Below are positions 1 through 48,768 of a stretch of DNA of 48,768 nucleotides, piece after piece. Source of the stretch: Candidatus Woesearchaeota archaeon (GTDB lineage Archaea; Nanobdellota; Nanobdellia; Woesearchaeales; GCA-2685855). The stretch covers positions 1-48,768 of the forward strand of contig NYYS01000052.1 of assembly GCA_002685855.1 (NCBI GenBank). Direction: 5' to 3'. The notes under the pieces are model-generated. The model saw only the letters and a list, made by a program, of their open reading frames with translations. It was not told where the DNA came from and ran no database searches. A program made the translations under genes and the position numbers. Each line of letters opens with the position of its first letter. The first letter of the stretch is position 1.

Positions 1-327
1 AGTCAGGAAACTGTTTTTGAGATTGCAAGCATGGCACGGCCTGAAGAGGTTCGACTGGTTCTTGAAGAATGTCTTAAGGGAAATTTTGCAGAGGCTAAGA
101 AGGCTCTTCTTGATGCACTTCTTAATCATGGTTTAAGTGGCATGGATGTGATAAAGCAGATTCAGTCAGAGGTTTGGAAGATGGATGCAGATGATAGGTT
201 GAAGCTTTTCATGACAAAAGCGTGTGGTGAATGCGAGTTTAGAATGGTTGAAGGAAGTGATGAGTTTGTTCAGCTTGAAGCGCTACTTGCGAATATTATT
301 CTTTTAGCGGACGAGAAAAATGAGTAA
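1..327 (+). CDS. rfcS: Replication factor C small subunit, C-terminal fragment (5' end lies outside the window)
   Basis: Frame 1 is open from base 1 (SQETVFEIASMARPEEV...). The segment LKGNFAEAKKALLDALLNHGLSGMDVIKQI...EFRMVEGSDEFVQLEALLA matches the C-terminal helical domain of archaeal RFC small subunits as I recall it. Confidence 0.75.
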   Translation, partial: SQETVFEIASMARPEEVRLVLEECLKGNFAEAKKALLDALLNHGLSGMDVIKQIQSEVWKMDADDRLKLFMTKACGECEFRMVEGSDEFVQLEALLANIILLADEKNE

Positions 328-392
328 GATCAGGGTTGTACTCCTACTACAGAGATAGTAATAGAGAATAAATAAGAGAAAAGAAAAAAAAA

Positions 393-1403
393 TTATTCGT
401 CTCCGCTGCTCACATCCTGGATAAGGATGTTTTTCTCGATGTATTGTCCATACTTGTAGGACATGTCAACTTCGAAGATGTCTGTGTAGATCTTGTCCTC
501 ATCGACGTTTCCTTCAATTACGCAGGTGATCTGAGCAGGACTTCCTTGGTAGAGTGTTACGGTTCCTGAGGTGATGTCTGAAAGGCCGCTACAACTCGTA
601 ATGGTTGCATCAGATTCGCTTTGAAGGCTGACTTCTACAAAGACCTTGTTTCTGTCGATGTTTGTTATGTCATCATCACATTTAGGTTCATGATCTGTGT
701 CGATGTCAAAAATTTCTCCACCGCCAACATGCGCTATAACAAAGCTTACCTGGATTTTATTCTGGCCCAATGCATTTTCTCTAAGGCTTGATACGTGTAC
801 AGGTCCCCCGCTGTTCTGAGGATCTTTTTGTTCGTTAAGGATACAGATGGTATCATCATTGATATTTCCCAGAACATCATCCTTGATGCAGACTTCTGAT
901 GTTGATTTTGTTGTGTAGTCGTAGCAGAGCTCTGCTCTCATAGTGATATCTGTGTTTCCCTGAAGGTCTGGCTCGTAGTTAAGAGGAGGATCATCTCCGA
1001 ATACTTCAAAGATGGCATCTCCCGGAAGAATTGTTCCATCAAAGTTTTTTCGAGCTCCTCTAAGGTCTGAACTAAGAGTTGTACAGAGATCTTCGCTCTC
1101 AATACCAAAGAAGCTTGGATTGATTCCTATTAAGCAGAGTTCAGCCCAATCGCTTTCACTTACAGGCATCAGATCATCCTCTCCAAAGTTTTCGAGTTGA
1201 ATTCCAACGGTAAAAGGGAATTTCCCATTATCAAAAATGGCATCAGGAGGCTGACCTTCCATAAATTTCATATTTACACCCACTATTCCACCTATAAAGG
1301 GTTTGTTCAGGCTCGTATCTCCTGTATCTGATGTGCAGGCGGAAATAAAAAGAACTGCTGCAAGTAGGGACACCATAAAGATTTTTTTGTTCATTATCAT
1401 CAT
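393..1403 (-). CDS. Predicted lipoprotein, paralog 1 of an unrecognised envelope module family
   Basis: 336-aa ORF with an N-terminal signal peptide and lipobox (LFISAC|TSD). GGAGGAG lies 7 nt upstream of the ATG. It shares ordered motifs (PP, CY-x-Y-T...C, G-PV, G-x-G, Y-x-Y) with ORFs 1427-2686, 2738-4843 and the C-terminus of 4840-6735. Confidence 0.8.
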   Translation of the reverse strand: MMIMNKKIFMVSLLAAVLFISACTSDTGDTSLNKPFIGGIVGVNMKFMEGQPPDAIFDNGKFPFTVGIQLENFGEDDLMPVSESDWAELCLIGINPSFFGIESEDLCTTLSSDLRGARKNFDGTILPGDAIFEVFGDDPPLNYEPDLQGNTDITMRAELCYDYTTKSTSEVCIKDDVLGNINDDTICILNEQKDPQNSGGPVHVSSLRENALGQNKIQVSFVIAHVGGGEIFDIDTDHEPKCDDDITNIDRNKVFVEVSLQSESDATITSCSGLSDITSGTVTLYQGSPAQITCVIEGNVDEDKIYTDIFEVDMSYKYGQYIEKNILIQDVSSGDE

Positions 1404-1426
1404 TTTAGTTCTCCTCCTTTAAATAA

Positions 1427-2686
1427 TTAACTAACTCGTTTAAATCGTACTGAGCGATAATCGGTTTCTCGGTAGCCATACCAGAGCTCGATGACAATAG
1501 GGGCTTCATAGGCAGACTTTGCTGTTGCATATTTTACATCATATTCACAGGTAAAGGTTCCTCTGCCGTCCTGAAGCCGCACTTCGTAGTCAGGAGTGCA
1601 TTTCAGACGTTCGGGGTCTCCGCTGAGACGGATATCGCCGATCCAGACCACGTCGAGGTCTTTTGAGGTGACTCTGCCCGGGAAATAGGGTGAGCATCTG
1701 CCAAGAGAAGCAGGATGAAAGATATCTCCTGTTCCTGTATTTGAGATCTCCATTGTGAAAAAGATCTTTCTTGGGGTATTTTCCTGTTCCAGAACGTTGA
1801 TGGTGACAGGAGCTCCATTGCTCTTCCAGGATTGGATTCCGGGCCTGCAGACCTTTTCTGTCTCTGAATAAGGAGCTGGATCGATGCAGATTTGGGGAGA
1901 TGCATAGGTTGTGTAGAGATAACAGTTTGTGACTAGGAAGGTTTGGTCTGTTTCGTCTAGACCGAGCGGCCAAGATTTGACATAGGCTTCCCAATCGATA
2001 AAATCGGTGCCTCCACCAGGATAAGTATAGGTGTCCCCCTCAAGATAGTACTCTCGGCCATTGTTCTGTCCAAAGTTGAGAAATACGCCAAATGTTCCAA
2101 TGAGCAGTTTCCCGTGGTTAAAATAGTCGATGCTGATTCCTTCTCTGTCATAGTCCAGATCAAAGACCCAGTCTCCACCATCTTTTCCAAAGCGAATGTC
2201 GAGGTCGTCCCAGAGATCACAGTCCCAGCCGAAATCTTCACACATGTCTCCGAAATCAAAGCCTAAATCCCAGTCACTTCCTTTTTTTGAACCAGAGAGA
2301 AAGAAGCAGTCGAATCTACCTTGCATGCCTCCTCCGATGCTTTCTAGATCAAAGGAGCAGTCTGCAAAGCTAAACTCATCTATCTCTACGCCTTCGACCT
2401 TGATCATGCCAGGATCGTAGCCAGATACAAAGAGGCCTCCTTGTGTGAGAGAAGCGCCTTTATTCATTAGTTTAACGCTGATATCAAAGGCGTTGTCTGA
2501 TTTATCTCCATCAGAATAGTAGTAGAGGGTGTGAGGAGGAGAATTTGGCTGCCAATCCATGACTACACCTTCAAATCCCTCATAATAGTATTGACGATCA
2601 CCTGTTTCTGGACCGCTGTTATAGATGCCTGAACAGCCTGATAAAAGAAGTGTTAGTGTTGCTGCTAAGATCCACATCCCTTTCAT
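1427..2686 (-). CDS. Predicted lipoprotein, paralog 2 of the envelope module family
   Basis: 419-aa ORF with a signal peptide and classical lipobox (LLLSGC|SG). Family motifs present: NSPPHTLY, NCYLYTTYASPQICID, NGAPVTINV, ISNTGTGDIF, ELWYGYRE. Confidence 0.8.
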   Translation of the reverse strand: MKGMWILAATLTLLLSGCSGIYNSGPETGDRQYYYEGFEGVVMDWQPNSPPHTLYYYSDGDKSDNAFDISVKLMNKGASLTQGGLFVSGYDPGMIKVEGVEIDEFSFADCSFDLESIGGGMQGRFDCFFLSGSKKGSDWDLGFDFGDMCEDFGWDCDLWDDLDIRFGKDGGDWVFDLDYDREGISIDYFNHGKLLIGTFGVFLNFGQNNGREYYLEGDTYTYPGGGTDFIDWEAYVKSWPLGLDETDQTFLVTNCYLYTTYASPQICIDPAPYSETEKVCRPGIQSWKSNGAPVTINVLEQENTPRKIFFTMEISNTGTGDIFHPASLGRCSPYFPGRVTSKDLDVVWIGDIRLSGDPERLKCTPDYEVRLQDGRGTFTCEYDVKYATAKSAYEAPIVIELWYGYRETDYRSVRFKRVS

Positions 2687-2737
2687 AGAGGAAAACTGGG
2701 AGAATACAGTATATAAAGGTTACGGAATGGTGTTCTG

Positions 2738-4843
2738 TTAGCAGGTAGCTTTTGTTGCAGCGAGTGCCAGATCATAAAGTTCCTTTAGAAGTGCTTGTGC
2801 TGCTCTTTTTTGTTGATCCACCGACGGCATACTTCCTCTATCAACGCCTGAAAATAGATCCTGCAATTCTGTGTCTGTGAGTGTTTTTGAAATAGCTCCT
2901 GAGGGAACTCCTTCTTCACATTTATGATTTGCTGTTGTTATGAAGGATCCGGTTGCGCTGTTTGGAATACCTTCCCAGTCTCCTGTTGCTAAGGAGTAGT
3001 CGAAGGGATCAAGAACTTCCAGGTCCTGATCCAAGATATCTATCTCGAAGGGGATTGTTTTTTCTGCAGTTAGTGTTCCAGCACAGATTTCCTTAACAGC
3101 AATTGTGTATTCTCCATGTACAGCTTCAAAGTAGAAAGGATTTGTAAGATAGCCATAGCTTGGATTTCCTTGTGCAGTTTCTTCAGGATAACCTGAAATT
3201 GTGTATGTATAGTCGCAATTAGGGGGCGAGGCAGGATTCTTTATCGAGAAGTAGATCTCCTGAGGGAGTTCTGATTCGTCTTCAATCTTCAAGACAACTT
3301 CTTCATTTACTTCAATAGTTGCAGTGAAGGGATCTGATTTGAAGTTTCCTGCTTCATCGTTTGCTGCAACAAATATGTAGGTGTAATCTCCTTGTTCCTC
3401 GAATGTGAAGTCAAGTTTTGCGGTTTTATTCTGATCGCATTCTTTGAAATCGTTTTCCTTTCCTTTAACGATGTCTCCGTCTTTATTCTTTATGTACTGG
3501 TTACAGTAGTCCTTGAGGTCGCTCCATGCATTTAAGCGAAGTTCAGAACCCGGATCAACATTCTTTACATGTCCTCTGTTTGCTAGGCTGTCTGAAAGAA
3601 CGATGTTGTAGTCAAGATCATGGACTGAGGTAAAGAGTTGTGCCAAGGGTTTCATACAGCAATAGCCAGACGAACAGTATTTCTGGACACAGAGTCCTTC
3701 TTTCTCTTTGTCGAGACATTCCTGAACATCGCAGGTGCAGCCCCAAGCTTTTGAGTCGATTTTTGTGTCGCAGTCTGGACTTCCGGGATTTTTTGCACAG
3801 TAGACACATTTGTCTTCGCAGGTGTCCCCAACTTTTACTTCGTAGCTGTTGCAGCGGCGTTCTGTTTTTGCAGGTGTTACTCTATAAATATCTCTTTGGA
3901 TCTCAACGTTTTTTGCAATGCTTGAACTGTAAACATAGGTGAGGTTTATTTGAAGAGGAGATATATAGTTGTAGTTTCCTATTGTTTCAAAGTTTTCGTC
4001 TAAATCCATGTCCTTGATCTGGCATCGTACTTGTGCTCTGTTGTCTTTAAGACGAACAGGGTTCGGTGTGCAGGTAAGGTTTTTTGTGGAAAGCCAGCCA
4101 TCAACATAGACCTGGTTCCAGGTTTCTCTGGACACATTTTGCAGGGTGCAAGCATCTTCAAAATCAACCTCTGCGATTGGAGAGAGCAACGATCCCGATC
4201 CTACGTTTTCTATTGTTAGTACAAATTTAGGTTGAACAAATCCTCCCCTTGGAAGGGTTTCAACTTTTACTTCTGTTACTGCAACGGGTGCACCTTGATC
4301 TGAAAAAGATTGATCCTCTGCTTCGCATACCTGTCTTCGAAGATCCTGGTTATAGATATCAAAGTCGACACAGATTGAACCGACAAAGGTTGTTTTATAG
4401 GGATAACAGAGGTTAACAAAAACCTGTGATTCGGGTTTTTGGCGGGGGCCGGAAAGGTTTTTTGCAAGGAGAATCGCAACTTCACACACATCTTTTTCTC
4501 CGCCGATAAAGTAGCGTCCTTTTCCTCTTCGTTTAAGATCTGTTCTGCATTGATCTGCGGGGCCTGCTATTTCTACAAAGTAAAGAGGGTCTAAGGTAAG
4601 GGTGATTAAGCCTCGCGCATTTCCAATAAGATCAAACGCACCTCTATTGTGTATCATGAGTGTGACAGGGAGTTCGGTTCCTTCATAGATCGTGTCGGGA
4701 GGAGCATTTTCCATGAACTCTATCTCCAATCCATCTCTTCCTTCAAAGTAAACAACTTCGTCTGATGAGCCGCCGGGGTAGGGACCGCACGCTGTGATAA
4801 AAAGAAGAAGAATGATTGAGAAGATCAAGAAGATTTTTTTCAT
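2738..4843 (-). CDS. Large predicted lipoprotein: paralog 3 module, then a cysteine-knot region and Ig-like C-terminal domains
   Basis: 701-aa ORF with lipobox LFITAC|GP. The N-terminal ~320 aa carry the family motifs (NAPPDTIY, NLCYPYKTTFVGSICVD, QGAPVAVTE, IENVGSGSLL, NLTYVYSSS). Then comes a cysteine-dense stretch of roughly 70 aa (CNSYEVKVGDTCEDKCVYCAK...SGYCCMKP), followed by beta-rich repeats. The start overlaps the upstream stop (ATGA at 4840-4843). Confidence 0.8.
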   Translation of the reverse strand: MKKIFLIFSIILLLFITACGPYPGGSSDEVVYFEGRDGLEIEFMENAPPDTIYEGTELPVTLMIHNRGAFDLIGNARGLITLTLDPLYFVEIAGPADQCRTDLKRRGKGRYFIGGEKDVCEVAILLAKNLSGPRQKPESQVFVNLCYPYKTTFVGSICVDFDIYNQDLRRQVCEAEDQSFSDQGAPVAVTEVKVETLPRGGFVQPKFVLTIENVGSGSLLSPIAEVDFEDACTLQNVSRETWNQVYVDGWLSTKNLTCTPNPVRLKDNRAQVRCQIKDMDLDENFETIGNYNYISPLQINLTYVYSSSIAKNVEIQRDIYRVTPAKTERRCNSYEVKVGDTCEDKCVYCAKNPGSPDCDTKIDSKAWGCTCDVQECLDKEKEGLCVQKYCSSGYCCMKPLAQLFTSVHDLDYNIVLSDSLANRGHVKNVDPGSELRLNAWSDLKDYCNQYIKNKDGDIVKGKENDFKECDQNKTAKLDFTFEEQGDYTYIFVAANDEAGNFKSDPFTATIEVNEEVVLKIEDESELPQEIYFSIKNPASPPNCDYTYTISGYPEETAQGNPSYGYLTNPFYFEAVHGEYTIAVKEICAGTLTAEKTIPFEIDILDQDLEVLDPFDYSLATGDWEGIPNSATGSFITTANHKCEEGVPSGAISKTLTDTELQDLFSGVDRGSMPSVDQQKRAAQALLKELYDLALAATKATC

Positions 4844-6735
4844 CCTATTACCCTCGCTGATGATCTTTCTTTCATTGTGTACTGATAACTTGTTCGTACG
4901 ATAAAGCTTCGGATCGCTTTTTGTTCCAGGCCGAGCAAGGCATCTTTGTCTTTAAGTATTAATCTGCAATGGCTTGTCTTGAAAGTTCTTCCAACATGAG
5001 GGTTTTCAAGAAGATAGAAATTATAGGCAGGATCCTCTTCGTCTGTTTCTGGATCTTTATGCCCAAAAAAAGTTTCTTTTGCTGGTGAGCAATCTGATAG
5101 TTCAAACTCTTTGGGAACCATGATGATGTTTTTATCTACACGTTCAACTTCCCCATTTGTCCAATCGTTTCCTATGGTGACACCAAAGCTCAGGTTTGAA
5201 TTCTCTTCTACAGGAATGGGATGGTTCATCTTCATCATACCTATTGAGACAGGACCGGGTGAATATGTCATGGTAGGGTCGTCGGTAATCTGAAGTTCCT
5301 GAAGAATATCTTTTTTCTCAGCCATCATTGCACGCCAAGCACCTTTATCAACAAATGTGAGTGGAGAGTAGCCCCAGGTTTCAAAGTTGAATGTTAGTGT
5401 TAAAATAAGTTGGTGTCTTCCTTTTGGAAGTGAGGGAATTTGGCATTCGATCGTATCTGCTACTTCATATTCTATTTCCAGTTCAGTAGGACTTGTTGTT
5501 CCAACGATGCCATCATCTGTTGCACAGCTTGCTTTGAGGTGGATGGGGTCCTCCAGTGTTTTTCCTGTGATGATCGCTAGAGCATAGAGCGGAGTTCCTT
5601 CTATGATCTCCTCTTCTGTAGGCTCGAACTCTTCAACATAGATACCTAACGGTTCGCCTTGGTTTTCTACTGTGCCCTGATAGTATTTTCCTGTGGCATA
5701 GGCTATGCTCTGCTCGTAGCCGAACATGAGCTTTTCATACATCCGCACTATTGAATCCCAGACGATATCCCAAAGTGCTTTCACGTGATCGAGTACTGCC
5801 ACAGGTGCAGATTGGAGTTGGGTAGGAATTACGATATGGCCGAGAAGAAGGATGAAGAAGATCACCCAGAAAATAACTTCGTAATAGAGCCGCCCCCAAT
5901 GAAAAATGCCTGTATCAAAGGAGGATTCACTAAAAAGAAATATACCTAACATAATAGGAAAAAAAGGCCATAGGCCAAAGAAAAAGTCAGGGATCAGATT
6001 ACTGAAAGGTCGGAGCAGGCTTACAACCAGAGGTAGGAAAAGGACGCACAACAATCCAACCCAATAGTAGTAGGAATCGCGCCAAGGTGCAAACGATAAA
6101 CCCTGCACTCTGCAAATTAGGGCGATGGCTATAATATAAAGGATGATAATAAGAAGCATTGAACTGGGAAATCTACTTATGCCTAATACAAAGGTGTCAA
6201 AGAGATGGATACTGAGAAGAAAGATTACAATTCCAATCGCCAATCCTCCTCCCTGTTCTTTGTGTCCTCCAAAAAAAGGGAAATTGCTTCCTCCACCACC
6301 CTTTTTTTTGCTTTCGCCCTTTCCTTTGCTTTCTGATCGTGGAGTGTACCCAAAGGGTGTTCGTGAAGGGGGAGGGGTTCTTCTTCTCCCGGCGCCGGAG
6401 GCGACGCCTGCCATTGTTGCTCCTGCTACTGCACCGGTTGCGGCTGCTGCTGCAACTCCAGGTCCTGAATAGGCAGAAGAGGGTGGTCGGGGTCCTGCAA
6501 TAGGGGTGCGGGATGCTTTGTAATCAGCATATTTGGTTTTGAGTTTGTCTTTAGCAGTTACGCCGAGGTCTTTTGTCTTTGTAATTGCCTTTCCACCTAG
6601 CTCCTTGCTCTTATCAACTGCTTTTGCACCAAGATCCTTTCCCTTATCAACAACATGGGTTTTAGCAGCATTTAATCCTTGTGCTGCTTTCCTTTTCAGG
6701 CTATTCATTAAGGCAGGGGGTATTTTTGGTGGCAT
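4840..6735 (-). CDS. Polytopic membrane protein: disordered basic N-terminus, about 5 TM helices, and a C-terminal extracytoplasmic paralog-4 module
   Basis: 631-aa ORF. N-terminus has 11-residue K-rich repeats (DKGKDLGAKAV/DKSKELGGKAI/TKTKDLGVTAK), an A/G tract and a P/R/G/K-rich linker. About five hydrophobic helices fall at aa ~175-313. The C-terminal ~270 aa carry family motifs (SPGPVSIGM, RTSYQYTMK). GAGGT lies upstream of the ATG. Confidence 0.8.
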   Translation of the reverse strand: MPPKIPPALMNSLKRKAAQGLNAAKTHVVDKGKDLGAKAVDKSKELGGKAITKTKDLGVTAKDKLKTKYADYKASRTPIAGPRPPSSAYSGPGVAAAAATGAVAGATMAGVASGAGRRRTPPPSRTPFGYTPRSESKGKGESKKKGGGGSNFPFFGGHKEQGGGLAIGIVIFLLSIHLFDTFVLGISRFPSSMLLIIILYIIAIALICRVQGLSFAPWRDSYYYWVGLLCVLFLPLVVSLLRPFSNLIPDFFFGLWPFFPIMLGIFLFSESSFDTGIFHWGRLYYEVIFWVIFFILLLGHIVIPTQLQSAPVAVLDHVKALWDIVWDSIVRMYEKLMFGYEQSIAYATGKYYQGTVENQGEPLGIYVEEFEPTEEEIIEGTPLYALAIITGKTLEDPIHLKASCATDDGIVGTTSPTELEIEYEVADTIECQIPSLPKGRHQLILTLTFNFETWGYSPLTFVDKGAWRAMMAEKKDILQELQITDDPTMTYSPGPVSIGMMKMNHPIPVEENSNLSFGVTIGNDWTNGEVERVDKNIIMVPKEFELSDCSPAKETFFGHKDPETDEEDPAYNFYLLENPHVGRTFKTSHCRLILKDKDALLGLEQKAIRSFIVRTSYQYTMKERSSARVIG

Positions 6736-6786
6736 AGCTCGACCTCTTTCTTTTAAAAATCGAGAAGAAGATATAAAAGCTTTTCG

Positions 6787-8472
6787 CTAAGAGTAGTCGA
6801 GCTCTATTTCTATTTCAGAAATAGTGAAATCTGTGTCTGGAATGATTTCAAGGCTGTTACTTCCACTTCTGACAAAGCTATCAATGTTTCTGTTTACTTC
6901 TATGTCGCGGGTGTCAAAGGCGACGTCCATGCCGTTAATAGATAGTGTGAAGCGTTTTCTGATATTGCTTTCTCCGAATCTGATTCGGATATCGACGTCG
7001 TAGGGTATGTCCAGATATTCTTCAAGTTCAGAGTCGGATTCTATATTTGTACAGGGTTTGGGACGGCTTCTGTCTCCATCGCGATATCCATTAGGACAGT
7101 CATCGCATTCTGTGGAAGAGACTGCTTCTTCACAAACTGATCCAAGGCCTGCAGCAGGCACGTCATCACACCAAAAGTTATCTTCGGTATCTTCGTAACA
7201 GCAGTCCTTATCATAAAAGACGCTGCAGCTTGCAGGACAATCGTCGTCTGTATCGTCACCACAGAGATCTTCACAGGGTTCGGGAGGGTTTCCTCGCTTA
7301 TCTTCATAGCCTGCAGCACAACGGTTGCAATCATCTTCTATATCTATAAAGCTGACACAACGGTCGTCTAATCGTTCGGGTTCTACATCGCACCAGAACT
7401 CTTCTTCATCAAAGCAACAGTCTTTGTCTTCATCTGCTTCACAGTCTGCAGGACATTTACCGTCGACATCCCCACACCTGGCACGGATCAAATCTTTTTC
7501 AACAAAATAGGTTCTATCCATGTAAAAGGTGTACAAAGGATTGAACTCGTCTTCCAGATCAACTTTAACCGAGAGTTGGTCGATGAGATAGGAGCCTGCA
7601 TAACTCACAAATTCGAGTTCGTTTTCTCCTTCAACTAAGTCAGTTGGATTTAGTTCTATATGATTCCTGACACCGCAGTCTGCTACTGCTGAAAAGATTC
7701 TTCTTCCGTTAAGACTGATTGAGAGCGGGCCTGCTTCTGATAGGGTACAGTCAGGGAAGAAGAAGAGTGTTGCCTCGTCCATATAGGTTTTCTCTTCATC
7801 GCTTAAAAAGAAGGTTTGCGTGCTTTCTGAACGAGAGATATCTGTAAGGTCTGCTGTGACCTGGATGCTTGTTAAGAGGTATTGATGGATGAGCCAGAAT
7901 GCCCAGCCAGGACTTGAAACTGTAAAGAAGAGTTCGTTCTCTTCTTCTAAGAGCGCACTAGGGAGTTGAATAGGAGCGGGGCTGCCTACAGAGTACTTAT
8001 CTTCCACGATCTGTTCTCCATTCAGATAGACAATAAGTCTTCCTTCTGCATCTTTAATGTTGAAGGAAAGTTGTACATTTTCTGAGAGTCCGGGATCTAG
8101 AGAAAAGGTAAGCGTGTCTGAAGTTTTTTCAAATGCAGAGTTCTTTACAAAGATAGACTCTGCTGATTCCAGGATGCCTGCATTGGTCGATGTAAGAATG
8201 CGAAAGCTTGGAAGGTCATGTTCTCGTTCATTATATTTAAGATGGGTGAGGGCACCGGGTGTTACAAAGAGGAGGGTGTTATTTTGTATGGTGGTTGGCG
8301 GATATCCTCCAGGACCTGGGCTTGGACCTGATCCTGGGCTTGGTGAATCTTCTAATAATCTGTCTCGCTCATCAGGCGGGAGAAAGAGGATGTAGATGAT
8401 GATAAGGGCGGCTATCACTATAACTAGAACTGCACTGCTCCCTGCGCTTTGTGCTCGCTTCTGCATAGTCAT
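6787..8472 (-). CDS. N-terminally anchored surface protein with a class-III (type IV pilin-like) signal candidate, three LNG-type beta modules and a duplicated acidic Cys-rich insert
   Basis: 561-aa ORF. The N-terminus MTMQKRA|QSAGSSAVLVIVIAALIIIYILF resembles archaeal prepilin signals ([KR]-[GA] then Q/S plus a hydrophobic stretch). A P/G/S linker follows. Three modules carry the [LI]NG-x-x-[IV] motif. There are two ~70-aa Cys/Asp/Glu-rich repeats. A TATA-like ACTTTAAATAC lies about 20 nt upstream of the ATG. Confidence 0.75.
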   Translation of the reverse strand: MTMQKRAQSAGSSAVLVIVIAALIIIYILFLPPDERDRLLEDSPSPGSGPSPGPGGYPPTTIQNNTLLFVTPGALTHLKYNEREHDLPSFRILTSTNAGILESAESIFVKNSAFEKTSDTLTFSLDPGLSENVQLSFNIKDAEGRLIVYLNGEQIVEDKYSVGSPAPIQLPSALLEEENELFFTVSSPGWAFWLIHQYLLTSIQVTADLTDISRSESTQTFFLSDEEKTYMDEATLFFFPDCTLSEAGPLSISLNGRRIFSAVADCGVRNHIELNPTDLVEGENELEFVSYAGSYLIDQLSVKVDLEDEFNPLYTFYMDRTYFVEKDLIRARCGDVDGKCPADCEADEDKDCCFDEEEFWCDVEPERLDDRCVSFIDIEDDCNRCAAGYEDKRGNPPEPCEDLCGDDTDDDCPASCSVFYDKDCCYEDTEDNFWCDDVPAAGLGSVCEEAVSSTECDDCPNGYRDGDRSRPKPCTNIESDSELEEYLDIPYDVDIRIRFGESNIRKRFTLSINGMDVAFDTRDIEVNRNIDSFVRSGSNSLEIIPDTDFTISEIEIELDYS

Positions 8473-8525
8473 CTACACAAACAGTAGTATTTAAAGTTAA
8501 CTGTTGAAAAAAAAAGAAAAAAATA

Positions 8526-8858
8526 TCAGCTTCTTGCAAGAGCAAAGACTGATTTTAAAGCCACGATAATGGTTGCTGGCACAAAGAGTGTTAGTATTGC
8601 TGTTAAGATATTACTTAATGCTTCCACTGCCAACACGCTTGCTCCCAGAGAAGAGACCAATACAAGGATTGCTCCGCTCACCATGAATTCATGGGCTTCA
8701 TGCGACTGAATATTGAGTAATCCGACGATAATACCCAGGACTACGAGAGACCAGCTCCAATTTGCAGAGATAGCTCCAACAGCACCCAGGATAACAGCTA
8801 AGATCACTCCTATCAGAAAGGCCCAGCTTCCTATTAGATTTCCAGATTTTTTTGCCAT
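8526..8858 (-). CDS. Small integral membrane protein (3-4 TM helices), function unknown
   Basis: The track ORF starts at a GTG (8870). The ATG at 8858 (MAKKSGNLIG...) has GGGGGTGA 8 nt upstream, so I prefer it. The protein is almost entirely hydrophobic helices. Same strand as the surface operon and directly upstream of it. Confidence 0.65.
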   Translation of the reverse strand: MAKKSGNLIGSWAFLIGVILAVILGAVGAISANWSWSLVVLGIIVGLLNIQSHEAHEFMVSGAILVLVSSLGASVLAVEALSNILTAILTLFVPATIIVALKSVFALARS

Positions 8859-9010
8859 AGTAGTATTCACCCCCTATGTTATGCTATTTTATAGAGATGG
8901 AGGTATTTAAAGCTTTTGGAATCCGCCCCCCCCCAAAAAAAAATTTATAAAGGGAACCACCCATTAATAAGTATAATAGTGTGTAAGTAATAGTGTGTGA
9001 GGTATAAAAA

Positions 9011-9217
9011 ATGGATAATTCAATAGTATTAGTAAGCATTGTTGGTGTTGTAGCTGTTGTGGCGCTCTTTACTATGGTGTATGGAGGGGGCTCTGTAGCA
9101 GATAGCCAAAAGGAAAATATAGGAGGACAGGCAACTACTTTTTCTGGGGGAGAAAGTGGCCATTGCGTTATATGTGAGGAAGGTGAAGAATGTGAATTTG
9201 GAGAGTACTTAACGTAG
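9011..9217 (+). CDS. Small membrane-anchored or secreted peptide with a C-terminal acidic Cys motif (hypothetical)
   Basis: 68-aa ORF with GAGGT 7 nt upstream of the ATG. It has an N-terminal hydrophobic helix (IVLVSIVGVVAVVALFTMV), then a G/S-rich segment ending CVICEEGEECEFGEY. The overlapping antisense ORF 8884-9282 translates to P/S/T-rich junk. Confidence 0.4.
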   Translation: MDNSIVLVSIVGVVAVVALFTMVYGGGSVADSQKENIGGQATTFSGGESGHCVICEEGEECEFGEYLT

Positions 9218-9334
9218 GGGAATGCCTGTATAGATGGATATTGAGGGGGTAGAATTTTATAGAACACTGAATTAAGCAACATTTTTTCTTTTCTTCTTCT
9301 AAAACCTTTTAAATAGTGCTGATTCTCTTAGAAT

Positions 9335-10375
9335 ATGAAGATTTTAAAGAAGGATATGAAACAGGAGGAACGGCTGCTTCTGGTTGAGAGCAGTGATGAT
9401 CTTTGGTATCTGAGTCATCTGATCGATCCTGAAGACAGAGTTAAAGGGAAGACTGAGCGGAAGATTAAGATAGGGAAGGAGGGGGATAGGAATATGAATG
9501 TTGTGCGGAAGCCGGTTACGCTTACTGTGAAGGTAGAGAAGGTGGAGTTTCAGGAGTATGGGAGCAATCTAAAGGTGTTGGGAACGATTGTGGATGGGCC
9601 GGACGATGTTCCAAGGGGGGATCATCATAGTTTTAGTGTTGAGATTGGGGATCAGCTCTGGGTGAAGAAGGAGGCTTGGCTGCCGTATCATCTTGAACAG
9701 TTGAAGGATGCTACAAAGCAGGCGGGAACGATTCTTATCTGTCTGTTTGACCGGGAGGAAGCTGCTTTTTATCTTTTGGAACGCAAGGGTATTCAGTTGT
9801 TGAGTCGGTTGAAGGGGAGTGTGCAGAAGAAGGATTATGAGAGCAAAGAGGGGAAGGATTTCTGGCAGGAGATTGTGAAACAGGTATGTGAGTATGATAA
9901 AAAGCATAAAAGCACTACAATTATTCTTGGAAGTCCTGCGTTCTGGAAGGACTATGTTCTGAAAGTATTATCTGATGATGTAAAGAAGAAGGTTATTCCT
10001 ACGAGCTGTTCTGATCTTGGTGAAGGCGGTGTAAAGGAGATCATGAAGCGGCCTGAGTTGAAGGCTGCGTTGGAGAAGGATAAAACAGCTAAAGAAGAGG
10101 CTCTTGTTGAGTCTGCACTGGCTGCTCTTCCGAAGAGTATGCTTGCCTATGGTTTACAGGAGGTGCGTGAGGCTGCTGAGCAGGGGAATGCAAAGGTTGT
10201 GTTGGTTACAACGGAATGTATTCAGAAGGCGCGCCAGGAAGAGAAGTATAAGGAGCTGGATCAGGTTCTGAAACAGACAAGCCAGTCACAGGGAGAGGTT
10301 CATATTCTTACGCTCATAACAAAAAAGATCGATGCCCTGGGCGGCATTGCGGCGATTAAACGATGGAGCTCATAG
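9335..10375 (+). CDS. pelA: Pelota (aDom34) ribosome-rescue / mRNA surveillance factor
   Basis: 346 aa. The N-terminus MKILKKDMKQEE..LLVESSDDLWYLSHLIDPEDRV is typical of Pelota, and length and domain layout fit. TATA-like CCTTTTAAATAG lies about 25 nt upstream, which suggests a leaderless transcript. Confidence 0.9.
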   Translation: MKILKKDMKQEERLLLVESSDDLWYLSHLIDPEDRVKGKTERKIKIGKEGDRNMNVVRKPVTLTVKVEKVEFQEYGSNLKVLGTIVDGPDDVPRGDHHSFSVEIGDQLWVKKEAWLPYHLEQLKDATKQAGTILICLFDREEAAFYLLERKGIQLLSRLKGSVQKKDYESKEGKDFWQEIVKQVCEYDKKHKSTTIILGSPAFWKDYVLKVLSDDVKKKVIPTSCSDLGEGGVKEIMKRPELKAALEKDKTAKEEALVESALAALPKSMLAYGLQEVREAAEQGNAKVVLVTTECIQKARQEEKYKELDQVLKQTSQSQGEVHILTLITKKIDALGGIAAIKRWSS

Positions 10376-11154
10376 AAGAGATTAAAAAGAAGGTTGAGTA
10401 TCGGTCGTTGCCTGATGCTTTTGTAGAAGGATTTCTTTCAGCAGAGCTTAAGGAGAGGAAGCTAACTGAAGAGGAGATAAAGAATCCAAAGAATAGAAAC
10501 CATAAGGCTGTTGTGAGCAGTGTGCGTTCTAAGTTACGTGAGGTGTATGGTGCTTTTTTATTGAACGATTATCGAAAGCTTCCTGAACTAATCAATAGAC
10601 TCGATGAAACGGCAGAAGTAAACGACTTTGTTCGGATCCTGAAAGCACATCGATCAACAAAGGAACGGGTTAAGGTGTATCCTTTCCTGTATGAACAGAT
10701 CTTTAAGATTACAGGGAAGCCAAAGAGCATTCTTGATCTTGCGTGTGGATTAAATCCTGTGAGTTACTGTTTTCTTGGGTGTCATCCGGAGTATTATGCA
10801 TACGAGTTAACAGAGAGGGATGCAGATCTGTTAAATCAGTTTTTTATGAAAGTAAAAATAAAGGGAAAATGTGATGCTGCTGATCTGACAAAAAATGGAA
10901 AATTTCCAAAAACAGATCTTTGTTTTTTATTTAAGGCAGTTGACACATTAGAAACCGTCCAGAAGGGAAGCGTAAAGTCTCTTCTTTCAAAAATAAAATC
11001 AGAATGGCTTGTTGTGAGTTTTCCGTCTAAGAGTCTTGGAGGAAAGAAACCTATTCCTGCATCTAAAAGGAAATGGTTTGAAAGACTTCTTGAAAAAAAG
11101 GAGTGGCAGATTGTGGAAACTGAGAACGAGCTTTTTTATATTGTTAAAAATTAA
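10363..11154 (+). CDS. 16S rRNA (guanine1405-N7)-methyltransferase-like protein (Arm/Rmt/FmrO family homolog)
   Basis: 263 aa with motifs AHRSTKER, ILDLACGLNPVSY, LCFLFKAVDTLE, VVSFPSKSLGGKK and ELFYIVKN. They are colinear with the RmtB/ArmA motifs I recall (HASTKER, VLDIACGLNP, SFPTRSLGG, ELIYLIKKN). The gene overlaps the pelota 3' end by 13 nt. Confidence 0.8.
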   Translation: MELIEEIKKKVEYRSLPDAFVEGFLSAELKERKLTEEEIKNPKNRNHKAVVSSVRSKLREVYGAFLLNDYRKLPELINRLDETAEVNDFVRILKAHRSTKERVKVYPFLYEQIFKITGKPKSILDLACGLNPVSYCFLGCHPEYYAYELTERDADLLNQFFMKVKIKGKCDAADLTKNGKFPKTDLCFLFKAVDTLETVQKGSVKSLLSKIKSEWLVVSFPSKSLGGKKPIPASKRKWFERLLEKKEWQIVETENELFYIVKN

Positions 11155-11300
11155 GGATGTAATCACCACTTTTTCCGACGAATTAGTGTGGAAAACTACT
11201 ATCACTGGATTGTGAAAAATCGTAACATATAAATAGTAGTTATACAAAATAGTGAGTAAAAAGGGGTGAAGTAAAAAATCCTACTTTTTGGAGGTAGAGA

Positions 11301-12104
11301 ATGATCGTGAAAGAAGAATTCTTAAGCAAGTTGCGTCGATACTTCTCTCTAAACTTGTATGAAGTAAAGATCTGGACAGCATTGCTGTCAAGAGGGGTTA
11401 GTACTGCGGGGGAACTTTCTGATATTGCTAACGTGCCACGGAGCCGAAGCTATGATGTGTTGGAAAGTCTTGAAAAAAAGGGCTTTGTTGTAATGAAGTT
11501 AGGCAAGCCTATCAAGTATATCTCGGTGCCTCCCAAAGAGGTCTTAGAACGAGTTAAGAAGAATGTCAAATCAGACGCTGATGAAAAGATAAAAAGACTT
11601 TCGAGCCTAAAAAGCGGGGAAGTTGTGGAAGAGCTAAATAGTTTGCACACGCAAGGGGTTGAATTGGTAGAACCTTCTGACCTGAGCGGAAGCTTAAAGG
11701 GAAGACATAATCTTTACAACCATCTTGAGCTCACCATCAGGAATGCAGAGAACTCGGTGATTATTATGACAACATCACAAGGACTTTTGCGAAAGGTGGA
11801 AGGGTTAAAACCTGTTTTTGAGCAGATCAAGAAACGCGGTGTAAATATTAGAATTGCTGCACCATTGACAAAGGAGACAGATGATGCTGTGAAAGACATA
11901 AAGGGTGTTGCCGAAGTTCGAAACACAACCAGCAAGGCACGCTTCTGTGTTGTGGATGGAAAAGAGGTCATGTTCATGGTAATGAATGACTCAGATGTTC
12001 ATCCCACCTATGATGTTGGTATCTGGGTAAATACGCCCTTCTTTGCATCTGCACTATCTGAGCTTTTTGACACAGCCTGGAAAGGTATGAAGATAAAGGC
12101 TTAA
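11301..12104 (+). CDS. TrmB-family transcriptional regulator
   Basis: 267 aa. The N-terminal wHTH (LNLYEVKIWTALLSRGVSTAGELSDIANVPRSRSYDVLESLEKKGFV) is characteristic of TrmB. The C-terminal domain has a TrmB-like length. GGAGGT lies upstream of the ATG. Confidence 0.85.
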   Translation: MIVKEEFLSKLRRYFSLNLYEVKIWTALLSRGVSTAGELSDIANVPRSRSYDVLESLEKKGFVVMKLGKPIKYISVPPKEVLERVKKNVKSDADEKIKRLSSLKSGEVVEELNSLHTQGVELVEPSDLSGSLKGRHNLYNHLELTIRNAENSVIIMTTSQGLLRKVEGLKPVFEQIKKRGVNIRIAAPLTKETDDAVKDIKGVAEVRNTTSKARFCVVDGKEVMFMVMNDSDVHPTYDVGIWVNTPFFASALSELFDTAWKGMKIKA

Positions 12105-12128
12105 ATAGTTCCTTTTTTTCTTTTTTTT

Positions 12129-12494
12129 ATGGTTTTTTCTAAGACGTTACTAGAAGCTCAAAAGGAGGTTGAAGAGTTCTTAGTAGAAAGAGATTGGCTT
12201 CCAAAAGACAGAGAGGGAAGATACTATACGCTTGCACATATGACTGAGGAGTTGGGAGAGGTGGCACGGTGTGTGACTCTTATTGAAAGTAGGCGCGGAG
12301 ATAAGGACAAAGAGAGATATCAAGAAGATCTTAGGATGGAACTCGGTGATCTTCTTTATCATATATTTAAGATATCTTTGGCATACAAGATCGATGTTGC
12401 TGATGCCTTTGCGTTTATTATGGAAAAGAACAAGAAGAAATATCCTGTTGAGACCTATGCGAAAAAGGGACAACACGATGGGGATCAACCTTAG
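12129..12494 (+). CDS. MazG-like nucleotide pyrophosphohydrolase domain protein
   Basis: 121 aa. The motifs LAHMTEELGEVAR ... ELGDLLYHIFKISLAYKIDVADAFAFIMEKNKKKY match the all-alpha NTP pyrophosphatase (MazG) EExxE/D pattern. Confidence 0.8.
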   Translation: MVFSKTLLEAQKEVEEFLVERDWLPKDREGRYYTLAHMTEELGEVARCVTLIESRRGDKDKERYQEDLRMELGDLLYHIFKISLAYKIDVADAFAFIMEKNKKKYPVETYAKKGQHDGDQP

Positions 12495-12640
12495 ATAGCA
12501 GGTATATTCACCAGAAGAGGGGAGTTAAAGGAAGATTAGATATTCACATCTCAACCACTTTTGAGGGGGATGATAAGGAGTTCTGACATTTCCGTGATTT
12601 TAATGAAAAGTTATTTATAGTTTCAAGATAATCTGAGGTC

Positions 12641-12850
12641 ATGACAAAATATACTATATTAATTGAGAAAGATGAAGATGGATGGCTAGTTTCTGAAGTG
12701 GTTGAGTTACCCGGGTGTCACACTCAGGCTAAAACCATGGATCAGCTCCTAGAGAGGACTAAAGAAGCCATTAAAGCTTACTTGGGAGATGAAGAGTTCA
12801 CTCCGGAAATCGTTCAAGAGTTTGTCGGTGTACAAACACTAGAGGTTTGA
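12641..12850 (+). CDS. hicB: HicB-family antitoxin (UPF0150-like)
   Basis: 69 aa. YTILIEKDEDGWLVSEVVELPGCHTQAKTMDQLLERTKEAIKAYL is a typical HicB N-terminal fold sequence. Its stop overlaps the hicA start region. Confidence 0.85.
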   Translation: MTKYTILIEKDEDGWLVSEVVELPGCHTQAKTMDQLLERTKEAIKAYLGDEEFTPEIVQEFVGVQTLEV

Positions 12851-13086
12851 TTTTCTTGAAGTTACCTAGTTTAACAGGAAAGAACGTAGCTAAGATAATA
12901 GAAAAGTTTGGTTTTGTCTATGGCCACACCACAGGAAGTCATATGATCTATAAACACCCTGATGGAAGAAGAACAACCATTCCACATCATTCAGGAGAAG
13001 AAATTGGTCCTGGACTTTTAAGTAAGATCATTAAAAAGGATTTAGGATTGACAAGAGATGAATTTTTTAAAATGATCAAAAAGTAA
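12847..13086 (+). CDS. hicA: HicA-family mRNA interferase toxin
   Basis: KLPSLTGKNVAKIIEKFGFVYGHTTGSHMIYKHPDGRRTTIPHHSG matches the HicA (YcfA) dsRBD-like motif. Start is TTG at 12847 (track) or, more likely, TTG at 12856 (MKLPSL), 10 nt after GAGGT. Confidence 0.85.
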   Translation: MIFLKLPSLTGKNVAKIIEKFGFVYGHTTGSHMIYKHPDGRRTTIPHHSGEEIGPGLLSKIIKKDLGLTRDEFFKMIKK

Positions 13087-13130
13087 CAGGAACATTATTT
13101 GCCCTTAGACCGATTGTTAGATTGAGTTCT

Positions 13131-14804
13131 TCACAAAGTCTTAGAAAAAACTTCCCACAACTCAGATAAATTTAGCTCGAAGCAGGCAGTAGGGAATTCG
13201 ATATTGAAGTTTGATAGTACCTGTGGATGAAGTTCTCCGATGTAGGCGAGTTTTGTTTTTCCTGCAGAGACGCGGCCGACTCTTCCTGGTATAAAGCTTG
13301 GATGGGTTGTAGGTTCTACTTTGTAGGTGAGATCTAGAGCCTGAAAGAGGCCATCAAGGATCTGTCTGGCATCTGTATAATTTGTTTCTGCACCGCAGAG
13401 AAGGATGGCCACTCTTTCCTGTTCGAGGATTCCTGTTTCTTGTGAAGGGTCTATTTTGAATATTGTTCCGAGGTCAAAGAGGTTTTGTGGGTATTCGTGG
13501 TGTTTGTTTCGTTCAAGGGTTTCCAGGACAGAGGGGATCATCCATGCACGAAGAATGTTGAATTCTGTGTTCATGCAGGAATCGAGTTCTGCTAGGGGAA
13601 TGGATGTCAGCATCTTTGTTGACTGGTTTTCCTTGTTTGTAAGATGGAATGATTTTACTTCTACGAGTTCGAATCCTATTAAAAGGTTGGCGATGCGTTC
13701 TTTGAATCGTTCGTAGCTGTTTTCGTAGGCAAGAGTAGAGACGTTTGGAATTTCTGGTTTGAGATTGTCATAACCGTAGGCAATTGCGACATCCTCTGCA
13801 ATGTCACAGGGGTGAAGAATGTCTCCTCTGTAACAGGGGATGGAAAGTTCTCCCTTTTTGTATCCATATCCCATTCGTTCAAGGCAATCTTTTAGTTCTG
13901 TTTCAGAAAGATTGAGTCCGATGAGCTTGTTGATGTGGTTTCTGTCGATCTTCATCTTTTTAGGTTTTGTGTCAGGTGTTGTGATCTTGCCTGTTTTGTC
14001 TTTATAGTGAACGTCCATGGTGTAGATCTGTCCTCCCATCTCTGAGAGAGCGGTCATGATCATGGTGAATGCACGTGATATTGTTGGGAGGTCTGTTCCT
14101 GTGACTTCAACAAACACATCTTTTGTGTGTTCGGTGATCTTTCCTAGTTCGTGTGCATTGATGATGGGTGGCATAGAGAGGATCTTGTTCTTTGCATCTC
14201 TGAAGAGAGGGAAGCGTTTCCAGTCCTGGCAGATGGATGCATATTTTCTGCCGGTTGGATGTTTTGAAAGGATCTGTCTGCCGGTTATCTCTGAGGGGTA
14301 TTCTAAGGGACGAAATTTGAAGGTGTCTGGGTTTTCTGCAGTAAATATGATTGGGAAGGAGATCTTTTCAAGGGGGTAGATACCGATTCCGCCTTTTTTT
14401 CTGTTTCTGAGATAGGTGATGCCGAGTTTTTCCTGAATCTGGATAATCTCTTTTATCTTTGCATCAGAGAGTTTCAATCCTTTAATGATTCCGGTGACGA
14501 CGTAAGGCCATTCCTTTGCTGTGTTCTTTACTATGTTTTTTTCATTGCTATTTTTTGTTGGGAAGGTTGCGAGTCCTTTTTTTATTCCTATGAATGATGA
14601 GAGTGCGCGTGCAAATCCCTGTTCTGAAAGCAGGTCGGGTCTGTTGGGAAATATTTCTACCTCTATTTCCTCTTTTGTGATCTTTTCGAGGTCTGTTCCG
14701 AGCATGCTAATTCTGTCTGCAAGTTTGTCGTCAGGCAGTGCTTTGCCTACAAGTTTGAGGACCTCTTTTTTGTTTAGTGTTACCTTTGGCATTAAAGCAT
14801 CCAC
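13131..14804 (-). CDS. pheT: Phenylalanine--tRNA ligase beta subunit (archaeal type)
   Basis: About 553-557 aa. MPKVTLNKKEVLKLVGK...IEVEIFPNRPDLLS is a typical archaeal PheT N-terminus. Start is ATG 14804 or ATG 14792 (a TAATG overlap with the pheS stop). Confidence 0.9.
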   Translation of the reverse strand: MDALMPKVTLNKKEVLKLVGKALPDDKLADRISMLGTDLEKITKEEIEVEIFPNRPDLLSEQGFARALSSFIGIKKGLATFPTKNSNEKNIVKNTAKEWPYVVTGIIKGLKLSDAKIKEIIQIQEKLGITYLRNRKKGGIGIYPLEKISFPIIFTAENPDTFKFRPLEYPSEITGRQILSKHPTGRKYASICQDWKRFPLFRDAKNKILSMPPIINAHELGKITEHTKDVFVEVTGTDLPTISRAFTMIMTALSEMGGQIYTMDVHYKDKTGKITTPDTKPKKMKIDRNHINKLIGLNLSETELKDCLERMGYGYKKGELSIPCYRGDILHPCDIAEDVAIAYGYDNLKPEIPNVSTLAYENSYERFKERIANLLIGFELVEVKSFHLTNKENQSTKMLTSIPLAELDSCMNTEFNILRAWMIPSVLETLERNKHHEYPQNLFDLGTIFKIDPSQETGILEQERVAILLCGAETNYTDARQILDGLFQALDLTYKVEPTTHPSFIPGRVGRVSAGKTKLAYIGELHPQVLSNFNIEFPTACFELNLSELWEVFSKTL

Positions 14805-16324
14805 TCCTTCATTTCTCTTACCTGTTGAAGATCGTTTCTGTAAAGTTGTCTGATGTCGTTAAGTTTGTAGTAGTCTGATATGATGCGGGGGAATCCGAGG
14901 CCCCATGCAAGGACAGGGATGTCTTTTCCAAGTAAGGGGACGACGACTTCAGGACGGAATACTCCTGCTCCGCCGAGTTCGATCCATGTTTTGTGTTTTG
15001 GGTGATAGACATCTACTTCTACGCTAGGTTCTGTATAGGGGAAGTGTGCAGGGCGGAATCGTACTTTTTCAAACCCCATCTTGATAAAGAACTGTTTAAG
15101 GTAGCCGAGAAGGTGGCGGAGGTTTGCGTTTTCATCTATGACAATGCAGTCTGTCTGGTAGAACTCAAAGAGGTGTGACCAGTCGAGTGATTCGTTTCGA
15201 AAGCATTTTCCCAGTGAGAAGTATTTTTTGGGAAGGTCTTTGATATCGAGTTTAGCTAATGTTTGTGCAGAAAGTGCGGTTGTGTGTGTTCGTAGTACGG
15301 TTCGTTTTGCATCTTTTGGGTCCCATGCGTAGTTCCAACCGGTGCTGGGAATTTTTCCTCCTGTTTCATGCATTGTTTTGACATCTTGCACGAGTTTATC
15401 GTTCGGGAGTTTAGATCTATTTGGCTTCTTGAGATAGAAGGTATCTTGCAAATCTCTTACCGGATGATCTTGTGCAGTAAAGAGTGCATCGAAGTTCCAG
15501 AAGGAGGATTGGACCATGGTGCCGGTCATCTCTTCGAAACCCATGTCGAGCCAGACCTGTTTTACATATCTGAGTGCGCCGCCTACGAAATGTCTTTTTC
15601 CTCGCGGTCTGCTTGGGACGTTGATGCTGACATCGAATGCGCGGAACTCTTTTCCTTTCCAGGTTCTGTTCTTCAGCATTTCGGGTGTGAGTTTTTCTTC
15701 GTAGGCTGTTGTTGTGAGGCCGGCTGCTACTTTTTTTCCTTGCGGGGTAATTTTTACATTGATTTTTTTCTTTGTTTCGATCTTGAGCAGGCCTCTTTTT
15801 TTGAGAAGATCGTAGCCAAATTTTTCTTCAGGTGTGAGTTTGGATTCGATTTTGGGAAAAGGGCTGTGGAGGAAGACCTCTTCAAGCCATTCTTTTTCTT
15901 TTATCTTTTTTCCCTGGTCTGTGAGTTTGATCTGGAGGCCATCTGTTTTTGTGATCTCTATGGCTGCCTTTTGTTTGAGCATGCCGATCGAGATGTTGAG
16001 CTCCTGGTTTGAGAGTTTGGCTCGTTGGATTAGTGTATCTACGGGTTGGAATTGGTCTGAAAGGGCGTTAAGAAGTCTTCGTTCAGGCAGGCCGTTCTGG
16101 ACGATCTGCTCTGCTGTTTCGTTTGCCAGGACGATCTGCTCTGTTTTAGATCCTGTGAGTGTGAGCAGGGATTTGTTTGAGAGCCATTGAAGGGCTCGGA
16201 TAACCTCTACCTCTTGGAGACCGGAGACGATGATCAGCTCCTCTGCTGTGGGGTTTTTTGGGATGAGAGGGAGTATGGCTCGTTCTAGGCGGTGCAGTGT
16301 TTTTCCCAGGTCCTCTGCGTTCAT
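14792..16324 (-). CDS. pheS: Phenylalanine--tRNA ligase alpha subunit
   Basis: 510 aa. N-terminal wHTH repeats are followed by a class II catalytic core (RTHTTALSAQTL, FSLGKCFRNE, GAGVFRPEVV, AWGLGFPRI). Confidence 0.92.
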   Translation of the reverse strand: MNAEDLGKTLHRLERAILPLIPKNPTAEELIIVSGLQEVEVIRALQWLSNKSLLTLTGSKTEQIVLANETAEQIVQNGLPERRLLNALSDQFQPVDTLIQRAKLSNQELNISIGMLKQKAAIEITKTDGLQIKLTDQGKKIKEKEWLEEVFLHSPFPKIESKLTPEEKFGYDLLKKRGLLKIETKKKINVKITPQGKKVAAGLTTTAYEEKLTPEMLKNRTWKGKEFRAFDVSINVPSRPRGKRHFVGGALRYVKQVWLDMGFEEMTGTMVQSSFWNFDALFTAQDHPVRDLQDTFYLKKPNRSKLPNDKLVQDVKTMHETGGKIPSTGWNYAWDPKDAKRTVLRTHTTALSAQTLAKLDIKDLPKKYFSLGKCFRNESLDWSHLFEFYQTDCIVIDENANLRHLLGYLKQFFIKMGFEKVRFRPAHFPYTEPSVEVDVYHPKHKTWIELGGAGVFRPEVVVPLLGKDIPVLAWGLGFPRIISDYYKLNDIRQLYRNDLQQVREMKEWML

Positions 16325-16344
16325 AGGGTCTGTGAGGAGGGTTT

Positions 16345-16356
16345 CTTTATATAAGT
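16345..16356 (-). promoter_or_regulatory. TATA box candidate for pheS-pheT (leaderless)
   Basis: The minus strand reads ACTTATATAAAG, centred about 26 nt upstream of the pheS ATG (16324). Confidence 0.5.
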
Positions 16357-16370
16357 TTTGTGGATTGTTT

Positions 16371-16393
16371 GGGTTGGGAGTGGGAGGAGAGGG
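16371..16393 (+). other. G-quadruplex-type motif (four G3 runs)
   Basis: GGGTTGGGAGTGGGAGGAGAGGG has G3 runs at 16371, 16376, 16382 and 16391 with loops of 2, 3 and 6 nt. It lies directly 5' of iteron set 1. Confidence 0.4.
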
Positions 16394-16396
16394 TTT

Positions 16397-16451
16397 GTCT
16401 CAGAACTGTCTCAGAGTCGTCTCAGAACCATCTCAGAACCGTCTCAGCCCG
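16397..16451 (+). repeat. Iteron set 1: five tandem 11-bp repeats with core GTCTCAG
   Basis: GTCTCAG at 16397, 16408, 16419 and 16441, plus ATCTCAG at 16430. The period is exactly 11 bp (GTCTCAGAACN). Confidence 0.9.
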
Positions 16452-16529
16452 AAGACCTTTTTAAATAAACAACACCCCCTTATTTCCACTGGAACAGGAC
16501 TTAGAAGGGCTGTAGGTGTGAGCATGTTT

Positions 16530-16590
16530 GTCTCAGCAAGAGCTGTTTTGTCTCAGTTTTTGTCTCAAAAGTGTCTCAGCAATGTCTCAA
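16530..16590 (+). repeat. Iteron set 2: five further same-strand copies of GTCTCA[G/A]
   Basis: Copies start at 16530, 16550, 16562, 16573 and 16584 (spacings 20, 12, 11, 11). An eleventh copy, GTCTCAT at 16618, sits in an inverted repeat TCTCAT-ATG-ATGAGA (16619-16633) that abuts the start codon at 16633. Confidence 0.85.
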
Positions 16591-16599
16591 AAAAAGGGA

Positions 16600-16611
16600 A
16601 AATTTAAATAG
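16600..16611 (+). promoter_or_regulatory. TATA box candidate for the coiled-coil wHTH gene
   Basis: AAATTTAAATAG lies about 25 nt upstream of ATG 16633. A second TATA-like TTTTAAATAAA at about 16459-16469 lies between the two iteron sets. Confidence 0.45.
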
Positions 16612-16632
16612 ATTTGAGTCTCATATGATGAG

Positions 16633-17082
16633 ATGGGGGAGATCGATCAGCTGAAAGAGCAGCTTCGCGATAGTTTTTCTAGGATTAAAAAGGAGATGTC
16701 ACAGAAGGATCTCGAGATAGCTCGTCTGAGAACAGATGTTGAGATGGTGAAACAGAACCTCATCCCTAAGGAGGAGATGAAGGAGCTCATTTTTGAAGCT
16801 ATAACAAGGGCCTTGAACAAGAAAGAGGAGGCTCCTCTGAAGGAAGAGCTCCTTAAACGGTTTGAAAAGAACAAGAAGGAGATCATCAAACAGAAGATTA
16901 TTGAACTTATTGCAGAAAAACAGGATATAAGCATTAGTGAGTTAAAGGAGCAGATGGTCATGCAGAAGTACTGTTCAAAGGCGAGCTTTTACCGTTATCT
17001 TCGAGAGCTGCAGGAGATAGGACGGATCGATTTCATGGAGATCAATAAGAAGAAGATCTGTTTAAAGAAGGCAGAGTTCTAA
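16633..17082 (+). CDS. Coiled-coil protein with a C-terminal winged-HTH-like domain (putative DNA-binding, unknown family)
   Basis: 149 aa. The N-terminal ~95 aa are K/E/L-rich heptad-like sequence. The C-terminus IIELIAEKQDISISELKEQMVMQKYCSKASFYRYLRELQEIGRIDF looks like a wHTH. The gene is immediately downstream of the iteron arrays. Confidence 0.6.
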   Translation: MGEIDQLKEQLRDSFSRIKKEMSQKDLEIARLRTDVEMVKQNLIPKEEMKELIFEAITRALNKKEEAPLKEELLKRFEKNKKEIIKQKIIELIAEKQDISISELKEQMVMQKYCSKASFYRYLRELQEIGRIDFMEINKKKICLKKAEF

Positions 17083-17197
17083 TTTTCTTTGAGGGAGATA
17101 CCCCTCTGTTGATGACTTTATCTCATCTACGTTTGACTGTTTAGAGAAAGATTGTTGGGGTAAAGTTTATAAGAAACCTTGTACCACCATTAAAAAA

Positions 17198-17497
17198 ATG
17201 ATAAAAAATGTTATCGAACTCATAGAATATTCGCAGGATGGAATATTGAGTAAGGAGATTGACAAATCGGGGAAGAGTTCGGTTACCTTATTTTGTATGG
17301 GAAAGGGCACAGAACTATCTGAGCACACTTCGACGAAAGAAGGGGTAGTTTATGTGGTTGAGGGGAAAGGTGTTTTCAATTTGGAAGGAAAGGATCTTAT
17401 TATGTCTCAAGGAGTTCTTATATCTATGAAATGTAATGCACGTCATTCTTTGAAGGTTGAAGAGAATACCTCTTTTCTTTTGATATTAACAAGTTGA
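17198..17497 (+). CDS. Cupin-domain protein
   Basis: 99 aa. GTELSEHTSTKEGVVYVVEGKGVFNLEG...ARHSL fits the cupin_2 two-motif pattern. TATA-like AAGTTTATAAGAAA lies about 25 nt upstream. Confidence 0.7.
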   Translation: MIKNVIELIEYSQDGILSKEIDKSGKSSVTLFCMGKGTELSEHTSTKEGVVYVVEGKGVFNLEGKDLIMSQGVLISMKCNARHSLKVEENTSFLLILTS

Positions 17498-17554
17498 CTT
17501 AAAAAAAGGGTCTGTTCTTTTCATGTGAGATGTTAATACAAAGAGTGTTTGTTT

Positions 17555-18109
17555 TTATTCTGCAGCTTTTTCTGGTTGTTCCTTTTTTTCTGGTGTTGCT
17601 TCTTTTTTGTCCTTCTGTTCTTCTGTTTTTGTTTCTGCTTTGTGTTCTTTCTTTTCTTCTTGTTTTAGTTCTTTCTTTTCTGTGGAAGCCTTTTCGTCTT
17701 CTGTTTTTTTAGCTTCTGTTTTCTTTTCTTTTTGTGGTTCCTTCTCTGTGGGTTTCTTTTCTTTTGTCGATTCTTTTTCTGTTTTCTTTTGTGTTGGTTT
17801 CTTTTCTGGAACAGCTAAGGGTGTTTTTGTTTGTTTTTGTTTTTTTGGTCTTGGAGCGGTTTTTCGTGGTTTTGTTTCTGAGACATCTATCTTGAGTTTT
17901 TTGAACTCTTTTGAAATGTCTGCATGGCTTGCGCCTTTGGTAAGTTTGAGAACTTGATCGAGTGGTTCAAGGTGTTTGATGTTGCACTTTTTTCTTCGGG
18001 TTTGTCCATCTATGAGAACGTATCCGTTGTCTAGGGTGTCTACAATGACGCATTTTTTTGCTGCATCTCTTCCAGCAAGTTTTACACAAAGTCTTCCGAT
18101 TTCAAACAT
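17555..18109 (-). CDS. rpl14e: 50S ribosomal protein L14e (eL14) with a ~100-aa K/E/T-rich C-terminal tail
   Basis: MFEIGRLCVKLAGRDAAKKCVIVDTLDNGYVLIDGQTRRKKCNIKHLEP is the KOW-like eL14 core. Residues ~80-184 are low-complexity K/E/T/P sequence. Confidence 0.9.
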   Translation of the reverse strand: MFEIGRLCVKLAGRDAAKKCVIVDTLDNGYVLIDGQTRRKKCNIKHLEPLDQVLKLTKGASHADISKEFKKLKIDVSETKPRKTAPRPKKQKQTKTPLAVPEKKPTQKKTEKESTKEKKPTEKEPQKEKKTEAKKTEDEKASTEKKELKQEEKKEHKAETKTEEQKDKKEATPEKKEQPEKAAE

Positions 18110-18157
18110 TTTGGTCTCCTCTCAAGAACCTCCTTCGTCGCCGACAGGAATAGAGGT

Positions 18158-18421
18158 CTATCGCATTTCTAATTTTATTTTCTGTCTTGTGCAGGTTGAG
18201 CACAGGACTCCGCCATAGGGCCGTTCGGGCCGTTTCTGGGTTTTGGGAAGGTTTGCCATTCTTATGGGTCGTTCCCGTGGGATGCCAGGAAGGGTTTTTT
18301 TGCAGGTTGCACAGGAGGGTGCTTTAGGGTTTCTCTGGTCATATCTCTGTACTGTTCTTCCTCCAGGGGTCCGTATCTGGACCTTTCTGAGCGTTCCTGA
18401 TTTGTGTCTTCCGCTTGGCAT
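18158..18421 (-). CDS. rpl34e: 50S ribosomal protein L34e (eL34)
   Basis: The segments RHKSGTLRKVQIRTPGGRTV...CATCKKTLPG...YGGVLCSTCTRQKI carry the eL34 zinc-ribbon pattern. TATA CCTTTATAAATCC lies about 25 nt upstream. Confidence 0.92.
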   Translation of the reverse strand: MPSGRHKSGTLRKVQIRTPGGRTVQRYDQRNPKAPSCATCKKTLPGIPRERPIRMANLPKTQKRPERPYGGVLCSTCTRQKIKLEMR

Positions 18422-18495
18422 GGGGGGAGGAACGTTGAAGGATTTATAAAGGTTGCTCTGAATTAATTTCTATATGGAAAATAAAGTGGGTTGTT

Positions 18496-19254
18496 TTAAT
18501 ACACATCCAAAACTTTTCTCAGGATCGAACTAAAGAGTATTGAGAAGAGAATATAGGTGAACAGCCATCCTGGCTGGTAGCCGAAGAGGGTGAACGAGTT
18601 TCCAAGGGGTTTTACCTTTTCGAGTTCTACTTTAAGGGATTTTATGGCTCCGCGGTGTTTTGTGAGTGGGGGAAGGTACTCTTTTTCTGAGCTGATAAGG
18701 ATCTGTTGTTCAACACTTTGGCCTTCGTGGGTTAGTGTGAGGAGGTAGGTGCCTGCATCTCCTCCGAGCTTCCATTTTGCAAGGCCTGCTGAGATATTCT
18801 GAGTGGGGTTGCTTATATAGTTGAGTTCAGGTAATGCAGATAGGGTTGCCTGACCTGTGACGCCTTTGGAAAAGGTTGCTGTTAGTTCAAACTCCTGGTT
18901 GGGAAGAATGGGTTCATAGGCAAGATGGAGATTCATCCAGCTAAAGATGATAAGGATCGGCACTAAAGTCCAGAGCATGCTTCGAAAGGAGTGTTTCATA
19001 TATGCTGTGTTAGCAGACATTGCTTTTTTCTGGACTTTCATCATCTGTGCAGGGTCTGCCTTGTGAGATTTCATCTCTTTCTGATACTTCTTCATATCCT
19101 GTTTCAGGCGTTTCATCTCTGTCTGGTTGGTAGCGTATTTTGTGATGAGAGTGATTATGACTGTTATGAGAAGAGAGAGAATTGCTAAGGCGAGAAGTAT
19201 GGGCCAGTTGAGTAATGGACCAAATATTGGGTCAAGGAGATTTCCAAATGCCAT
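18496..19254 (-). CDS. DUF106 / archaeal YidC-Oxa1-like membrane insertase homolog with an inserted ~110-aa loop domain
   Basis: 252 aa. TM1 is followed by a basic coiled-coil hairpin (TEMKRLKQDMKKYQKEMK...MMKVQKKAM) and TM2, as in DUF106 (Mj0480-like). An extra beta-rich segment (aa ~113-220) then precedes the last TM. The genomic position next to L34e/L14e is the conserved one. Confidence 0.75.
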   Translation of the reverse strand: MAFGNLLDPIFGPLLNWPILLALAILSLLITVIITLITKYATNQTEMKRLKQDMKKYQKEMKSHKADPAQMMKVQKKAMSANTAYMKHSFRSMLWTLVPILIIFSWMNLHLAYEPILPNQEFELTATFSKGVTGQATLSALPELNYISNPTQNISAGLAKWKLGGDAGTYLLTLTHEGQSVEQQILISSEKEYLPPLTKHRGAIKSLKVELEKVKPLGNSFTLFGYQPGWLFTYILFSILFSSILRKVLDVY

Positions 19255-19317
19255 CTGGTAGAGGATGAGAAGGGCTTTTTAAATGTTGTTAATAAAAAAA
19301 AAGAAAAAAATGCTCCC

Positions 19318-20475
19318 TTAGGAGCTATTTGACTGGTTGGACTCGTTCTGGCAGTATCCCTGGTAGCAGCCGAATTCACAAGTAATAGATTCGAGCCAGC
19401 TCAGGTCGTTCAGGCAGTAGAACTCGTTCAGGTCGTTGAGGTTCTGACAGTTGTCTGTGTATTTGTAGTAGGTGCCTCTTAGTTTTCCTTCAACAATTCC
19501 TCGTTCTTCTGGGACGATTCCTCCATCTGTGTCTGTGCAGTAGGTGATGTTGGAAACATCAACGCAGACTCCTTGAACACAGCCATAGTCGTATCCAAAC
19601 TCCTGTTTACAGGATATGGTCTCACTTTCAATAAAGCCGCCTTGACAGTAGTACTCATTCAGGTCGACTCCGTTTCTGGAACACCAATCTGTTTCATTAA
19701 GAAGAGTGAGGTTTGATTCGTTCCTACCCCATGTCTGTCCTAAGACATCGTAGACTCTTCCTCCGTCGGTGTCTACACAGGTGTCGTTACTGATTGTTGC
19801 GCATGCTCCGTTTCTACAAGTTACACCGGGTCCGTATTCCTCTTCACAGTTTACATACTCTACTACAGGTAAGAGTTGTCTATCGCAGAGTTGTTCTACC
19901 ATGATTGGAGATTGACCTTCCCACCAACAACGGTCTTCGTAGTCAAAAGTTCCGTTGTATTCGTTATTACCCCAGACTCTTCCTTGTGTGATGAAGTTTC
20001 TTCCATCTGTATCTGTACAGGTCCTGTTTGATGGCTCTGTGCAGACTCCGTTTCGGCATTCAGAACCTGGTCCTACAACACGATCACAGTCTGCATAGCG
20101 AGTGGTTGCGCTGTTTCCATTATAACAGTACTGTTCCTTGATTGTGTTTGAATCGTGGCAGCTATCTTCAAACCGGTATTCTGGTGTTCCGTTGGTCTTG
20201 TTTTCATAGTTATACCCATAGGTATAGCCGAATGTTTGGTATTCTATTCCTCCGTCGCTGTCTTCACATGTTTTAAATGGTGCTTCAACTCTGTGTGTTC
20301 TGTTCGATGTATTATCTGTTAGTGTTTCCTTGTTGTTGCTGAATATACTAAACTTCTCCATAAACAGTTTATGAAAATATCTTTGTTCCTCTTTCTGCAC
20401 GGTATTTATCGCAGATACAAACAATGATGCTGCAAGCATCATTGCCACACACACTATAACCACTTTCTTTTTCAC
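19318..20475 (-). CDS. Secreted protein made of four tandem six-cysteine CxD[TS]DGG repeats
   Basis: 385 aa with a GTG start and GAGGTGG upstream. A signal peptide is followed by four ~75-80-aa repeats starting CEDSDGG, CTDTDGR, CVDTDGG and CTDTDGG. Each repeat has 6 Cys, and NxT/S sequons sit in the linkers. An oligo-T run follows the stop. Confidence 0.8.
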   Translation of the reverse strand: MKKKVVIVCVAMMLAASLFVSAINTVQKEEQRYFHKLFMEKFSIFSNNKETLTDNTSNRTHRVEAPFKTCEDSDGGIEYQTFGYTYGYNYENKTNGTPEYRFEDSCHDSNTIKEQYCYNGNSATTRYADCDRVVGPGSECRNGVCTEPSNRTCTDTDGRNFITQGRVWGNNEYNGTFDYEDRCWWEGQSPIMVEQLCDRQLLPVVEYVNCEEEYGPGVTCRNGACATISNDTCVDTDGGRVYDVLGQTWGRNESNLTLLNETDWCSRNGVDLNEYYCQGGFIESETISCKQEFGYDYGCVQGVCVDVSNITYCTDTDGGIVPEERGIVEGKLRGTYYKYTDNCQNLNDLNEFYCLNDLSWLESITCEFGCYQGYCQNESNQSNSS

Positions 20476-20540
20476 ATTTCCACCTCGTTGTGTTTCCCCT
20501 TTTATTCTCTTTCCCTCAGGAATTAAAAAAATAAAAAAAG

Positions 20541-21482
20541 TTAAATTTCACAACAGCGTATCTCATACTGTGTTTGTGAGAGGACTTTCATTCCGGTTTG
20601 AAGCCTGTGCTCGCTGCAGATTGCCTCTTCTCCAAGGCCGTAGGGTCCTTCCCAGCCACAGGTACGAAGGTAGTTTCTGTCTGCCTCTATGTCTGAAAAG
20701 ACATCAACAGTGTAGGCATCAAATACGCTTCCTACGATTTTAGTTGTATACACTTCATCTGCTCTGACCTCTGTTATGTTGAGGTAGTCCGCCCAGATTT
20801 CTTCTGTTGTGACCTTATTTGGTTCTAATACTGTTGTTCCTCCTCTTTCTTTGTCAAGGGTTAGTTCGTAGGTTACGTCCATGGATGAGGTGTTCATCTG
20901 ATTTGCAGAGACCCTTCCGTAATCCAGATAGATAGAATCGCCAACATAGACTGCATTTGCATTGACTGCACCTGCTCGTATATATGAATCGAAAATACCT
21001 CTGTTTGCATTTAGCGTCCATCGTACGTCAACGTCTTCTGCTGTGAGTGTACTTGTGTTCATTTTATATGCAAATACATCCCATACATCGAGATCTCCGA
21101 ATATTCTTACAGGTCCATAGTTATCAAGTCGGTTGTGTCCTACGATGTCTCCTTCTGAAACAAAGTTTGCTGTTCTGAGTGTTTGGTCAACATCGAGGTT
21201 TCCTGCAAGATGTGTGTTGTTTTCTACATAGAGTGTGTTATTAATGTAGACGTTTGTCCCGTTGAGCTCATCTGCTGTGAGTTTTGATGTTTGGCTGATG
21301 CCTGCAGAGAAAAAATTAGTATTTAGCCTTTCAGAGGTAATAAGCCCCTCAACATCCATATAATGATCGACTAATAGGTATCCTTTCACTCTTACGTCGT
21401 CGGGAACCTCTGTTAATGCCGATACGAATAGCGCGGCAAAGAGCGTTCCGAATATCAATCCAACAATTATTTTTTTATTCAT
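20541..21482 (-). CDS. Secreted protein, possibly beta-helical, with a Cys-containing C-terminus (hypothetical)
   Basis: 313 aa with a signal peptide (IIVGLIFGTLFAALFVSA). It has N/D/V/T-rich short periodic segments (NVYINNTLYVENNTHLAGNLDVDQTL...) and a C-terminal stretch CGWEGPYGLGEEAICSEH...IRCCEI. GGAGGTG lies upstream of the ATG. Confidence 0.7.
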   Translation of the reverse strand: MNKKIIVGLIFGTLFAALFVSALTEVPDDVRVKGYLLVDHYMDVEGLITSERLNTNFFSAGISQTSKLTADELNGTNVYINNTLYVENNTHLAGNLDVDQTLRTANFVSEGDIVGHNRLDNYGPVRIFGDLDVWDVFAYKMNTSTLTAEDVDVRWTLNANRGIFDSYIRAGAVNANAVYVGDSIYLDYGRVSANQMNTSSMDVTYELTLDKERGGTTVLEPNKVTTEEIWADYLNITEVRADEVYTTKIVGSVFDAYTVDVFSDIEADRNYLRTCGWEGPYGLGEEAICSEHRLQTGMKVLSQTQYEIRCCEI

Positions 21483-21769
21483 TTATACACCTCCACGTGA
21501 AATGAATTTTTTCTACAAAGGGACTCTTTTTTGTTTTATTAATTCTTGTATTTGCTTTTAAATAGTCTCAACAATAGGAAATGAGAGATGTGCTGCAGAC
21601 GCGGGGATAAAAACTCATTTTTTAATGAATTTTTGCTATTGAAGATTCGATGAATATTCAATAATGACAGCAGCACACCTCTCCCTCCCGAAGGGAATAG
21701 TAGACTGTATTGTGCTGGAACAAGATATAGAATTAATGCGGAACAGGCGGAACAGAAAGAGATCTTCAG

Positions 21770-22639
21770 TCAGTCATCGCCGTTCTTAAGAGAGATCAGG
21801 TTTGTATTTCCAAGATTCATGATAGTTATCATCTCTTTCTTTTGAAGGGCTTTAAGATTTCTGGAGAGGGATGATTTTGGAAGAGAAAGTCTCTCCATAA
21901 GGGTGTTTTGGGTCATTTTGCCTCCTTTTTCCCTTAGGAGTTTGATGATCTCGATCTGTCTTTTAGGGAGGCCGTTCAGCACCTCAGGGTTCACAACTTT
22001 CTTTCTGTATGATAGGAGTAGGAAAAGAGAGGTTAGGATGATAACCAGAAGAAGTATTAGTCCTCCCAGGTAAATTCCACGGTTTTCCGGGGCGGCCTCT
22101 TCTGTTAGTTTATTGTTTTTAATGAGTAGGGAGTAGTTTATAAAAAGGTAGTTTGGCTCTTCTGTAAATGTCCATTCGACAGCCAATCTGTCTCCATCAT
22201 AAACAATGGTTCCTTCTGGGTAGATTTCGAATACTTTACTGTATTCAGGCATCTTCATCCGAAAAACGATATTGTTGAAACCGTCAAAAGAGGAATAGTT
22301 AGCTATCCAATACTCTGCCTGTTTAATAGTGAGCTCAGATGTAAAAAATTCAAGCACAAAGAGATAGGCAGGGTTCTTTTCTGCGGGGATGACTGTGAGC
22401 ATGTTGTGTTCTGATGTAAATGAAAGTGAATCGTTATCGTCATAGACTTTAAAGTAGCTTCCCAGGGGAACTGAAATGGTAATATTTGAACGTTCTGTTG
22501 TGTCTATAGATGGAAAATAGGAAATAAATGCATTTCCTGATGAATCAAGTTCTACAACAACTTCAAGAAAGTCCTCGAAAGCGGCAGCTGTTGGTAAGAG
22601 TAGTATAAGACATACGATACATATTATTCCCCGCATCAT
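21770..22639 (-). CDS. Membrane-tethered winged-HTH transcriptional regulator (signal/TM, extracytoplasmic domain, TM, cytoplasmic wHTH)
   Basis: The start is trimmed to MMRGIICIV (AGGTGA lies 9 nt upstream, 7 nt after the upstream stop). An extracytoplasmic domain of about 170 aa is followed by the TM GIYLGGLILLLVIILTSLFLLL, then LPKRQIEIIKLLREKGGKMTQNTLMERLSLPKSSLSRNLKALQKKEMI (ArsR/MarR-like wHTH). Confidence 0.7.
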   Translation of the reverse strand: MMRGIICIVCLILLLPTAAAFEDFLEVVVELDSSGNAFISYFPSIDTTERSNITISVPLGSYFKVYDDNDSLSFTSEHNMLTVIPAEKNPAYLFVLEFFTSELTIKQAEYWIANYSSFDGFNNIVFRMKMPEYSKVFEIYPEGTIVYDGDRLAVEWTFTEEPNYLFINYSLLIKNNKLTEEAAPENRGIYLGGLILLLVIILTSLFLLLSYRKKVVNPEVLNGLPKRQIEIIKLLREKGGKMTQNTLMERLSLPKSSLSRNLKALQKKEMITIMNLGNTNLISLKNGDD

Positions 22640-22646
22640 TGATTGT

Positions 22647-24149
22647 TCACCTTGTGAATATTTTTGTTTGACCTTCGATTTGCACGCCATTTTCAAGAAG
22701 AATCAGCGTTAATTGGTTAGTTCCAAAAAGATTTAAGATAATTTTATTTTCTTTTTTTTCTCCGTTTTTTATAAAATGGGTAGTTCCATCAAGTTTTATC
22801 ATTCCAAATAGTTCTGTCTCACTCACACCGTTGGAGACAGATCGTTCAAGGATGTTGAAAAAATCGTTTTCCTGTTCTATTAAGAGAAGTTGTGAAATTG
22901 AGCGTTTCTTTTTTACTGTTTTTTTTACAAAGTTTTCTTTGAATGGTGTTTGTTCTTTTTTTGGTTCTTTGCTGGGTTCATCTGGTTCGAGCGTCGCTCC
23001 TGCTGTAGGGACAGGGAGTTCTTCCTGAACAGAATCTTTGCAGCCAGCATCTTTACAAACCACACAAGATTCAAGAAGGCGTTCTGTGATCTCTTTATTG
23101 CAAAATGAGTCTTCCTGACCCGAATTTTGACAGGAGTATACTGTTTTTTGTTCATAAAGATCTGTTCCATCACAAAAATTCTCTGTTAAGGAATCAGAAC
23201 AGTCCGCATCTGAGTAACAGCTTATTTCAGCAAGGGTATTATTTGATCCATTATCGGGTTGCGTAGTATTTGTGTTGTTTGAACTGTTTTCAAATATGCA
23301 GACCCCTTCTTGGCAGAAATACCCTTCTCCAAAGAGGCCCCCGCAATTCACATAGATATTTGCAGGTTCGTCATCTGCATCACAATACCATTCCTCAAGA
23401 AGATTTTGATCACCCTGGTTGCACCTGTCTGAGTAATTAAAGTTCTGGTTGTCTTTCTCTCCCCATACCTGCCCCCAAAGTTCATATTCTTTTCCTTGAT
23501 CGGTTTCTTGACAGATCGTGGTGTTTCCCCCAAATGCGTTCCCTTTTTCAACATAGATTTCAAAAGAGATGTTATTGTTTGTTTCATTTTTTTCAGGAAC
23601 TTCATCTCTATAGTCCAAAAGAATATCAAATTCGTGATAGCTTTCCTCTTCTGCAGAGTTTGGTATTTCTAAACTTGTCCGTATTTCAATTGAGCTCCCT
23701 GGTCCTAATCCATATTTATTAAAATCGCCAATCTTTTGGCCAAGAGAGCTTATACGCAACACATAATCATCTGTTTGTTCTGTTCCTGTGTTTTTAATGG
23801 TGATGTTAAGATGGAACGCTGTGTCCTTATCTGTTGATTGTGGATGATCTATTGATTCAATAATGAGGTCGGGGAGTTTTTCTGAACGAACACACTTAGA
23901 AATAACACATTTTGCATCTCCGTCTCTGCAATCTACGTCTATCTGTTTTTTTGATTCGTTTTCACAATAGAATTCACGTAAGATGTTGTTGTCAAGGCAA
24001 TAGTCCCCTCCCCAATAGCGTCCTGTTTTAATGTATCCCGATACACCATAGACCTTTCCCCCATCGGTATCACTACAGTAGGCAGATACTAGAGGAAAGA
24101 GAACTAGGAGAAGAAGAATTAATGATTTTGATTTGGCCCTTTTATTCAT
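22647..24149 (-). CDS. Secreted multidomain protein: CxD[TS]DGG repeat, CARDB-like domain, second repeat, 9-Cys region, basic C-terminal domain
   Basis: 500 aa with a signal peptide. Repeat 1 is aa 25-86 (CSDTDGGKVYG...). A CARDB-like segment follows (LPDLIIESIDHPQ...HLNITIKNTGTEQTDDYVLRI). Repeat 2 is aa 213-284 (CQETDQGKEYELWG...). It has many NxT/S sequons. ACATTTATATAC lies about 50 nt upstream. Confidence 0.8.
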   Translation of the reverse strand: MNKRAKSKSLILLLLVLFPLVSAYCSDTDGGKVYGVSGYIKTGRYWGGDYCLDNNILREFYCENESKKQIDVDCRDGDAKCVISKCVRSEKLPDLIIESIDHPQSTDKDTAFHLNITIKNTGTEQTDDYVLRISSLGQKIGDFNKYGLGPGSSIEIRTSLEIPNSAEEESYHEFDILLDYRDEVPEKNETNNNISFEIYVEKGNAFGGNTTICQETDQGKEYELWGQVWGEKDNQNFNYSDRCNQGDQNLLEEWYCDADDEPANIYVNCGGLFGEGYFCQEGVCIFENSSNNTNTTQPDNGSNNTLAEISCYSDADCSDSLTENFCDGTDLYEQKTVYSCQNSGQEDSFCNKEITERLLESCVVCKDAGCKDSVQEELPVPTAGATLEPDEPSKEPKKEQTPFKENFVKKTVKKKRSISQLLLIEQENDFFNILERSVSNGVSETELFGMIKLDGTTHFIKNGEKKENKIILNLFGTNQLTLILLENGVQIEGQTKIFTR

Positions 24150-24216
24150 TTTACATACGAGCCCTTATCCCCTTGAATGGAAAGTGATTCTTAGTATATA
24201 AATGTAGTGATAAAAA

Positions 24217-24261
24217 GGCGACACACACCAAAAGCTCCTACGCACCCATAAACTTCCGCAT
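24217..24261. repeat. Distal, imperfect copy of the secY 3' end plus downstream flank
   Basis: GGCGACACACACCAAAAGCTCCTACGCACCCATAAACTTCCGCAT. The last 27 nt (CTCCTACGCACCCATAAACTTCCGCAT) are identical to 24344-24370, which is the reverse complement of the secY codons MRKFMGA, the stop and 3 nt of downstream flank. Confidence 0.85.
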
Positions 24262-24290
24262 TCGGGAGCGCCTTTTTCAAAAGCCGCGCC

Positions 24291-24332
24291 AAAAAAGTGC
24301 CACACTCACCCCAAAAAAGGGCTCGGCGACAC
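24291..24332 (-). terminator. Hairpin plus oligo-U element downstream of secY (copy B of a conserved motif)
   Basis: The minus strand reads GTGTCGCCGAGCCCTTTTTTGGGGTGAGTGTGGCAC followed by TTTTTT. The outer stem is GUGUCGC/GUGGCAC. It shares GTGTCGCCGAGC and GGCACTTTTT with the element at 36457-36489. Confidence 0.5.
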
Positions 24333-24370
24333 ACAACATAAAACTCCTACGCACCCATAAACTTCCGCAT
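24325..24370. repeat. Proximal (functional) copy of the duplicated segment at the secY terminus
   Basis: GGCGACACACAACATAAAACTCCTACGCACCCATAAACTTCCGCAT. It lies 108 bp from the distal copy and includes the true secY stop (24347-24349). Confidence 0.85.
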
Positions 24371-25726
24371 CATGGGGTTCATGTCGGCGATGTGCTGGCG
24401 GGCGATGTCTTCATATAATTTGTAGATGATCATGACAGCTAATAGAAGTCCTGTTCCGGATGTTAATGCTCCTGAGATGTCTGCCAGTCCGGCAAGAAAG
24501 CCTATGGCTATACCTCCCATGACGGTGAGCGGGGTTATGTATCTGTTGAGGAGTCTTTCAAGGATTCGCTGGTCTTTTCTAAATCCGGGGATCTGAAGTC
24601 CTGAGGACATCATTTGTTTTGCCTGAGAATGGGCATCCAGGCCGGATGTTTGGACCCAAAAGACAGAGAAGAGAACGCTTCCACCGATCAATACGAGCAT
24701 GTAGAAGAGTGCATGCACGATATCTGAGTTATACCAGGGATGGAGACGAAGGGAGTTTGTGATAAAACCCCTGACAAGGTTTGGGGGTGTGAGCCAGGCA
24801 ACGAGGCCTGTAGCAGGAGAGTTTCCTGCGAATGTGCCCAGCCAGGCTCTTCCACTGTTCTGGAGAAGGCGGGCAAATAACTGAATATTGGCGATTAAGG
24901 CTGCTATCAGGATGACAGGGATGTTGCTTGTATAGAGGAAGTTTAAGGGCCAACGGACACCATGTCCTCTTATTCTTCCAAAACTTAAGGGTATTTCAAC
25001 TTTCATTGACTGAAAGTAGACTACTACTAGGAAAACAAGGATGGTAGATACTATTGCTCCGAAGTTGATTGCTGCACTGATAGGATCTTCGGGAAGGCTC
25101 TGGACGAGGGCAGGGATAGCCCCTGTTGCTATGGCCGGATTGGTAGGTGATGCCAGGGGGCTGAGCGCCCTGATAAAGAGGCTCTGTGAGACACCTGCAG
25201 CGATAAAGAGACTGATACCTGAACCAAATCCCCATTTACTTACTACTTCGTCCATGAAGAGGATGAGGATTCCACCTACAATCAGTTGAAAGACTAGAAT
25301 AGATGCAGGAATTCCTTGTTGAGGAGATAATCCACCCATGTAAACATAGATAACTGCCTCTATAAAGATAAAGAAGAGACTCATGATCTTCTGGGTTCCT
25401 TGAAAACGGCGTTTACCTTCGGGACTTGTGAGATCGAATTTGACAATACCTGATCCGTTCAGGAGCTGGAGGACGATACTTGCTGTTACAATGGGGCCGA
25501 TACCCAGGCTTACAAGGCTTCCAAAGCTTGCTCCGAGGATAATACTGAGAAACTCAAATTGTGCAAGGGCATTTCCGCCGAGGCCATATAAAGGTATTAA
25601 ACCAAGAATATAGAAGAGGACTAAAATTACGAGTGTCCACTTAAGTTTTTCCTTAAAGGCAAGTCGCTTCTGCTTTGGTGCTGCGACTTCAGGAAGATTA
25701 TATATTATTGTATCATAGAGTCCCAT
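24347..25726 (-). CDS. secY: Preprotein translocase subunit SecY
   Basis: 459 aa with about 10 TM helices and typical archaeal SecY sequence (LKWTLVILVLFYILGLIPLYG..., GTQKI...). Its position after L15 is the conserved one. Confidence 0.95.
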   Translation of the reverse strand: MGLYDTIIYNLPEVAAPKQKRLAFKEKLKWTLVILVLFYILGLIPLYGLGGNALAQFEFLSIILGASFGSLVSLGIGPIVTASIVLQLLNGSGIVKFDLTSPEGKRRFQGTQKIMSLFFIFIEAVIYVYMGGLSPQQGIPASILVFQLIVGGILILFMDEVVSKWGFGSGISLFIAAGVSQSLFIRALSPLASPTNPAIATGAIPALVQSLPEDPISAAINFGAIVSTILVFLVVVYFQSMKVEIPLSFGRIRGHGVRWPLNFLYTSNIPVILIAALIANIQLFARLLQNSGRAWLGTFAGNSPATGLVAWLTPPNLVRGFITNSLRLHPWYNSDIVHALFYMLVLIGGSVLFSVFWVQTSGLDAHSQAKQMMSSGLQIPGFRKDQRILERLLNRYITPLTVMGGIAIGFLAGLADISGALTSGTGLLLAVMIIYKLYEDIARQHIADMNPMMRKFMGA

Positions 25727-25739
25727 GGTGGTACCTTAG

Positions 25740-26240
25740 CTAAGAGGTTTCGACAGATTCAGGCGCAGGTTTTGCTTCTTTTGCAGGTTCTGCCTTTTTT
25801 TGGGGAAGCAGAACTTCACCGCCTGCTGCCTTTACCTTTTCAACAGCCTTTTGCGATGCTGAGGAAGCTCTTATTTTAAACTTTTTGGCTGTGTTGCCTG
25901 TTCCAAGAAGTTTTGAGAAGCCAATATCTTTAAGATCGATCACAAGAGCATCTCCTTCCTGCTTTGCAAGCCCTTTTTTTAGGAGATTTCCTGCTTTTTT
26001 GTCGAGCTCAGTAAGGTTGATGGGAATGGAAATTGAACGAGATTTTGAACTAAATCCTTTGGGTTTGACTTTTAGCTTCCAGAAGCAGGGCTTTTTTGCA
26101 TCTCCACGCTTTCCGCTTCCTGCATTTCCTCTTCCGCCCCTGTTTCCTGCCCCTCTATGTTTTTTCATCGCGCCCCATCCGTGGGTTTTACTCCCTCTTT
26201 GGCGAATGTTCTTTTTTGGGGTTCTTCCTTGGGTTGGCAT
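25740..26240 (-). CDS. rpl15: 50S ribosomal protein L15 (uL15)
   Basis: KTHGWGAMKKHRGAGNRGGRGNAGSGKRGD is the uL15 signature. The ATG overlaps the L30 TGA stop (TGATG). Confidence 0.93.
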   Translation of the reverse strand: MPTQGRTPKKNIRQRGSKTHGWGAMKKHRGAGNRGGRGNAGSGKRGDAKKPCFWKLKVKPKGFSSKSRSISIPINLTELDKKAGNLLKKGLAKQEGDALVIDLKDIGFSKLLGTGNTAKKFKIRASSASQKAVEKVKAAGGEVLLPQKKAEPAKEAKPAPESVETS

Positions 26241-26854
26241 CAGAGCATCCTCCTTATAAGTTCATTCATCTTTTCTCCGCGGTATCCAAGAGATCCGCCT
26301 TCCTTGAATGTTTTCTTGATTCCTTTTCCTTTGAATCCTCCTCGGGGGGGATGTAATCGATAAAAGGGTTTTAGAGCGCCTTTGGCATCTTTTTTTCCGC
26401 GTTTTGCCTGAAGGTCTTTCAGGGTGTCAGGTGAAATTTCACCAAAGGTGATATAGTCTTTACATTTAATGAGCATGCCTTTCGTTGAAGGGGTGTTGTC
26501 AATGACTACACAACTATGTTTTTGGCGAAGTTTAAGCATGAAAAGGGTTTCTTTAACAGATCTTGTTACTCCAATGAATCCGCGAAGGAGAATAACTGCC
26601 ACCTTTCCTGTTGGGGTTTCTTTTGAAGGTTGTTTAGTTTCTTCTTTCTTTTGTGGCAGATCTTTTTCGGTTTCTTTTTTTGTGGTCTCTGCCTGTTTTT
26701 TAACTGCTTGTTTTAAGGATTCGAGTTTCTGTTTCTCTGCTTGCTGCTTATCCTTTTCTGCGTCTTTCTTCTCAATCTCCTGGACATTTTTGAGAGCTTC
26801 AGCTACCATTGCGTTCGTTCCTTCAGGTAGATCCTTATTCTGCTGTTGCTGCAT
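26240..26854 (-). CDS. rpl30: 50S ribosomal protein L30 (uL30) with a ~80-aa K/E/Q-rich N-terminal extension
   Basis: The core VAVILLRGFIGVTRSVKETLFMLKLRQKHSCVVIDNTPSTKGMLIKCKDYITFGEI is uL30. Residues 1-82 are low-complexity K/E/Q/T sequence. Confidence 0.9.
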   Translation of the reverse strand: MQQQQNKDLPEGTNAMVAEALKNVQEIEKKDAEKDKQQAEKQKLESLKQAVKKQAETTKKETEKDLPQKKEETKQPSKETPTGKVAVILLRGFIGVTRSVKETLFMLKLRQKHSCVVIDNTPSTKGMLIKCKDYITFGEISPDTLKDLQAKRGKKDAKGALKPFYRLHPPRGGFKGKGIKKTFKEGGSLGYRGEKMNELIRRML

Positions 26855-27557
26855 GCTCTTCTTCCTCCTTTTTTATGCTTCCTTCCTGGACGCTTAATGA
26901 TTCAATATCTCTCTGCTGGATCTTTGTTGTGACGAGCTTTCGTAATGCTATCTCGGTTGCTCTGATGAGATTAACTTTGTTCTTTGTCTGACCCAATGTT
27001 TTAGTCCAGACATCTTCTATCCCTGCAAGTCGCAGAATCTTTGCGCATTCATTTTCTGTTACAAGACCCTTTCCTTTGGGTGCAGGTAAAAATGAGATGA
27101 TTACACTTCCTGATTTTCCTTCGACTTTAAAGGGGATACTGTGAGGTGTTCCACAGCCGCATCTCCAGCTTCCACAGCCTCTTTTTATTTTGAAGACGTT
27201 TAATTTTGCATTTCGTTGAGATTTTTCTCTTGCAGGAATGGTTTCTTTTGATTTTCCATACCCTATTCCTACATGGCCGTTTTTATCACCGATGACCGCC
27301 ATTGTTGCAAATTTTGGTTTGTTTCCTTCCCTGGTTTTCTTTTGTGTTTGACGGAACGCTCTTCTCTGGCCGCCGCCAAATTTTCCTTTGCTCTGCCCCA
27401 ATAAAAGAAGTTCTGACTCTGTTTCGAGTAGTGTTTCAGTAATTTGAGGTTCAAGGATTGTTTTTCCTTCATCAAGAATCTGATCAATATCTAGAATGAT
27501 CTTCTCCTTGACTTGACGGCCAAGTTCTGTTTTTGGTTTCCAGTTTTCTTCTTCCAT
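26835..27557 (-). CDS. rps5: 30S ribosomal protein S5 (uS5)
   Basis: The segments FATMAVIGDKNGHVGIGYGKSKE...IPFKVEGKSGSVIISFLPAPKGKGLV are uS5 dsRBD and C-terminal domain sequence. Confidence 0.93.
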   Translation of the reverse strand: MEEENWKPKTELGRQVKEKIILDIDQILDEGKTILEPQITETLLETESELLLLGQSKGKFGGGQRRAFRQTQKKTREGNKPKFATMAVIGDKNGHVGIGYGKSKETIPAREKSQRNAKLNVFKIKRGCGSWRCGCGTPHSIPFKVEGKSGSVIISFLPAPKGKGLVTENECAKILRLAGIEDVWTKTLGQTKNKVNLIRATEIALRKLVTTKIQQRDIESLSVQEGSIKKEEEEHAATAE

Positions 27558-27559
27558 TT

Positions 27560-28117
27560 TTAGTTACCAAGGATTTTCTTTTTGCACTCTTCAAGGAGGG
27601 GTTTAATTGTTGTTATCCCATCCTTTTTGTATTGGGAAAATTGGGTGCTATTTTTATTCGTTTCAATATGTGTCTGAATGTGAGTTCCTGTCAGGCGCTC
27701 CTCTGAGGGGAACACGGTTTCATCTAAAGGAACCTTAATCCCGCCATCAATAATTCCTTTAAGGACGGCATAAAGACGTGATCCTGCAACTGGGCGTTGT
27801 AATCCTAGATCGAGGATTGCATTTTTTACATTTCCTTTGGCAAGGGTTGCAAGTTGGAGTCCTGTAAGGTATGCTGCGGGAATATTTCCTGTTGAAATCT
27901 TCCAGCCAAGCTTTTTCAGTCCAGATGATTTAAATGTGAACAATACGTTATCTCCGTTTTCTTTATAGTTGATGAACTGTGCAACAATATTTCTTTCTGA
28001 GCGTCGCACGACCAGCCGGGTTGTTCTGCTCTTTAGGAGTTCCAGTCTTTTCTTATAATTAGTCAGACCTTTTCTTTTTCTTCTAAATTTTACTGTGTAA
28101 TGTTTACTTTTTGCCAT
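27560..28117 (-). CDS. rpl18: 50S ribosomal protein L18 (uL18)
   Basis: FRRKRKGLTNYKKRLELLKSRTTRLVVRRSERNIVAQFI is a typical archaeal uL18 N-terminus. Confidence 0.93.
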   Translation of the reverse strand: MAKSKHYTVKFRRKRKGLTNYKKRLELLKSRTTRLVVRRSERNIVAQFINYKENGDNVLFTFKSSGLKKLGWKISTGNIPAAYLTGLQLATLAKGNVKNAILDLGLQRPVAGSRLYAVLKGIIDGGIKVPLDETVFPSEERLTGTHIQTHIETNKNSTQFSQYKKDGITTIKPLLEECKKKILGN

Positions 28118-28562
28118 TTTTTGTTAAACCGTGTTCATCTATATATATTTTAATGTGCGCTTTGCTTCTGAAAAATCCGCCTTTTGATTTAAGATAAAGC
28201 ATTCGATAATCGTTTGTGTTGATTATTTTTTTGGTTCTGAGTTCCTTTAGGAATGTTCGTTGGGAGCGGACACGATTCATCCAACGTAGTTTTTCTGATG
28301 CGCGTGCGTTTGCAGATCCTTTTCGTTTTCCAGGCCCTTTTTGAAGACCTTTTGCACGCTGGACTGCTCTTTTTCTTGCTCTGACTCGCGAAACGCCTTT
28401 TTTCTGTTCAACTCTGACAGAACCATCTTTCAAAAGACCTCTCAGATCTGATTTAGTGATTGCCTCTTTTACATCCTCTAATTGTTCAGAGTCAAACTTA
28501 ACTCTTTTCTTAGAGGCTTTTTTTATGGCTCCTGCAAGTCTTTTTTGGAGAGAGAGCTTCAT
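28104..28562 (-). CDS. rpl19e: 50S ribosomal protein L19e (eL19)
   Basis: MKLSLQKRLAGAIKKASKKRVKFD...KKGVSRVRARKR matches eL19. Confidence 0.93.
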   Translation of the reverse strand: MKLSLQKRLAGAIKKASKKRVKFDSEQLEDVKEAITKSDLRGLLKDGSVRVEQKKGVSRVRARKRAVQRAKGLQKGPGKRKGSANARASEKLRWMNRVRSQRTFLKELRTKKIINTNDYRMLYLKSKGGFFRSKAHIKIYIDEHGLTKNGKK

Positions 28563-29290
28563 TGTGCAGACCTCTTTGTTAGGAGTTTGTCATATTCTTT
28601 CTTTTTCTCATCTGCGGAAGGATCTTCTTTCTTTTCTGTTTTTTTCTCGGGTTTTTCTTTCTTAGCAGGTTCTTTTGCCTTTTTAGCGGGTTCCTTTTTT
28701 TCTGTTTTAGGATCTTCTTTTTTAGTAGATTCTTTTTTGGCTTTTTCTTCAGGAGTTACAATTCCTTCCAGGCCCTCTTCCTTCTTCTTTTCTTCTTCTT
28801 TTGCCTTTTCTGCAACTTCCTTTTCTTTTTCTTTTGTCTTTTTCTTCTTTTCAGCTGCAACTTTTTCTTTTTTCTCTTTTCTAAGTTTAAGTTGTATCTT
28901 TACAGATTCTAAAAAGGCGGAACCGTCAATGTTGACCAATATGTAGTTTTCTTTAAGTGCTGTTTCTACGATCAGGATTTTTTTCTTTAATCCTACAGAT
29001 GATCCTATAATAATGCCTTTTTCTTTTGATGTTTGAAGGAGTTCTGCAACCGCATGGACCACGACAGGCTCATAGCCATCATGTGTAAATCCTCTTACAT
29101 CTTTTGGTGATCGCCATCCTTGCTTTGGTCTACGACGATATCCTCTTAGTTGAAGTCTGACTTTTGACTGGAGTCCTTTAGGTCTTCTCCATTCAGGGGA
29201 AAGCTTCTTTTTCTTGTGAGCGTCCTGTTTAATGAATGCAGGTTTTTTCTTTTTTTGCGCATTCCTGAGTTCTACTTTTTCTTTTGTCAT
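28559..29290 (-). CDS. rpl32e: 50S ribosomal protein L32e (eL32) with a ~110-aa K/E-rich C-terminal extension
   Basis: The core KKLSPEWRRPKGLQSKVRLQLRGYRRRPKQGWRSPKDVRG is eL32. Residues ~135-243 are K/E/P/A low-complexity sequence. Confidence 0.9.
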   Translation of the reverse strand: MTKEKVELRNAQKKKKPAFIKQDAHKKKKLSPEWRRPKGLQSKVRLQLRGYRRRPKQGWRSPKDVRGFTHDGYEPVVVHAVAELLQTSKEKGIIIGSSVGLKKKILIVETALKENYILVNIDGSAFLESVKIQLKLRKEKKEKVAAEKKKKTKEKEKEVAEKAKEEEKKKEEGLEGIVTPEEKAKKESTKKEDPKTEKKEPAKKAKEPAKKEKPEKKTEKKEDPSADEKKKEYDKLLTKRSAQ

Positions 29291-29291
29291 A

Positions 29292-29846
29292 TTATCCTAT
29301 TCGAAGATCTTTGCCGTTTTTTGTAATAATATAGATGCCATCCTGAAATATTCTTTTATCGAATCCGGGTCGTCTGCACAATAATTCAATATCTGCTGCG
29401 GTTTGTCCAACGAGTTCTTTTTCAACACCTTCAACAATTATTTGTTCGCCGTCAACTTTTACAGAAACTCCGTCTCTAATCTTTAGTACACGGTTTACAG
29501 CTTCACCAATAAAGTTCTTTACAACGAGCGTATTATCCTTAACTGTGACAGTCATCGGAAAGTGTCCTGCACATATCTTGAGTTCGTAGACCACACCTTC
29601 GAGAACGCCGTTCTGCATATTTTTTACATGAGCTACAAATGTGTTGAGGAGTTTCTTTTCTCTTTTTGTTGCATTTATAGCTGAAACAATGATCTCGCCA
29701 TCTTTTACAAGGAGTTTAATAGTGGGGGAGAAAAAATCTCTCTTTACTTCTCCCTTCGGACCTTTAACTACGAGAACTGAAGCGTCCATGCTTGCTTCTA
29801 CTCCTTCCGTAAGACTGATTTTTGTCTCCAAGAGTGGTTGTTTCAT
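29292..29846 (-). CDS. rpl6: 50S ribosomal protein L6 (uL6)
   Basis: LVVKGPKGEVKRDF...NFIGEAVNRV fits uL6. I prefer ATG 29846 (184 aa, 4 nt after the S8 stop) over the track start 29894, which overlaps S8 by 44 nt. Confidence 0.9.
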   Translation of the reverse strand: MKQPLLETKISLTEGVEASMDASVLVVKGPKGEVKRDFFSPTIKLLVKDGEIIVSAINATKREKKLLNTFVAHVKNMQNGVLEGVVYELKICAGHFPMTVTVKDNTLVVKNFIGEAVNRVLKIRDGVSVKVDGEQIIVEGVEKELVGQTAADIELLCRRPGFDKRIFQDGIYIITKNGKDLRIG

Positions 29847-29850
29847 AGTA

Positions 29851-30243
29851 TTAGTACACAAAACTGATAAGTTTTCCTCCAATTCTTTTTTCATTAGCCT
29901 CTTTTAGGGTCATCAATCCCAAATTTGTTGAGATGATGATGATTCCAAAGTCCCGAGCAGGAAGGAATCTCTGCTCATATTTGACGAAGTCGTCTTTGGT
30001 GATCTGAAATTGTGGCTTGATTACTCCTGTTTTATTGATGCGTCCTAAGAGGTTTATCTTTAGCCAGGAATGACTTCCTGAAGGAACCTCTTCAAAACTT
30101 CCAATAAAATTGTTCTGCTGCATGATTTCCAGCACTTTTTTAATTATTTTGGAGTTGTGTGGTGTGAGTATTTCTTTTTTACCTAGTTGCTCATAATTTT
30201 TTATATGAGACAACACGTTTGCTAATGGATCGTTTAGTGACAT
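29851..30243 (-). CDS. rps8: 30S ribosomal protein S8 (uS8)
   Basis: MSLNDPLANVLSHIKNYEQLGKKE...IIISTNLGLMTLKEANEKRIGGKLISFVY is uS8. Confidence 0.93.
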   Translation of the reverse strand: MSLNDPLANVLSHIKNYEQLGKKEILTPHNSKIIKKVLEIMQQNNFIGSFEEVPSGSHSWLKINLLGRINKTGVIKPQFQITKDDFVKYEQRFLPARDFGIIIISTNLGLMTLKEANEKRIGGKLISFVY

Positions 30244-30252
30244 TTTGTATCC

Positions 30253-30483
30253 TCAACTGTATTTTTTGAAACCTAATTTTGTTGCACTTTCCCGGAAGCA
30301 TTGTCTGCACAGGTGAATGAGGTATTTGCTGATATGTCCTCCTGTTCTTCCGCATCGTACACATTTTTTTGTTGACTCTCCGAATGCTCTTTTTCGAGGA
30401 GTGTTATTTTTCTTCCATTTGACAAATTTACCTTTTTTATGCTTAATTTGTACAAGGACCTTGGAATGATCTGCTGTTGTCAT
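30253..30483 (-). CDS. rps14: 30S ribosomal protein S14 (uS14, zinc-ribbon type)
   Basis: [36 protein letters not shown] is the uS14 type-Z C-terminus. The N-terminus is slightly longer than usual. The start overlaps the L5 stop. Confidence 0.88.
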
Positions 30484-30995
30484 TGTATTTCACCAACCTT
30501 AACCTTGAATTGAGTTTGTAAAAAAGTAATAGCGTCTTCTTTTGTTATCTGATGATTGTGATGGATCTTTTTCTTTTGTATTTTCCTTTTCTTTATGCGG
30601 AATCCAGGTCTTTCTAATGTTAGTGAGGCCTGCAAACCAATAATTCCGATTTCAGGATCATATTTTACATCGGGAATATCTATGTATTCTGCAATTCCGA
30701 ATGAGATGTTTCCATAGTTGTCAAAGTTGCTCTCTTTCAGGTTATTCTCTTTAGCAGCAAGGAGTTTTTTCCAGAGTTGTTCTGCTTTTTCTCCACGGAG
30801 AGTGAGTTTACAGCCAATCGGAAGTCCTGGTCTAAGACCCCATGCAGCTAATCTTTTTTGAGTGACTGTTTTTATGGGTTGAATTCCTGTTATATGGTTT
30901 AGGAGCTTCATTCCTTTTTCAAGGACGTTCTGGTCTTTTCCCGCCCCTATGTTTAAGGTGAGCTTCTCTATCCTGATTTTCTGCATCTGGTTCAT
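30480..30995 (-). CDS. rpl5: 50S ribosomal protein L5 (uL5)
   Basis: [37 protein letters not shown]...[16 protein letters not shown] is uL5. Confidence 0.93.
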
Positions 30996-30996
30996 T

Positions 30997-31683
30997 TTAT
31001 TCTGTTTTTATGATTGATTTTTCTTTTCCAATTACAAATGCGTGAATTTTTTGGGTTTCGAATTCTGTATCTGCCTGTACCTGGATGGTGTTTCCTTCGA
31101 TCTTTTTTAATTTACCAACAGTGCCTGCTTTGTTTCCGTTGGTAAGGAGAACGATGGATCCTTCTTTGAACGGGAGTGATTCGGATATTTTCTGAGAGGG
31201 AAGCTGAAGAACGATGCTTTCTCCTGTTTTGTATGTGTCTTTTTCAACAAGGATGTTTCGTCCGCTTGTGCAGTTTAATTGGGTTTTATTCTTTGGATTT
31301 GTTGTTTTTGATTTTATCTTGACAATCTTGAATCCTGCCTCTTTTTCATCAATCTTTACAGCACAGAGCTTGTTTTTTTGTGTTAAAAGGACACGGAAAT
31401 GTTGTTTGGTTTTAGGGAAGCTTACTACATCCATAAGGCCAACTTGGGCTTTTTCATCGTGGACTTTTTTCCCGTCTACAAAGAGATTTCCCTCATGAAG
31501 GATGTGTTTAACTTCTTTTAGCGTGTTTGCTATATTGAGAACGTGTTTCAGAAGAAAACTTATCGAAAAGGTGTGATCGAGTGTGTGCGCTCCTGAATTT
31601 GGTCGTGTTATGAATGTGTTCTCCTTTCTACAAAACTCCCATGTTGGAGGTGCATTCAATGATTTGATGTGGTTCTTTCCCAT
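30997..31683 (-). CDS. rps4e: 30S ribosomal protein S4e (eS4)
   Basis: HIKSLNAPPTWEF...ITRPNSGAHTLDHTFSISFLLKHVL...VGLMDVVSF is eS4. Confidence 0.93.
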   Translation of the reverse strand: MGKNHIKSLNAPPTWEFCRKENTFITRPNSGAHTLDHTFSISFLLKHVLNIANTLKEVKHILHEGNLFVDGKKVHDEKAQVGLMDVVSFPKTKQHFRVLLTQKNKLCAVKIDEKEAGFKIVKIKSKTTNPKNKTQLNCTSGRNILVEKDTYKTGESIVLQLPSQKISESLPFKEGSIVLLTNGNKAGTVGKLKKIEGNTIQVQADTEFETQKIHAFVIGKEKSIIKTE

Positions 31684-31685
31684 TT

Positions 31686-32141
31686 TTATTCCTTCTTTTC
31701 TTCTTTTGTTGTTTTAACTTCTTTTGTAGGTTTCACGTCTTTTGCTGTTTTCTGTTGTTTCGTGAGTTTGCCCATTCTTTTTTTATCTGATGTTTCAAGG
31801 TTTGTTATAAGGAGATTTGATGGTTCAAAAGGGATTAGACTTTTCGATCCCTCTTTTTTTGTCTGTTCGATCTTAGACAGGAATACTTTTGTGAGTTTTG
31901 TGCTTACTCTTTCAACCTTTTCTTCTCTTCCTTTGAATTTTCCCCTCATTACTTTTACTTTGTCGCCTTTTCTGACACGTAAGGCGCGTGTTTGATATTT
32001 TGTTCGAAGTTCTTTTGATAAATGACAGTCAAGGAATCCTCCTCGAGTGTGGAGAGGAACGTTATATCTATACTTCCTCTGTTTTCGAGGTTGGGTACTC
32101 GATTTCCATGTTGCAATAAAGTCTTTCTTCATTTTAATCAC
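31686..32141 (-). CDS. rpl24: 50S ribosomal protein L24 (uL24) with a short K/E/T-rich C-terminal tail
   Basis: The segments SSTQPRKQRKYRYNVPLHTR...RVRKGDKVKVMRGKFKGREEKV contain the uL24 KOW motif. The last ~35 aa are K/T/E-rich. Confidence 0.92.
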   Translation of the reverse strand: MIKMKKDFIATWKSSTQPRKQRKYRYNVPLHTRGGFLDCHLSKELRTKYQTRALRVRKGDKVKVMRGKFKGREEKVERVSTKLTKVFLSKIEQTKKEGSKSLIPFEPSNLLITNLETSDKKRMGKLTKQQKTAKDVKPTKEVKTTKEEKKE

Positions 32142-32539
32142 ACAATAATACTTGCAAGTTTAGCAACTCCTGGCCAGCGTTGGCAGGCCTCTTTTGCAAT
32201 GGGTCCTTTGAATATTGTTCCTTTGGGATTTCCTTTATCATCTTTTAAAACAACGGCTGCGTTGTCCTCAAATTTTATTCTTGTCCCGTTAGGTCTTCTG
32301 TATTCTCTTCTTTGCCGTACGAGGACGCCATGTACAACCTGTTTTCTCATGTCAGGCCTTCCTTTTTTGACAGAGGCCATGAACAGGTCTCCAACTCCTG
32401 CGGCTGGCGATCTTCCTTTTACTGTTTTCTGTCGGAAGACGGATATGATCTTTATGGTTTTGGCTCCAGAGTTGTCACACGTGTCAACAATTGAACCAAC
32501 GTTCATTCCTTTTGTTACTTTTGCTTTTACAGGTTTCAT
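32138..32539 (-). CDS. rpl14: 50S ribosomal protein L14 (uL14)
   Basis: DTCDNSGAKTIKIISV...FMASVKKGRPDMRKQVVHGVLVRQRREYRRPNGTRIKFEDNAAVV is uL14. Confidence 0.94.
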   Translation of the reverse strand: MKPVKAKVTKGMNVGSIVDTCDNSGAKTIKIISVFRQKTVKGRSPAAGVGDLFMASVKKGRPDMRKQVVHGVLVRQRREYRRPNGTRIKFEDNAAVVLKDDKGNPKGTIFKGPIAKEACQRWPGVAKLASIIV

Positions 32540-32874
32540 TCTTCTTTTCCTATTTTAATAACAACAAAGTTTTTTGTCTTGGATAGCGGGCGTGTTTCCA
32601 TCACTCGAACGGTATCTCCTTGTTTTGCATTTAAGCAAAGGGGGTTGTGTGCTTTTACTCTTGATCGTGCTTTTGCATATCTTTCGTACTTTGGGATGAA
32701 CTTTCTCCGTTCCCATTCTACTGTTACTGATTTTGTCATTTTGTCAGAGATCACTCTACCTACGAACTGTCTTCCATGCACTCCCAGAGTGCCGTGGAAG
32801 GGGCAGTTGTTGTCCGTGCAGGTTTGTTTTGGCACGGGTACGTTCACGCCAATTGATTTTTTCATGAGTATCAA
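32536..32874 (-). CDS. rps17: 30S ribosomal protein S17 (uS17)
   Basis: CTDNNCPFHGTLGVHGRQFVGRVISDKMTKSVTVEWERRKFIPKYERY is archaeal uS17. Confidence 0.93.
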   Translation of the reverse strand: MILMKKSIGVNVPVPKQTCTDNNCPFHGTLGVHGRQFVGRVISDKMTKSVTVEWERRKFIPKYERYAKARSRVKAHNPLCLNAKQGDTVRVMETRPLSKTKNFVVIKIGKEE

Positions 32875-33113
32875 CCTTTTAGTCTTTCAAATGTCCTCTT
32901 CAGGAGCTCGTTTCCTTCATATGTGTCTGAACCGATTTTGAATGTTACTCCTTGTTTAAGGACAGTGATTGTTTTTTCCTTTGTTTTTATTTTAAATGTG
33001 TTCTTTGTTTCGTCCACGACCTTTCCTTTAATTCCGATCAGCGCCTTGTTCTTGGCTGATACGACTTCAAGGTCTAGGAAGATAAACTCCTTGTTGGAAT
33101 TCACCTTGTTCAC
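32871..33113 (-). CDS. rnp1: RNase P protein component 1 (Rpp29/Pop4 homolog)
   Basis: 80 aa. LIGIKGKVVDETKNTFKIKTKEKTITVLKQGVTFKI is the Sm-like Rpp29 core. The position between SUI1 and S17 is conserved in archaea. Confidence 0.85.
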   Translation of the reverse strand: MNKVNSNKEFIFLDLEVVSAKNKALIGIKGKVVDETKNTFKIKTKEKTITVLKQGVTFKIGSDTYEGNELLKRTFERLKG

Positions 33114-33427
33114 CTTCTTTCATTGATTTCGATGGTGTCTGGAGCAAAACCCAAAGCAACGAGTTCGGCTTTAATCTGTCTGAGGTGATCTCCCTGCAAT
33201 TCGACGATTCCGTCTTTTGCAGTTCCACCGCAGGCAAACTTTGCCTTTAACTTCTTGGCCAGATCCTTAAGGTCAATCTCTGTTGAATTCATTCCATGAA
33301 TCACAGTGTATTTTTTCCCGAATTTCTTTTTAATCGTCTTTACAACGATGGTCTGGCTCTCCTTTGCGATTGTCTCACAAACGCAAAGGTCTTTGGGTAA
33401 CCCACAGGTCACGCATATATCACTCAT
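33110..33427 (-). CDS. sui1: Translation initiation factor SUI1 (aIF1)
   Basis: The N-terminal zinc knuckle CVTCGLPKDLCVC is followed by KKYTVIHGMN...LAKKLKAKFACGGTAKDGIVELQGDH, the SUI1 fold. Confidence 0.9.
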   Translation of the reverse strand: MSDICVTCGLPKDLCVCETIAKESQTIVVKTIKKKFGKKYTVIHGMNSTEIDLKDLAKKLKAKFACGGTAKDGIVELQGDHLRQIKAELVALGFAPDTIEINERR

Positions 33428-33639
33428 AGTTTCTCAGTACCCCCCAAGGAAGCATTATCCTGATTCCTTGCGGTTAATATTTTTGCAATGGTTTTTTTGA
33501 GCTTTCGTATCTGGAGTGGATTCTTAGGATTGGTTCCTGTTGCTACCTGAGCATTTAATTTAAGGAGTTCGAATTGGATTTCAAGGAGCTTTTTATCCAT
33601 CTCTCCTTTCTTCATTTTAGTAACATCCTTAAATTTCAT
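33424..33639 (-). CDS. rpl29: 50S ribosomal protein L29 (uL29)
   Basis: LLEIQFELLKLNAQVATGTNPKNPLQIRKLKKTIAKILT is uL29. Confidence 0.92.
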   Translation of the reverse strand: MKFKDVTKMKKGEMDKKLLEIQFELLKLNAQVATGTNPKNPLQIRKLKKTIAKILTARNQDNASLGGTEKL

Positions 33640-34628
33640 TTATCCTGTTCCTCTTTTTTTTGTTCTGGTTCTTCTGGAATAGGTTCGGTGGCGGGTTTTG
33701 GTTCCTCTTTTGGTGGTTGAGGTGTGGCTTCCTTTTTTTCAGGTTCTGGTGTTGCTTCCTCTTTTTTGGGTTCGGATGCAGGTTCTTCCTTGGAAGGTTC
33801 CTCGGTAACGTTATCTTTTGAAGGTTCAGGTGCGGTTTCTTCTTTTACTTCCTCTTTTGGAGATGTTTCCTCCTTTGGAGGCGTATCCTCTTTTGATTTG
33901 GATGATTTCTTTGTTGTCTTTTTAGGTGCTTTTTTCTTTTTGGCAGATTCCTTTGCCTTTTTTTTTTCTTTGGGTTCTTCTTTTTCTGTTTCAGGTGTTA
34001 GTTCTTCGAGAACTGTTTCGGGTTCTGGAAGAAGCTCAATATGGTCTGGGAGGACGGTGGTTTTCGGCATAATGCTTACTTGAATTCCCACAACGCCTGT
34101 TTTGAGGTTTGCTTGTGAATAGCACCAGTCAACGCCGTGTAATGCGACATCTCCGCACTTTTTGAGATATCCTGTGTAAAAGCGCCATCGTTTAGCTCTG
34201 CTGCTGGGAATTTTTCCGCTGATGAGTATTTCAACGCCATATGCTCCTGTATTCATTACTTCTGCCATTGTTCTGTGACCAATGCTTTTGAATCGTTGCG
34301 GGCCAAAGCGTTCTAAAAACCCTGCAATGTTTTCTGCAACGACTGCTGCATCTAAATGAATATTTTCAACTTCTTCTATTTCTATCTGAGGATTTTCCAA
34401 TTTGAAGTGCTCTTTTAATTGTCTTGTGAGTTGCGTGATGTTTGCTCCTGCTCTTCCAACAACGAGTCCTGGTCGAGCTGCTTTTACAACGATTTTTTCT
34501 CCGAGAGGCGTTCTATGAAGTTTTACGTCGCTTAATCCCACTCTGCTAAGGTTATCGCGTACAAATTCCTTGATCTGGAATTCCTTTATGTTTTCTGAAA
34601 CGAATTGTCGCTCAATCATTCTGTGCAC
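33636..34628 (-). CDS. rps3: 30S ribosomal protein S3 (uS3) with a ~130-aa K/E/P/T-rich C-terminal extension
   Basis: The KH-domain core (GEKIVVKAARPGLVVGRAGANITQL...) runs to about aa 200. Residues 201-330 are low-complexity sequence (EKEEPKEKKKAKESAKKKKAPKK...PKEEPKPATEP). Confidence 0.92.
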   Translation of the reverse strand: MHRMIERQFVSENIKEFQIKEFVRDNLSRVGLSDVKLHRTPLGEKIVVKAARPGLVVGRAGANITQLTRQLKEHFKLENPQIEIEEVENIHLDAAVVAENIAGFLERFGPQRFKSIGHRTMAEVMNTGAYGVEILISGKIPSSRAKRWRFYTGYLKKCGDVALHGVDWCYSQANLKTGVVGIQVSIMPKTTVLPDHIELLPEPETVLEELTPETEKEEPKEKKKAKESAKKKKAPKKTTKKSSKSKEDTPPKEETSPKEEVKEETAPEPSKDNVTEEPSKEEPASEPKKEEATPEPEKKEATPQPPKEEPKPATEPIPEEPEQKKEEQDK

Positions 34629-35349
34629 CTCTTTGCGGAGTTTCTTCTTTCTTCACTTGTTCTTTCTCGAGTTTGGGTTCTGTTTCTTTTTTTTCTGGAT
34701 CTGTTGATTTTGCTTTTTCAGGAAATGGTTCTGATTCTATTTCTTTTTTTGGTTTAACTTCTCCTGCTAAACTTGAATCTGTTTCCTTTTTTTCCGGCTG
34801 TTTTTGTTCAGGTTGTTTCTTTTCTGGCTGAACAGGATCTTTTTTTACCTCTTTTACAGGTGTTTCTGCAGGTTTAGTGGATTTTGTTGTTTCTTGCTTT
34901 TTTTGGGGTTTCTTGATTGATTTTTCTTTGACTATTATTTCGACGTGAGTTCTCTTGTTCTTTCTTCGTGTCTGTCTTCCATAATGGTATTGTGATGCTC
35001 CCTGTTGGGATGCAATATGAATAATTTCAAGATCTGATGAGAGTCCTTTGTTTAGAGCGTTGTGTTCAACACCTTCAACAAGACCAAGGATGTGTGTGCA
35101 TGCCTTGATCACAAACTTGCCTGGTCCAATTCCTGTTTTGTGTCCTGCACCATTTGTAAAGCGTGTAAAGGGAATTGCCTTTTTCTGGGCGATAGACTCT
35201 TGTAAGATCGTCTTGGCGCGTTCTGTTGTTTTATTTTTAAGGTGTTTGGATATTTCAATGCAGTGTTTTGTGGAGACAGGACTATCTCTGATTACGGCTC
35301 GTGCCATGTTCTCTTTCACTTCCCTGAATCCATACTTGTGTTCACTCAT
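34612..35349 (-). CDS. rpl22: 50S ribosomal protein L22 (uL22) with a ~100-aa K/E/P-rich C-terminal extension
   Basis: The core ARAVIRDSPVSTKHCIEISKHLKNKT...IIHIASQQGASQYHYGRQTRRKNKRTHVEIIV is uL22. Residues ~141-245 are low-complexity sequence. Confidence 0.92.
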   Translation of the reverse strand: MSEHKYGFREVKENMARAVIRDSPVSTKHCIEISKHLKNKTTERAKTILQESIAQKKAIPFTRFTNGAGHKTGIGPGKFVIKACTHILGLVEGVEHNALNKGLSSDLEIIHIASQQGASQYHYGRQTRRKNKRTHVEIIVKEKSIKKPQKKQETTKSTKPAETPVKEVKKDPVQPEKKQPEQKQPEKKETDSSLAGEVKPKKEIESEPFPEKAKSTDPEKKETEPKLEKEQVKKEETPQRGAQND

Positions 35350-35723
35350 TTAACACTCACCTTTGAACTGCTTTTTGATGCTCCGACGCCGGGAGAGGAG
35401 TGTGCTGTTCTTTTTCGTGTAAACACAAATTCTCCTACTCTGTGACCGATCATCTCTTCAAGTACTGTGATGGTTCCAAATTCTTTTCCATTATGTATAC
35501 GAATAACCTTGCCAACCATGGAGGGCGTAACAATCATTTCACGATGATGTGTTTTGGCGACTTTATTCTCTGTTTTTTTGAGGAACTTCTTTTTTCCCGG
35601 ACATAGACCTCGTTTAAGGCTTCTTCTTTGTCTGGCAGGTAGACGTTCTGAGAGCTCGTTAAGAGAGAGGTTCTTGAGTTCGTCGAGGGTGAGGCCCGTG
35701 TATGTGAATTCTTTTTTTACCAT
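35346..35723 (-). CDS. rps19: 30S ribosomal protein S19 (uS19)
   Basis: MVGKVIRIHNGKEFGTITVLEEMIGHRVGEFVFTRK is uS19. Confidence 0.94.
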   Translation of the reverse strand: MVKKEFTYTGLTLDELKNLSLNELSERLPARQRRSLKRGLCPGKKKFLKKTENKVAKTHHREMIVTPSMVGKVIRIHNGKEFGTITVLEEMIGHRVGEFVFTRKRTAHSSPGVGASKSSSKVSVK

Positions 35724-35732
35724 CGTTACACC

Positions 35733-36434
35733 TTATTTTTTCCTTCCGGTCTGTCTCGGACGGAGCATACCAACCTTTCTTCCAGGAGGAGCGTTTTTTG
35801 GTACAATTGTAGGACGCCCTTTTCTGCTACTTCTTGTTCCACCCAGAGGATGATCTATTGCGTTCATGGAAGCTCCTGAGACTTTAGGCCAATATTTGTT
35901 CCGTTTTTTCATTTCAAAGTATTTTTTCCCTGCTTTTACAAAAGGTTTGTCGGTTCTTCCTCCGCCTGCAACAACACCTAAGGATGCTCTACAGTCAGGA
36001 TGGAATGCTTTCCTTTTCTTTGAGGGAAATGTTATGATAACTTGATCTTTTGTTCGTGTGACGAGCTTTGCTGCTCCGCCGGAGGATCGTACAAATTTTC
36101 CTCCGTCGCCCGGCTTTGATTCTATATTATAGATAAGACTTCCTTCAGGTATATTTTTTAGTGCTAGAGTGTTTCCGACTTCAAGTTCTGTTTTTTCTCC
36201 CATGCGTACCTTTTTTCCAACATAAATGCCTTCTGAGGCAATGATACATCCTTTTGAGTTATCTTCAAACTGAACCTGGGCAAGAGGTGCTGAATGGCCT
36301 CGACAATGAATAATGTCAAGAATTTCTGCGGTTTGTTTACGGGGAGTTGTAGCCTTTCCTTTATAGGTAAAAGAAGGTGCCTTGTATGCGGGTGAACCTT
36401 TTCCTCGAGCCTGTTGTACTAATCGTTTTCCCAT
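35733..36434 (-). CDS. rpl2: 50S ribosomal protein L2 (uL2)
   Basis: GNTLALKNIPEGSLIYNIESKPGDGGKFVRSSG...ASMNAIDHPLGGTRSSRKGRP is uL2. Confidence 0.95.
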   Translation of the reverse strand: MGKRLVQQARGKGSPAYKAPSFTYKGKATTPRKQTAEILDIIHCRGHSAPLAQVQFEDNSKGCIIASEGIYVGKKVRMGEKTELEVGNTLALKNIPEGSLIYNIESKPGDGGKFVRSSGGAAKLVTRTKDQVIITFPSKKRKAFHPDCRASLGVVAGGGRTDKPFVKAGKKYFEMKKRNKYWPKVSGASMNAIDHPLGGTRSSRKGRPTIVPKNAPPGRKVGMLRPRQTGRKK

Positions 36435-36456
36435 AAACTTTTTTTAAAGTTTAATC

Positions 36457-36489
36457 AAAAAGTGCCGCGCTCGCTTTGCTCGGCGACAC
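36457..36489 (-). terminator. Hairpin plus oligo-U element in the unusual 101-nt L23-L2 spacer (copy A of a conserved motif)
   Basis: The minus strand reads GTGTCGCCGAGCAAAGCGAGCGCGGCAC followed by TTTTT. It has a 7-bp outer stem GUGUCGC/GCGGCAC. The 12-nt 5' arm and GGCACTTTTT are shared with 24291-24332. Confidence 0.45.
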
Positions 36490-36535
36490 GAATTAATCAA
36501 CCTTTACGACCTCCATATTTGGTTTTGATTATCAT

Positions 36536-36781
36536 TTACATCAATCCTAGTTTTGTGGCAACATCTATAGCAGGGTTGTCTGCTGAAAATGTGACGTATG
36601 CTTTTTTGTTCCCTTTTTTGTCAACAAGTGTGTTGACTTTATCTATTTTTACAGAGAGAAGCTTTTCTAATTCTTCTTTGATCTCTGGTTTCTTCATCTG
36701 TCTTTCGACAACAAATATGAGTTTGTTCTGGGCTTCCATGAGACGAATGCTTTTTTCGGTGGAGAGAGGGAATTTTATCAT
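36536..36781 (-). CDS. rpl23: 50S ribosomal protein L23 (uL23)
   Basis: IKFPLSTEKSIRLMEAQNKLIFVVERQMKKPEIKEELEKLLSVKIDKVNTL is uL23. Confidence 0.93.
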   Translation of the reverse strand: MIKFPLSTEKSIRLMEAQNKLIFVVERQMKKPEIKEELEKLLSVKIDKVNTLVDKKGNKKAYVTFSADNPAIDVATKLGLM

Positions 36782-37620
36782 TTCTTCTCCTCCTTTGGAG
36801 CTACTTTAACTGTTTTCATAAAGAGCTTTGTTTGGTCAAGTTTTTTTAAGGACTCTTGTGTAAATAGGGTCATGCGTCCAGCATGGCATCCGGGTGCTAA
36901 GAGTTCTGCATTTAGATTCTGAACCTGTATGATGTCGAGACCGAGTACGTTGTGAGCTGATTTTTCTAGAGGACAATTTCCTGATACGACAAGGAGGAGG
37001 GATTTTTTTGTTTTGTATCTTCTTCCCCGCATCTTTCCTCTTCCTGGCCGGATGGTTCTTTCAGAGCATCGTGCTAAGTCTTCTGCAAAGCCAAGTGTTT
37101 CAAGATGGGAAAGGAGTTCTTTTGTCTTTGTGATCTGCTGAATGGAATCTTCGACGATGAATGGGTAGTGTTCAGGGACTTTATGTCCTCTTTCAGAAAC
37201 AAGCTCTTTTGTGAACGCTGCGGTAAGAGCAGAGCGAATGGCTTTTCTGCGTTCCTGGGTGTTTATTTTCTGTGTCCATATCTTTTCTGCTTTGGGAGGA
37301 TGTGCGCGTCTTCCGCCTACGGTTCCCGGCATAAATGCTCCTACCCAATTAAAATGGGTTCCTCTTCGTGAAAGAATCTTTCTGGGAACGCGGGAAATTC
37401 CGTGCCCATAACTTCCTCTATATTTACGGCGTCTTCTGGAGAGTTTTGCACTTGCACGTTTTCCTGCTTCTGAAAATGCACCATAGGGTTGTCTATTGGC
37501 ATTCTGAATAGAAAGAACTGCTCGTTTAATGAGATCAAACCGGACAGGTTCAAAGAACTGGTCAGGCATCTGCACTGATCCTGTTTCTTTTTTTTGTAGC
37601 GAGAGGATTGAGAGTTTCAT
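36778..37620 (-). CDS. rpl4: 50S ribosomal protein L4 (uL4)
   Basis: RQPYGAFSEAGKRASAKLSRRRRKYRGSYGHGISRVPRK...GGRRAHPPK is archaeal uL4. Confidence 0.94.
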   Translation of the reverse strand: MKLSILSLQKKETGSVQMPDQFFEPVRFDLIKRAVLSIQNANRQPYGAFSEAGKRASAKLSRRRRKYRGSYGHGISRVPRKILSRRGTHFNWVGAFMPGTVGGRRAHPPKAEKIWTQKINTQERRKAIRSALTAAFTKELVSERGHKVPEHYPFIVEDSIQQITKTKELLSHLETLGFAEDLARCSERTIRPGRGKMRGRRYKTKKSLLLVVSGNCPLEKSAHNVLGLDIIQVQNLNAELLAPGCHAGRMTLFTQESLKKLDQTKLFMKTVKVAPKEEKK

Positions 37621-38597
37621 CGTCCTTGTTTACTCCTTGTACTAATATATTCGATTTCGCCAATAGGCTCGAGTTTTGTGTTTCTGATGGGATGGGTAAG
37701 AAGAATGCAGCGGGATTTAGGTCCGGGAACAGATCCTTTTACAAGAATGTAGTTGTTCTTGACATTTCCATAATGGAGAAAGCCCCCTTTGGGGTTAACA
37801 TCTTTGGGATCTGAGCCGGTTTTGAGGAGAAGGTTGTTATATTGGGTTCTGAGATGGAAGCCCATCTGTCCTGCGTGAGCAACACGATACATCATGTGCC
37901 CCTGCCCGCACCATGATCCGAGACTTCCGGGGTTTCTTTGACCTTTTTCTGACTTGTGGCTCTTCAAAGCAATGCCAAAGCGCTTTACAGGCCCTTGGAA
38001 GCCTTTTCCCTTGGTTACTGCATGGAGATCCACTGTGGAATTTTCAGGAAATACATCTGAAATATGGATGTCTTTATTGATATGTTGCTTGGCAAATGTG
38101 AGTTTAGCCTCTGTATTGCCTCCTAGATGCAGTTCAAAGAGATCTGGCTTTTTCTTGCCTATAGTGGTATGTTTTGGCTGGGTATAGATGGTGATTGTGA
38201 TGTTGGAGAAGTCGGAAGGGGTGATGGAATCGAGGGCAGAAGGGTCTTGAGGGGGACCGGAACGGGTTTTTTTGATGAGCTCTTTTTCGGGTTTGAAAAA
38301 GATCTCCTGAGCGATCTTCTCTCCGTAGCCATAGGGAATATAGAGGCGAAGGGAGGCAATGCGCATGGGGGGACATTCAATGACTGTTGCCGGAACCGAG
38401 ATGTCCTGCCCCTTGTTTAGGGCGTTTTTTCGATCATCTCGTATGAGCAAATGGGTCATTCCTGCCTTATAGCCCGCGAAACCCAGGAATCCTTCTTTTG
38501 AGGTATTCCAGGAACGCACAGAGGGAGTCATCTTTTTAGCCCTCTTTCTAGGCCAAAACTGCATGCTTCCTGATCTTGGTCTGTCAACCTTTCCCAT
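37617..38597 (-). CDS. rpl3: 50S ribosomal protein L3 (uL3)
   Basis: RPRSGSMQFWPRKRAK...GYKAGMTHL...VTKGKGFQGPVKRFG is uL3. It is the first gene of the supercluster. Confidence 0.95.
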   Translation of the reverse strand: MGKVDRPRSGSMQFWPRKRAKKMTPSVRSWNTSKEGFLGFAGYKAGMTHLLIRDDRKNALNKGQDISVPATVIECPPMRIASLRLYIPYGYGEKIAQEIFFKPEKELIKKTRSGPPQDPSALDSITPSDFSNITITIYTQPKHTTIGKKKPDLFELHLGGNTEAKLTFAKQHINKDIHISDVFPENSTVDLHAVTKGKGFQGPVKRFGIALKSHKSEKGQRNPGSLGSWCGQGHMMYRVAHAGQMGFHLRTQYNNLLLKTGSDPKDVNPKGGFLHYGNVKNNYILVKGSVPGPKSRCILLTHPIRNTKLEPIGEIEYISTRSKQGR

Positions 38598-38730
38598 TGT
38601 TATACCTTGCCATCCATAGAAATCCCATGCTAGATTAGCGGTACTGAAGGAGATTCCACATCAGGCCTTGGTCCAACCATTAGAGTTCTGCAACCCTAAC
38701 GAACCGTTTAGAGAGCAGGAACTGCAGGGT

Positions 38731-38740
38731 GTTTATAAAG
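38731..38740 (-). promoter_or_regulatory. Palindromic TATA box candidate (TTTATAAA) for the L3 operon, implying a ~110-nt leader
   Basis: GTTTATAAAG is the only strong TATA-like element I see on this side of the L3 ATG, about 138 nt upstream. The TATA-like elements nearer to 38820 fit the plus-strand gene. Confidence 0.35.
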
Positions 38741-38819
38741 GTTTCTGAGAGGGTAGAGGTTAAAATTAAATTGAATTTAAAAGGGAATGTTTAAAAGTTA
38801 GATTAGATTACCTATCTCC

Positions 38820-39230
38820 ATGGCACCCCAAACGAGACCTAAAGCTATTGTCGGATTCCAATTAGCAGAGGATCAAAAGAACTATTCGCAACTGATTAGC
38901 TGCTATGGGAGTGAAGTGACTACGGTAGGCTCCTTCGAGGAACTGCAGACAGCAATAGGATCAAATGGAGCAAGAGTTGATTATGCTACCTATCTTTTTG
39001 AAGCTTATCTCGGACGGCAAGGAGCTGCTGATTTTAGTCCAGGCATATATGTTAAAAACGCTCTTGAGGATCGTATAGGTAGTGTTGAATTTATTCCTGT
39101 AGCTGATACTCCTGAGATGGTTGAGAAAGCTCAAGAGGCCGGCCTTCCCTGTATGTTAAAACAAGAAGCGCTTGAGTATTTTACATTTAAGATTCATAAG
39201 CGTTCACAAGAGCTTAGAAAAACAGGTTAA
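38820..39230 (+). CDS. Hypothetical protein (136 aa)
   Basis: A clean ORF with TATA-like ATGTTTAAAAGTT about 25 nt upstream. I see no recognisable motif. The stop overlaps the convergent primase stop in a TTAA. Confidence 0.6.
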   Translation: MAPQTRPKAIVGFQLAEDQKNYSQLISCYGSEVTTVGSFEELQTAIGSNGARVDYATYLFEAYLGRQGAADFSPGIYVKNALEDRIGSVEFIPVADTPEMVEKAQEAGLPCMLKQEALEYFTFKIHKRSQELRKTG

Positions 39231-40546
39231 TTTGAGGCCTTACTGTTCTTTCTCTTTCCTCTTTCTCCTGCCTTTCTTTTGACATAACTAGCAGGGTTCT
39301 TAATTTTGTTGCAGAGATTGTCGGGTGTGCAGAGTTGGAGATCCTGATAGAAGCTTTTGCAGTTGGGCGGAGGAACAGGCTGTTTGCGAAAGGTTCGATA
39401 GCGAAGTTGTCCTTTGAGGTAGACTTCTCGTAAGGGTTCGGGATTTTGCTTGTTCCATTCTTTAACTCGTGGTTCGATCATCTCTTTTGTCCAGCCTGCG
39501 CATTCTAGAAAGTTGAGAAGTGCAAAGAGGAACCTTTTTTTTCCGTCAGGTATTCCTTTGAGGCCTTTCTGAATACAGGGGGGGAATGCTTTTTCAGGAA
39601 GTGCTTCTTTCGGAATTTCATAGATAACTTTTTTTCCCTCTGTTTCATCTTCGATTTCGGGGTTGAAATCATAGGACTGAACAAGAAGCTGGGTTGCTTC
39701 CCCTTTTTCTACATCCCTCTTTAGGAAGGGCAGGATTTTTTTGATGTTTTCAGGTTTTGCTTTTTCTTTAGTGAATGTGAGGACGTCATTCGGGTTTATA
39801 GGGATTGAAACAAGTTCTGATTTTTCGTGGAAGCTGTAAGGCATTCTGAAGAGGTGGCGGGAGGAGATAAGGATTGTGTCTATGTCGAGGAAAGGTTCTG
39901 CATTTAATGTTGGAACAGTTATACCTTCAGGTGTTTTTGTGTAGCGGGTGATCTTATCTTGTGAAAGTTTTGTTTTTTCAATGATGGTGCTAAAGTTGTT
40001 CTGTTCGAGTTTGAGGATGTCTTTGCTGACGGAATCTTTAATCATCTCTTTTATGTAGGCTGCAATACGTCTTGGAATTTCCGGGAAGAGATCTTTTGTT
40101 TTTTGGCCCTGCCATTCTTCTGGAAAGCTTTCAAAGGGAACTGCGATGTGAAACCCTTTGTTTCCGGAAAATTTACAGCCGACTCCTTTTATGTTGTGGT
40201 GTTTGAGTATTTTTATGACATAGTGGGCTGCGATCTTGCTGTACTCGAGAAATGCACAGTCGATGTCGAGGACGAGATCCCAGCCTTTTCTCAGGTTGTT
40301 TTGTTCTTCTCTTGACATCTCGGAGGAGAGGGCTGAAGGGTGCTCCCAGAGCTCCTCTGAACAGTGAAAGGAGGATGCCTTCTTTTTGGCAAATTCAAGG
40401 ACATCGTTGGGATATGTGAGGGTTTCGGGTCGTTTTCCGAAGTAGGTTTGAAATCGAATGGCAATTTCTCTGTCTTCTGCACTGTCTACAAGGGCTTGTT
40501 GAACGTCGGGCCGTTTATAGAACGATAGTGTTTTGGCAATAAACAT
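39227..40546 (-). CDS. priS: DNA primase: PriS catalytic domain fused to a PriL-CTD-like Fe-S domain
   Basis: PriS motifs are WDLVLDIDC (DxD), FSGNKGFHIAVPF and FRMPYSFHEKS. The C-terminal ~110 aa has FPPCIQKGL...RFLFALLNFL...PPPNCKSFYQDLQLCTPDNLCNKIKNPASY, a four-Cys pattern like the PriL 4Fe-4S domain. Confidence 0.85.
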   Translation of the reverse strand: MFIAKTLSFYKRPDVQQALVDSAEDREIAIRFQTYFGKRPETLTYPNDVLEFAKKKASSFHCSEELWEHPSALSSEMSREEQNNLRKGWDLVLDIDCAFLEYSKIAAHYVIKILKHHNIKGVGCKFSGNKGFHIAVPFESFPEEWQGQKTKDLFPEIPRRIAAYIKEMIKDSVSKDILKLEQNNFSTIIEKTKLSQDKITRYTKTPEGITVPTLNAEPFLDIDTILISSRHLFRMPYSFHEKSELVSIPINPNDVLTFTKEKAKPENIKKILPFLKRDVEKGEATQLLVQSYDFNPEIEDETEGKKVIYEIPKEALPEKAFPPCIQKGLKGIPDGKKRFLFALLNFLECAGWTKEMIEPRVKEWNKQNPEPLREVYLKGQLRYRTFRKQPVPPPNCKSFYQDLQLCTPDNLCNKIKNPASYVKRKAGERGKRKNSKASN

Positions 40547-40572
40547 AAATAGGAGAGCGTAGAGGGGTATAA

Positions 40573-40920
40573 ATGGTTTGTGAAAAGAGAGATGAGATTT
40601 TTTCGTTGATTGAGAAGTATAAGGATATTCTCTTTATAGTTGAGGGGAAGAAGGATCTGGCTGCTTTGCTTGGGTTGGGAGTTAGGAGGATTCGGATGTT
40701 GGATTGTGCATTGTACAAGGTGGTGGAGGAGGTAGCTGCTTCTGAGAAGGAGGTTGTTGTGTTGACTGATATGGATAAGAAGGGGAAGGAGCTGTATGGA
40801 AAGCTTGTTTCGGGGTTGAGTCGGAGAGGGGTTGTTGTCAGGGATGAACTGCGAGAGGCTCTGTTTAGGGCGCGGGTGAGTCATGTAGAGGGGCTGGCGC
40901 GGTTTCTGAAGGAGGATTAG
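40573..40920 (+). CDS. Small Toprim-domain protein (COG1658-like)
   Basis: 115 aa. ILFIVEGKKDLAALLGLG...VVVLTDMDKKGKELY carries the Toprim conserved E and DxD. It is divergent from the primase across a 26-bp spacer. Confidence 0.8.
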   Translation: MVCEKRDEIFSLIEKYKDILFIVEGKKDLAALLGLGVRRIRMLDCALYKVVEEVAASEKEVVVLTDMDKKGKELYGKLVSGLSRRGVVVRDELREALFRARVSHVEGLARFLKED

Positions 40921-41623
40921 TCTTGTATTCTTTGATTAATCTTCGGATAAGATCCAGATCTTGACCAGTAAAAAATAGGTCAGAAATCGTAGAACGCCTT
41001 CCCGGTGCGACGCCTCGCAATGCGTCCTGATCAAAGAGGAAAAGTCTTTGAACATCGATTGCATAGGTCGGTTCCCTTGAAATACTTTTTAAATAGTTTA
41101 TGTGGCTTGTATTAAATTCAAATATTGTGTCTGGTTCTTCAGGAACATATCATAGATAATGGGGATGATCATTAATAATTTGTGGGTCGGGAAAGAGGTG
41201 CAGGGCAAGAAGGGCCTCTTTTGTTGTTTTCAGAAAATCTATTGTAGGTTGAAGTCGATGATCATGATAGTGTTCATCGAGACCTACCACATGGATTCTT
41301 CTTCGATTAACATTCAATCCATAGAGTGTATTTTTTTCAAGGAGTTCGTCCAGCAGGTAGTCACCCCAGTATGTTCTAAGATTCGGATCATCCCGAACCA
41401 TCATGTGGTCGTTGAACCAGACCGGTCCCTGTCCTGAGGTGTACAGTCTGTTATCAATATTGTTTCCAAGAAGGTGTAATAGAGGTTTGACTCCCATCTC
41501 TGGAGGGGTGTGTGGGGAATATATAGGTTTTTCTGTTCTGTTTAAAAAAGAGTCTAGAATTGAACGAGTCGGATCCCAGGAACTTTTTTGAAATGTTTTG
41601 TGTTCAGGGTAGCAAGTGCGCAA
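40865..41623 (-). pseudogene. Hypothetical gene interrupted by an in-frame TGA (41150-41152); candidate pseudogene or recoding site
   Basis: The 157-codon ORF 41150-41623 (TTG start, overlapping vapC) stops at TGA. The same frame stays open for 94 further codons (YVPEEPDTIFEFNTSH...DLFFTGQDLDLIRRLIKEYK...) until TAA at 40865-40867. Confidence 0.45.
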
Positions 41624-41931
41624 TTATTTGTTATTGCTGTAGCTGCAATGAATAGGTCACGGATGTCTACTGATTCTCCTTTTGATTGAAGCTCTTTCAA
41701 GAGTTCTGCTGCTTTTCTGGCACAGGTATCTGTAAAGGGCAGAATGTTAAGATCACGAATAAATCTTTCAACAGGCTCGATGTTGTGTTTACGTAACAAG
41801 AGTTCAAACTGCGAAATAGTAGATATATATGCTTCACTTTCTCCTACGAGATTGATGAAGGTTATACCTTTTTCTGTTTTCTTGATTATCTCAATAGATA
41901 TATCAGAATCTAAACATACTTTTTTTTCCAT
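41554..41931 (-). CDS. vapC: PIN-domain toxin (VapC family)
   Basis: 125 aa. [11 protein letters not shown] near the N-terminus supplies the first acidic residues. [15 protein letters not shown] and [12 protein letters not shown] fit the PIN acidic quartet layout. Confidence 0.85.
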
Positions 41932-42143
41932 TTGGTGTATAACGGTTTAAGCTCCTTTATGGCTTCTTCAAATTCGGTGTCATCTTTAGGTAAAGTTCCC
42001 AAATGTTTTTTAAGATTATTTACTGTTTTGGGGGTTCTTCCATTCTTAATTAGCTCGCGAATGAGTTCTGAAAAGCTTTTATCCTCTTTTAGTTCCTTTA
42101 GCTCTTTGTAGGTATCGTTTGCGATCATAATAGTCTTTGCCAT
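41910..42143 (-). CDS. vapB: VapB-type antitoxin (DUF217-like)
   Basis: [32 protein letters not shown] matches the archaeal putative-antitoxin pattern (KTI-I-dd-Y-L---K---SFS--I--L). It overlaps vapC by 22 nt. CATTTATATATA lies about 25 nt upstream of ATG 42143. The track start 42164 is probably too long. Confidence 0.75.
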
Positions 42144-42261
42144 GATCTGTGTATGTATATACATATATATAAATGTTGTGGTTGAAAAGGGAAGAAAGCT
42201 ATCCCCCTTTTAAAACCTAAACCGCAACCTAAATCATACGCTAAACCACAATATTTATAAG

Positions 42262-42271
42262 TGTGATCACA
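42262..42271. promoter_or_regulatory. Perfect 10-bp palindrome TGTGATCACA between the TATA box and the RHH start: candidate operator
   Basis: The TATA-like ATATTTATAAG (42251-42261) is followed immediately by TGTGATCACA, 17 nt before ATG 42288. Confidence 0.4.
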
Positions 42272-42287
42272 TTACACTTGTAATACG

Positions 42288-42548
42288 ATGGCGATGGATC
42301 TTGTTCAGGTACGGCTTCCAAAAGGGTTAATCAAAGATATTGATGGAGAGGTAGCTTCAGGAAGATATATGAATAGATCTGATGTTATTCGAGATGCATT
42401 ACGGCTTATGACCTTGCGTAAAATGGTGGGTGTTCTCCCCAACAAAGGAGATTCAGTCAAGGAGGTTCAAGAAATCAGAGAGAAATTGGCCAGAAATATA
42501 AAAAGTTTCAAAGATGTTCAGGAAATCAATACCTTAGCAAACGAATGA
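42288..42548 (+). CDS. Ribbon-helix-helix (CopG/Arc-like) DNA-binding protein, putative antitoxin/repressor
   Basis: VQVRLPKGLIKDIDGEVASGRYMNRSDVIRDALRLM is a typical RHH beta-strand and helix pattern. Confidence 0.8.
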   Translation: MAMDLVQVRLPKGLIKDIDGEVASGRYMNRSDVIRDALRLMTLRKMVGVLPNKGDSVKEVQEIREKLARNIKSFKDVQEINTLANE

Positions 42549-42965
42549 CTCTGGCTTTTTCACTTCAATATATCTTCTTGCTATCTCAATTAACTTTTTA
42601 TCTCTTGTTATCAACACAGCATTCTTTCTTTTTGCGATAGCAATATGTAAACAATCACAAAAACCAATGCAATAAGAATGCTTTTTCTCTAAGATACGCG
42701 CGAAGTCATAATCTTCTCTCTTGGTTTTCTCTAAATAGATAGGAATTTGTTTAAATAAGCGTTGTATATCTCGAAAGTTTTTCCCAACTTTATATTCCAG
42801 TTCCTTTAAAATTATGGTGGACGCCATGATCTCATAGTGAGAAGAAAAAGCGCTGTGTATAGCCGTTTGTGCAGATTTCCAGAAAGGAATAGCTCTTGAA
42901 GGTCCAATCTCCTTCTTAAAAATATTTAACCAAATGCAGGTATCAACATAACAGATTTTCTTCAT
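42534..42965 (-). CDS. PIN-domain protein (VapC-like), convergent with the RHH gene
   Basis: 143 aa. ICYVDTCIWLNIF supplies the N-terminal Asp. ILKELEYK, CLHIAIAKRKNAVLITRDKKL carries the C-terminal TRD motif. The 3' ends overlap by 15 nt with 42288-42548. Confidence 0.75.
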   Translation of the reverse strand: MKKICYVDTCIWLNIFKKEIGPSRAIPFWKSAQTAIHSAFSSHYEIMASTIILKELEYKVGKNFRDIQRLFKQIPIYLEKTKREDYDFARILEKKHSYCIGFCDCLHIAIAKRKNAVLITRDKKLIEIARRYIEVKKPESFVC

Positions 42966-43087
42966 AGAATTTTCAATGGTGCCTACCTAATAAGTGTACA
43001 CCTCCTATTTTCGAAAGATCGTCGGAAAAACTGTGTTTTTTCCAGAGGTCTCCTGGTTTTTAAAGATCATCCACACCTAAAAAGAAT

Positions 43088-43990
43088 CTACATAGCCCTC
43101 AGTCGTTTAATCCGTTCATCAATAGGAGGATGGGTGGCGAACAAGGAGTTGGTCCAACCCTTAGCATTTCTGAGGGGGTTCTCTATATAGAGGTGGGCGG
43201 TTGCTTTGTTTGCTGTGTCTACAACTTTGTCGTGGTCGTTTTTTATGTTTTCGAGTGCGTCGGCAAGGCCGAAGGGGTAGCGGGTGAGTTTTGCTCCGGT
43301 TGCGTCAGCAAGGTATTCTCTTTTACGGGAGACTGCAAAGCGGATGAGTTGTGCAATAAAGGGTGCGAGGATTGCGAGGGCGATTGCTATAACTATTAGG
43401 ATAAGTTGACCTCCGCCGCCTTCTCTTCTTCTGCCTCCGCCCCAAAGAAAGCTGTGGAGCATGAAGTCTGATAATAGGGCGACTATTCCGATGAGGATGG
43501 TGACGAGCATCATGTAGCGGATGTCGTAGTTGAGGATGTGTCCTATTTCATGTGCTAGTACGCCTTCGAGTTCCTGGCGTTTGAGGCGTTCGCGTGCTCC
43601 TGTTGTTATGGTTACTGCTGCGTTTTCAGGGTTGCGTCCGGTTGCGAATGCGTTGATGCTTGTTTCTTTGATGAGGTAGACCTTGGGCATGGGGATGCCT
43701 GCTGCAAGGGAGAGTCCTTCAACCGTGTTCCAGAGAAAGGGGTCGTCCTTTTTTTTGATCTCTTTGGCTTTTGAGAGGGAAAGGATCATCCTGTTGCCTG
43801 ACATAAAGCCGATGGCTGTGAAGACGACGGCAAAGATGAATGCGAGGCTCATGCCGAAGATGGGGCTGCCAAAGAAGACGGCTCCGAAGACCCAGCCGAG
43901 CAGGATGATAAAGAGACAGAATCCAGCTATTAATATATAGGTCTTCAGATTATTCCAAAAGATGTGTTCGTAAAAGTCCTTTTTTTCCAT
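43088..43990 (-). CDS. htpX: HtpX-family M48 zinc metalloprotease
   Basis: 300 aa with TM helices, the HEIGHILNYD HExxH motif and a downstream EYLAD glutamate. Confidence 0.92.
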   Translation of the reverse strand: MEKKDFYEHIFWNNLKTYILIAGFCLFIILLGWVFGAVFFGSPIFGMSLAFIFAVVFTAIGFMSGNRMILSLSKAKEIKKKDDPFLWNTVEGLSLAAGIPMPKVYLIKETSINAFATGRNPENAAVTITTGARERLKRQELEGVLAHEIGHILNYDIRYMMLVTILIGIVALLSDFMLHSFLWGGGRRREGGGGQLILIVIAIALAILAPFIAQLIRFAVSRKREYLADATGAKLTRYPFGLADALENIKNDHDKVVDTANKATAHLYIENPLRNAKGWTNSLFATHPPIDERIKRLRAM

Positions 43991-43991
43991 C

Positions 43992-44546
43992 CTAGAACTC
44001 TACTTTTACGGGTTCTTTTTCTGCTCCTTTTGCTTCGAACATCTCTTTTTCTATGAAGCTGAATATTTTTGCAAAGATGTTGCCAGGGAACTGTTCGATA
44101 CCGTTGTTGTATTTTAGGACTGAGTCGTTGTAGAACTGTCGGGAGTAGGAGATCTTGTTCTCTGTGCCGGTGAGTTCTTCCTGGAGCTGCATGAAGTTTT
44201 GGTTTGCTTTGAGGTCGGGGTAGGCTTCTGCTACGGCGAATATTGATTTTAATGCGTCGGTGAGCATGTTGTTGGCTTCTGCCTTTGTGCCCATTCCTGT
44301 GGCTCCTTTCATGAGGTTGCGGGCCTCTGTGACAAGTTTAAAGGTGTCTTTTTCGTGCTTTGCATATCCTTTAACTGTGCTGACGAGGTTGGGGATGAGG
44401 TCGAATCTTCTTTTAAGCTGGACGTCGATCTGTCCCTGTGCATTGTCGATGCGGTTTTGTAATACGATGAAGCGGTTGTATTTGTATATGACGTAGACTA
44501 CGATGACGACGAGAATAATACTTAGTATCCATAGTAAGGAAAGCAT
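43992..44546 (-). CDS. lemA: LemA family protein
   Basis: An N-terminal TM is followed by YNRFIVLQNRIDNAQGQIDVQLKRRFDLIPNLV...AYPDLKANQNF..., the LemA signature. It is adjacent to htpX, as is commonly seen. Confidence 0.92.
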   Translation of the reverse strand: MLSLLWILSIILVVIVVYVIYKYNRFIVLQNRIDNAQGQIDVQLKRRFDLIPNLVSTVKGYAKHEKDTFKLVTEARNLMKGATGMGTKAEANNMLTDALKSIFAVAEAYPDLKANQNFMQLQEELTGTENKISYSRQFYNDSVLKYNNGIEQFPGNIFAKIFSFIEKEMFEAKGAEKEPVKVEF

Positions 44547-44831
44547 CTTATATCACCCTATGAAGAGGAGGTTTGATTGTTTATAAATGTTGTGGGGGAG
44601 AAGTTCGGAAATGCTTATATTCTGCAGAGGATTCCACTCTGAATGGCATTACTCTTAGGAAGTCCAAAGGATGTAAAAAGTGTTGATAGAGGAGGGGGCA
44701 GAATAAAGCGGATGATGGGAAGGACTGTGGAAACAGGTACACGATTAAAAAGAGAATAATTCTCATTTTCTCGAAAATATTTCGATATAGGAAAAGGTAG
44801 ACATAATAACTTGTTTAGGGTTTGATGATTT

Positions 44832-45086
44832 ATGTATGCTCTGACTTTTGATCCTAAGGCAATCTCATTTCTTGATAAGCTTCCTCTTTCAATTAAACAT
44901 AGAATTTTTACAAAAATTGAAGAGGCGCAAACGTCTCCTTTTCATTATTTTGAGCGTCTTACTCAAATAAACTCGTTTAAGTTACGAATTGGTGAATATA
45001 GGGTTATTGCAGACATCAGCCAAAAAGAAAAAACCATATCTGTTCAACTCATCGGACATCGGAAAAATGTGTATCAGAAGTTATAG
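44832..45086 (+). CDS. relE: RelE/ParE-family toxin
   Basis: 84 aa. FDPKAISFLDKLPLSIKHRIFTKIEE...FKLRIGEYRVIADISQKEKTISVQLIGHRKNVY is the classic RelE/StbE pattern. Confidence 0.88.
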   Translation: MYALTFDPKAISFLDKLPLSIKHRIFTKIEEAQTSPFHYFERLTQINSFKLRIGEYRVIADISQKEKTISVQLIGHRKNVYQKL

Positions 45087-45134
45087 CTTATAAAACGACA
45101 GATTTAAATATACCAAAGTATACCTGAGTATAAC

Positions 45135-45377
45135 ATGAAGATGGCTACAACGATTAAAATATATCCACAAACAAAAAAAGAGCTTGATCAGTTTAGAGAA
45201 TATAAAAATGAAAGCTATGAAGAGGTTATTAAAAAGGTGATCTTTATTGCTAAAAAGGTAAAGATAGAACCTAAACTTAGTCTGGAAACAGTACGCGCGA
45301 TTGAAGAGGCGCGTGAACGGATGAAAAAAGGCAATTTTCTAACAAAGGAGGAAGCCAAAAAGAGATTGGGGTTGTAA
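45135..45377 (+). CDS. Putative antitoxin (DUF217/RelB-like)
   Basis: 80 aa. The N-terminus TIKIYPQTKKELDQFREYKNESYEEVIKKVI resembles the vapB at 41910. The C-terminus LSLETVRAIEEARERMKKGNFLTKEEAKKRLGL resembles archaeal RelB tails. It lies downstream of relE. Confidence 0.65.
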   Translation: MKMATTIKIYPQTKKELDQFREYKNESYEEVIKKVIFIAKKVKIEPKLSLETVRAIEEARERMKKGNFLTKEEAKKRLGL

Positions 45378-45381
45378 CATT

Positions 45382-45927
45382 TTATTCAAATTCCGGATTA
45401 ATTAGGGCATAGAGGTTGGCATCGAGATGTTTCCCTTCTTTACCTATTGCCTTTCTGAGAATACCTTCTTTTTTGAAGCCGGCTTTTTCAAGGACTCTGC
45501 TGGATGCAGGGTTGTTGAGGAAGGTGTATGCATAGATGCGTATAAGGTTGAGGTTGGTGAATGCGTATGTTGTAATTGCTTTGGCTGCTTCCGTCATGTG
45601 ACCATTTCCCCAGCGAGGTTGGGCGAGCCAGTAGCCGAGTTCTGCTGATCTGTCTTTTTGGTTAAGATGGTCGAGAGATATTGCGCCTTCTACTCCTTTT
45701 CCGAAGTCGAATATAAAGTGGATTTCGTTTTTTAGTTCTGGATTTGTTACTCGGGCAACCCATTCCTTGGCGTGCTTTTCTGTATAGGGGAAGGGTACGC
45801 GGGTTAACGTTTTTGCAACGTCTGGATTATTGATGTTTTTTTGTAAGGTGGCTTCATCTCCTTTTTGAAATGGACGAAGAGTGAAATGTTCTGTTTGAAT
45901 GGTTTTGTCTTTTTTTTCTGGTGTCAT
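45382..45927 (-). CDS. GNAT family N-acetyltransferase (RimJ/RimL-like)
   Basis: FTLRPFQKGDEATL..., ELGYWLAQPRWGNGHMTEAAKAI..., NNPASSRVLEKAGFKKEGILRK are GNAT motifs A and B. Confidence 0.88.
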   Translation of the reverse strand: MTPEKKDKTIQTEHFTLRPFQKGDEATLQKNINNPDVAKTLTRVPFPYTEKHAKEWVARVTNPELKNEIHFIFDFGKGVEGAISLDHLNQKDRSAELGYWLAQPRWGNGHMTEAAKAITTYAFTNLNLIRIYAYTFLNNPASSRVLEKAGFKKEGILRKAIGKEGKHLDANLYALINPEFE

Positions 45928-45928
45928 C

Positions 45929-48142
45929 TTATTCCTCCTTTCTTATTATTGGTTCATCCTTGTATTGTGTGTCCACAACCTCTTTTATGCGTTTTGCTTT
46001 TAGTTCTCCGATGAGTTCAACTTTTTTGAGGTCTTCTTCTGTAGCAGTGATGATGTTTTTTACTGAGTTAAACTGTTGGAGGAGGGGTTTTGAAAGGGTT
46101 GCTCCGATGCCTGGGAGTGCGCTGATGAGGAATTCTTGTTGTTCTTTTAGTGAGAGGGGTTTTGTTGTGTGGAAGGTGAACTCTTTTTTTTCATCTGTTT
46201 GTTCTCGTTTTGCTATGGATGCAAGAAGGTAGGCGGTATCACGTGGTGATTGAGAATAGATGATGGGTATTTTGTAGGAGACTGCGATTGTTGCGAGCAT
46301 GCCGCGGATTGCGTTGGGATGGATCTTTCTTTGGGCATAGATATCTTCTGTTCCTTCGAGGATGATTACGGGTTTGGTGTAGGATGTTAATGATTTTAGT
46401 TGGTTGAGGAGTCTTTTGTCGATGATGCTGTCTACAAAGTCAGGGATTCGTTTGAGTTCGACTACGACGTCTTTGCTTAAGAGGAAATCTCCGACCGCGA
46501 GTTGTTTCAAATCTATGTTTGCTCCCATCTGGATGAGTTCTTTTATTGTTCCGGATGCTTTTTCTCTATAGTCTGCGACGATGGATAAGGCTTCTGCTCC
46601 TGTAAAGGGTTCCAGGGTTTGTTGAACGGGTTGTTTGGACAGGAACTTTTTTTTGAGTTCTTTGAGGATGTTGTTCATGCGTTTTTCTTTGTAGTGTGCG
46701 CTCCAGCGGTAGGCTTCGTCGCGTGTTGCTTTTGCCATGAGGACATAGACTTTTCCTTCTCTGTGGCGTCCGGTTCTTCCTCTTCTTTGGACAGTGCGGA
46801 TTGCGCTGGGGATCGGTTCATAAAAGAGAACAGCGTCTACTTCAGGTATGTCGAGTCCTTCTTCTGCAACAGAAGTTGCGATTAGTACTGAGAATTCTCC
46901 TGCTTTGAAGCGATCTAATACTTTTTTTTGTTCTTTTTGTGAAAGGCCGGATCCTCGTTTCTTCATCTGGCCGACAAATACTTCAGAATTGATATTTTTT
47001 TTGTGGAGGAATTCTTTAATCTGTTCTCCTGTGTCACGGTATTGAGAGAATACGAGAATTTTTATATTTTTTTGGAGTTCTTCTTCTATGAGCTCTGCGA
47101 TTTTTGGGAGTTTGGGGTGTTCGATTCCTTTTTTGATAAGTGATTGTGTGAGTATTGTTGCTGAGCGGAAGTTGAGGTCGCGTACAAGGTTCTGTATTGC
47201 TTTTACTTTTGATGAGAGTGCTTCTTGCTGGAGCTTGTCGAGGTAGTGGTTGAGTGCCATTGCTCCTTGTGTTTCTACAAGTTCGAGTGCGTGTGAAACT
47301 TTTAGTGCTTCTGCAACAAGGGAGACGGATTTTAGGAGGTTGAAATCGTGTTCTCCTTGGGATATTTTTCCATGGAGGCCGCCTTGCAACGCGAGCAAGG
47401 TTGATTTATTGTAGGTGGATAGCTCGCCGTACATGTAACCAAAGCGTTTGACTTGTTCGAGTTTGGAAAAGTAGCAGTCTTCGAGGAATTTTTTTATTTT
47501 GAGAAAGGGTTCGGGAAGGTCGAGTTTTATCCATTCGATGTTTGTGTCCTGGATGTATTCTTTGACGTCGGGGTCGGAGTCGGTTCGTACTTCGAGGTTT
47601 TCGACGTAGAGGTTTTTGCAGACATTTTCTATTGTTTCGAGGTCTGATCCGGGGGACGCGGTCATGCCGACGATGCGTTCGCAGGATGCTTGTTTATGGT
47701 ACTGTTTTGCGATCCAGACGTAGCTGTATTCTTTTACTGCGCGGTGTGCTTCGTCGAATCCTAGGAGGGATACCTTGTCGAGGGTTACTCGTTTTGTGAT
47801 GATGTCGTTTTCTAGTCCTTGTGGTGTTGAGAAGATTAGTTGGGATGTTTTCCAGAGCTCGGCACGTTTTTCGGGTTTGACGTGGCCGGTGAAGATGGCC
47901 ATCTTTTCTGGGGGGATGTCTGAACATTTTTCAAAGACGTCTTTGTATTGGTCGATGAGGGGTCTTGTAGGTCCGAGAAGAAGGATCTTTGATTCGGGGT
48001 AGAGTTTTAGGCGGTGTGCGGCGAGCATGAGAAAGATGTTTGTTTTTCCGAGTCCTGTGGGAAGAACGACCAGGCTATTTGTTTGTGAGGCTGAGGCAAA
48101 TATTGTTTCCTGATAGAGCCTTGGCTCAAAGTTGATACGCAT
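45929..48142 (-). CDS. hef: Hef-type helicase-nuclease (SF2 helicase, ERCC4 nuclease and HhH2 domains)
   Basis: 737 aa. Helicase motifs are LPTGLGKT, FDEAHRA, MTASPG and QRRGRTGR. The ERCC4 domain carries VADYREKAS...VGDFLLS...VELKR. The C-terminal HhH2 is LPGIGATLSKPLL...ELIGELKAKRI. Confidence 0.9.
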   Translation of the reverse strand: MRINFEPRLYQETIFASASQTNSLVVLPTGLGKTNIFLMLAAHRLKLYPESKILLLGPTRPLIDQYKDVFEKCSDIPPEKMAIFTGHVKPEKRAELWKTSQLIFSTPQGLENDIITKRVTLDKVSLLGFDEAHRAVKEYSYVWIAKQYHKQASCERIVGMTASPGSDLETIENVCKNLYVENLEVRTDSDPDVKEYIQDTNIEWIKLDLPEPFLKIKKFLEDCYFSKLEQVKRFGYMYGELSTYNKSTLLALQGGLHGKISQGEHDFNLLKSVSLVAEALKVSHALELVETQGAMALNHYLDKLQQEALSSKVKAIQNLVRDLNFRSATILTQSLIKKGIEHPKLPKIAELIEEELQKNIKILVFSQYRDTGEQIKEFLHKKNINSEVFVGQMKKRGSGLSQKEQKKVLDRFKAGEFSVLIATSVAEEGLDIPEVDAVLFYEPIPSAIRTVQRRGRTGRHREGKVYVLMAKATRDEAYRWSAHYKEKRMNNILKELKKKFLSKQPVQQTLEPFTGAEALSIVADYREKASGTIKELIQMGANIDLKQLAVGDFLLSKDVVVELKRIPDFVDSIIDKRLLNQLKSLTSYTKPVIILEGTEDIYAQRKIHPNAIRGMLATIAVSYKIPIIYSQSPRDTAYLLASIAKREQTDEKKEFTFHTTKPLSLKEQQEFLISALPGIGATLSKPLLQQFNSVKNIITATEEDLKKVELIGELKAKRIKEVVDTQYKDEPIIRKEE

Positions 48143-48229
48143 GAGTCAAGGATGAAGGGGTAGTATAAAAAGAAGGTGGTAGAAAAAAAAATAAACCATA
48201 ACTCTTCTCAGAATTATGGTGGGAAGATC

Positions 48230-48481
48230 TTATTTTCTTCGTTTGGCTTTCTTCCGTCCTCGGGCCATCTTTGACCTTGAAACATCACCGTCTTTGTCGA
48301 TAAAGTAGAGAAATCCTGCTTCTTTCTCGACGCCAACCTTTGCTGCCTTTTCCTTTTTAGCGCGTCCTTTCTTGCTTCGGCCGCGGGCCATTTCAACGCA
48401 AGAGATGTCTCCTTTCTTATCAAGGAAATAGAGATATCCCTTTTTTTTCTTTACTCCTACCTTTGCAACTTTTTGTGCCAT
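48230..48481 (-). CDS. Small, highly basic tandem-repeat protein (2 x ~40 aa), putative nucleic-acid binding
   Basis: 83 aa. The repeats are AKVGVKKKKGYLYFLDKKGDISCVEMARGR and AKVGVEKEAGFLYFIDKDGDVSRSKMARGR. I count 21 K and 8 R. GAGGTGG lies upstream of the ATG. Confidence 0.7.
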   Translation of the reverse strand: MAQKVAKVGVKKKKGYLYFLDKKGDISCVEMARGRSKKGRAKKEKAAKVGVEKEAGFLYFIDKDGDVSRSKMARGRKKAKRRK

Positions 48482-48588
48482 TCCGATTCCACCTCGTTCA
48501 TTATGTATTCCCTAACCCCAAATATAAGGATTATGGGCCTTTTATTGACGAGGAAGTATATAAAGTTTGCGCTTTTCTCGTCGGAAAA

Positions 48589-48768
48589 TCAGTTTTTGTA
48601 GGTGGCGTCTGTCTTTTGCTCATCCTTGTTGAGCCCTTGTTTTGCTGCATCAAACTTCTTCTGGAGGTAGTCTTTCATGCCCGGGACTGCTCTGATAGCG
48701 ACAGGTGTTAGACTTGCCAGGCGGACTGCTGCTCCTCCTACGAGGAATGTTGCTCCGGTGACTGTCCA
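48589..48768 (-). CDS. 3' end of an unidentified gene (5' part outside the window)
   Basis: The minus-strand frame is open from the window edge (WTVTGATFLVGGAAVRLASLTPVAIRAVPGMKDYLQKKFDAAKQGLNKDEQKTDATYKN) to TGA at 48589-48591. It is not in the ORF track because it lacks a start. Confidence 0.35.
   Translation of the reverse strand, partial: WTVTGATFLVGGAAVRLASLTPVAIRAVPGMKDYLQKKFDAAKQGLNKDEQKTDATYKN

What the first reader, a model, noticed from the sequence alone, without database searches (positions are those of the whole stretch)
393..8870. Operon with four paralogous copies of an unrecognised ~300-aa envelope module (three lipobox proteins and one polytopic membrane protein) behind a pilin-like anchored protein: candidate undescribed cell-surface system
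Operon structure:
- Six same-strand genes (minus strand, 8858 down to 393) have tight junctions.
- There is an ATGA stop/start overlap at 4840-4843.
- GGAGG, GAGGT or GGTGA motifs lie 5-9 nt before the starts at 1403, 6735 and 8858.
- A TATA-like element lies about 20 nt before 8472.

Lipoboxes: ORFs 393-1403, 1427-2686 and 2738-4843 each start with a signal peptide plus lipobox (LFISAC, LLLSGC, LFITAC).

Shared module: read side by side, these three proteins and the C-terminal ~270 aa of membrane protein 4840-6735 share the same ordered motifs.
- A: GVNMKFMEGQPPDAIF / GVVMDWQPNSPPHTLY / GLEIEFMENAPPDTIY
- B: AELCYDYTTKSTSEVCIKD / TNCYLYTTYASPQICIDP / VNLCYPYKTTFVGSICVDF
- C: SGGPVHVSS / NGAPVTINV / QGAPVAVTE / SPGPVSIGM
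- D: IAHVGGGEIF / ISNTGTGDIF / IENVGSGSLL
- E: DMSYKYGQY / ELWYGYRET / NLTYVYSSS / RTSYQYTMK

I cannot assign this module to any named family. No pilus ATPase, platform protein, archaeosortase or recognisable S-layer gene sits in the operon.

Interpretation (inference): a lipid-anchored, paralog-built extracellular assembly tied to a membrane protein with a cytoplasmic disordered tail. That is the kind of apparatus a small-genome episymbiotic archaeon could use for host contact.
Basis: partly seen in the sequence, partly recalled or inferred. Interest (0 to 1): 0.85.

Follow-up and report, generated by a model that had tools for sequence, protein, structure and literature searches.

The report
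Conserved DPANN surface lipoprotein gene cluster
A tiny symbiotic-type archaeon (Woesearchaeota) carries a conserved, undescribed set of cell-surface genes, and in related genomes the same genes are fused to enzymes that cut bacterial cell walls, so it may be the contact or attack apparatus these cells use on neighbouring cells.

Summary
The six minus-strand ORFs are real. A (393-1403), B (1427-2686) and C (2738-4843) are lipobox lipoproteins sharing a ~300-aa two-beta-sandwich module, with significant paralogy.

None of the six proteins matches Pfam or NCBIfam; sequence searches of solved structures (E, D, the C extension) and fold searches with models of A and D gave nothing specific.

The order E-D-C(-B-A-A') recurs in about 30 Woesearchaeota/Nanoarchaeota loci, usually between Pelota and RFC. 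E-D-C is the core. F (8526-8870) is not part of it.

New evidence: the D family has 773 representative clusters. Among the 149 best, 33 have long C-terminal extensions, and these carry peptidoglycan hydrolase domains of seven Pfam families. Hydrolase-bearing D genes occupy the orthologous slot of the same cluster, and in one genome the SLT domain sits on the C-type lipoprotein instead.

Best reading (inference): a membrane- and lipid-anchored surface assembly with exchangeable outer domains, used to engage neighbouring cells. The window's version has no hydrolase. Physical assembly and function are unproven.

The parts
393..1403 (-). A: 336-aa lipobox lipoprotein (LFISAC). It consists of the bare two-beta-sandwich module with 6 invariant extracellular Cys.
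   Evidence: ORF. About 31 orthologues at 36-49% identity, all named 'hypothetical'. Invariant C23, C160, C172, C187, C242, C271, C294. AF2 model pLDDT 86, pTM 0.80, all-beta with two domains.
1427..2686 (-). B: 419-aa lipobox lipoprotein (LLLSGC). Same module, with an acidic Trp/Asp/Gly-rich insertion of roughly 100 aa in domain 1.
   Evidence: B-C 3.8e-40. Orthologues of 427-467 aa sit in the same position.
3854..4786 (-). C module (aa 20-330 of the 701-aa lipoprotein C, ORF 2738-4843, lipobox LFITAC).
   Evidence: The C-type gene lies directly downstream of D in 21 of 21 metagenome loci that extend far enough.
2741..3853 (-). C-terminal extension of C (aa 331-701). A Cys-rich stretch (aa ~331-400) is shared with C orthologues. 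The following ~300 aa were found only in the window.
   Evidence: Family alignment. tblastn finds no match to the extension in the 24 related loci held when it was run. No Pfam or PDB sequence match. In L019 the same position holds an SLT domain.
6256..6735 (-). D N-terminal tail (aa 1-160): low-complexity, Lys/Ala/Gly/Pro-rich, variable in length between orthologues. Read here as cytoplasmic.
   Evidence: Translation. Orthologue alignment shows it is unalignable and of variable length.
5830..6249 (-). D membrane domain: 5 predicted TM helices (aa ~163-302), weakly conserved.
   Evidence: Hydropathy. AF2 helices H4-24, 31-51, 63-85, 92-110 and 116-143 of the 160-631 construct. Few conserved residues.
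4843..5646 (-). D ectodomain (aa ~364-631): two beta-sandwich domains with four conserved Cys (one invariant, three in at least 90% of sequences). Probable very distant copy of the A/B/C module.
   Evidence: AF2 pLDDT above 90 in every 10-residue block from construct residue 201 (aa 360) to the end. hhalign: 43% for the whole ectodomain, 83.5% for domain 2. Family of 773 representative clusters. Peptidoglycan hydrolase domains follow this ectodomain in relatives.
6787..8472 (-). E: 561-aa protein with one N-terminal hydrophobic anchor (KRAQSAGSS + 20 hydrophobic residues + LPPxDR). Its beta-rich body carries three 'LNG' repeats.
   Evidence: Orthologues of 377-558 aa lie directly upstream of D in all 20 metagenome loci with upstream sequence. 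No Pfam or PDB sequence match.
6973..7500 (-). Insertion in E (aa 325-500): two tandem ~68-aa acidic repeats with 10 Cys each. It is absent from the 11 E orthologues aligned with it.
   Evidence: Alignment; sequence. A similar module is a separate 160-aa ORF between E and D in L047.
8526..8870 (-). F: 114-aa (110 aa from the ATG at 8858) multi-TM protein. It is adjacent and on the same strand but is not a conserved part of the cluster.
   Evidence: Relatives have only ~50-340 bp (about 100 bp in most) between Pelota and E. tblastn finds no homologue in the 24 related loci held when it was run.

Best explanation
The locus encodes a lineage-specific cell-surface assembly of Woesearchaeota-type DPANN archaea.

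Proposed anatomy:
- D is the membrane base. It has a disordered N-terminal tail read as cytoplasmic, five TM helices, a stalk helix and a two-beta-sandwich ectodomain.
- C is translationally coupled to D through the ATGA overlap.
- C, B and A are lipid-anchored paralogues of the same module. They are proposed to pack with the D ectodomain into a hetero-oligomeric, disulfide-stabilised surface structure.
- E is a further subunit, anchored by its N-terminal helix.

Proposed function: the conserved scaffold presents exchangeable outer domains towards neighbouring cells.
- In many relatives these outer domains are murein hydrolases at the C-terminus of D or C. They would bind and cut a bacterial wall during attachment, feeding or killing.
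- In the window's lineage they are instead Cys-rich acidic modules (in E and C) and a unique 300-aa extension (in C). This suggests a different target surface.

Shown: paralogy, lipoboxes, predicted topology, synteny, hydrolase fusions. Inferred: physical assembly, outward orientation of the add-ons, and a role in cell-cell contact.
For: - All five conserved products are predicted extracytoplasmic, with lipobox Cys and conserved Cys residues.
- A, B and C are paralogues; D domain 2 is probably homologous.
- The A and D models are confident (pLDDT 86 and 86.5). Both show two beta domains, each ending in a long hairpin, and both retrieve the same generic tandem-beta-sandwich neighbours.
- The order E-D-C(-B-A-A') is kept in about 30 loci, in a housekeeping neighbourhood between Pelota and RFC.
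- D and C overlap or abut in the window and in L003, L005 and L023.
- The D family has 773 representative clusters. Of the 149 best, 33 have long C-terminal extensions. These carry SLT (11), Amidase_2 (3), and one each of Muramidase, Amidase_3, M23, Glucosaminidase and NlpC/P60.
- At least three of the SLT domains (P0154, P0146, P0100) keep the E-S / G-[LI]-M-Q / Y-N-x-G pattern in the expected spacing.
- Hydrolase-bearing D genes sit in the orthologous slot of the same cluster in L021 and L022.
- In L019 the SLT domain is on the C-type lipoprotein instead.
- The variable parts are the protein termini and insertions, while the module itself is conserved.
- Published work already proposes that large extracellular SLT proteins of Woese-/Pacearchaeota bind bacterial walls (PMC8204110, PMC9723730).
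Against: - The window's own D and C have no hydrolase domain, and none was found in the window ORFs scanned (those of at least 150 aa, plus F and the RFC fragment).
- Only about 12% of the best 149 D-family representatives carry one.
- No interaction between the proteins has been shown.
- Fusion could simply reflect use of D as a convenient surface anchor.
- Homology of D to the module is marginal.
- TATA-like boxes before several genes mean the genes need not be co-transcribed.
- No expression data are available.
- The host of this lineage is unknown.
Confidence: 0.45

Rival explanations
1. The proteins are the archaeon's own envelope scaffold, an S-layer-like or sub-S-layer lattice built from lipid- and membrane-anchored beta-sandwich paralogues. 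They would be needed for cell integrity. The hydrolase fusions would be secondary add-ons that exploit an abundant surface anchor.
For: - The locus is in the core genome and strictly syntenic next to housekeeping genes.
- The modules are Ig-like beta-sandwiches, as in known archaeal S-layer proteins (own knowledge; fold class).
- Most family members, including the window's, carry no hydrolase.
- Four or five distinct conserved paralogues would suit a structural lattice.
Against: - No match to any S-layer family in Pfam or NCBIfam for the six window proteins; the PDB sequence searches run on E, D and the C extension found none either.
- Hydrolases of seven families were recruited independently, to two different subunits. 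That is more than expected for a passive wall.
- The termini and insertions are lineage-specific, unlike a purely structural protein.
Confidence: 0.25
2. It is a surface display platform for scavenging. The complex would hold enzymes and binding domains at the cell surface to break down free murein fragments and other polymers for nutrient uptake, without specific contact to a living host.
For: - Muramidase, amidase, glucosaminidase and endopeptidase types all occur. Together they could dismantle murein completely.
- Peptidoglycan degradation and 'vampiristic' recycling have been proposed for Woesearchaeota (PMC9723730).
Against: - No transporter gene is conserved in the cluster.
- Membrane-tethered enzymes reach only material touching the cell.
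- The window's version has no recognisable enzyme.
Confidence: 0.15
3. D is an enzyme or transporter that matures or exports the neighbouring lipoproteins. One candidate role is the missing archaeal lipoprotein signal peptidase. On this view A, B and C are merely its substrates.
For: - A polytopic membrane protein is always encoded next to lipobox proteins.
- The archaeal lipoprotein signal peptidase has not been identified (PMC12462473).
Against: - The TM region is the least conserved part of D and has no invariant polar residue. The conserved part is the ectodomain.
- D probably shares its ectodomain fold with the lipoproteins.
- The family appears confined to Woesearchaeota/Nanoarchaeota-type genomes, whereas lipoproteins are widespread in archaea (PMC12462473).
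- PDB sequence hits to the TM part are generic hydrophobic matches such as Piezo and RyR.
Confidence: 0.05

Closest known systems
Large extracellular murein lytic-transglycosylase (SLT/GH23) proteins noted in Woesearchaeota and Pacearchaeota (Castelle et al. 2021, PMC8204110, 'fam00969'; Vigneron et al. 2022, PMC9723730)
   Same: D-family members of about 1000-1200 aa with C-terminal SLT domains occur in the same lineages. The published proposal, binding or degrading bacterial walls, is the same functional idea.
   Different: Those papers describe single annotated proteins. They do not describe the TM and ectodomain part, the E-D-C-B-A cluster or the paralogous lipoproteins. The window's D lacks the SLT domain. 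I could not verify that fam00969 is identical to the D family.
Archaeal lipobox lipoproteins lipidated by AliA/AliB (Hong et al. 2025, PMC12462473)
   Same: A, B and C have a signal peptide plus lipobox with a conserved Cys. AliA is reported to be present in DPANN.
   Different: That work defines an anchoring pathway, not a functional system. None of A, B or C belongs to a characterised lipoprotein family. AliA was not looked for in this genome.
Archaeal S-layer glycoproteins built from Ig-like domains, such as Haloferax csg and Nitrosopumilus SLP (own knowledge, not tested here)
   Same: Extracellular beta-sandwich domains anchored to the membrane by lipid or a TM segment. Possible lattice formation.
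   Different: No sequence or fold match was found. Here there are several short distinct paralogues plus a polytopic protein, rather than one large repeating protein. There are also the hydrolase fusions.
Specialised peptidoglycan hydrolases attached to envelope machines, such as T4SS VirB1, flagellar FlgJ and T6SS TagX (PMC5061870 lists TagX; the rest is own knowledge)
   Same: A murein-cutting domain is physically coupled to a multi-protein surface apparatus so that cutting is local.
   Different: Those enzymes cut the producer's own wall to let a machine assemble. Here the producer is an archaeon, a group that normally lacks murein (PMC8204110), so the target would be another cell. There is no homology of the scaffold.
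Archaeal type IV filament (TFF) systems (bioRxiv 10.64898/2026.04.22.720090)
   Same: Some E orthologues start with [KR][GA]Q followed by a hydrophobic helix, like a class III signal peptide.
   Different: The cluster has no ATPase, platform protein or prepilin peptidase. The motif is absent in 15 of 26 E orthologues. True pilins near the L024 cluster look different (KRGQAALEF...).

Membership tests
Archaeal lipobox lipoproteins | N-terminal signal peptide ending in [LVI][ASTVI][GAS]C | tested here: met
   ISAC (A), LSGC (B) and ITAC (C) follow hydrophobic stretches. The Cys is invariant in 28 A orthologues and near-universal in the B and C families.
Archaeal lipobox lipoproteins | Lipidation machinery (AliA, arCOG02177) present in the genome; thioether-linked archaeol on the Cys | not testable with these tools
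   Only 48.8 kb of the genome is available and there are no biochemical data. PMC12462473 reports AliA in DPANN in general.
Type IV filament (pilus-like) system | Secretion ATPase, platform protein and class III signal peptidase encoded with the pilin | tested here: not met
   None of the cluster genes matches these families. Neighbours in 8 looked-up loci show none.
Type IV filament (pilus-like) system | Class III signal peptide on the filament subunit ([KR][GA] followed by a hydrophobic helix) | tested here: inconclusive
   The window's E has KRA-QSAGSS followed by a hydrophobic helix. Only 11 of 26 orthologues fit [KR][GA]Q; others have KLAQS or KKGDEP.
Peptidoglycan hydrolases (SLT, Amidase_2/3, Muramidase, M23, Glucosaminidase, NlpC/P60) | Presence of the catalytic domain | tested here: not met
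   No such domain in any of the six window proteins or in the other window ORFs scanned. It is present in orthologues of D and of C.
S-layer protein families | Sequence match to a described S-layer domain or a solved S-layer structure | tested here: not met
   Pfam and NCBIfam are negative for all six window proteins. PDB sequence search was run on E, D and the C extension and found no S-layer match. Foldseek on the A and D models gave TM-scores of at most 0.21, with generic beta-sandwich hits only.
S-layer protein families | Formation of a 2-D lattice covering the cell; high abundance | not testable with these tools
   Needs cryo-ET or proteomics.
CARDB / Ig-like beta-sandwich superfamily | Beta-sandwich fold with a profile match to the family | tested here: inconclusive
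   The fold class is beta-sandwich. Only 2 of 28 A orthologues give a sub-threshold CARDB hit (best E 0.057).
D-family membrane proteins (defined here; possibly fam00969 of PMC8204110) | Five TM helices followed by the conserved FNFETWAY / NGPV ectodomain, encoded between E-type and C-type genes | tested here: met
   The window's D matches 773 representative clusters. Model. Position conserved.

The most novel reading that the evidence does not exclude
E-D-C(-B-A) is a dedicated, previously unrecognised cell-cell contact organelle of Woesearchaeales/Pacearchaeales-type DPANN archaea. It would be a conserved lipoprotein and membrane-protein scaffold whose exchangeable outer domains are matched to the wall of the partner cell: murein hydrolases of seven families, Cys-rich modules, or unique extensions. 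If so, the outer-domain content of this one locus would predict, genome by genome, whether an uncultured DPANN archaeon lives on bacteria (hydrolase-bearing) or on something else (as in this window).
Probability: 0.3. Interest if true: 0.85.

Novelty: categorically new. Interest (0 to 1): 0.72.

Why it matters
How DPANN archaea recognise, attach to and exploit other cells is largely unknown outside a few cultured pairs. Which Woesearchaeota have bacterial rather than archaeal partners is an open question.

This locus supplies a concrete, widespread candidate. The D family has 773 clusters at 50% identity, and the five conserved protein families (A-E) have no annotation.
- The repeated fusion of its subunits to wall-cutting enzymes makes the host-contact hypothesis testable. 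Routes include complex modelling, metaproteomics, enzyme assays on murein, and imaging of contact sites.
- It links the long-noted 'large SLT proteins' of these archaea to a defined multi-gene system.
- It provides a set of new beta-sandwich families that merit Pfam entries.

If instead the proteins form the cell's own wall, that would be the first description of the envelope of this large uncultured group.

Tried and rejected
Searches that led nowhere:
- The search for homologous proteins with full-length D returned nothing; 8000 low-complexity candidates swamped it. The D ectodomain alone returned only itself. The word index does not reach ~30% identity orthologues. D relatives came from fetched loci and from the exhaustive HMMER search.
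It worked with hits.
A2 worked.
- Pfam and NCBIfam on all six proteins, and Pfam on every member of the A and D alignments, gave no consistent hit.
- PDB sequence search for E, the C extension and D gave nothing, or only generic TM matches (Piezo, RyR, TACAN) that I regard as compositional.
- Foldseek against PDB and viral structures gave only generic tandem beta-sandwich proteins at TM-scores of at most 0.22.
- Rfam and tRNA scans of the window were empty.
- The sigma-70 promoter scan was at background level and is not relevant to archaea.

Ideas considered and set aside:
- Type IV pilus system: no ATPase, platform protein or peptidase.
- ABC-type uptake system with binding lipoproteins: no ABC genes, and the lipoproteins have the wrong fold class.
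- D as a lipoprotein-processing enzyme: the TM part is poorly conserved.
- An internal duplication of the module (domain 1 versus domain 2): not supported, probability 2% or less within the A, C and D families.
- E as a further copy of the module: hhalign probability below 1%.
Full report
**1. The observation**

The window has six minus-strand ORFs:
- A, 393-1403, 336 aa
- B, 1427-2686, 419 aa
- C, 2738-4843, 701 aa
- D, 4840-6735, 631 aa
- E, 6787-8472, 561 aa
- F, 8526-8870, 114 aa (110 aa from the ATG at 8858)

Gene junctions are short: 23, 51, 51 and 53 nt. The D stop overlaps the C start as ATGA. Shine-Dalgarno-like GGAGG, GAGGT and GGGGGTGA precede A, D and F. TATA-like boxes precede E, and also B, D and F. 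The genes therefore form a tight same-strand cluster, but a single operon is not shown.

A, B and C begin with a hydrophobic stretch and a lipobox: ISAC, LSGC and ITAC.
- The Cys is invariant in 28 A orthologues.
- A strict lipobox pattern is met in 34/38 A-type, 19/20 B-type and 22/28 C-type relatives. Ten of the eleven misses still show a Cys after the hydrophobic stretch; the eleventh is an N-terminally truncated ORF.

**2. Paralogy**

A, B and C are significantly related.
- BLASTP: A-C 8e-17, B-C 9e-13, A-B 1e-4.
- Profile-profile on family alignments: A-C 1.4e-17, B-C 3.8e-40, A-B 1.5e-10.

The D ectodomain is not significant pairwise or with 12-sequence profiles (probability below 1%). 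With a 160-sequence D profile the picture changes.
- The C module aligns over 246 columns, full-length and collinear.
- The probability is 43%, E 2.4e-4, score 35.7. Thirty column-shuffled controls reached at most 18.8, and the reversed profile 18.5.
- Domain by domain, C domain 2 against D domain 2 gives 83.5% (E 8e-6). Domain 1 is undetectable.

My conclusion is three firm copies and one probable, very distant copy.

**3. Structure**

AF2 on A with its orthologues gives pLDDT 86 and pTM 0.80. The model is all-beta with two domains, each closing with a long hairpin.

AF2 on D(160-631) with 55 family members gives pLDDT 86.5. Every 10-residue block from construct residue 201 (aa 360) to the end has mean pLDDT above 90, most of them 95 or higher. 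The model has five TM helices, a long stalk helix, then two beta domains with the same order of elements as in A.

Foldseek against the PDB finds nothing specific for either model (TM-score at most 0.21). Both retrieve the same generic set of tandem beta-sandwich proteins: the P. furiosus STT3/AglB C-terminal domain, integrin alpha legs, transglutaminase barrels, complement MG domains and Gram-positive adhesins. The viral library gives nothing either.

Sequence-based family searches were equally empty.
- Pfam and NCBIfam are negative for all six proteins.
- Pfam is negative for every member of the A and D alignments.
- PDB sequence searches are negative, or give only generic hydrophobic matches.

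D has a K/A/G/P-rich N-terminal tail of about 160 aa, variable in length between orthologues. Four ectodomain Cys are conserved, one invariant and three in at least 90% of sequences. I therefore read the topology as N-terminus inside and C-terminus outside.

**4. Relatives and context**

A has about 31 orthologues at 36-49% identity. All are 'hypothetical' proteins from Woesearchaeota/Nanoarchaeota MAGs.

In genome loci the order is PheRS-TrmB-FmrO-Pelota | E-D-C-B-A(-A') | ... RFC small subunit. The window has the same neighbours. This is a vertically inherited core-genome region of a DPANN archaeon.

An independent metagenome scan seeded on the D ectodomain returned 23 loci.
- A C-type lipoprotein follows D in 21 of 21 loci that extend far enough.
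- An E-type gene precedes D in 20 of 20.
- B and A (and A') follow in about half.

More distant versions are E-D-C only (L024, L043, L044) or D-C only (L023). E-D-C is therefore the core, and B, A and A' are later paralogue additions.

F has no homologue in any of the 24 related loci held when it was searched. Relatives have only a short (~50-340 bp) spacer between Pelota and E.

**5. The functional clue**

An exhaustive HMMER search with D(160-631) finds 773 representative clusters (50% identity level) at E of 1e-3 or better, and 530 at 1e-10 or better.

Of the 149 best representatives, 33 have more than 120 aa after the ectodomain. Scanning these 33 against Pfam gives only peptidoglycan hydrolases:
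- SLT: 11
- Amidase_2: 3
- Muramidase, Amidase_3, Peptidase_M23, Glucosaminidase and NlpC/P60: 1 each

At least three of the SLT domains (P0154, P0146, P0100) keep the E-S / G-[LI]-M-Q / Y-N-x-G pattern in the expected spacing.

The hydrolase-bearing D genes are orthologues in the same cluster.
- L021 (GCA_043818175.1): E-D(Muramidase+Amidase_2, 1107 aa)-C-B-A-...-RFC.
- L022 (GCA_016928155.1): Pelota-E-D(SLT, 1033 aa)-three lipoproteins-...-RFC.
- L023: D(Amidase_2)-C.
- L019 (UBA525): the SLT domain, 37.6 bits, sits at the C-terminus of the C-type lipoprotein instead.

Seven enzyme families were thus recruited to two different subunits of one cluster. That argues that the outer end of this assembly meets murein. 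Murein is a bacterial polymer normally absent from archaea (PMC8204110). Castelle et al. and Vigneron et al. noted large extracellular SLT proteins in Woese- and Pacearchaeota and proposed attachment to, or attack on, bacteria (PMC8204110, PMC9723730). Neither describes the membrane and ectodomain part, the cluster or the lipoprotein paralogues. Five literature searches found no description of it.

**6. The window's own version**

The window's D ends right after the ectodomain, and no hydrolase domain was found in the window ORFs scanned (those of at least 150 aa, plus F and the RFC fragment). Instead there are add-ons not seen in the related loci they were compared with.
- E carries a 176-aa insertion made of two acidic repeats with 10 Cys each (6973-7500).
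- C carries a Cys-rich stretch shared with its orthologues, plus a unique extension of about 300 aa.
- B carries an acidic Trp/Asp-rich insertion that is conserved in B orthologues.

A module like the E insertion is a separate ORF between E and D in L047.

The pattern is a conserved scaffold with lineage-specific termini and insertions.

**7. Interpretation**

Best reading (confidence 0.45): a membrane- and lipid-anchored hetero-oligomeric surface structure that presents exchangeable outer domains to neighbouring cells. In hydrolase-bearing lineages it would bind and cut bacterial walls. In this window it probably targets a different surface.

Shown: paralogy, anchors, predicted topology, synteny and the fusions. 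Inferred: assembly and role.

Rivals:
- The cell's own wall lattice (0.25).
- A scavenging display platform (0.15).
- D as a lipoprotein-processing or export protein (0.05). This is disfavoured because the TM part is the least conserved region.

The start of E resembles a class III signal peptide in 11 of 26 orthologues only. No pilus machinery is encoded nearby, so 'pilin-like' remains unproven.

**8. Verdict**

The finding is real and more interesting than chance paralogy. It is a widespread, unannotated, DPANN-specific surface gene cluster with no relative in Pfam, NCBIfam or the PDB, and with an independent fusion-based link to bacterial cell walls.

Noticed in passing
window 6973-7500 (-); L047:6722-7204 (+): The window's E contains two tandem ~68-aa acidic repeats with 10 Cys each (CGDxDxxCPAxC...DKDCC[FY]...FWCD...). 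They are absent from the 11 E orthologues aligned with it. In L047 a similar module is a stand-alone 160-aa ORF between E and D, so it behaves as a mobile accessory module of the cluster.
   Followed up: partly
window 8526-8870 (-): F is a 114-aa protein with about four hydrophobic segments and no Cys. It sits between Pelota and E only in this window. It has no homologue in the 24 related loci held when it was searched and no family match.
   Followed up: partly
window 9011-9217 (+): A 68-aa ORF with one hydrophobic segment and a C-terminal CxxCxxxxxC motif lies in the 464-bp spacer between F and Pelota. It may be a small membrane protein gene or may be spurious.
   Followed up: no
window ~1950-2520 (-), B aa ~57-247: Relative to A and C, B has an insertion of roughly 100 aa in domain 1. 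It is very rich in Asp, Trp, Gly and Phe (…GSDWDLGFDFGDMCEDFGWDCDLWDDLD…). B orthologues of 427-467 aa keep it.
   Followed up: partly
window 22647-24149 (-): A 500-aa protein with a clear CARDB domain (E 1.9e-13) is another predicted surface protein of this genome. It lies next to a winged-helix/DUF7343 regulator (21770-22696).
   Followed up: no
L024:8424-9436 (+): Two canonical archaeal pilin genes (MFNKRGQAALEFLSTYGWAFLVIL…) lie about 3.4 kb downstream of an E-D-C cluster. They show what a true class III signal peptide looks like in these lineages, and that E differs from it.
   Followed up: no
L036:6972-8909 (+): The N-terminal tail of this D orthologue carries a CxxCxGxGxCxxCxGxG zinc-finger-like motif (CIDCSGRGKCRTCEGTGKV). 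The tails of D proteins vary greatly between lineages.
   Followed up: no
L014:9950-11932 (+): In one Nanoarchaeota MAG the A and A' genes occur as a pair with no E, D, C or B within 10 kb upstream. The A-type pair can therefore be separated from the core.
   Followed up: partly
window 1-327 and 9335-16324: The flanking synteny RFC small subunit | cluster | Pelota-FmrO-TrmB-PheRS beta/alpha is conserved in several Woesearchaeota MAGs. The rest of the window holds the ribosomal protein operon with SecY, a LemA protein, an M48 peptidase and a Hef-like helicase-nuclease. No rRNA or tRNA gene was found in 48.8 kb.
   Followed up: partly
L001:12392-13235; L003:12672-14478; L021:8597-9001: Small secreted proteins very rich in Tyr, Asn and Gly (…YGGYGYGYGYEDYP…) are encoded just downstream of the A/A' genes in several relatives. 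They are not present in the window.
   Followed up: no

Follow-up and report, generated by a model that had tools for sequence, protein, structure and literature searches.

Flexible genomic islets, in which surface-protein genes lie between conserved core genes, are known from marine and symbiotic prokaryotes, and large repertoires of orphan surface proteins have been described in DPANN archaea. The tail of the canonical archaeal ribosomal supercluster has the order secY-adk-DUF106 and L34e-cmk-L14e. Translocase and insertase genes can be controlled by leader or upstream open reading frames (ORFs), as in the SecM-secA, MifM-yidC2 and VemP-secDF2 systems, and translational coupling can operate through overlapping stop and start codons. 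The window analysed here, 48,768 nt (48.8 kb) long, is of Tara Oceans origin, on a contig that belongs to a Woesearchaeota-like archaeon. Its 5.1-kb group of four genes is likely to be a lineage-private accessory islet, inserted at the junction of secY and DUF106 in one marine Woesearchaeota-like (DPANN) population. The features of the locus are shown in Table 1.

Table 1. Genes and sequence elements of the secY to L14e interval in the window
Feature	Position	Strand	Description
secY	24347-25726	minus	Upstream of islet; final gene of ribosomal-protein operon; Pfam SecY PF00344, 221 bits
Repeat copy 1	24325-24370	minus	46 nt: final 7 secY codons, stop codon, 22 nt beyond
Spacer X	24262-24324	minus	63 nt; hairpins at about 24297-24332 and at 24268-24287; two T6 runs
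Repeat copy 2	24217-24261	minus	secY 3' end again; mini-ORF 24238-24261, MRKFMGA*
TATA-like box ACATTTATATAC	24194-24205	minus	53 nt upstream of isl4 ATG; consensus match only
Islet, isl1 to isl4	19318-24149	minus	Four ORFs
isl4	22647-24149	minus	500 aa; secreted-type; Pfam, signal-like N-terminus
isl3	21770-22639	minus	289 aa; alternative starts at 22690 and 22696
Long imperfect hairpin	21577-21690	minus	Within the 287-nt isl3-isl2 spacer; arms GGGAGGGAGAGGTGTGCTGC and GCAGCACATCTCTCATTTCC
isl2	20541-21482	minus	313 aa; secreted near-orphan
isl1	19318-20475	minus	385 aa; GTG start with GAGGTGG Shine-Dalgarno-like sequence
Terminator-like element	19294-19325	minus	Hairpin GCTCC-TAAG-GGAGC (19312-19325), then T7CT9 (19294-19310); consensus match
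TATA-like box ACATTTAAAAAG	19275-19286	minus	29 nt upstream of DUF106 start; consensus match only
DUF106	18496-19254	minus	EMC3_TMCO1-like (YidC/Oxa1-superfamily) membrane protein; Pfam 59.5 bits; synteny
L34e	18158-18421	minus	Domain search, synteny
L14e-like	17555-18109	minus	Protein with KOW motif; domain search, synteny

Position of the islet in the gene array

The gap between secY and the DUF106 gene, which is its usual direct neighbour in related loci, is 5092 nt in the window and is filled by the four islet ORFs; the ORFs and coordinates given in the original prediction, which had placed four genes in a gap of about 5 kb, were all reproduced, on the minus strand. The locus was compared with 160 Woesearchaeota-like loci from all parts of the secY tree, with SecY proteins 60 to 71% identical to that of the window, and the gap could be counted in 144 of them. 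Its median length in these relatives is 28 nt, it is 300 nt or less in 129 of the 144, and the largest one (3434 nt) is exceeded by that of the window. None of the four islet proteins gave a tblastn match in any of the 160 loci. The ancestral state of the lineage was thereby shown to be secY directly followed by DUF106, L34e and L14e, without adk or cmk, and because secY and DUF106 adjoin in the relatives and the islet proteins occur in none of them, the islet is a derived, lineage-private insertion, in agreement with the accessory insertion into a conserved array that had been predicted. The same junction holds unrelated cargo in 15 of the 144 relatives, including membrane proteins, a PIN/AbrB pair, a cytidine deaminase and, in locus L144, a 992-aa cysteine-rich anchored surface protein, and the islet may thus have entered a site that is tolerant of insertions.

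An ancestral presence of the four genes here, followed by loss in the sampled relatives, is highly improbable, and so is an assembly artefact that joined unrelated DNA. The related loci include none above 71% SecY identity, so that sister lineages are unsampled, and neither an empty site in a near-identical strain nor a population-level presence/absence variant was seen. However, absence from 160 loci across the whole secY tree would require very many independent losses, and the tight secY-DUF106 spacing of 2 to 30 nt, which prevails among the lineages, has the look of an ancestral state. Recovery of the contig succeeded in 3 samples, and a chimera is excluded because the junction of islet and DUF106 is 100% identical across four independent assemblies (ENA, JGI, NCBI).

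The order and strand of secY, DUF106, L34e and L14e in the window are those of the canonical archaeal tail, which differs in having adk and cmk, both missing from the arrays of all Woesearchaeota-like loci examined. Domains of neither were found in any window ORF scanned, and the L34e and L14e-like genes are 48 nt apart with no cmk in between, so the predicted lack of adk and cmk is real; it is not specific to this locus, however, since 72 of 72 relatives have 400 nt or less between L34e and L14e, and adk is not among the genes inserted at the secY-DUF106 junction of related loci. The lack of both genes is therefore a trait of the clade and not a consequence of the insertion, and the gene order expected in the original prediction does not apply to this lineage.

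Islet proteins, transcription signals and composition

All four islet products have signal or anchor segments. A scan for hydrophobic and transmembrane segments, together with Pfam, agreed with the prediction of three signal-peptide proteins and a membrane-tethered winged helix-turn-helix (wHTH) regulator, with a single N-terminal hydrophobic signal-like segment in each of isl1, isl2 and isl4. The isl1 product is a secreted-type protein with four tandem six-cysteine modules of about 62 to 76 aa each and 14 N-x-S/T sequons, and an AF2 model of a single module reached a pLDDT of 97.8. In isl4, six-cysteine modules occupy residues 25-86 and 213-284, a third cysteine-rich stretch is present, a CARDB domain lies at residues 93-194 (Pfam 50.9 bits, above the curated cut-off), and there are 11 N-x-S/T sequons. 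The module common to both, about 62 aa long (C-x-D-[ST]-D-G-G ... E-Y-Y-C ... C ... C-x2-G-x-C), which matched neither a Pfam or NCBIfam family nor a PDB fold, makes isl1 and isl4 paralogues, and to that extent the predicted expansion of surface-protein genes was borne out. The isl2 protein has a conserved C-terminal motif (C-x-W-x-G-P-Y...E-I-R-C-C-x-I), just two relatives among 1.84 billion representative proteins, and a poor AF2 model (pLDDT 41). The isl3 protein is bitopic: behind an N-terminal signal or anchor comes an extracytoplasmic domain of about 170 aa, followed by a transmembrane segment (residues 191-209) and, at the C-terminus, a cytoplasmic wHTH that matched Pfam DUF7343 (45.7 bits; cut-off 27.6), MarR_2 and HTH_24. 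Its sole full-length homologue, P0008, is distant (26% identity) and likewise sits amid secreted-protein genes. The islet proteins are thus near-orphans: a pair of six-cysteine-module paralogues, of which one has CARDB, an orphan and a transmembrane wHTH protein. Their few homologues lie in scattered contexts, so that the four genes do not form a conserved mobile cassette. Domains and topology suggest that the products are surface or adhesion proteins that are secreted, rich in disulfides and probably glycosylated, with a likely, locally regulated role in surface or host contact, and isl3 could sense an external cue and control the neighbouring genes.

Both transcription signals predicted for the islet, a TATA box and an oligo-T terminator after its last gene, were located, and the terminator is preceded by a hairpin that overlaps the isl1 stop codon. 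The predicted isl4 5' UTR contains a GGGGATAAGGG stretch, and isl2 is preceded, 80 nt upstream, by a TTTAAAA box. The hairpin in the isl3-isl2 spacer (RNA fold z = -3.2) had no Rfam match, and its region holds 3 of the 11 CAGCACA sites in the window. With a TATA-like box before isl4, a promoter-like box before isl2 and a hairpin with oligo-T after isl1, the islet may be transcriptionally self-contained. The ACATTTAAAAAG box is a separate putative promoter downstream of the islet, from which DUF106-L34e-L14e would be transcribed uncoupled from secY.

The original prediction had proposed that the islet was surface-protein DNA acquired or expanded inside the array, with composition as a check. 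Its tetranucleotide composition is only mildly deviant, though towards the extreme of the range (L1 distance 0.222 compared with 0.180 ± 0.027, a deviation matched by only 8% of equal-sized windows), which may reflect odd amino-acid content and is compatible with transfer too. The synonymous log-likelihood ranges from -0.98 to -1.09 per codon (-1.09 ± 0.13 in other genes) and GC3 is 0.31 to 0.45 (0.39 ± 0.08 in other genes), both within the host range; no integrase, transposase, tRNA gene, phage or defence match was found, no mobility gene in the window and no flanking repeats bracketing the islet, and the claim of foreign acquisition was not upheld. The islet may instead derive from the organism's own fast-evolving surface-protein genes, relocated or duplicated, or have been transferred from a relative that is very close.

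A second cluster of cysteine-rich secreted or lipoprotein-like ORFs, without a Pfam family, is present on the same contig at positions 393-8472, and such genes are for this reason regarded as typical of the genome.

The secY-tail repeat

A duplicate of the secY 3' end does lie at the secY-proximal edge of the islet, as predicted. The copies, at a distance of 109 nt, share an identical 27-nt core; there are exactly two in the window and none in 100 shuffles. As a boundary signal of the islet the duplicate did not hold, because the architecture of secY tail, two-hairpin spacer and second tail is present in 12 relatives that lack the islet. In the best explanation, the repeat is an independent element, older than the cargo or unrelated to it.

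Site-specific integration of the islet into the secY 3' end, with the target regenerated and the duplicated end left as an attL/attR-type footprint, in the manner of elements that enter tRNA genes or the 3' ends of other genes, is very unlikely. The 46-nt direct repeat, with its perfect core and less similar flank, is what an att core would show, and a like repeat precedes large cargo in L144 and in L128. However, the copies bracket 63 nt and not the islet, a third copy is found neither at the DUF106 side nor in the internal islet spacers (local alignment scores of 12 to 17 against a null of 16.1 ± 2.6), and the repeat and spacer occur free of any cargo in ten relatives. Together with the native codon usage of the islet and a window free of integrase or other mobility genes, these results already largely refute integration of this type for the whole islet.

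The differences between copy 2 and copy 1 in this element comprise 18 synonymous and no non-synonymous changes and are otherwise stop-to-stop, and since no other kind occurs, they point to a translated mini-ORF whose peptide, in the window identical to the SecY C-terminal peptide, would mimic that terminus. The spacer hairpins are Watson-Crick palindromes that show compensatory changes and lack G-U pairs, and hairpin 2 covaries; its motif occurs 9 times within 300 nt after secY and at 6 sites elsewhere. No short-range direct repeats were found at other gene junctions in 2.1 Mb, where other matches were mainly repetitive coding sequence. Among the junctions where the cargo reaches 1.8 kb or more, 3 of 8 have the element, compared with 10 of 142 others (Fisher p = 0.022), an association that rests on three loci, and given this enrichment a mechanistic link to cargo insertion is possible. 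The junction specificity, the enrichment and the hairpins, which are compatible with a DNA-level structure, would also fit a cassette-capture or recombination site, loosely like integron attC/attI, that draws accessory genes in behind secY, with the islet as one captured array. This is nevertheless very unlikely, as the element is missing at 5 of the 8 large inserts, no recombinase was seen, the coding-type conservation of copy 2 favours a translational over a recombinational role, and no hairpin is repeated between the islet genes, so that the array is not built of cassettes. The islet is best regarded as a real but rather ordinary lineage-specific insertion, and the adjacent duplication of the secY end as a separate and more puzzling feature.

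Comparison with known systems

Like flexible genomic islets, the islet is lineage- or strain-specific, is flanked by syntenic core genes, has a composition near that of its host and codes for secreted proteins that are repetitive, evolve fast and lack database relatives; it differs in being very small (5 kb), in carrying no mobility genes and in lying within the ribosomal supercluster instead of beside a tRNA gene. The isl3 protein resembles ToxR/CadC-type regulators and archaeal DUF7343/MarR-like wHTH proteins in that a single polypeptide unites an extracytoplasmic domain with one transmembrane helix and a wHTH, and in being encoded beside genes plausibly under its control. It differs in that its wHTH is C-terminal (N-terminal in ToxR/CadC), its external domain belongs to no recognised family, and the protein has only one full-length homologue, a distant one. 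With the CARDB adhesin-like proteins of archaea and bacteria isl4 shares a CARDB domain in a secreted multi-domain protein, but here that domain is flanked by the six-cysteine module.

To our knowledge, no element of the secY-tail type has been described in archaea. As in the leader-ORF systems, it combines a small ORF showing coding-type conservation with a conserved hairpin, here downstream of secY and directly upstream of a YidC/Oxa1-family gene. It differs in that its peptide is a copy of the SecY C-terminus, 7 to 11 aa long (34 to 59 aa in 8 loci), and in that the next gene in the window, L128 and L144 is cargo and not DUF106. In several loci the stop codon of the secY-tail ORF abuts or overlaps the DUF106 start, as in translational coupling.

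Gene order at the secY-DUF106 junction

The original prediction placed a group of four secreted-protein and regulator genes (isl1 to isl4, together the islet) between secY and the DUF106 gene, and these four ORFs and the flanking ORFs were all recovered on the minus strand at the predicted coordinates, together with the predicted TATA box, the hairpin with its T7CT9 terminator, and the repeat of the secY 3' end. The flanking genes were identified by Pfam as SecY, DUF106/EMC3_TMCO1, L34e and a KOW-containing L14e-like protein. A Tara Oceans scaffold (ENA ERZ2773079, TARA_SAMEA2620097 scaffold_533) matches the window at 100 % identity and is present in three samples. The junction between the islet and DUF106 is 100 % identical across four independent assemblies (two from ENA, and those of JGI and NCBI), and the arrangement is therefore regarded as real. 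The best relatives of SecY are 60 to 71 % identical and come from metagenome-assembled genomes labelled mostly Woesearchaeota, Nanoarchaeota or Nanoarchaeia, which places the source organism among the marine DPANN archaea of Woesearchaeales type. No SecY relative above 71 % identity was found in the genome and metagenome scans, and exact-protein look-ups for an empty secY-DUF106 site or closer relatives returned the same population only.

Positions of the features described in the window and in relatives' loci
Feature	Location	Strand	Remark
secY	24347-25726	minus	
DUF106 gene	18496-19254	minus	
isl1	19318-20475	minus	
isl2	20541-21482	minus	
isl3	21770-22639	minus	winged helix-turn-helix (wHTH)
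isl4	22647-24149	minus	CARDB
Six-cysteine module array, isl1	19351-20268	minus	also in proteins P0003-P0006
Six-cysteine module array, isl4	23298-24077	minus	also in proteins P0003-P0006
isl4 TATA box	24194-24205		canonical
isl3-isl2 spacer	21483-21769		287 nt
Hairpin in isl3-isl2 spacer	21577-21690	minus	long, imperfect
isl1 3' end hairpin and T7CT9 run	19294-19325		
secY-tail element, copy 1	24325-24370		secY 3' end
secY-tail element, spacer	24262-24324		two hairpins
secY-tail element, copy 2	24217-24261		
Mini-ORF in copy 2	24238-24261		MRKFMGA and stop
Spacer reading frame	24262-24346	minus	
L14e-like protein	17555-18109	minus	Lys/Glu-extended
L32e	28559-29290	minus	Lys/Glu-extended
L30	26240-26854	minus	Lys/Glu-extended
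Five-ORF orphan cluster	393-8472	minus	
~165-aa gene between DUF106 and L34e	L042 12328-12861	minus	
~165-aa gene between DUF106 and L34e	L052 8328-8831	minus	
~165-aa gene between DUF106 and L34e	L065 13238-13729	minus	
~165-aa gene between DUF106 and L34e	L079 12160-12645	minus	
Insert at the secY-DUF106 junction	L144 6176-9602		992-aa surface protein
isl2 homologue P0009	L163 665-1474		

The synteny comparison proposed with the prediction was made on 160 loci around SecY relatives, 80 from GTDB species genomes and 80 from metagenomes, in which the proteins of the window were placed by tblastn. The same four genes were found at this position in none of them, and isl1 to isl4 gave no tblastn match anywhere in the 160 loci; the islet is thus a derived feature restricted to the lineage of the window. 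The gap from secY to DUF106 has a median of 28.5 nt in 144 loci and reaches 3434 nt at most outside the window, where it is 5092 nt, the largest of all loci compared. The two genes are adjacent (at most 300 nt apart) in 129 of the 144 relatives, which bears out the interpretation of the islet as a lineage-specific accessory insertion. Unrelated inserts occupy the junction in the other 15, among them genes for membrane proteins, for a PIN/AbrB pair and for a cytidine deaminase. The relative's locus L144 is an independent case of a surface protein at this junction, with a single C-terminally anchored, Cys-rich protein of 992 aa that also lies downstream of a secY-tail element (see below). The secY-DUF106 junction is thus moderately permissive to insertion, and the DUF106-L34e junction is interrupted more often (21/78 loci).

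Several relatives carry a conserved gene for a protein of ~165 aa between DUF106 and L34e, another recurrent insertion in the array, and its product has an N-terminus (KRGVSPLIATVLL...) resembling signal peptides of class III (type IV pilin-like). Long Lys/Glu-rich extensions are present at the C-termini of the L14e-like protein and L32e and at the N-terminus of L30, and the tandem K/E repeats of these proteins in relatives were picked up by the direct-repeat scan described below.

In the tail of the canonical archaeal supercluster, the secY-DUF106 interval contains adk and the L34e-L14e interval contains cmk. The array of the window does not fit this order, both kinase genes being missing, and no kinase domain was found in the window. 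Their absence had been taken as a hallmark of the island and is instead a trait of the clade: cmk never occurs in the array of the relatives, in which the L34e-L14e gap (median 73 nt; 48 nt in the window) is too short in all 72 loci, none exceeding 400 nt, and the secY-DUF106 gap is too short for adk in 129 of 144 relatives, the longer gaps carrying other genes and no adk. The canonical order, as the original prediction had itself allowed, does not apply to this lineage.

Products, signals and origin of the islet

By a hydropathy scan, isl1, isl2 and isl4 each have a single signal-like segment at the N-terminus (residues 10 to 28 in isl4). The products of isl1 and isl4 are acidic, with 14 and 11 N-x-S/T sequons, respectively, and isl4 fits the CARDB-domain surface proteins, having a signal-like N-terminus and an above-threshold CARDB domain (residues 93 to 194; 50.9 bits against a Pfam gathering score of 22.7). 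Both contain a module of ~62 to 76 aa with six invariant cysteines and the pattern C-x-D-[ST]-D-G-G ... D-x-C ... E-Y-Y-C ... C ... C-x2-G-x-C, in four tandem copies in isl1 and two in isl4; the copies are paralogous (30 to 37 % identity), which points to duplication inside the islet. In the homologues retrieved, proteins P0003 to P0006, tandem copies of this module are joined to Kazal or DUF1554 domains; their genes lie in unrelated contexts. The module belongs to no Pfam or NCBIfam family, a weak Pfam match to Inhibitor_I68 (18.4 bits, cut-off 25) having been rejected. An AF2 model from a 23-sequence module alignment is all-beta with a pLDDT of 97.8, and no PDB counterpart was found by fold (best E = 2, TM <0.4) or by profile. 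It is possible that the module is a small domain, rich in disulfides and so far undescribed, of DPANN-like surface proteins. Searching the PDB by sequence with isl2, isl3 and isl4 gave no match.

The isl2 product is a near-orphan, with two relatives (P0009 and P0010) among 1.84 billion representative proteins. The three share a signal peptide and a C-terminal motif (C-x-W-x-G-P-Y-x-F/L-x-E-x-A-x-C ... E-I-R-C-C-x-I), between which lies a region of variable length that looks beta-rich; an AF2 model of isl2 (pLDDT 41) was unusable. The homologue in locus L163 is in an unrelated context, next to an ORF and a stretch that by eye look HIT-family-like and tRNA-like, respectively. In isl3 the hydropathy scan indicated an N-terminal segment and a transmembrane helix (residues 191 to 209), followed by a wHTH domain (residues 242 to 303) that fits the DUF7343/MarR-like regulators by Pfam scores above the gathering thresholds (DUF7343, 45.7 bits against 27.6; MarR_2, 28.9 against 27; HTH_24, 27.2 against 21.9). 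Its single distant full-length homologue (26 % identity) is likewise flanked by secreted-protein genes.

Transcription signals of the islet were called as consensus matches. The TATA box of isl4 lies 53 nt upstream of the gene, with a purine-rich stretch in the predicted 5' UTR; isl4 and isl3 abut or overlap, and isl2 is preceded by a spacer containing a TTTAAAA box at ~21556. The hairpin in this spacer (~20 bp, fold z = -3.2) has three G-U pairs on the sense strand and encloses two smaller hairpins; its possible roles are those of a terminator, a small RNA or an operator used by the neighbouring wHTH protein. Eleven CAGCACA heptamers occur in the window, three of them within 130 nt of the spacer. 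These three sites and the long inverted repeat are suggestive in that the wHTH domain of isl3 may bind DNA sequence-specifically and regulate the genes nearby. From these sequence features, the islet would encode secreted or surface proteins together with a cognate membrane-tethered one-component regulator. TATA-like boxes are found 29 nt upstream of the starts of both DUF106 and L34e, that of DUF106 at 19275-19286. In most relatives the secY stop overlaps the DUF106 start or lies 0 to 30 nt from it, which suggests coupling; in the window, DUF106-L34e-L14e would have to be expressed independently of secY. No credible Rfam family was found in 17000-26000 or in the spacers of two relatives, the sub-threshold matches being C/D-box-like only and located at ATGATGA codons, and a scan with bacterial-type promoter and terminator models, which are unsuited to archaea, gave no enrichment.

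The composition check suggested with the prediction did not set the islet apart from the rest of the contig, codon usage (scored as leave-one-out synonymous codon likelihood per gene) and GC3 being native and within one s.d. of the other genes. The likelihood per codon is -0.98 to -1.09 in the islet genes versus -1.09 ± 0.13 in the other genes of the contig, GC3 is 0.31 to 0.45 versus 0.39 ± 0.08, and the GC content of the islet is 0.400 versus 0.420. The tetranucleotide distance is mildly high (0.222 versus 0.180 ± 0.027, ~1.6 s.d. above the mean, with 8 % of equal-sized windows as deviant) and could be an effect of unusual amino-acid composition. No integrase, transposase or other mobility gene was found in the islet or the rest of the window (Pfam, PHROG, PADLOC), and no tRNA gene in the window. 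A viral, phage or defence origin was rejected for lack of a viral-contig relative and of PHROG or PADLOC matches to any phage or defence family in the window, the only matches being generic wHTH ones. The homologues found are few (four for isl1, two for isl2, one for isl3), all distant and in unrelated contexts, so that the islet genes do not form a conserved cassette.

A second orphan surface-protein cluster is present on the same contig, consisting of five consecutive large ORFs (336, 419, 701, 631 and 561 aa), none of them matching a Pfam or NCBIfam family. Lipobox-like N-termini (…SAC, …SGC, …TAC) and 9 to 27 cysteines are found in three; of the remaining two, one contains five transmembrane segments and the other 22 cysteines and a single anchor at its N-terminus. 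Since Cys-rich ORFs with signal or lipobox sequences occur in this cluster also, such genes belong to the normal accessory repertoire of the genome.

We conclude against a recent foreign origin of the islet. The part of the original prediction that described a real lineage-specific accessory insertion with internal expansion stands, and a foreign or mobile nature was not borne out, the composition being native. We regard the islet as native-type accessory DNA that either moved and expanded inside the genome or was acquired by exchange among close kin.

The secY-tail element

The 3' end of secY is duplicated in the window, with two copies and no more, and in none of the shuffled sequences. This duplication had been read as marking an island boundary, an interpretation that fails: the pair does not bracket the islet, enclosing 63 nt at one of its edges, no third copy lies at other islet boundaries or elsewhere in the window, and the arrangement recurs in 12 relatives. 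The secY-tail element is separate from the islet and is neither its bracket nor its integration scar. When each locus was searched for a second copy of its own secY end, the element was found in 13 of 150 loci, the window included (the others being L009, L013, L018, L029, L054, L065, L088, L090, L091, L128, L144 and L145). Its three parts are the secY 3' end, a spacer of ~60 to 130 nt with two hairpins, and a second copy of the last 7 to 12 secY codons and stop, which starts 62 to 130 nt past the secY stop. On the SecY tree the positive loci fall at at least five separate places, amid loci with gaps of 2 to 10 nt. No short-range direct repeats of ≥20 nt were found at other gene junctions in 2.1 Mb, where the remaining direct-repeat matches were mainly repetitive coding sequence such as K/E-rich tails.

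The spacer always has two hairpins, the second with the core CTTTT-loop-AAAAG. Compensatory changes occur in 5 of the 10 pairs of hairpin 2, 91 % of the cells being paired, and its covariation score on a hand-made alignment of the arms is 0.41 versus 0.12 in shuffles, a value reached by 0 of 500 shuffles. The hairpin-2 motif occurs nine times within 300 nt after secY, versus six sites in the rest of the 2.1 Mb. Comparison of the two copies within the repeat gives 18 synonymous, no non-synonymous and four stop-to-stop changes, a pattern with a probability of ~10^-7 for a neutral copy 2, in which ~60 % or more of the differences would change an amino acid. The two L128 copies both encode MRKFMGK and stop, although they differ in four of the seven sense codons; the single exception is L029, where the tails diverge after MGG.

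Eight of the 12 clear cases, in a scan that left out L128, have an ORF of 34 to 59 codons that begins with an ATG between -4 and +11 relative to the secY stop and extends across the spacer into copy 2. The part encoded by the spacer is unlike SecY and fast-changing. A derivation of the spacer from upstream secY coding sequence by duplication and divergence was rejected, similarity beyond the repeat itself being no greater than in shuffled controls. The window, L054, L144, L145 and L128 have only a mini-ORF of 7 to 11 codons. In the window the spacer frame reads ATG(+8)...MLCVAEPFFGVSVALFWRGF, then TGA, then KRRSRMRKFMGA and a stop, so that a 20-codon ORF and the mini-ORF are separated by one in-frame TGA that falls in the hairpin-2 loop; L054 also has one in-frame TGA. 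These TGA-split frames could be decayed small ORFs or read-through sites.

The element is followed by DUF106 in 10 of 13 loci and by at least 1.9 kb of cargo in three (the window, L128 and L144), and it is enriched at large-cargo junctions, being present at 3 of 8 versus 10 of 142 others (p = 0.022). It is possible, if somewhat doubtful, that this is an undescribed conserved element of the Woesearchaeales, its spacer placed precisely at the secY-DUF106 junction and its copy 2 translated and matching the SecY C-terminus in amino-acid sequence, and that junctions with it are preferred landing sites for accessory surface-protein genes such as those of the islet. The product of DUF106 is presumably a YidC-like protein, and the element may be a relay or regulatory upstream ORF for this insertase, or a source of SecY-tail mimics; a recombination hotspot is a further candidate role.

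Significance and comparison with known systems

Permissive seams exist even in the gene array that is best conserved among archaea, and at one of them a host-dependent DPANN archaeon appears to carry private, fast-evolving surface proteins and a membrane-bound regulator. For an episymbiotic lineage these proteins are plausible host-contact factors, and the six-cysteine module among them has a confident model but no relative of solved structure. A tempting over-reading is corrected here, in that neither the missing adk and cmk genes nor the repeated secY end results from the insertion. The secY-tail element is more unusual than the islet and may matter more. Because of its covarying hairpin, its distribution over several relatives and the purely synonymous change of its second copy, it is a candidate new cis-regulatory or micro-protein element linking SecY and the archaeal YidC-like insertase.

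The islet resembles a classical horizontally acquired genomic island in its absence from the same locus in relatives, and differs from one in its native composition and in having no bracketing att repeats and no mobility or tRNA gene. It also differs from an integron-like cassette array, having no recombinase in the window, with the hairpin element present once and the other islet spacers lacking that hairpin. In control of the SecM/MifM type, translation of an upstream ORF governs a downstream sec or yidC gene via an mRNA hairpin. What is seen at the secY-tail element is an ORF and a covarying hairpin, with coding-type constraint on the ORF tail; in the window the downstream gene is isl4 and not DUF106.
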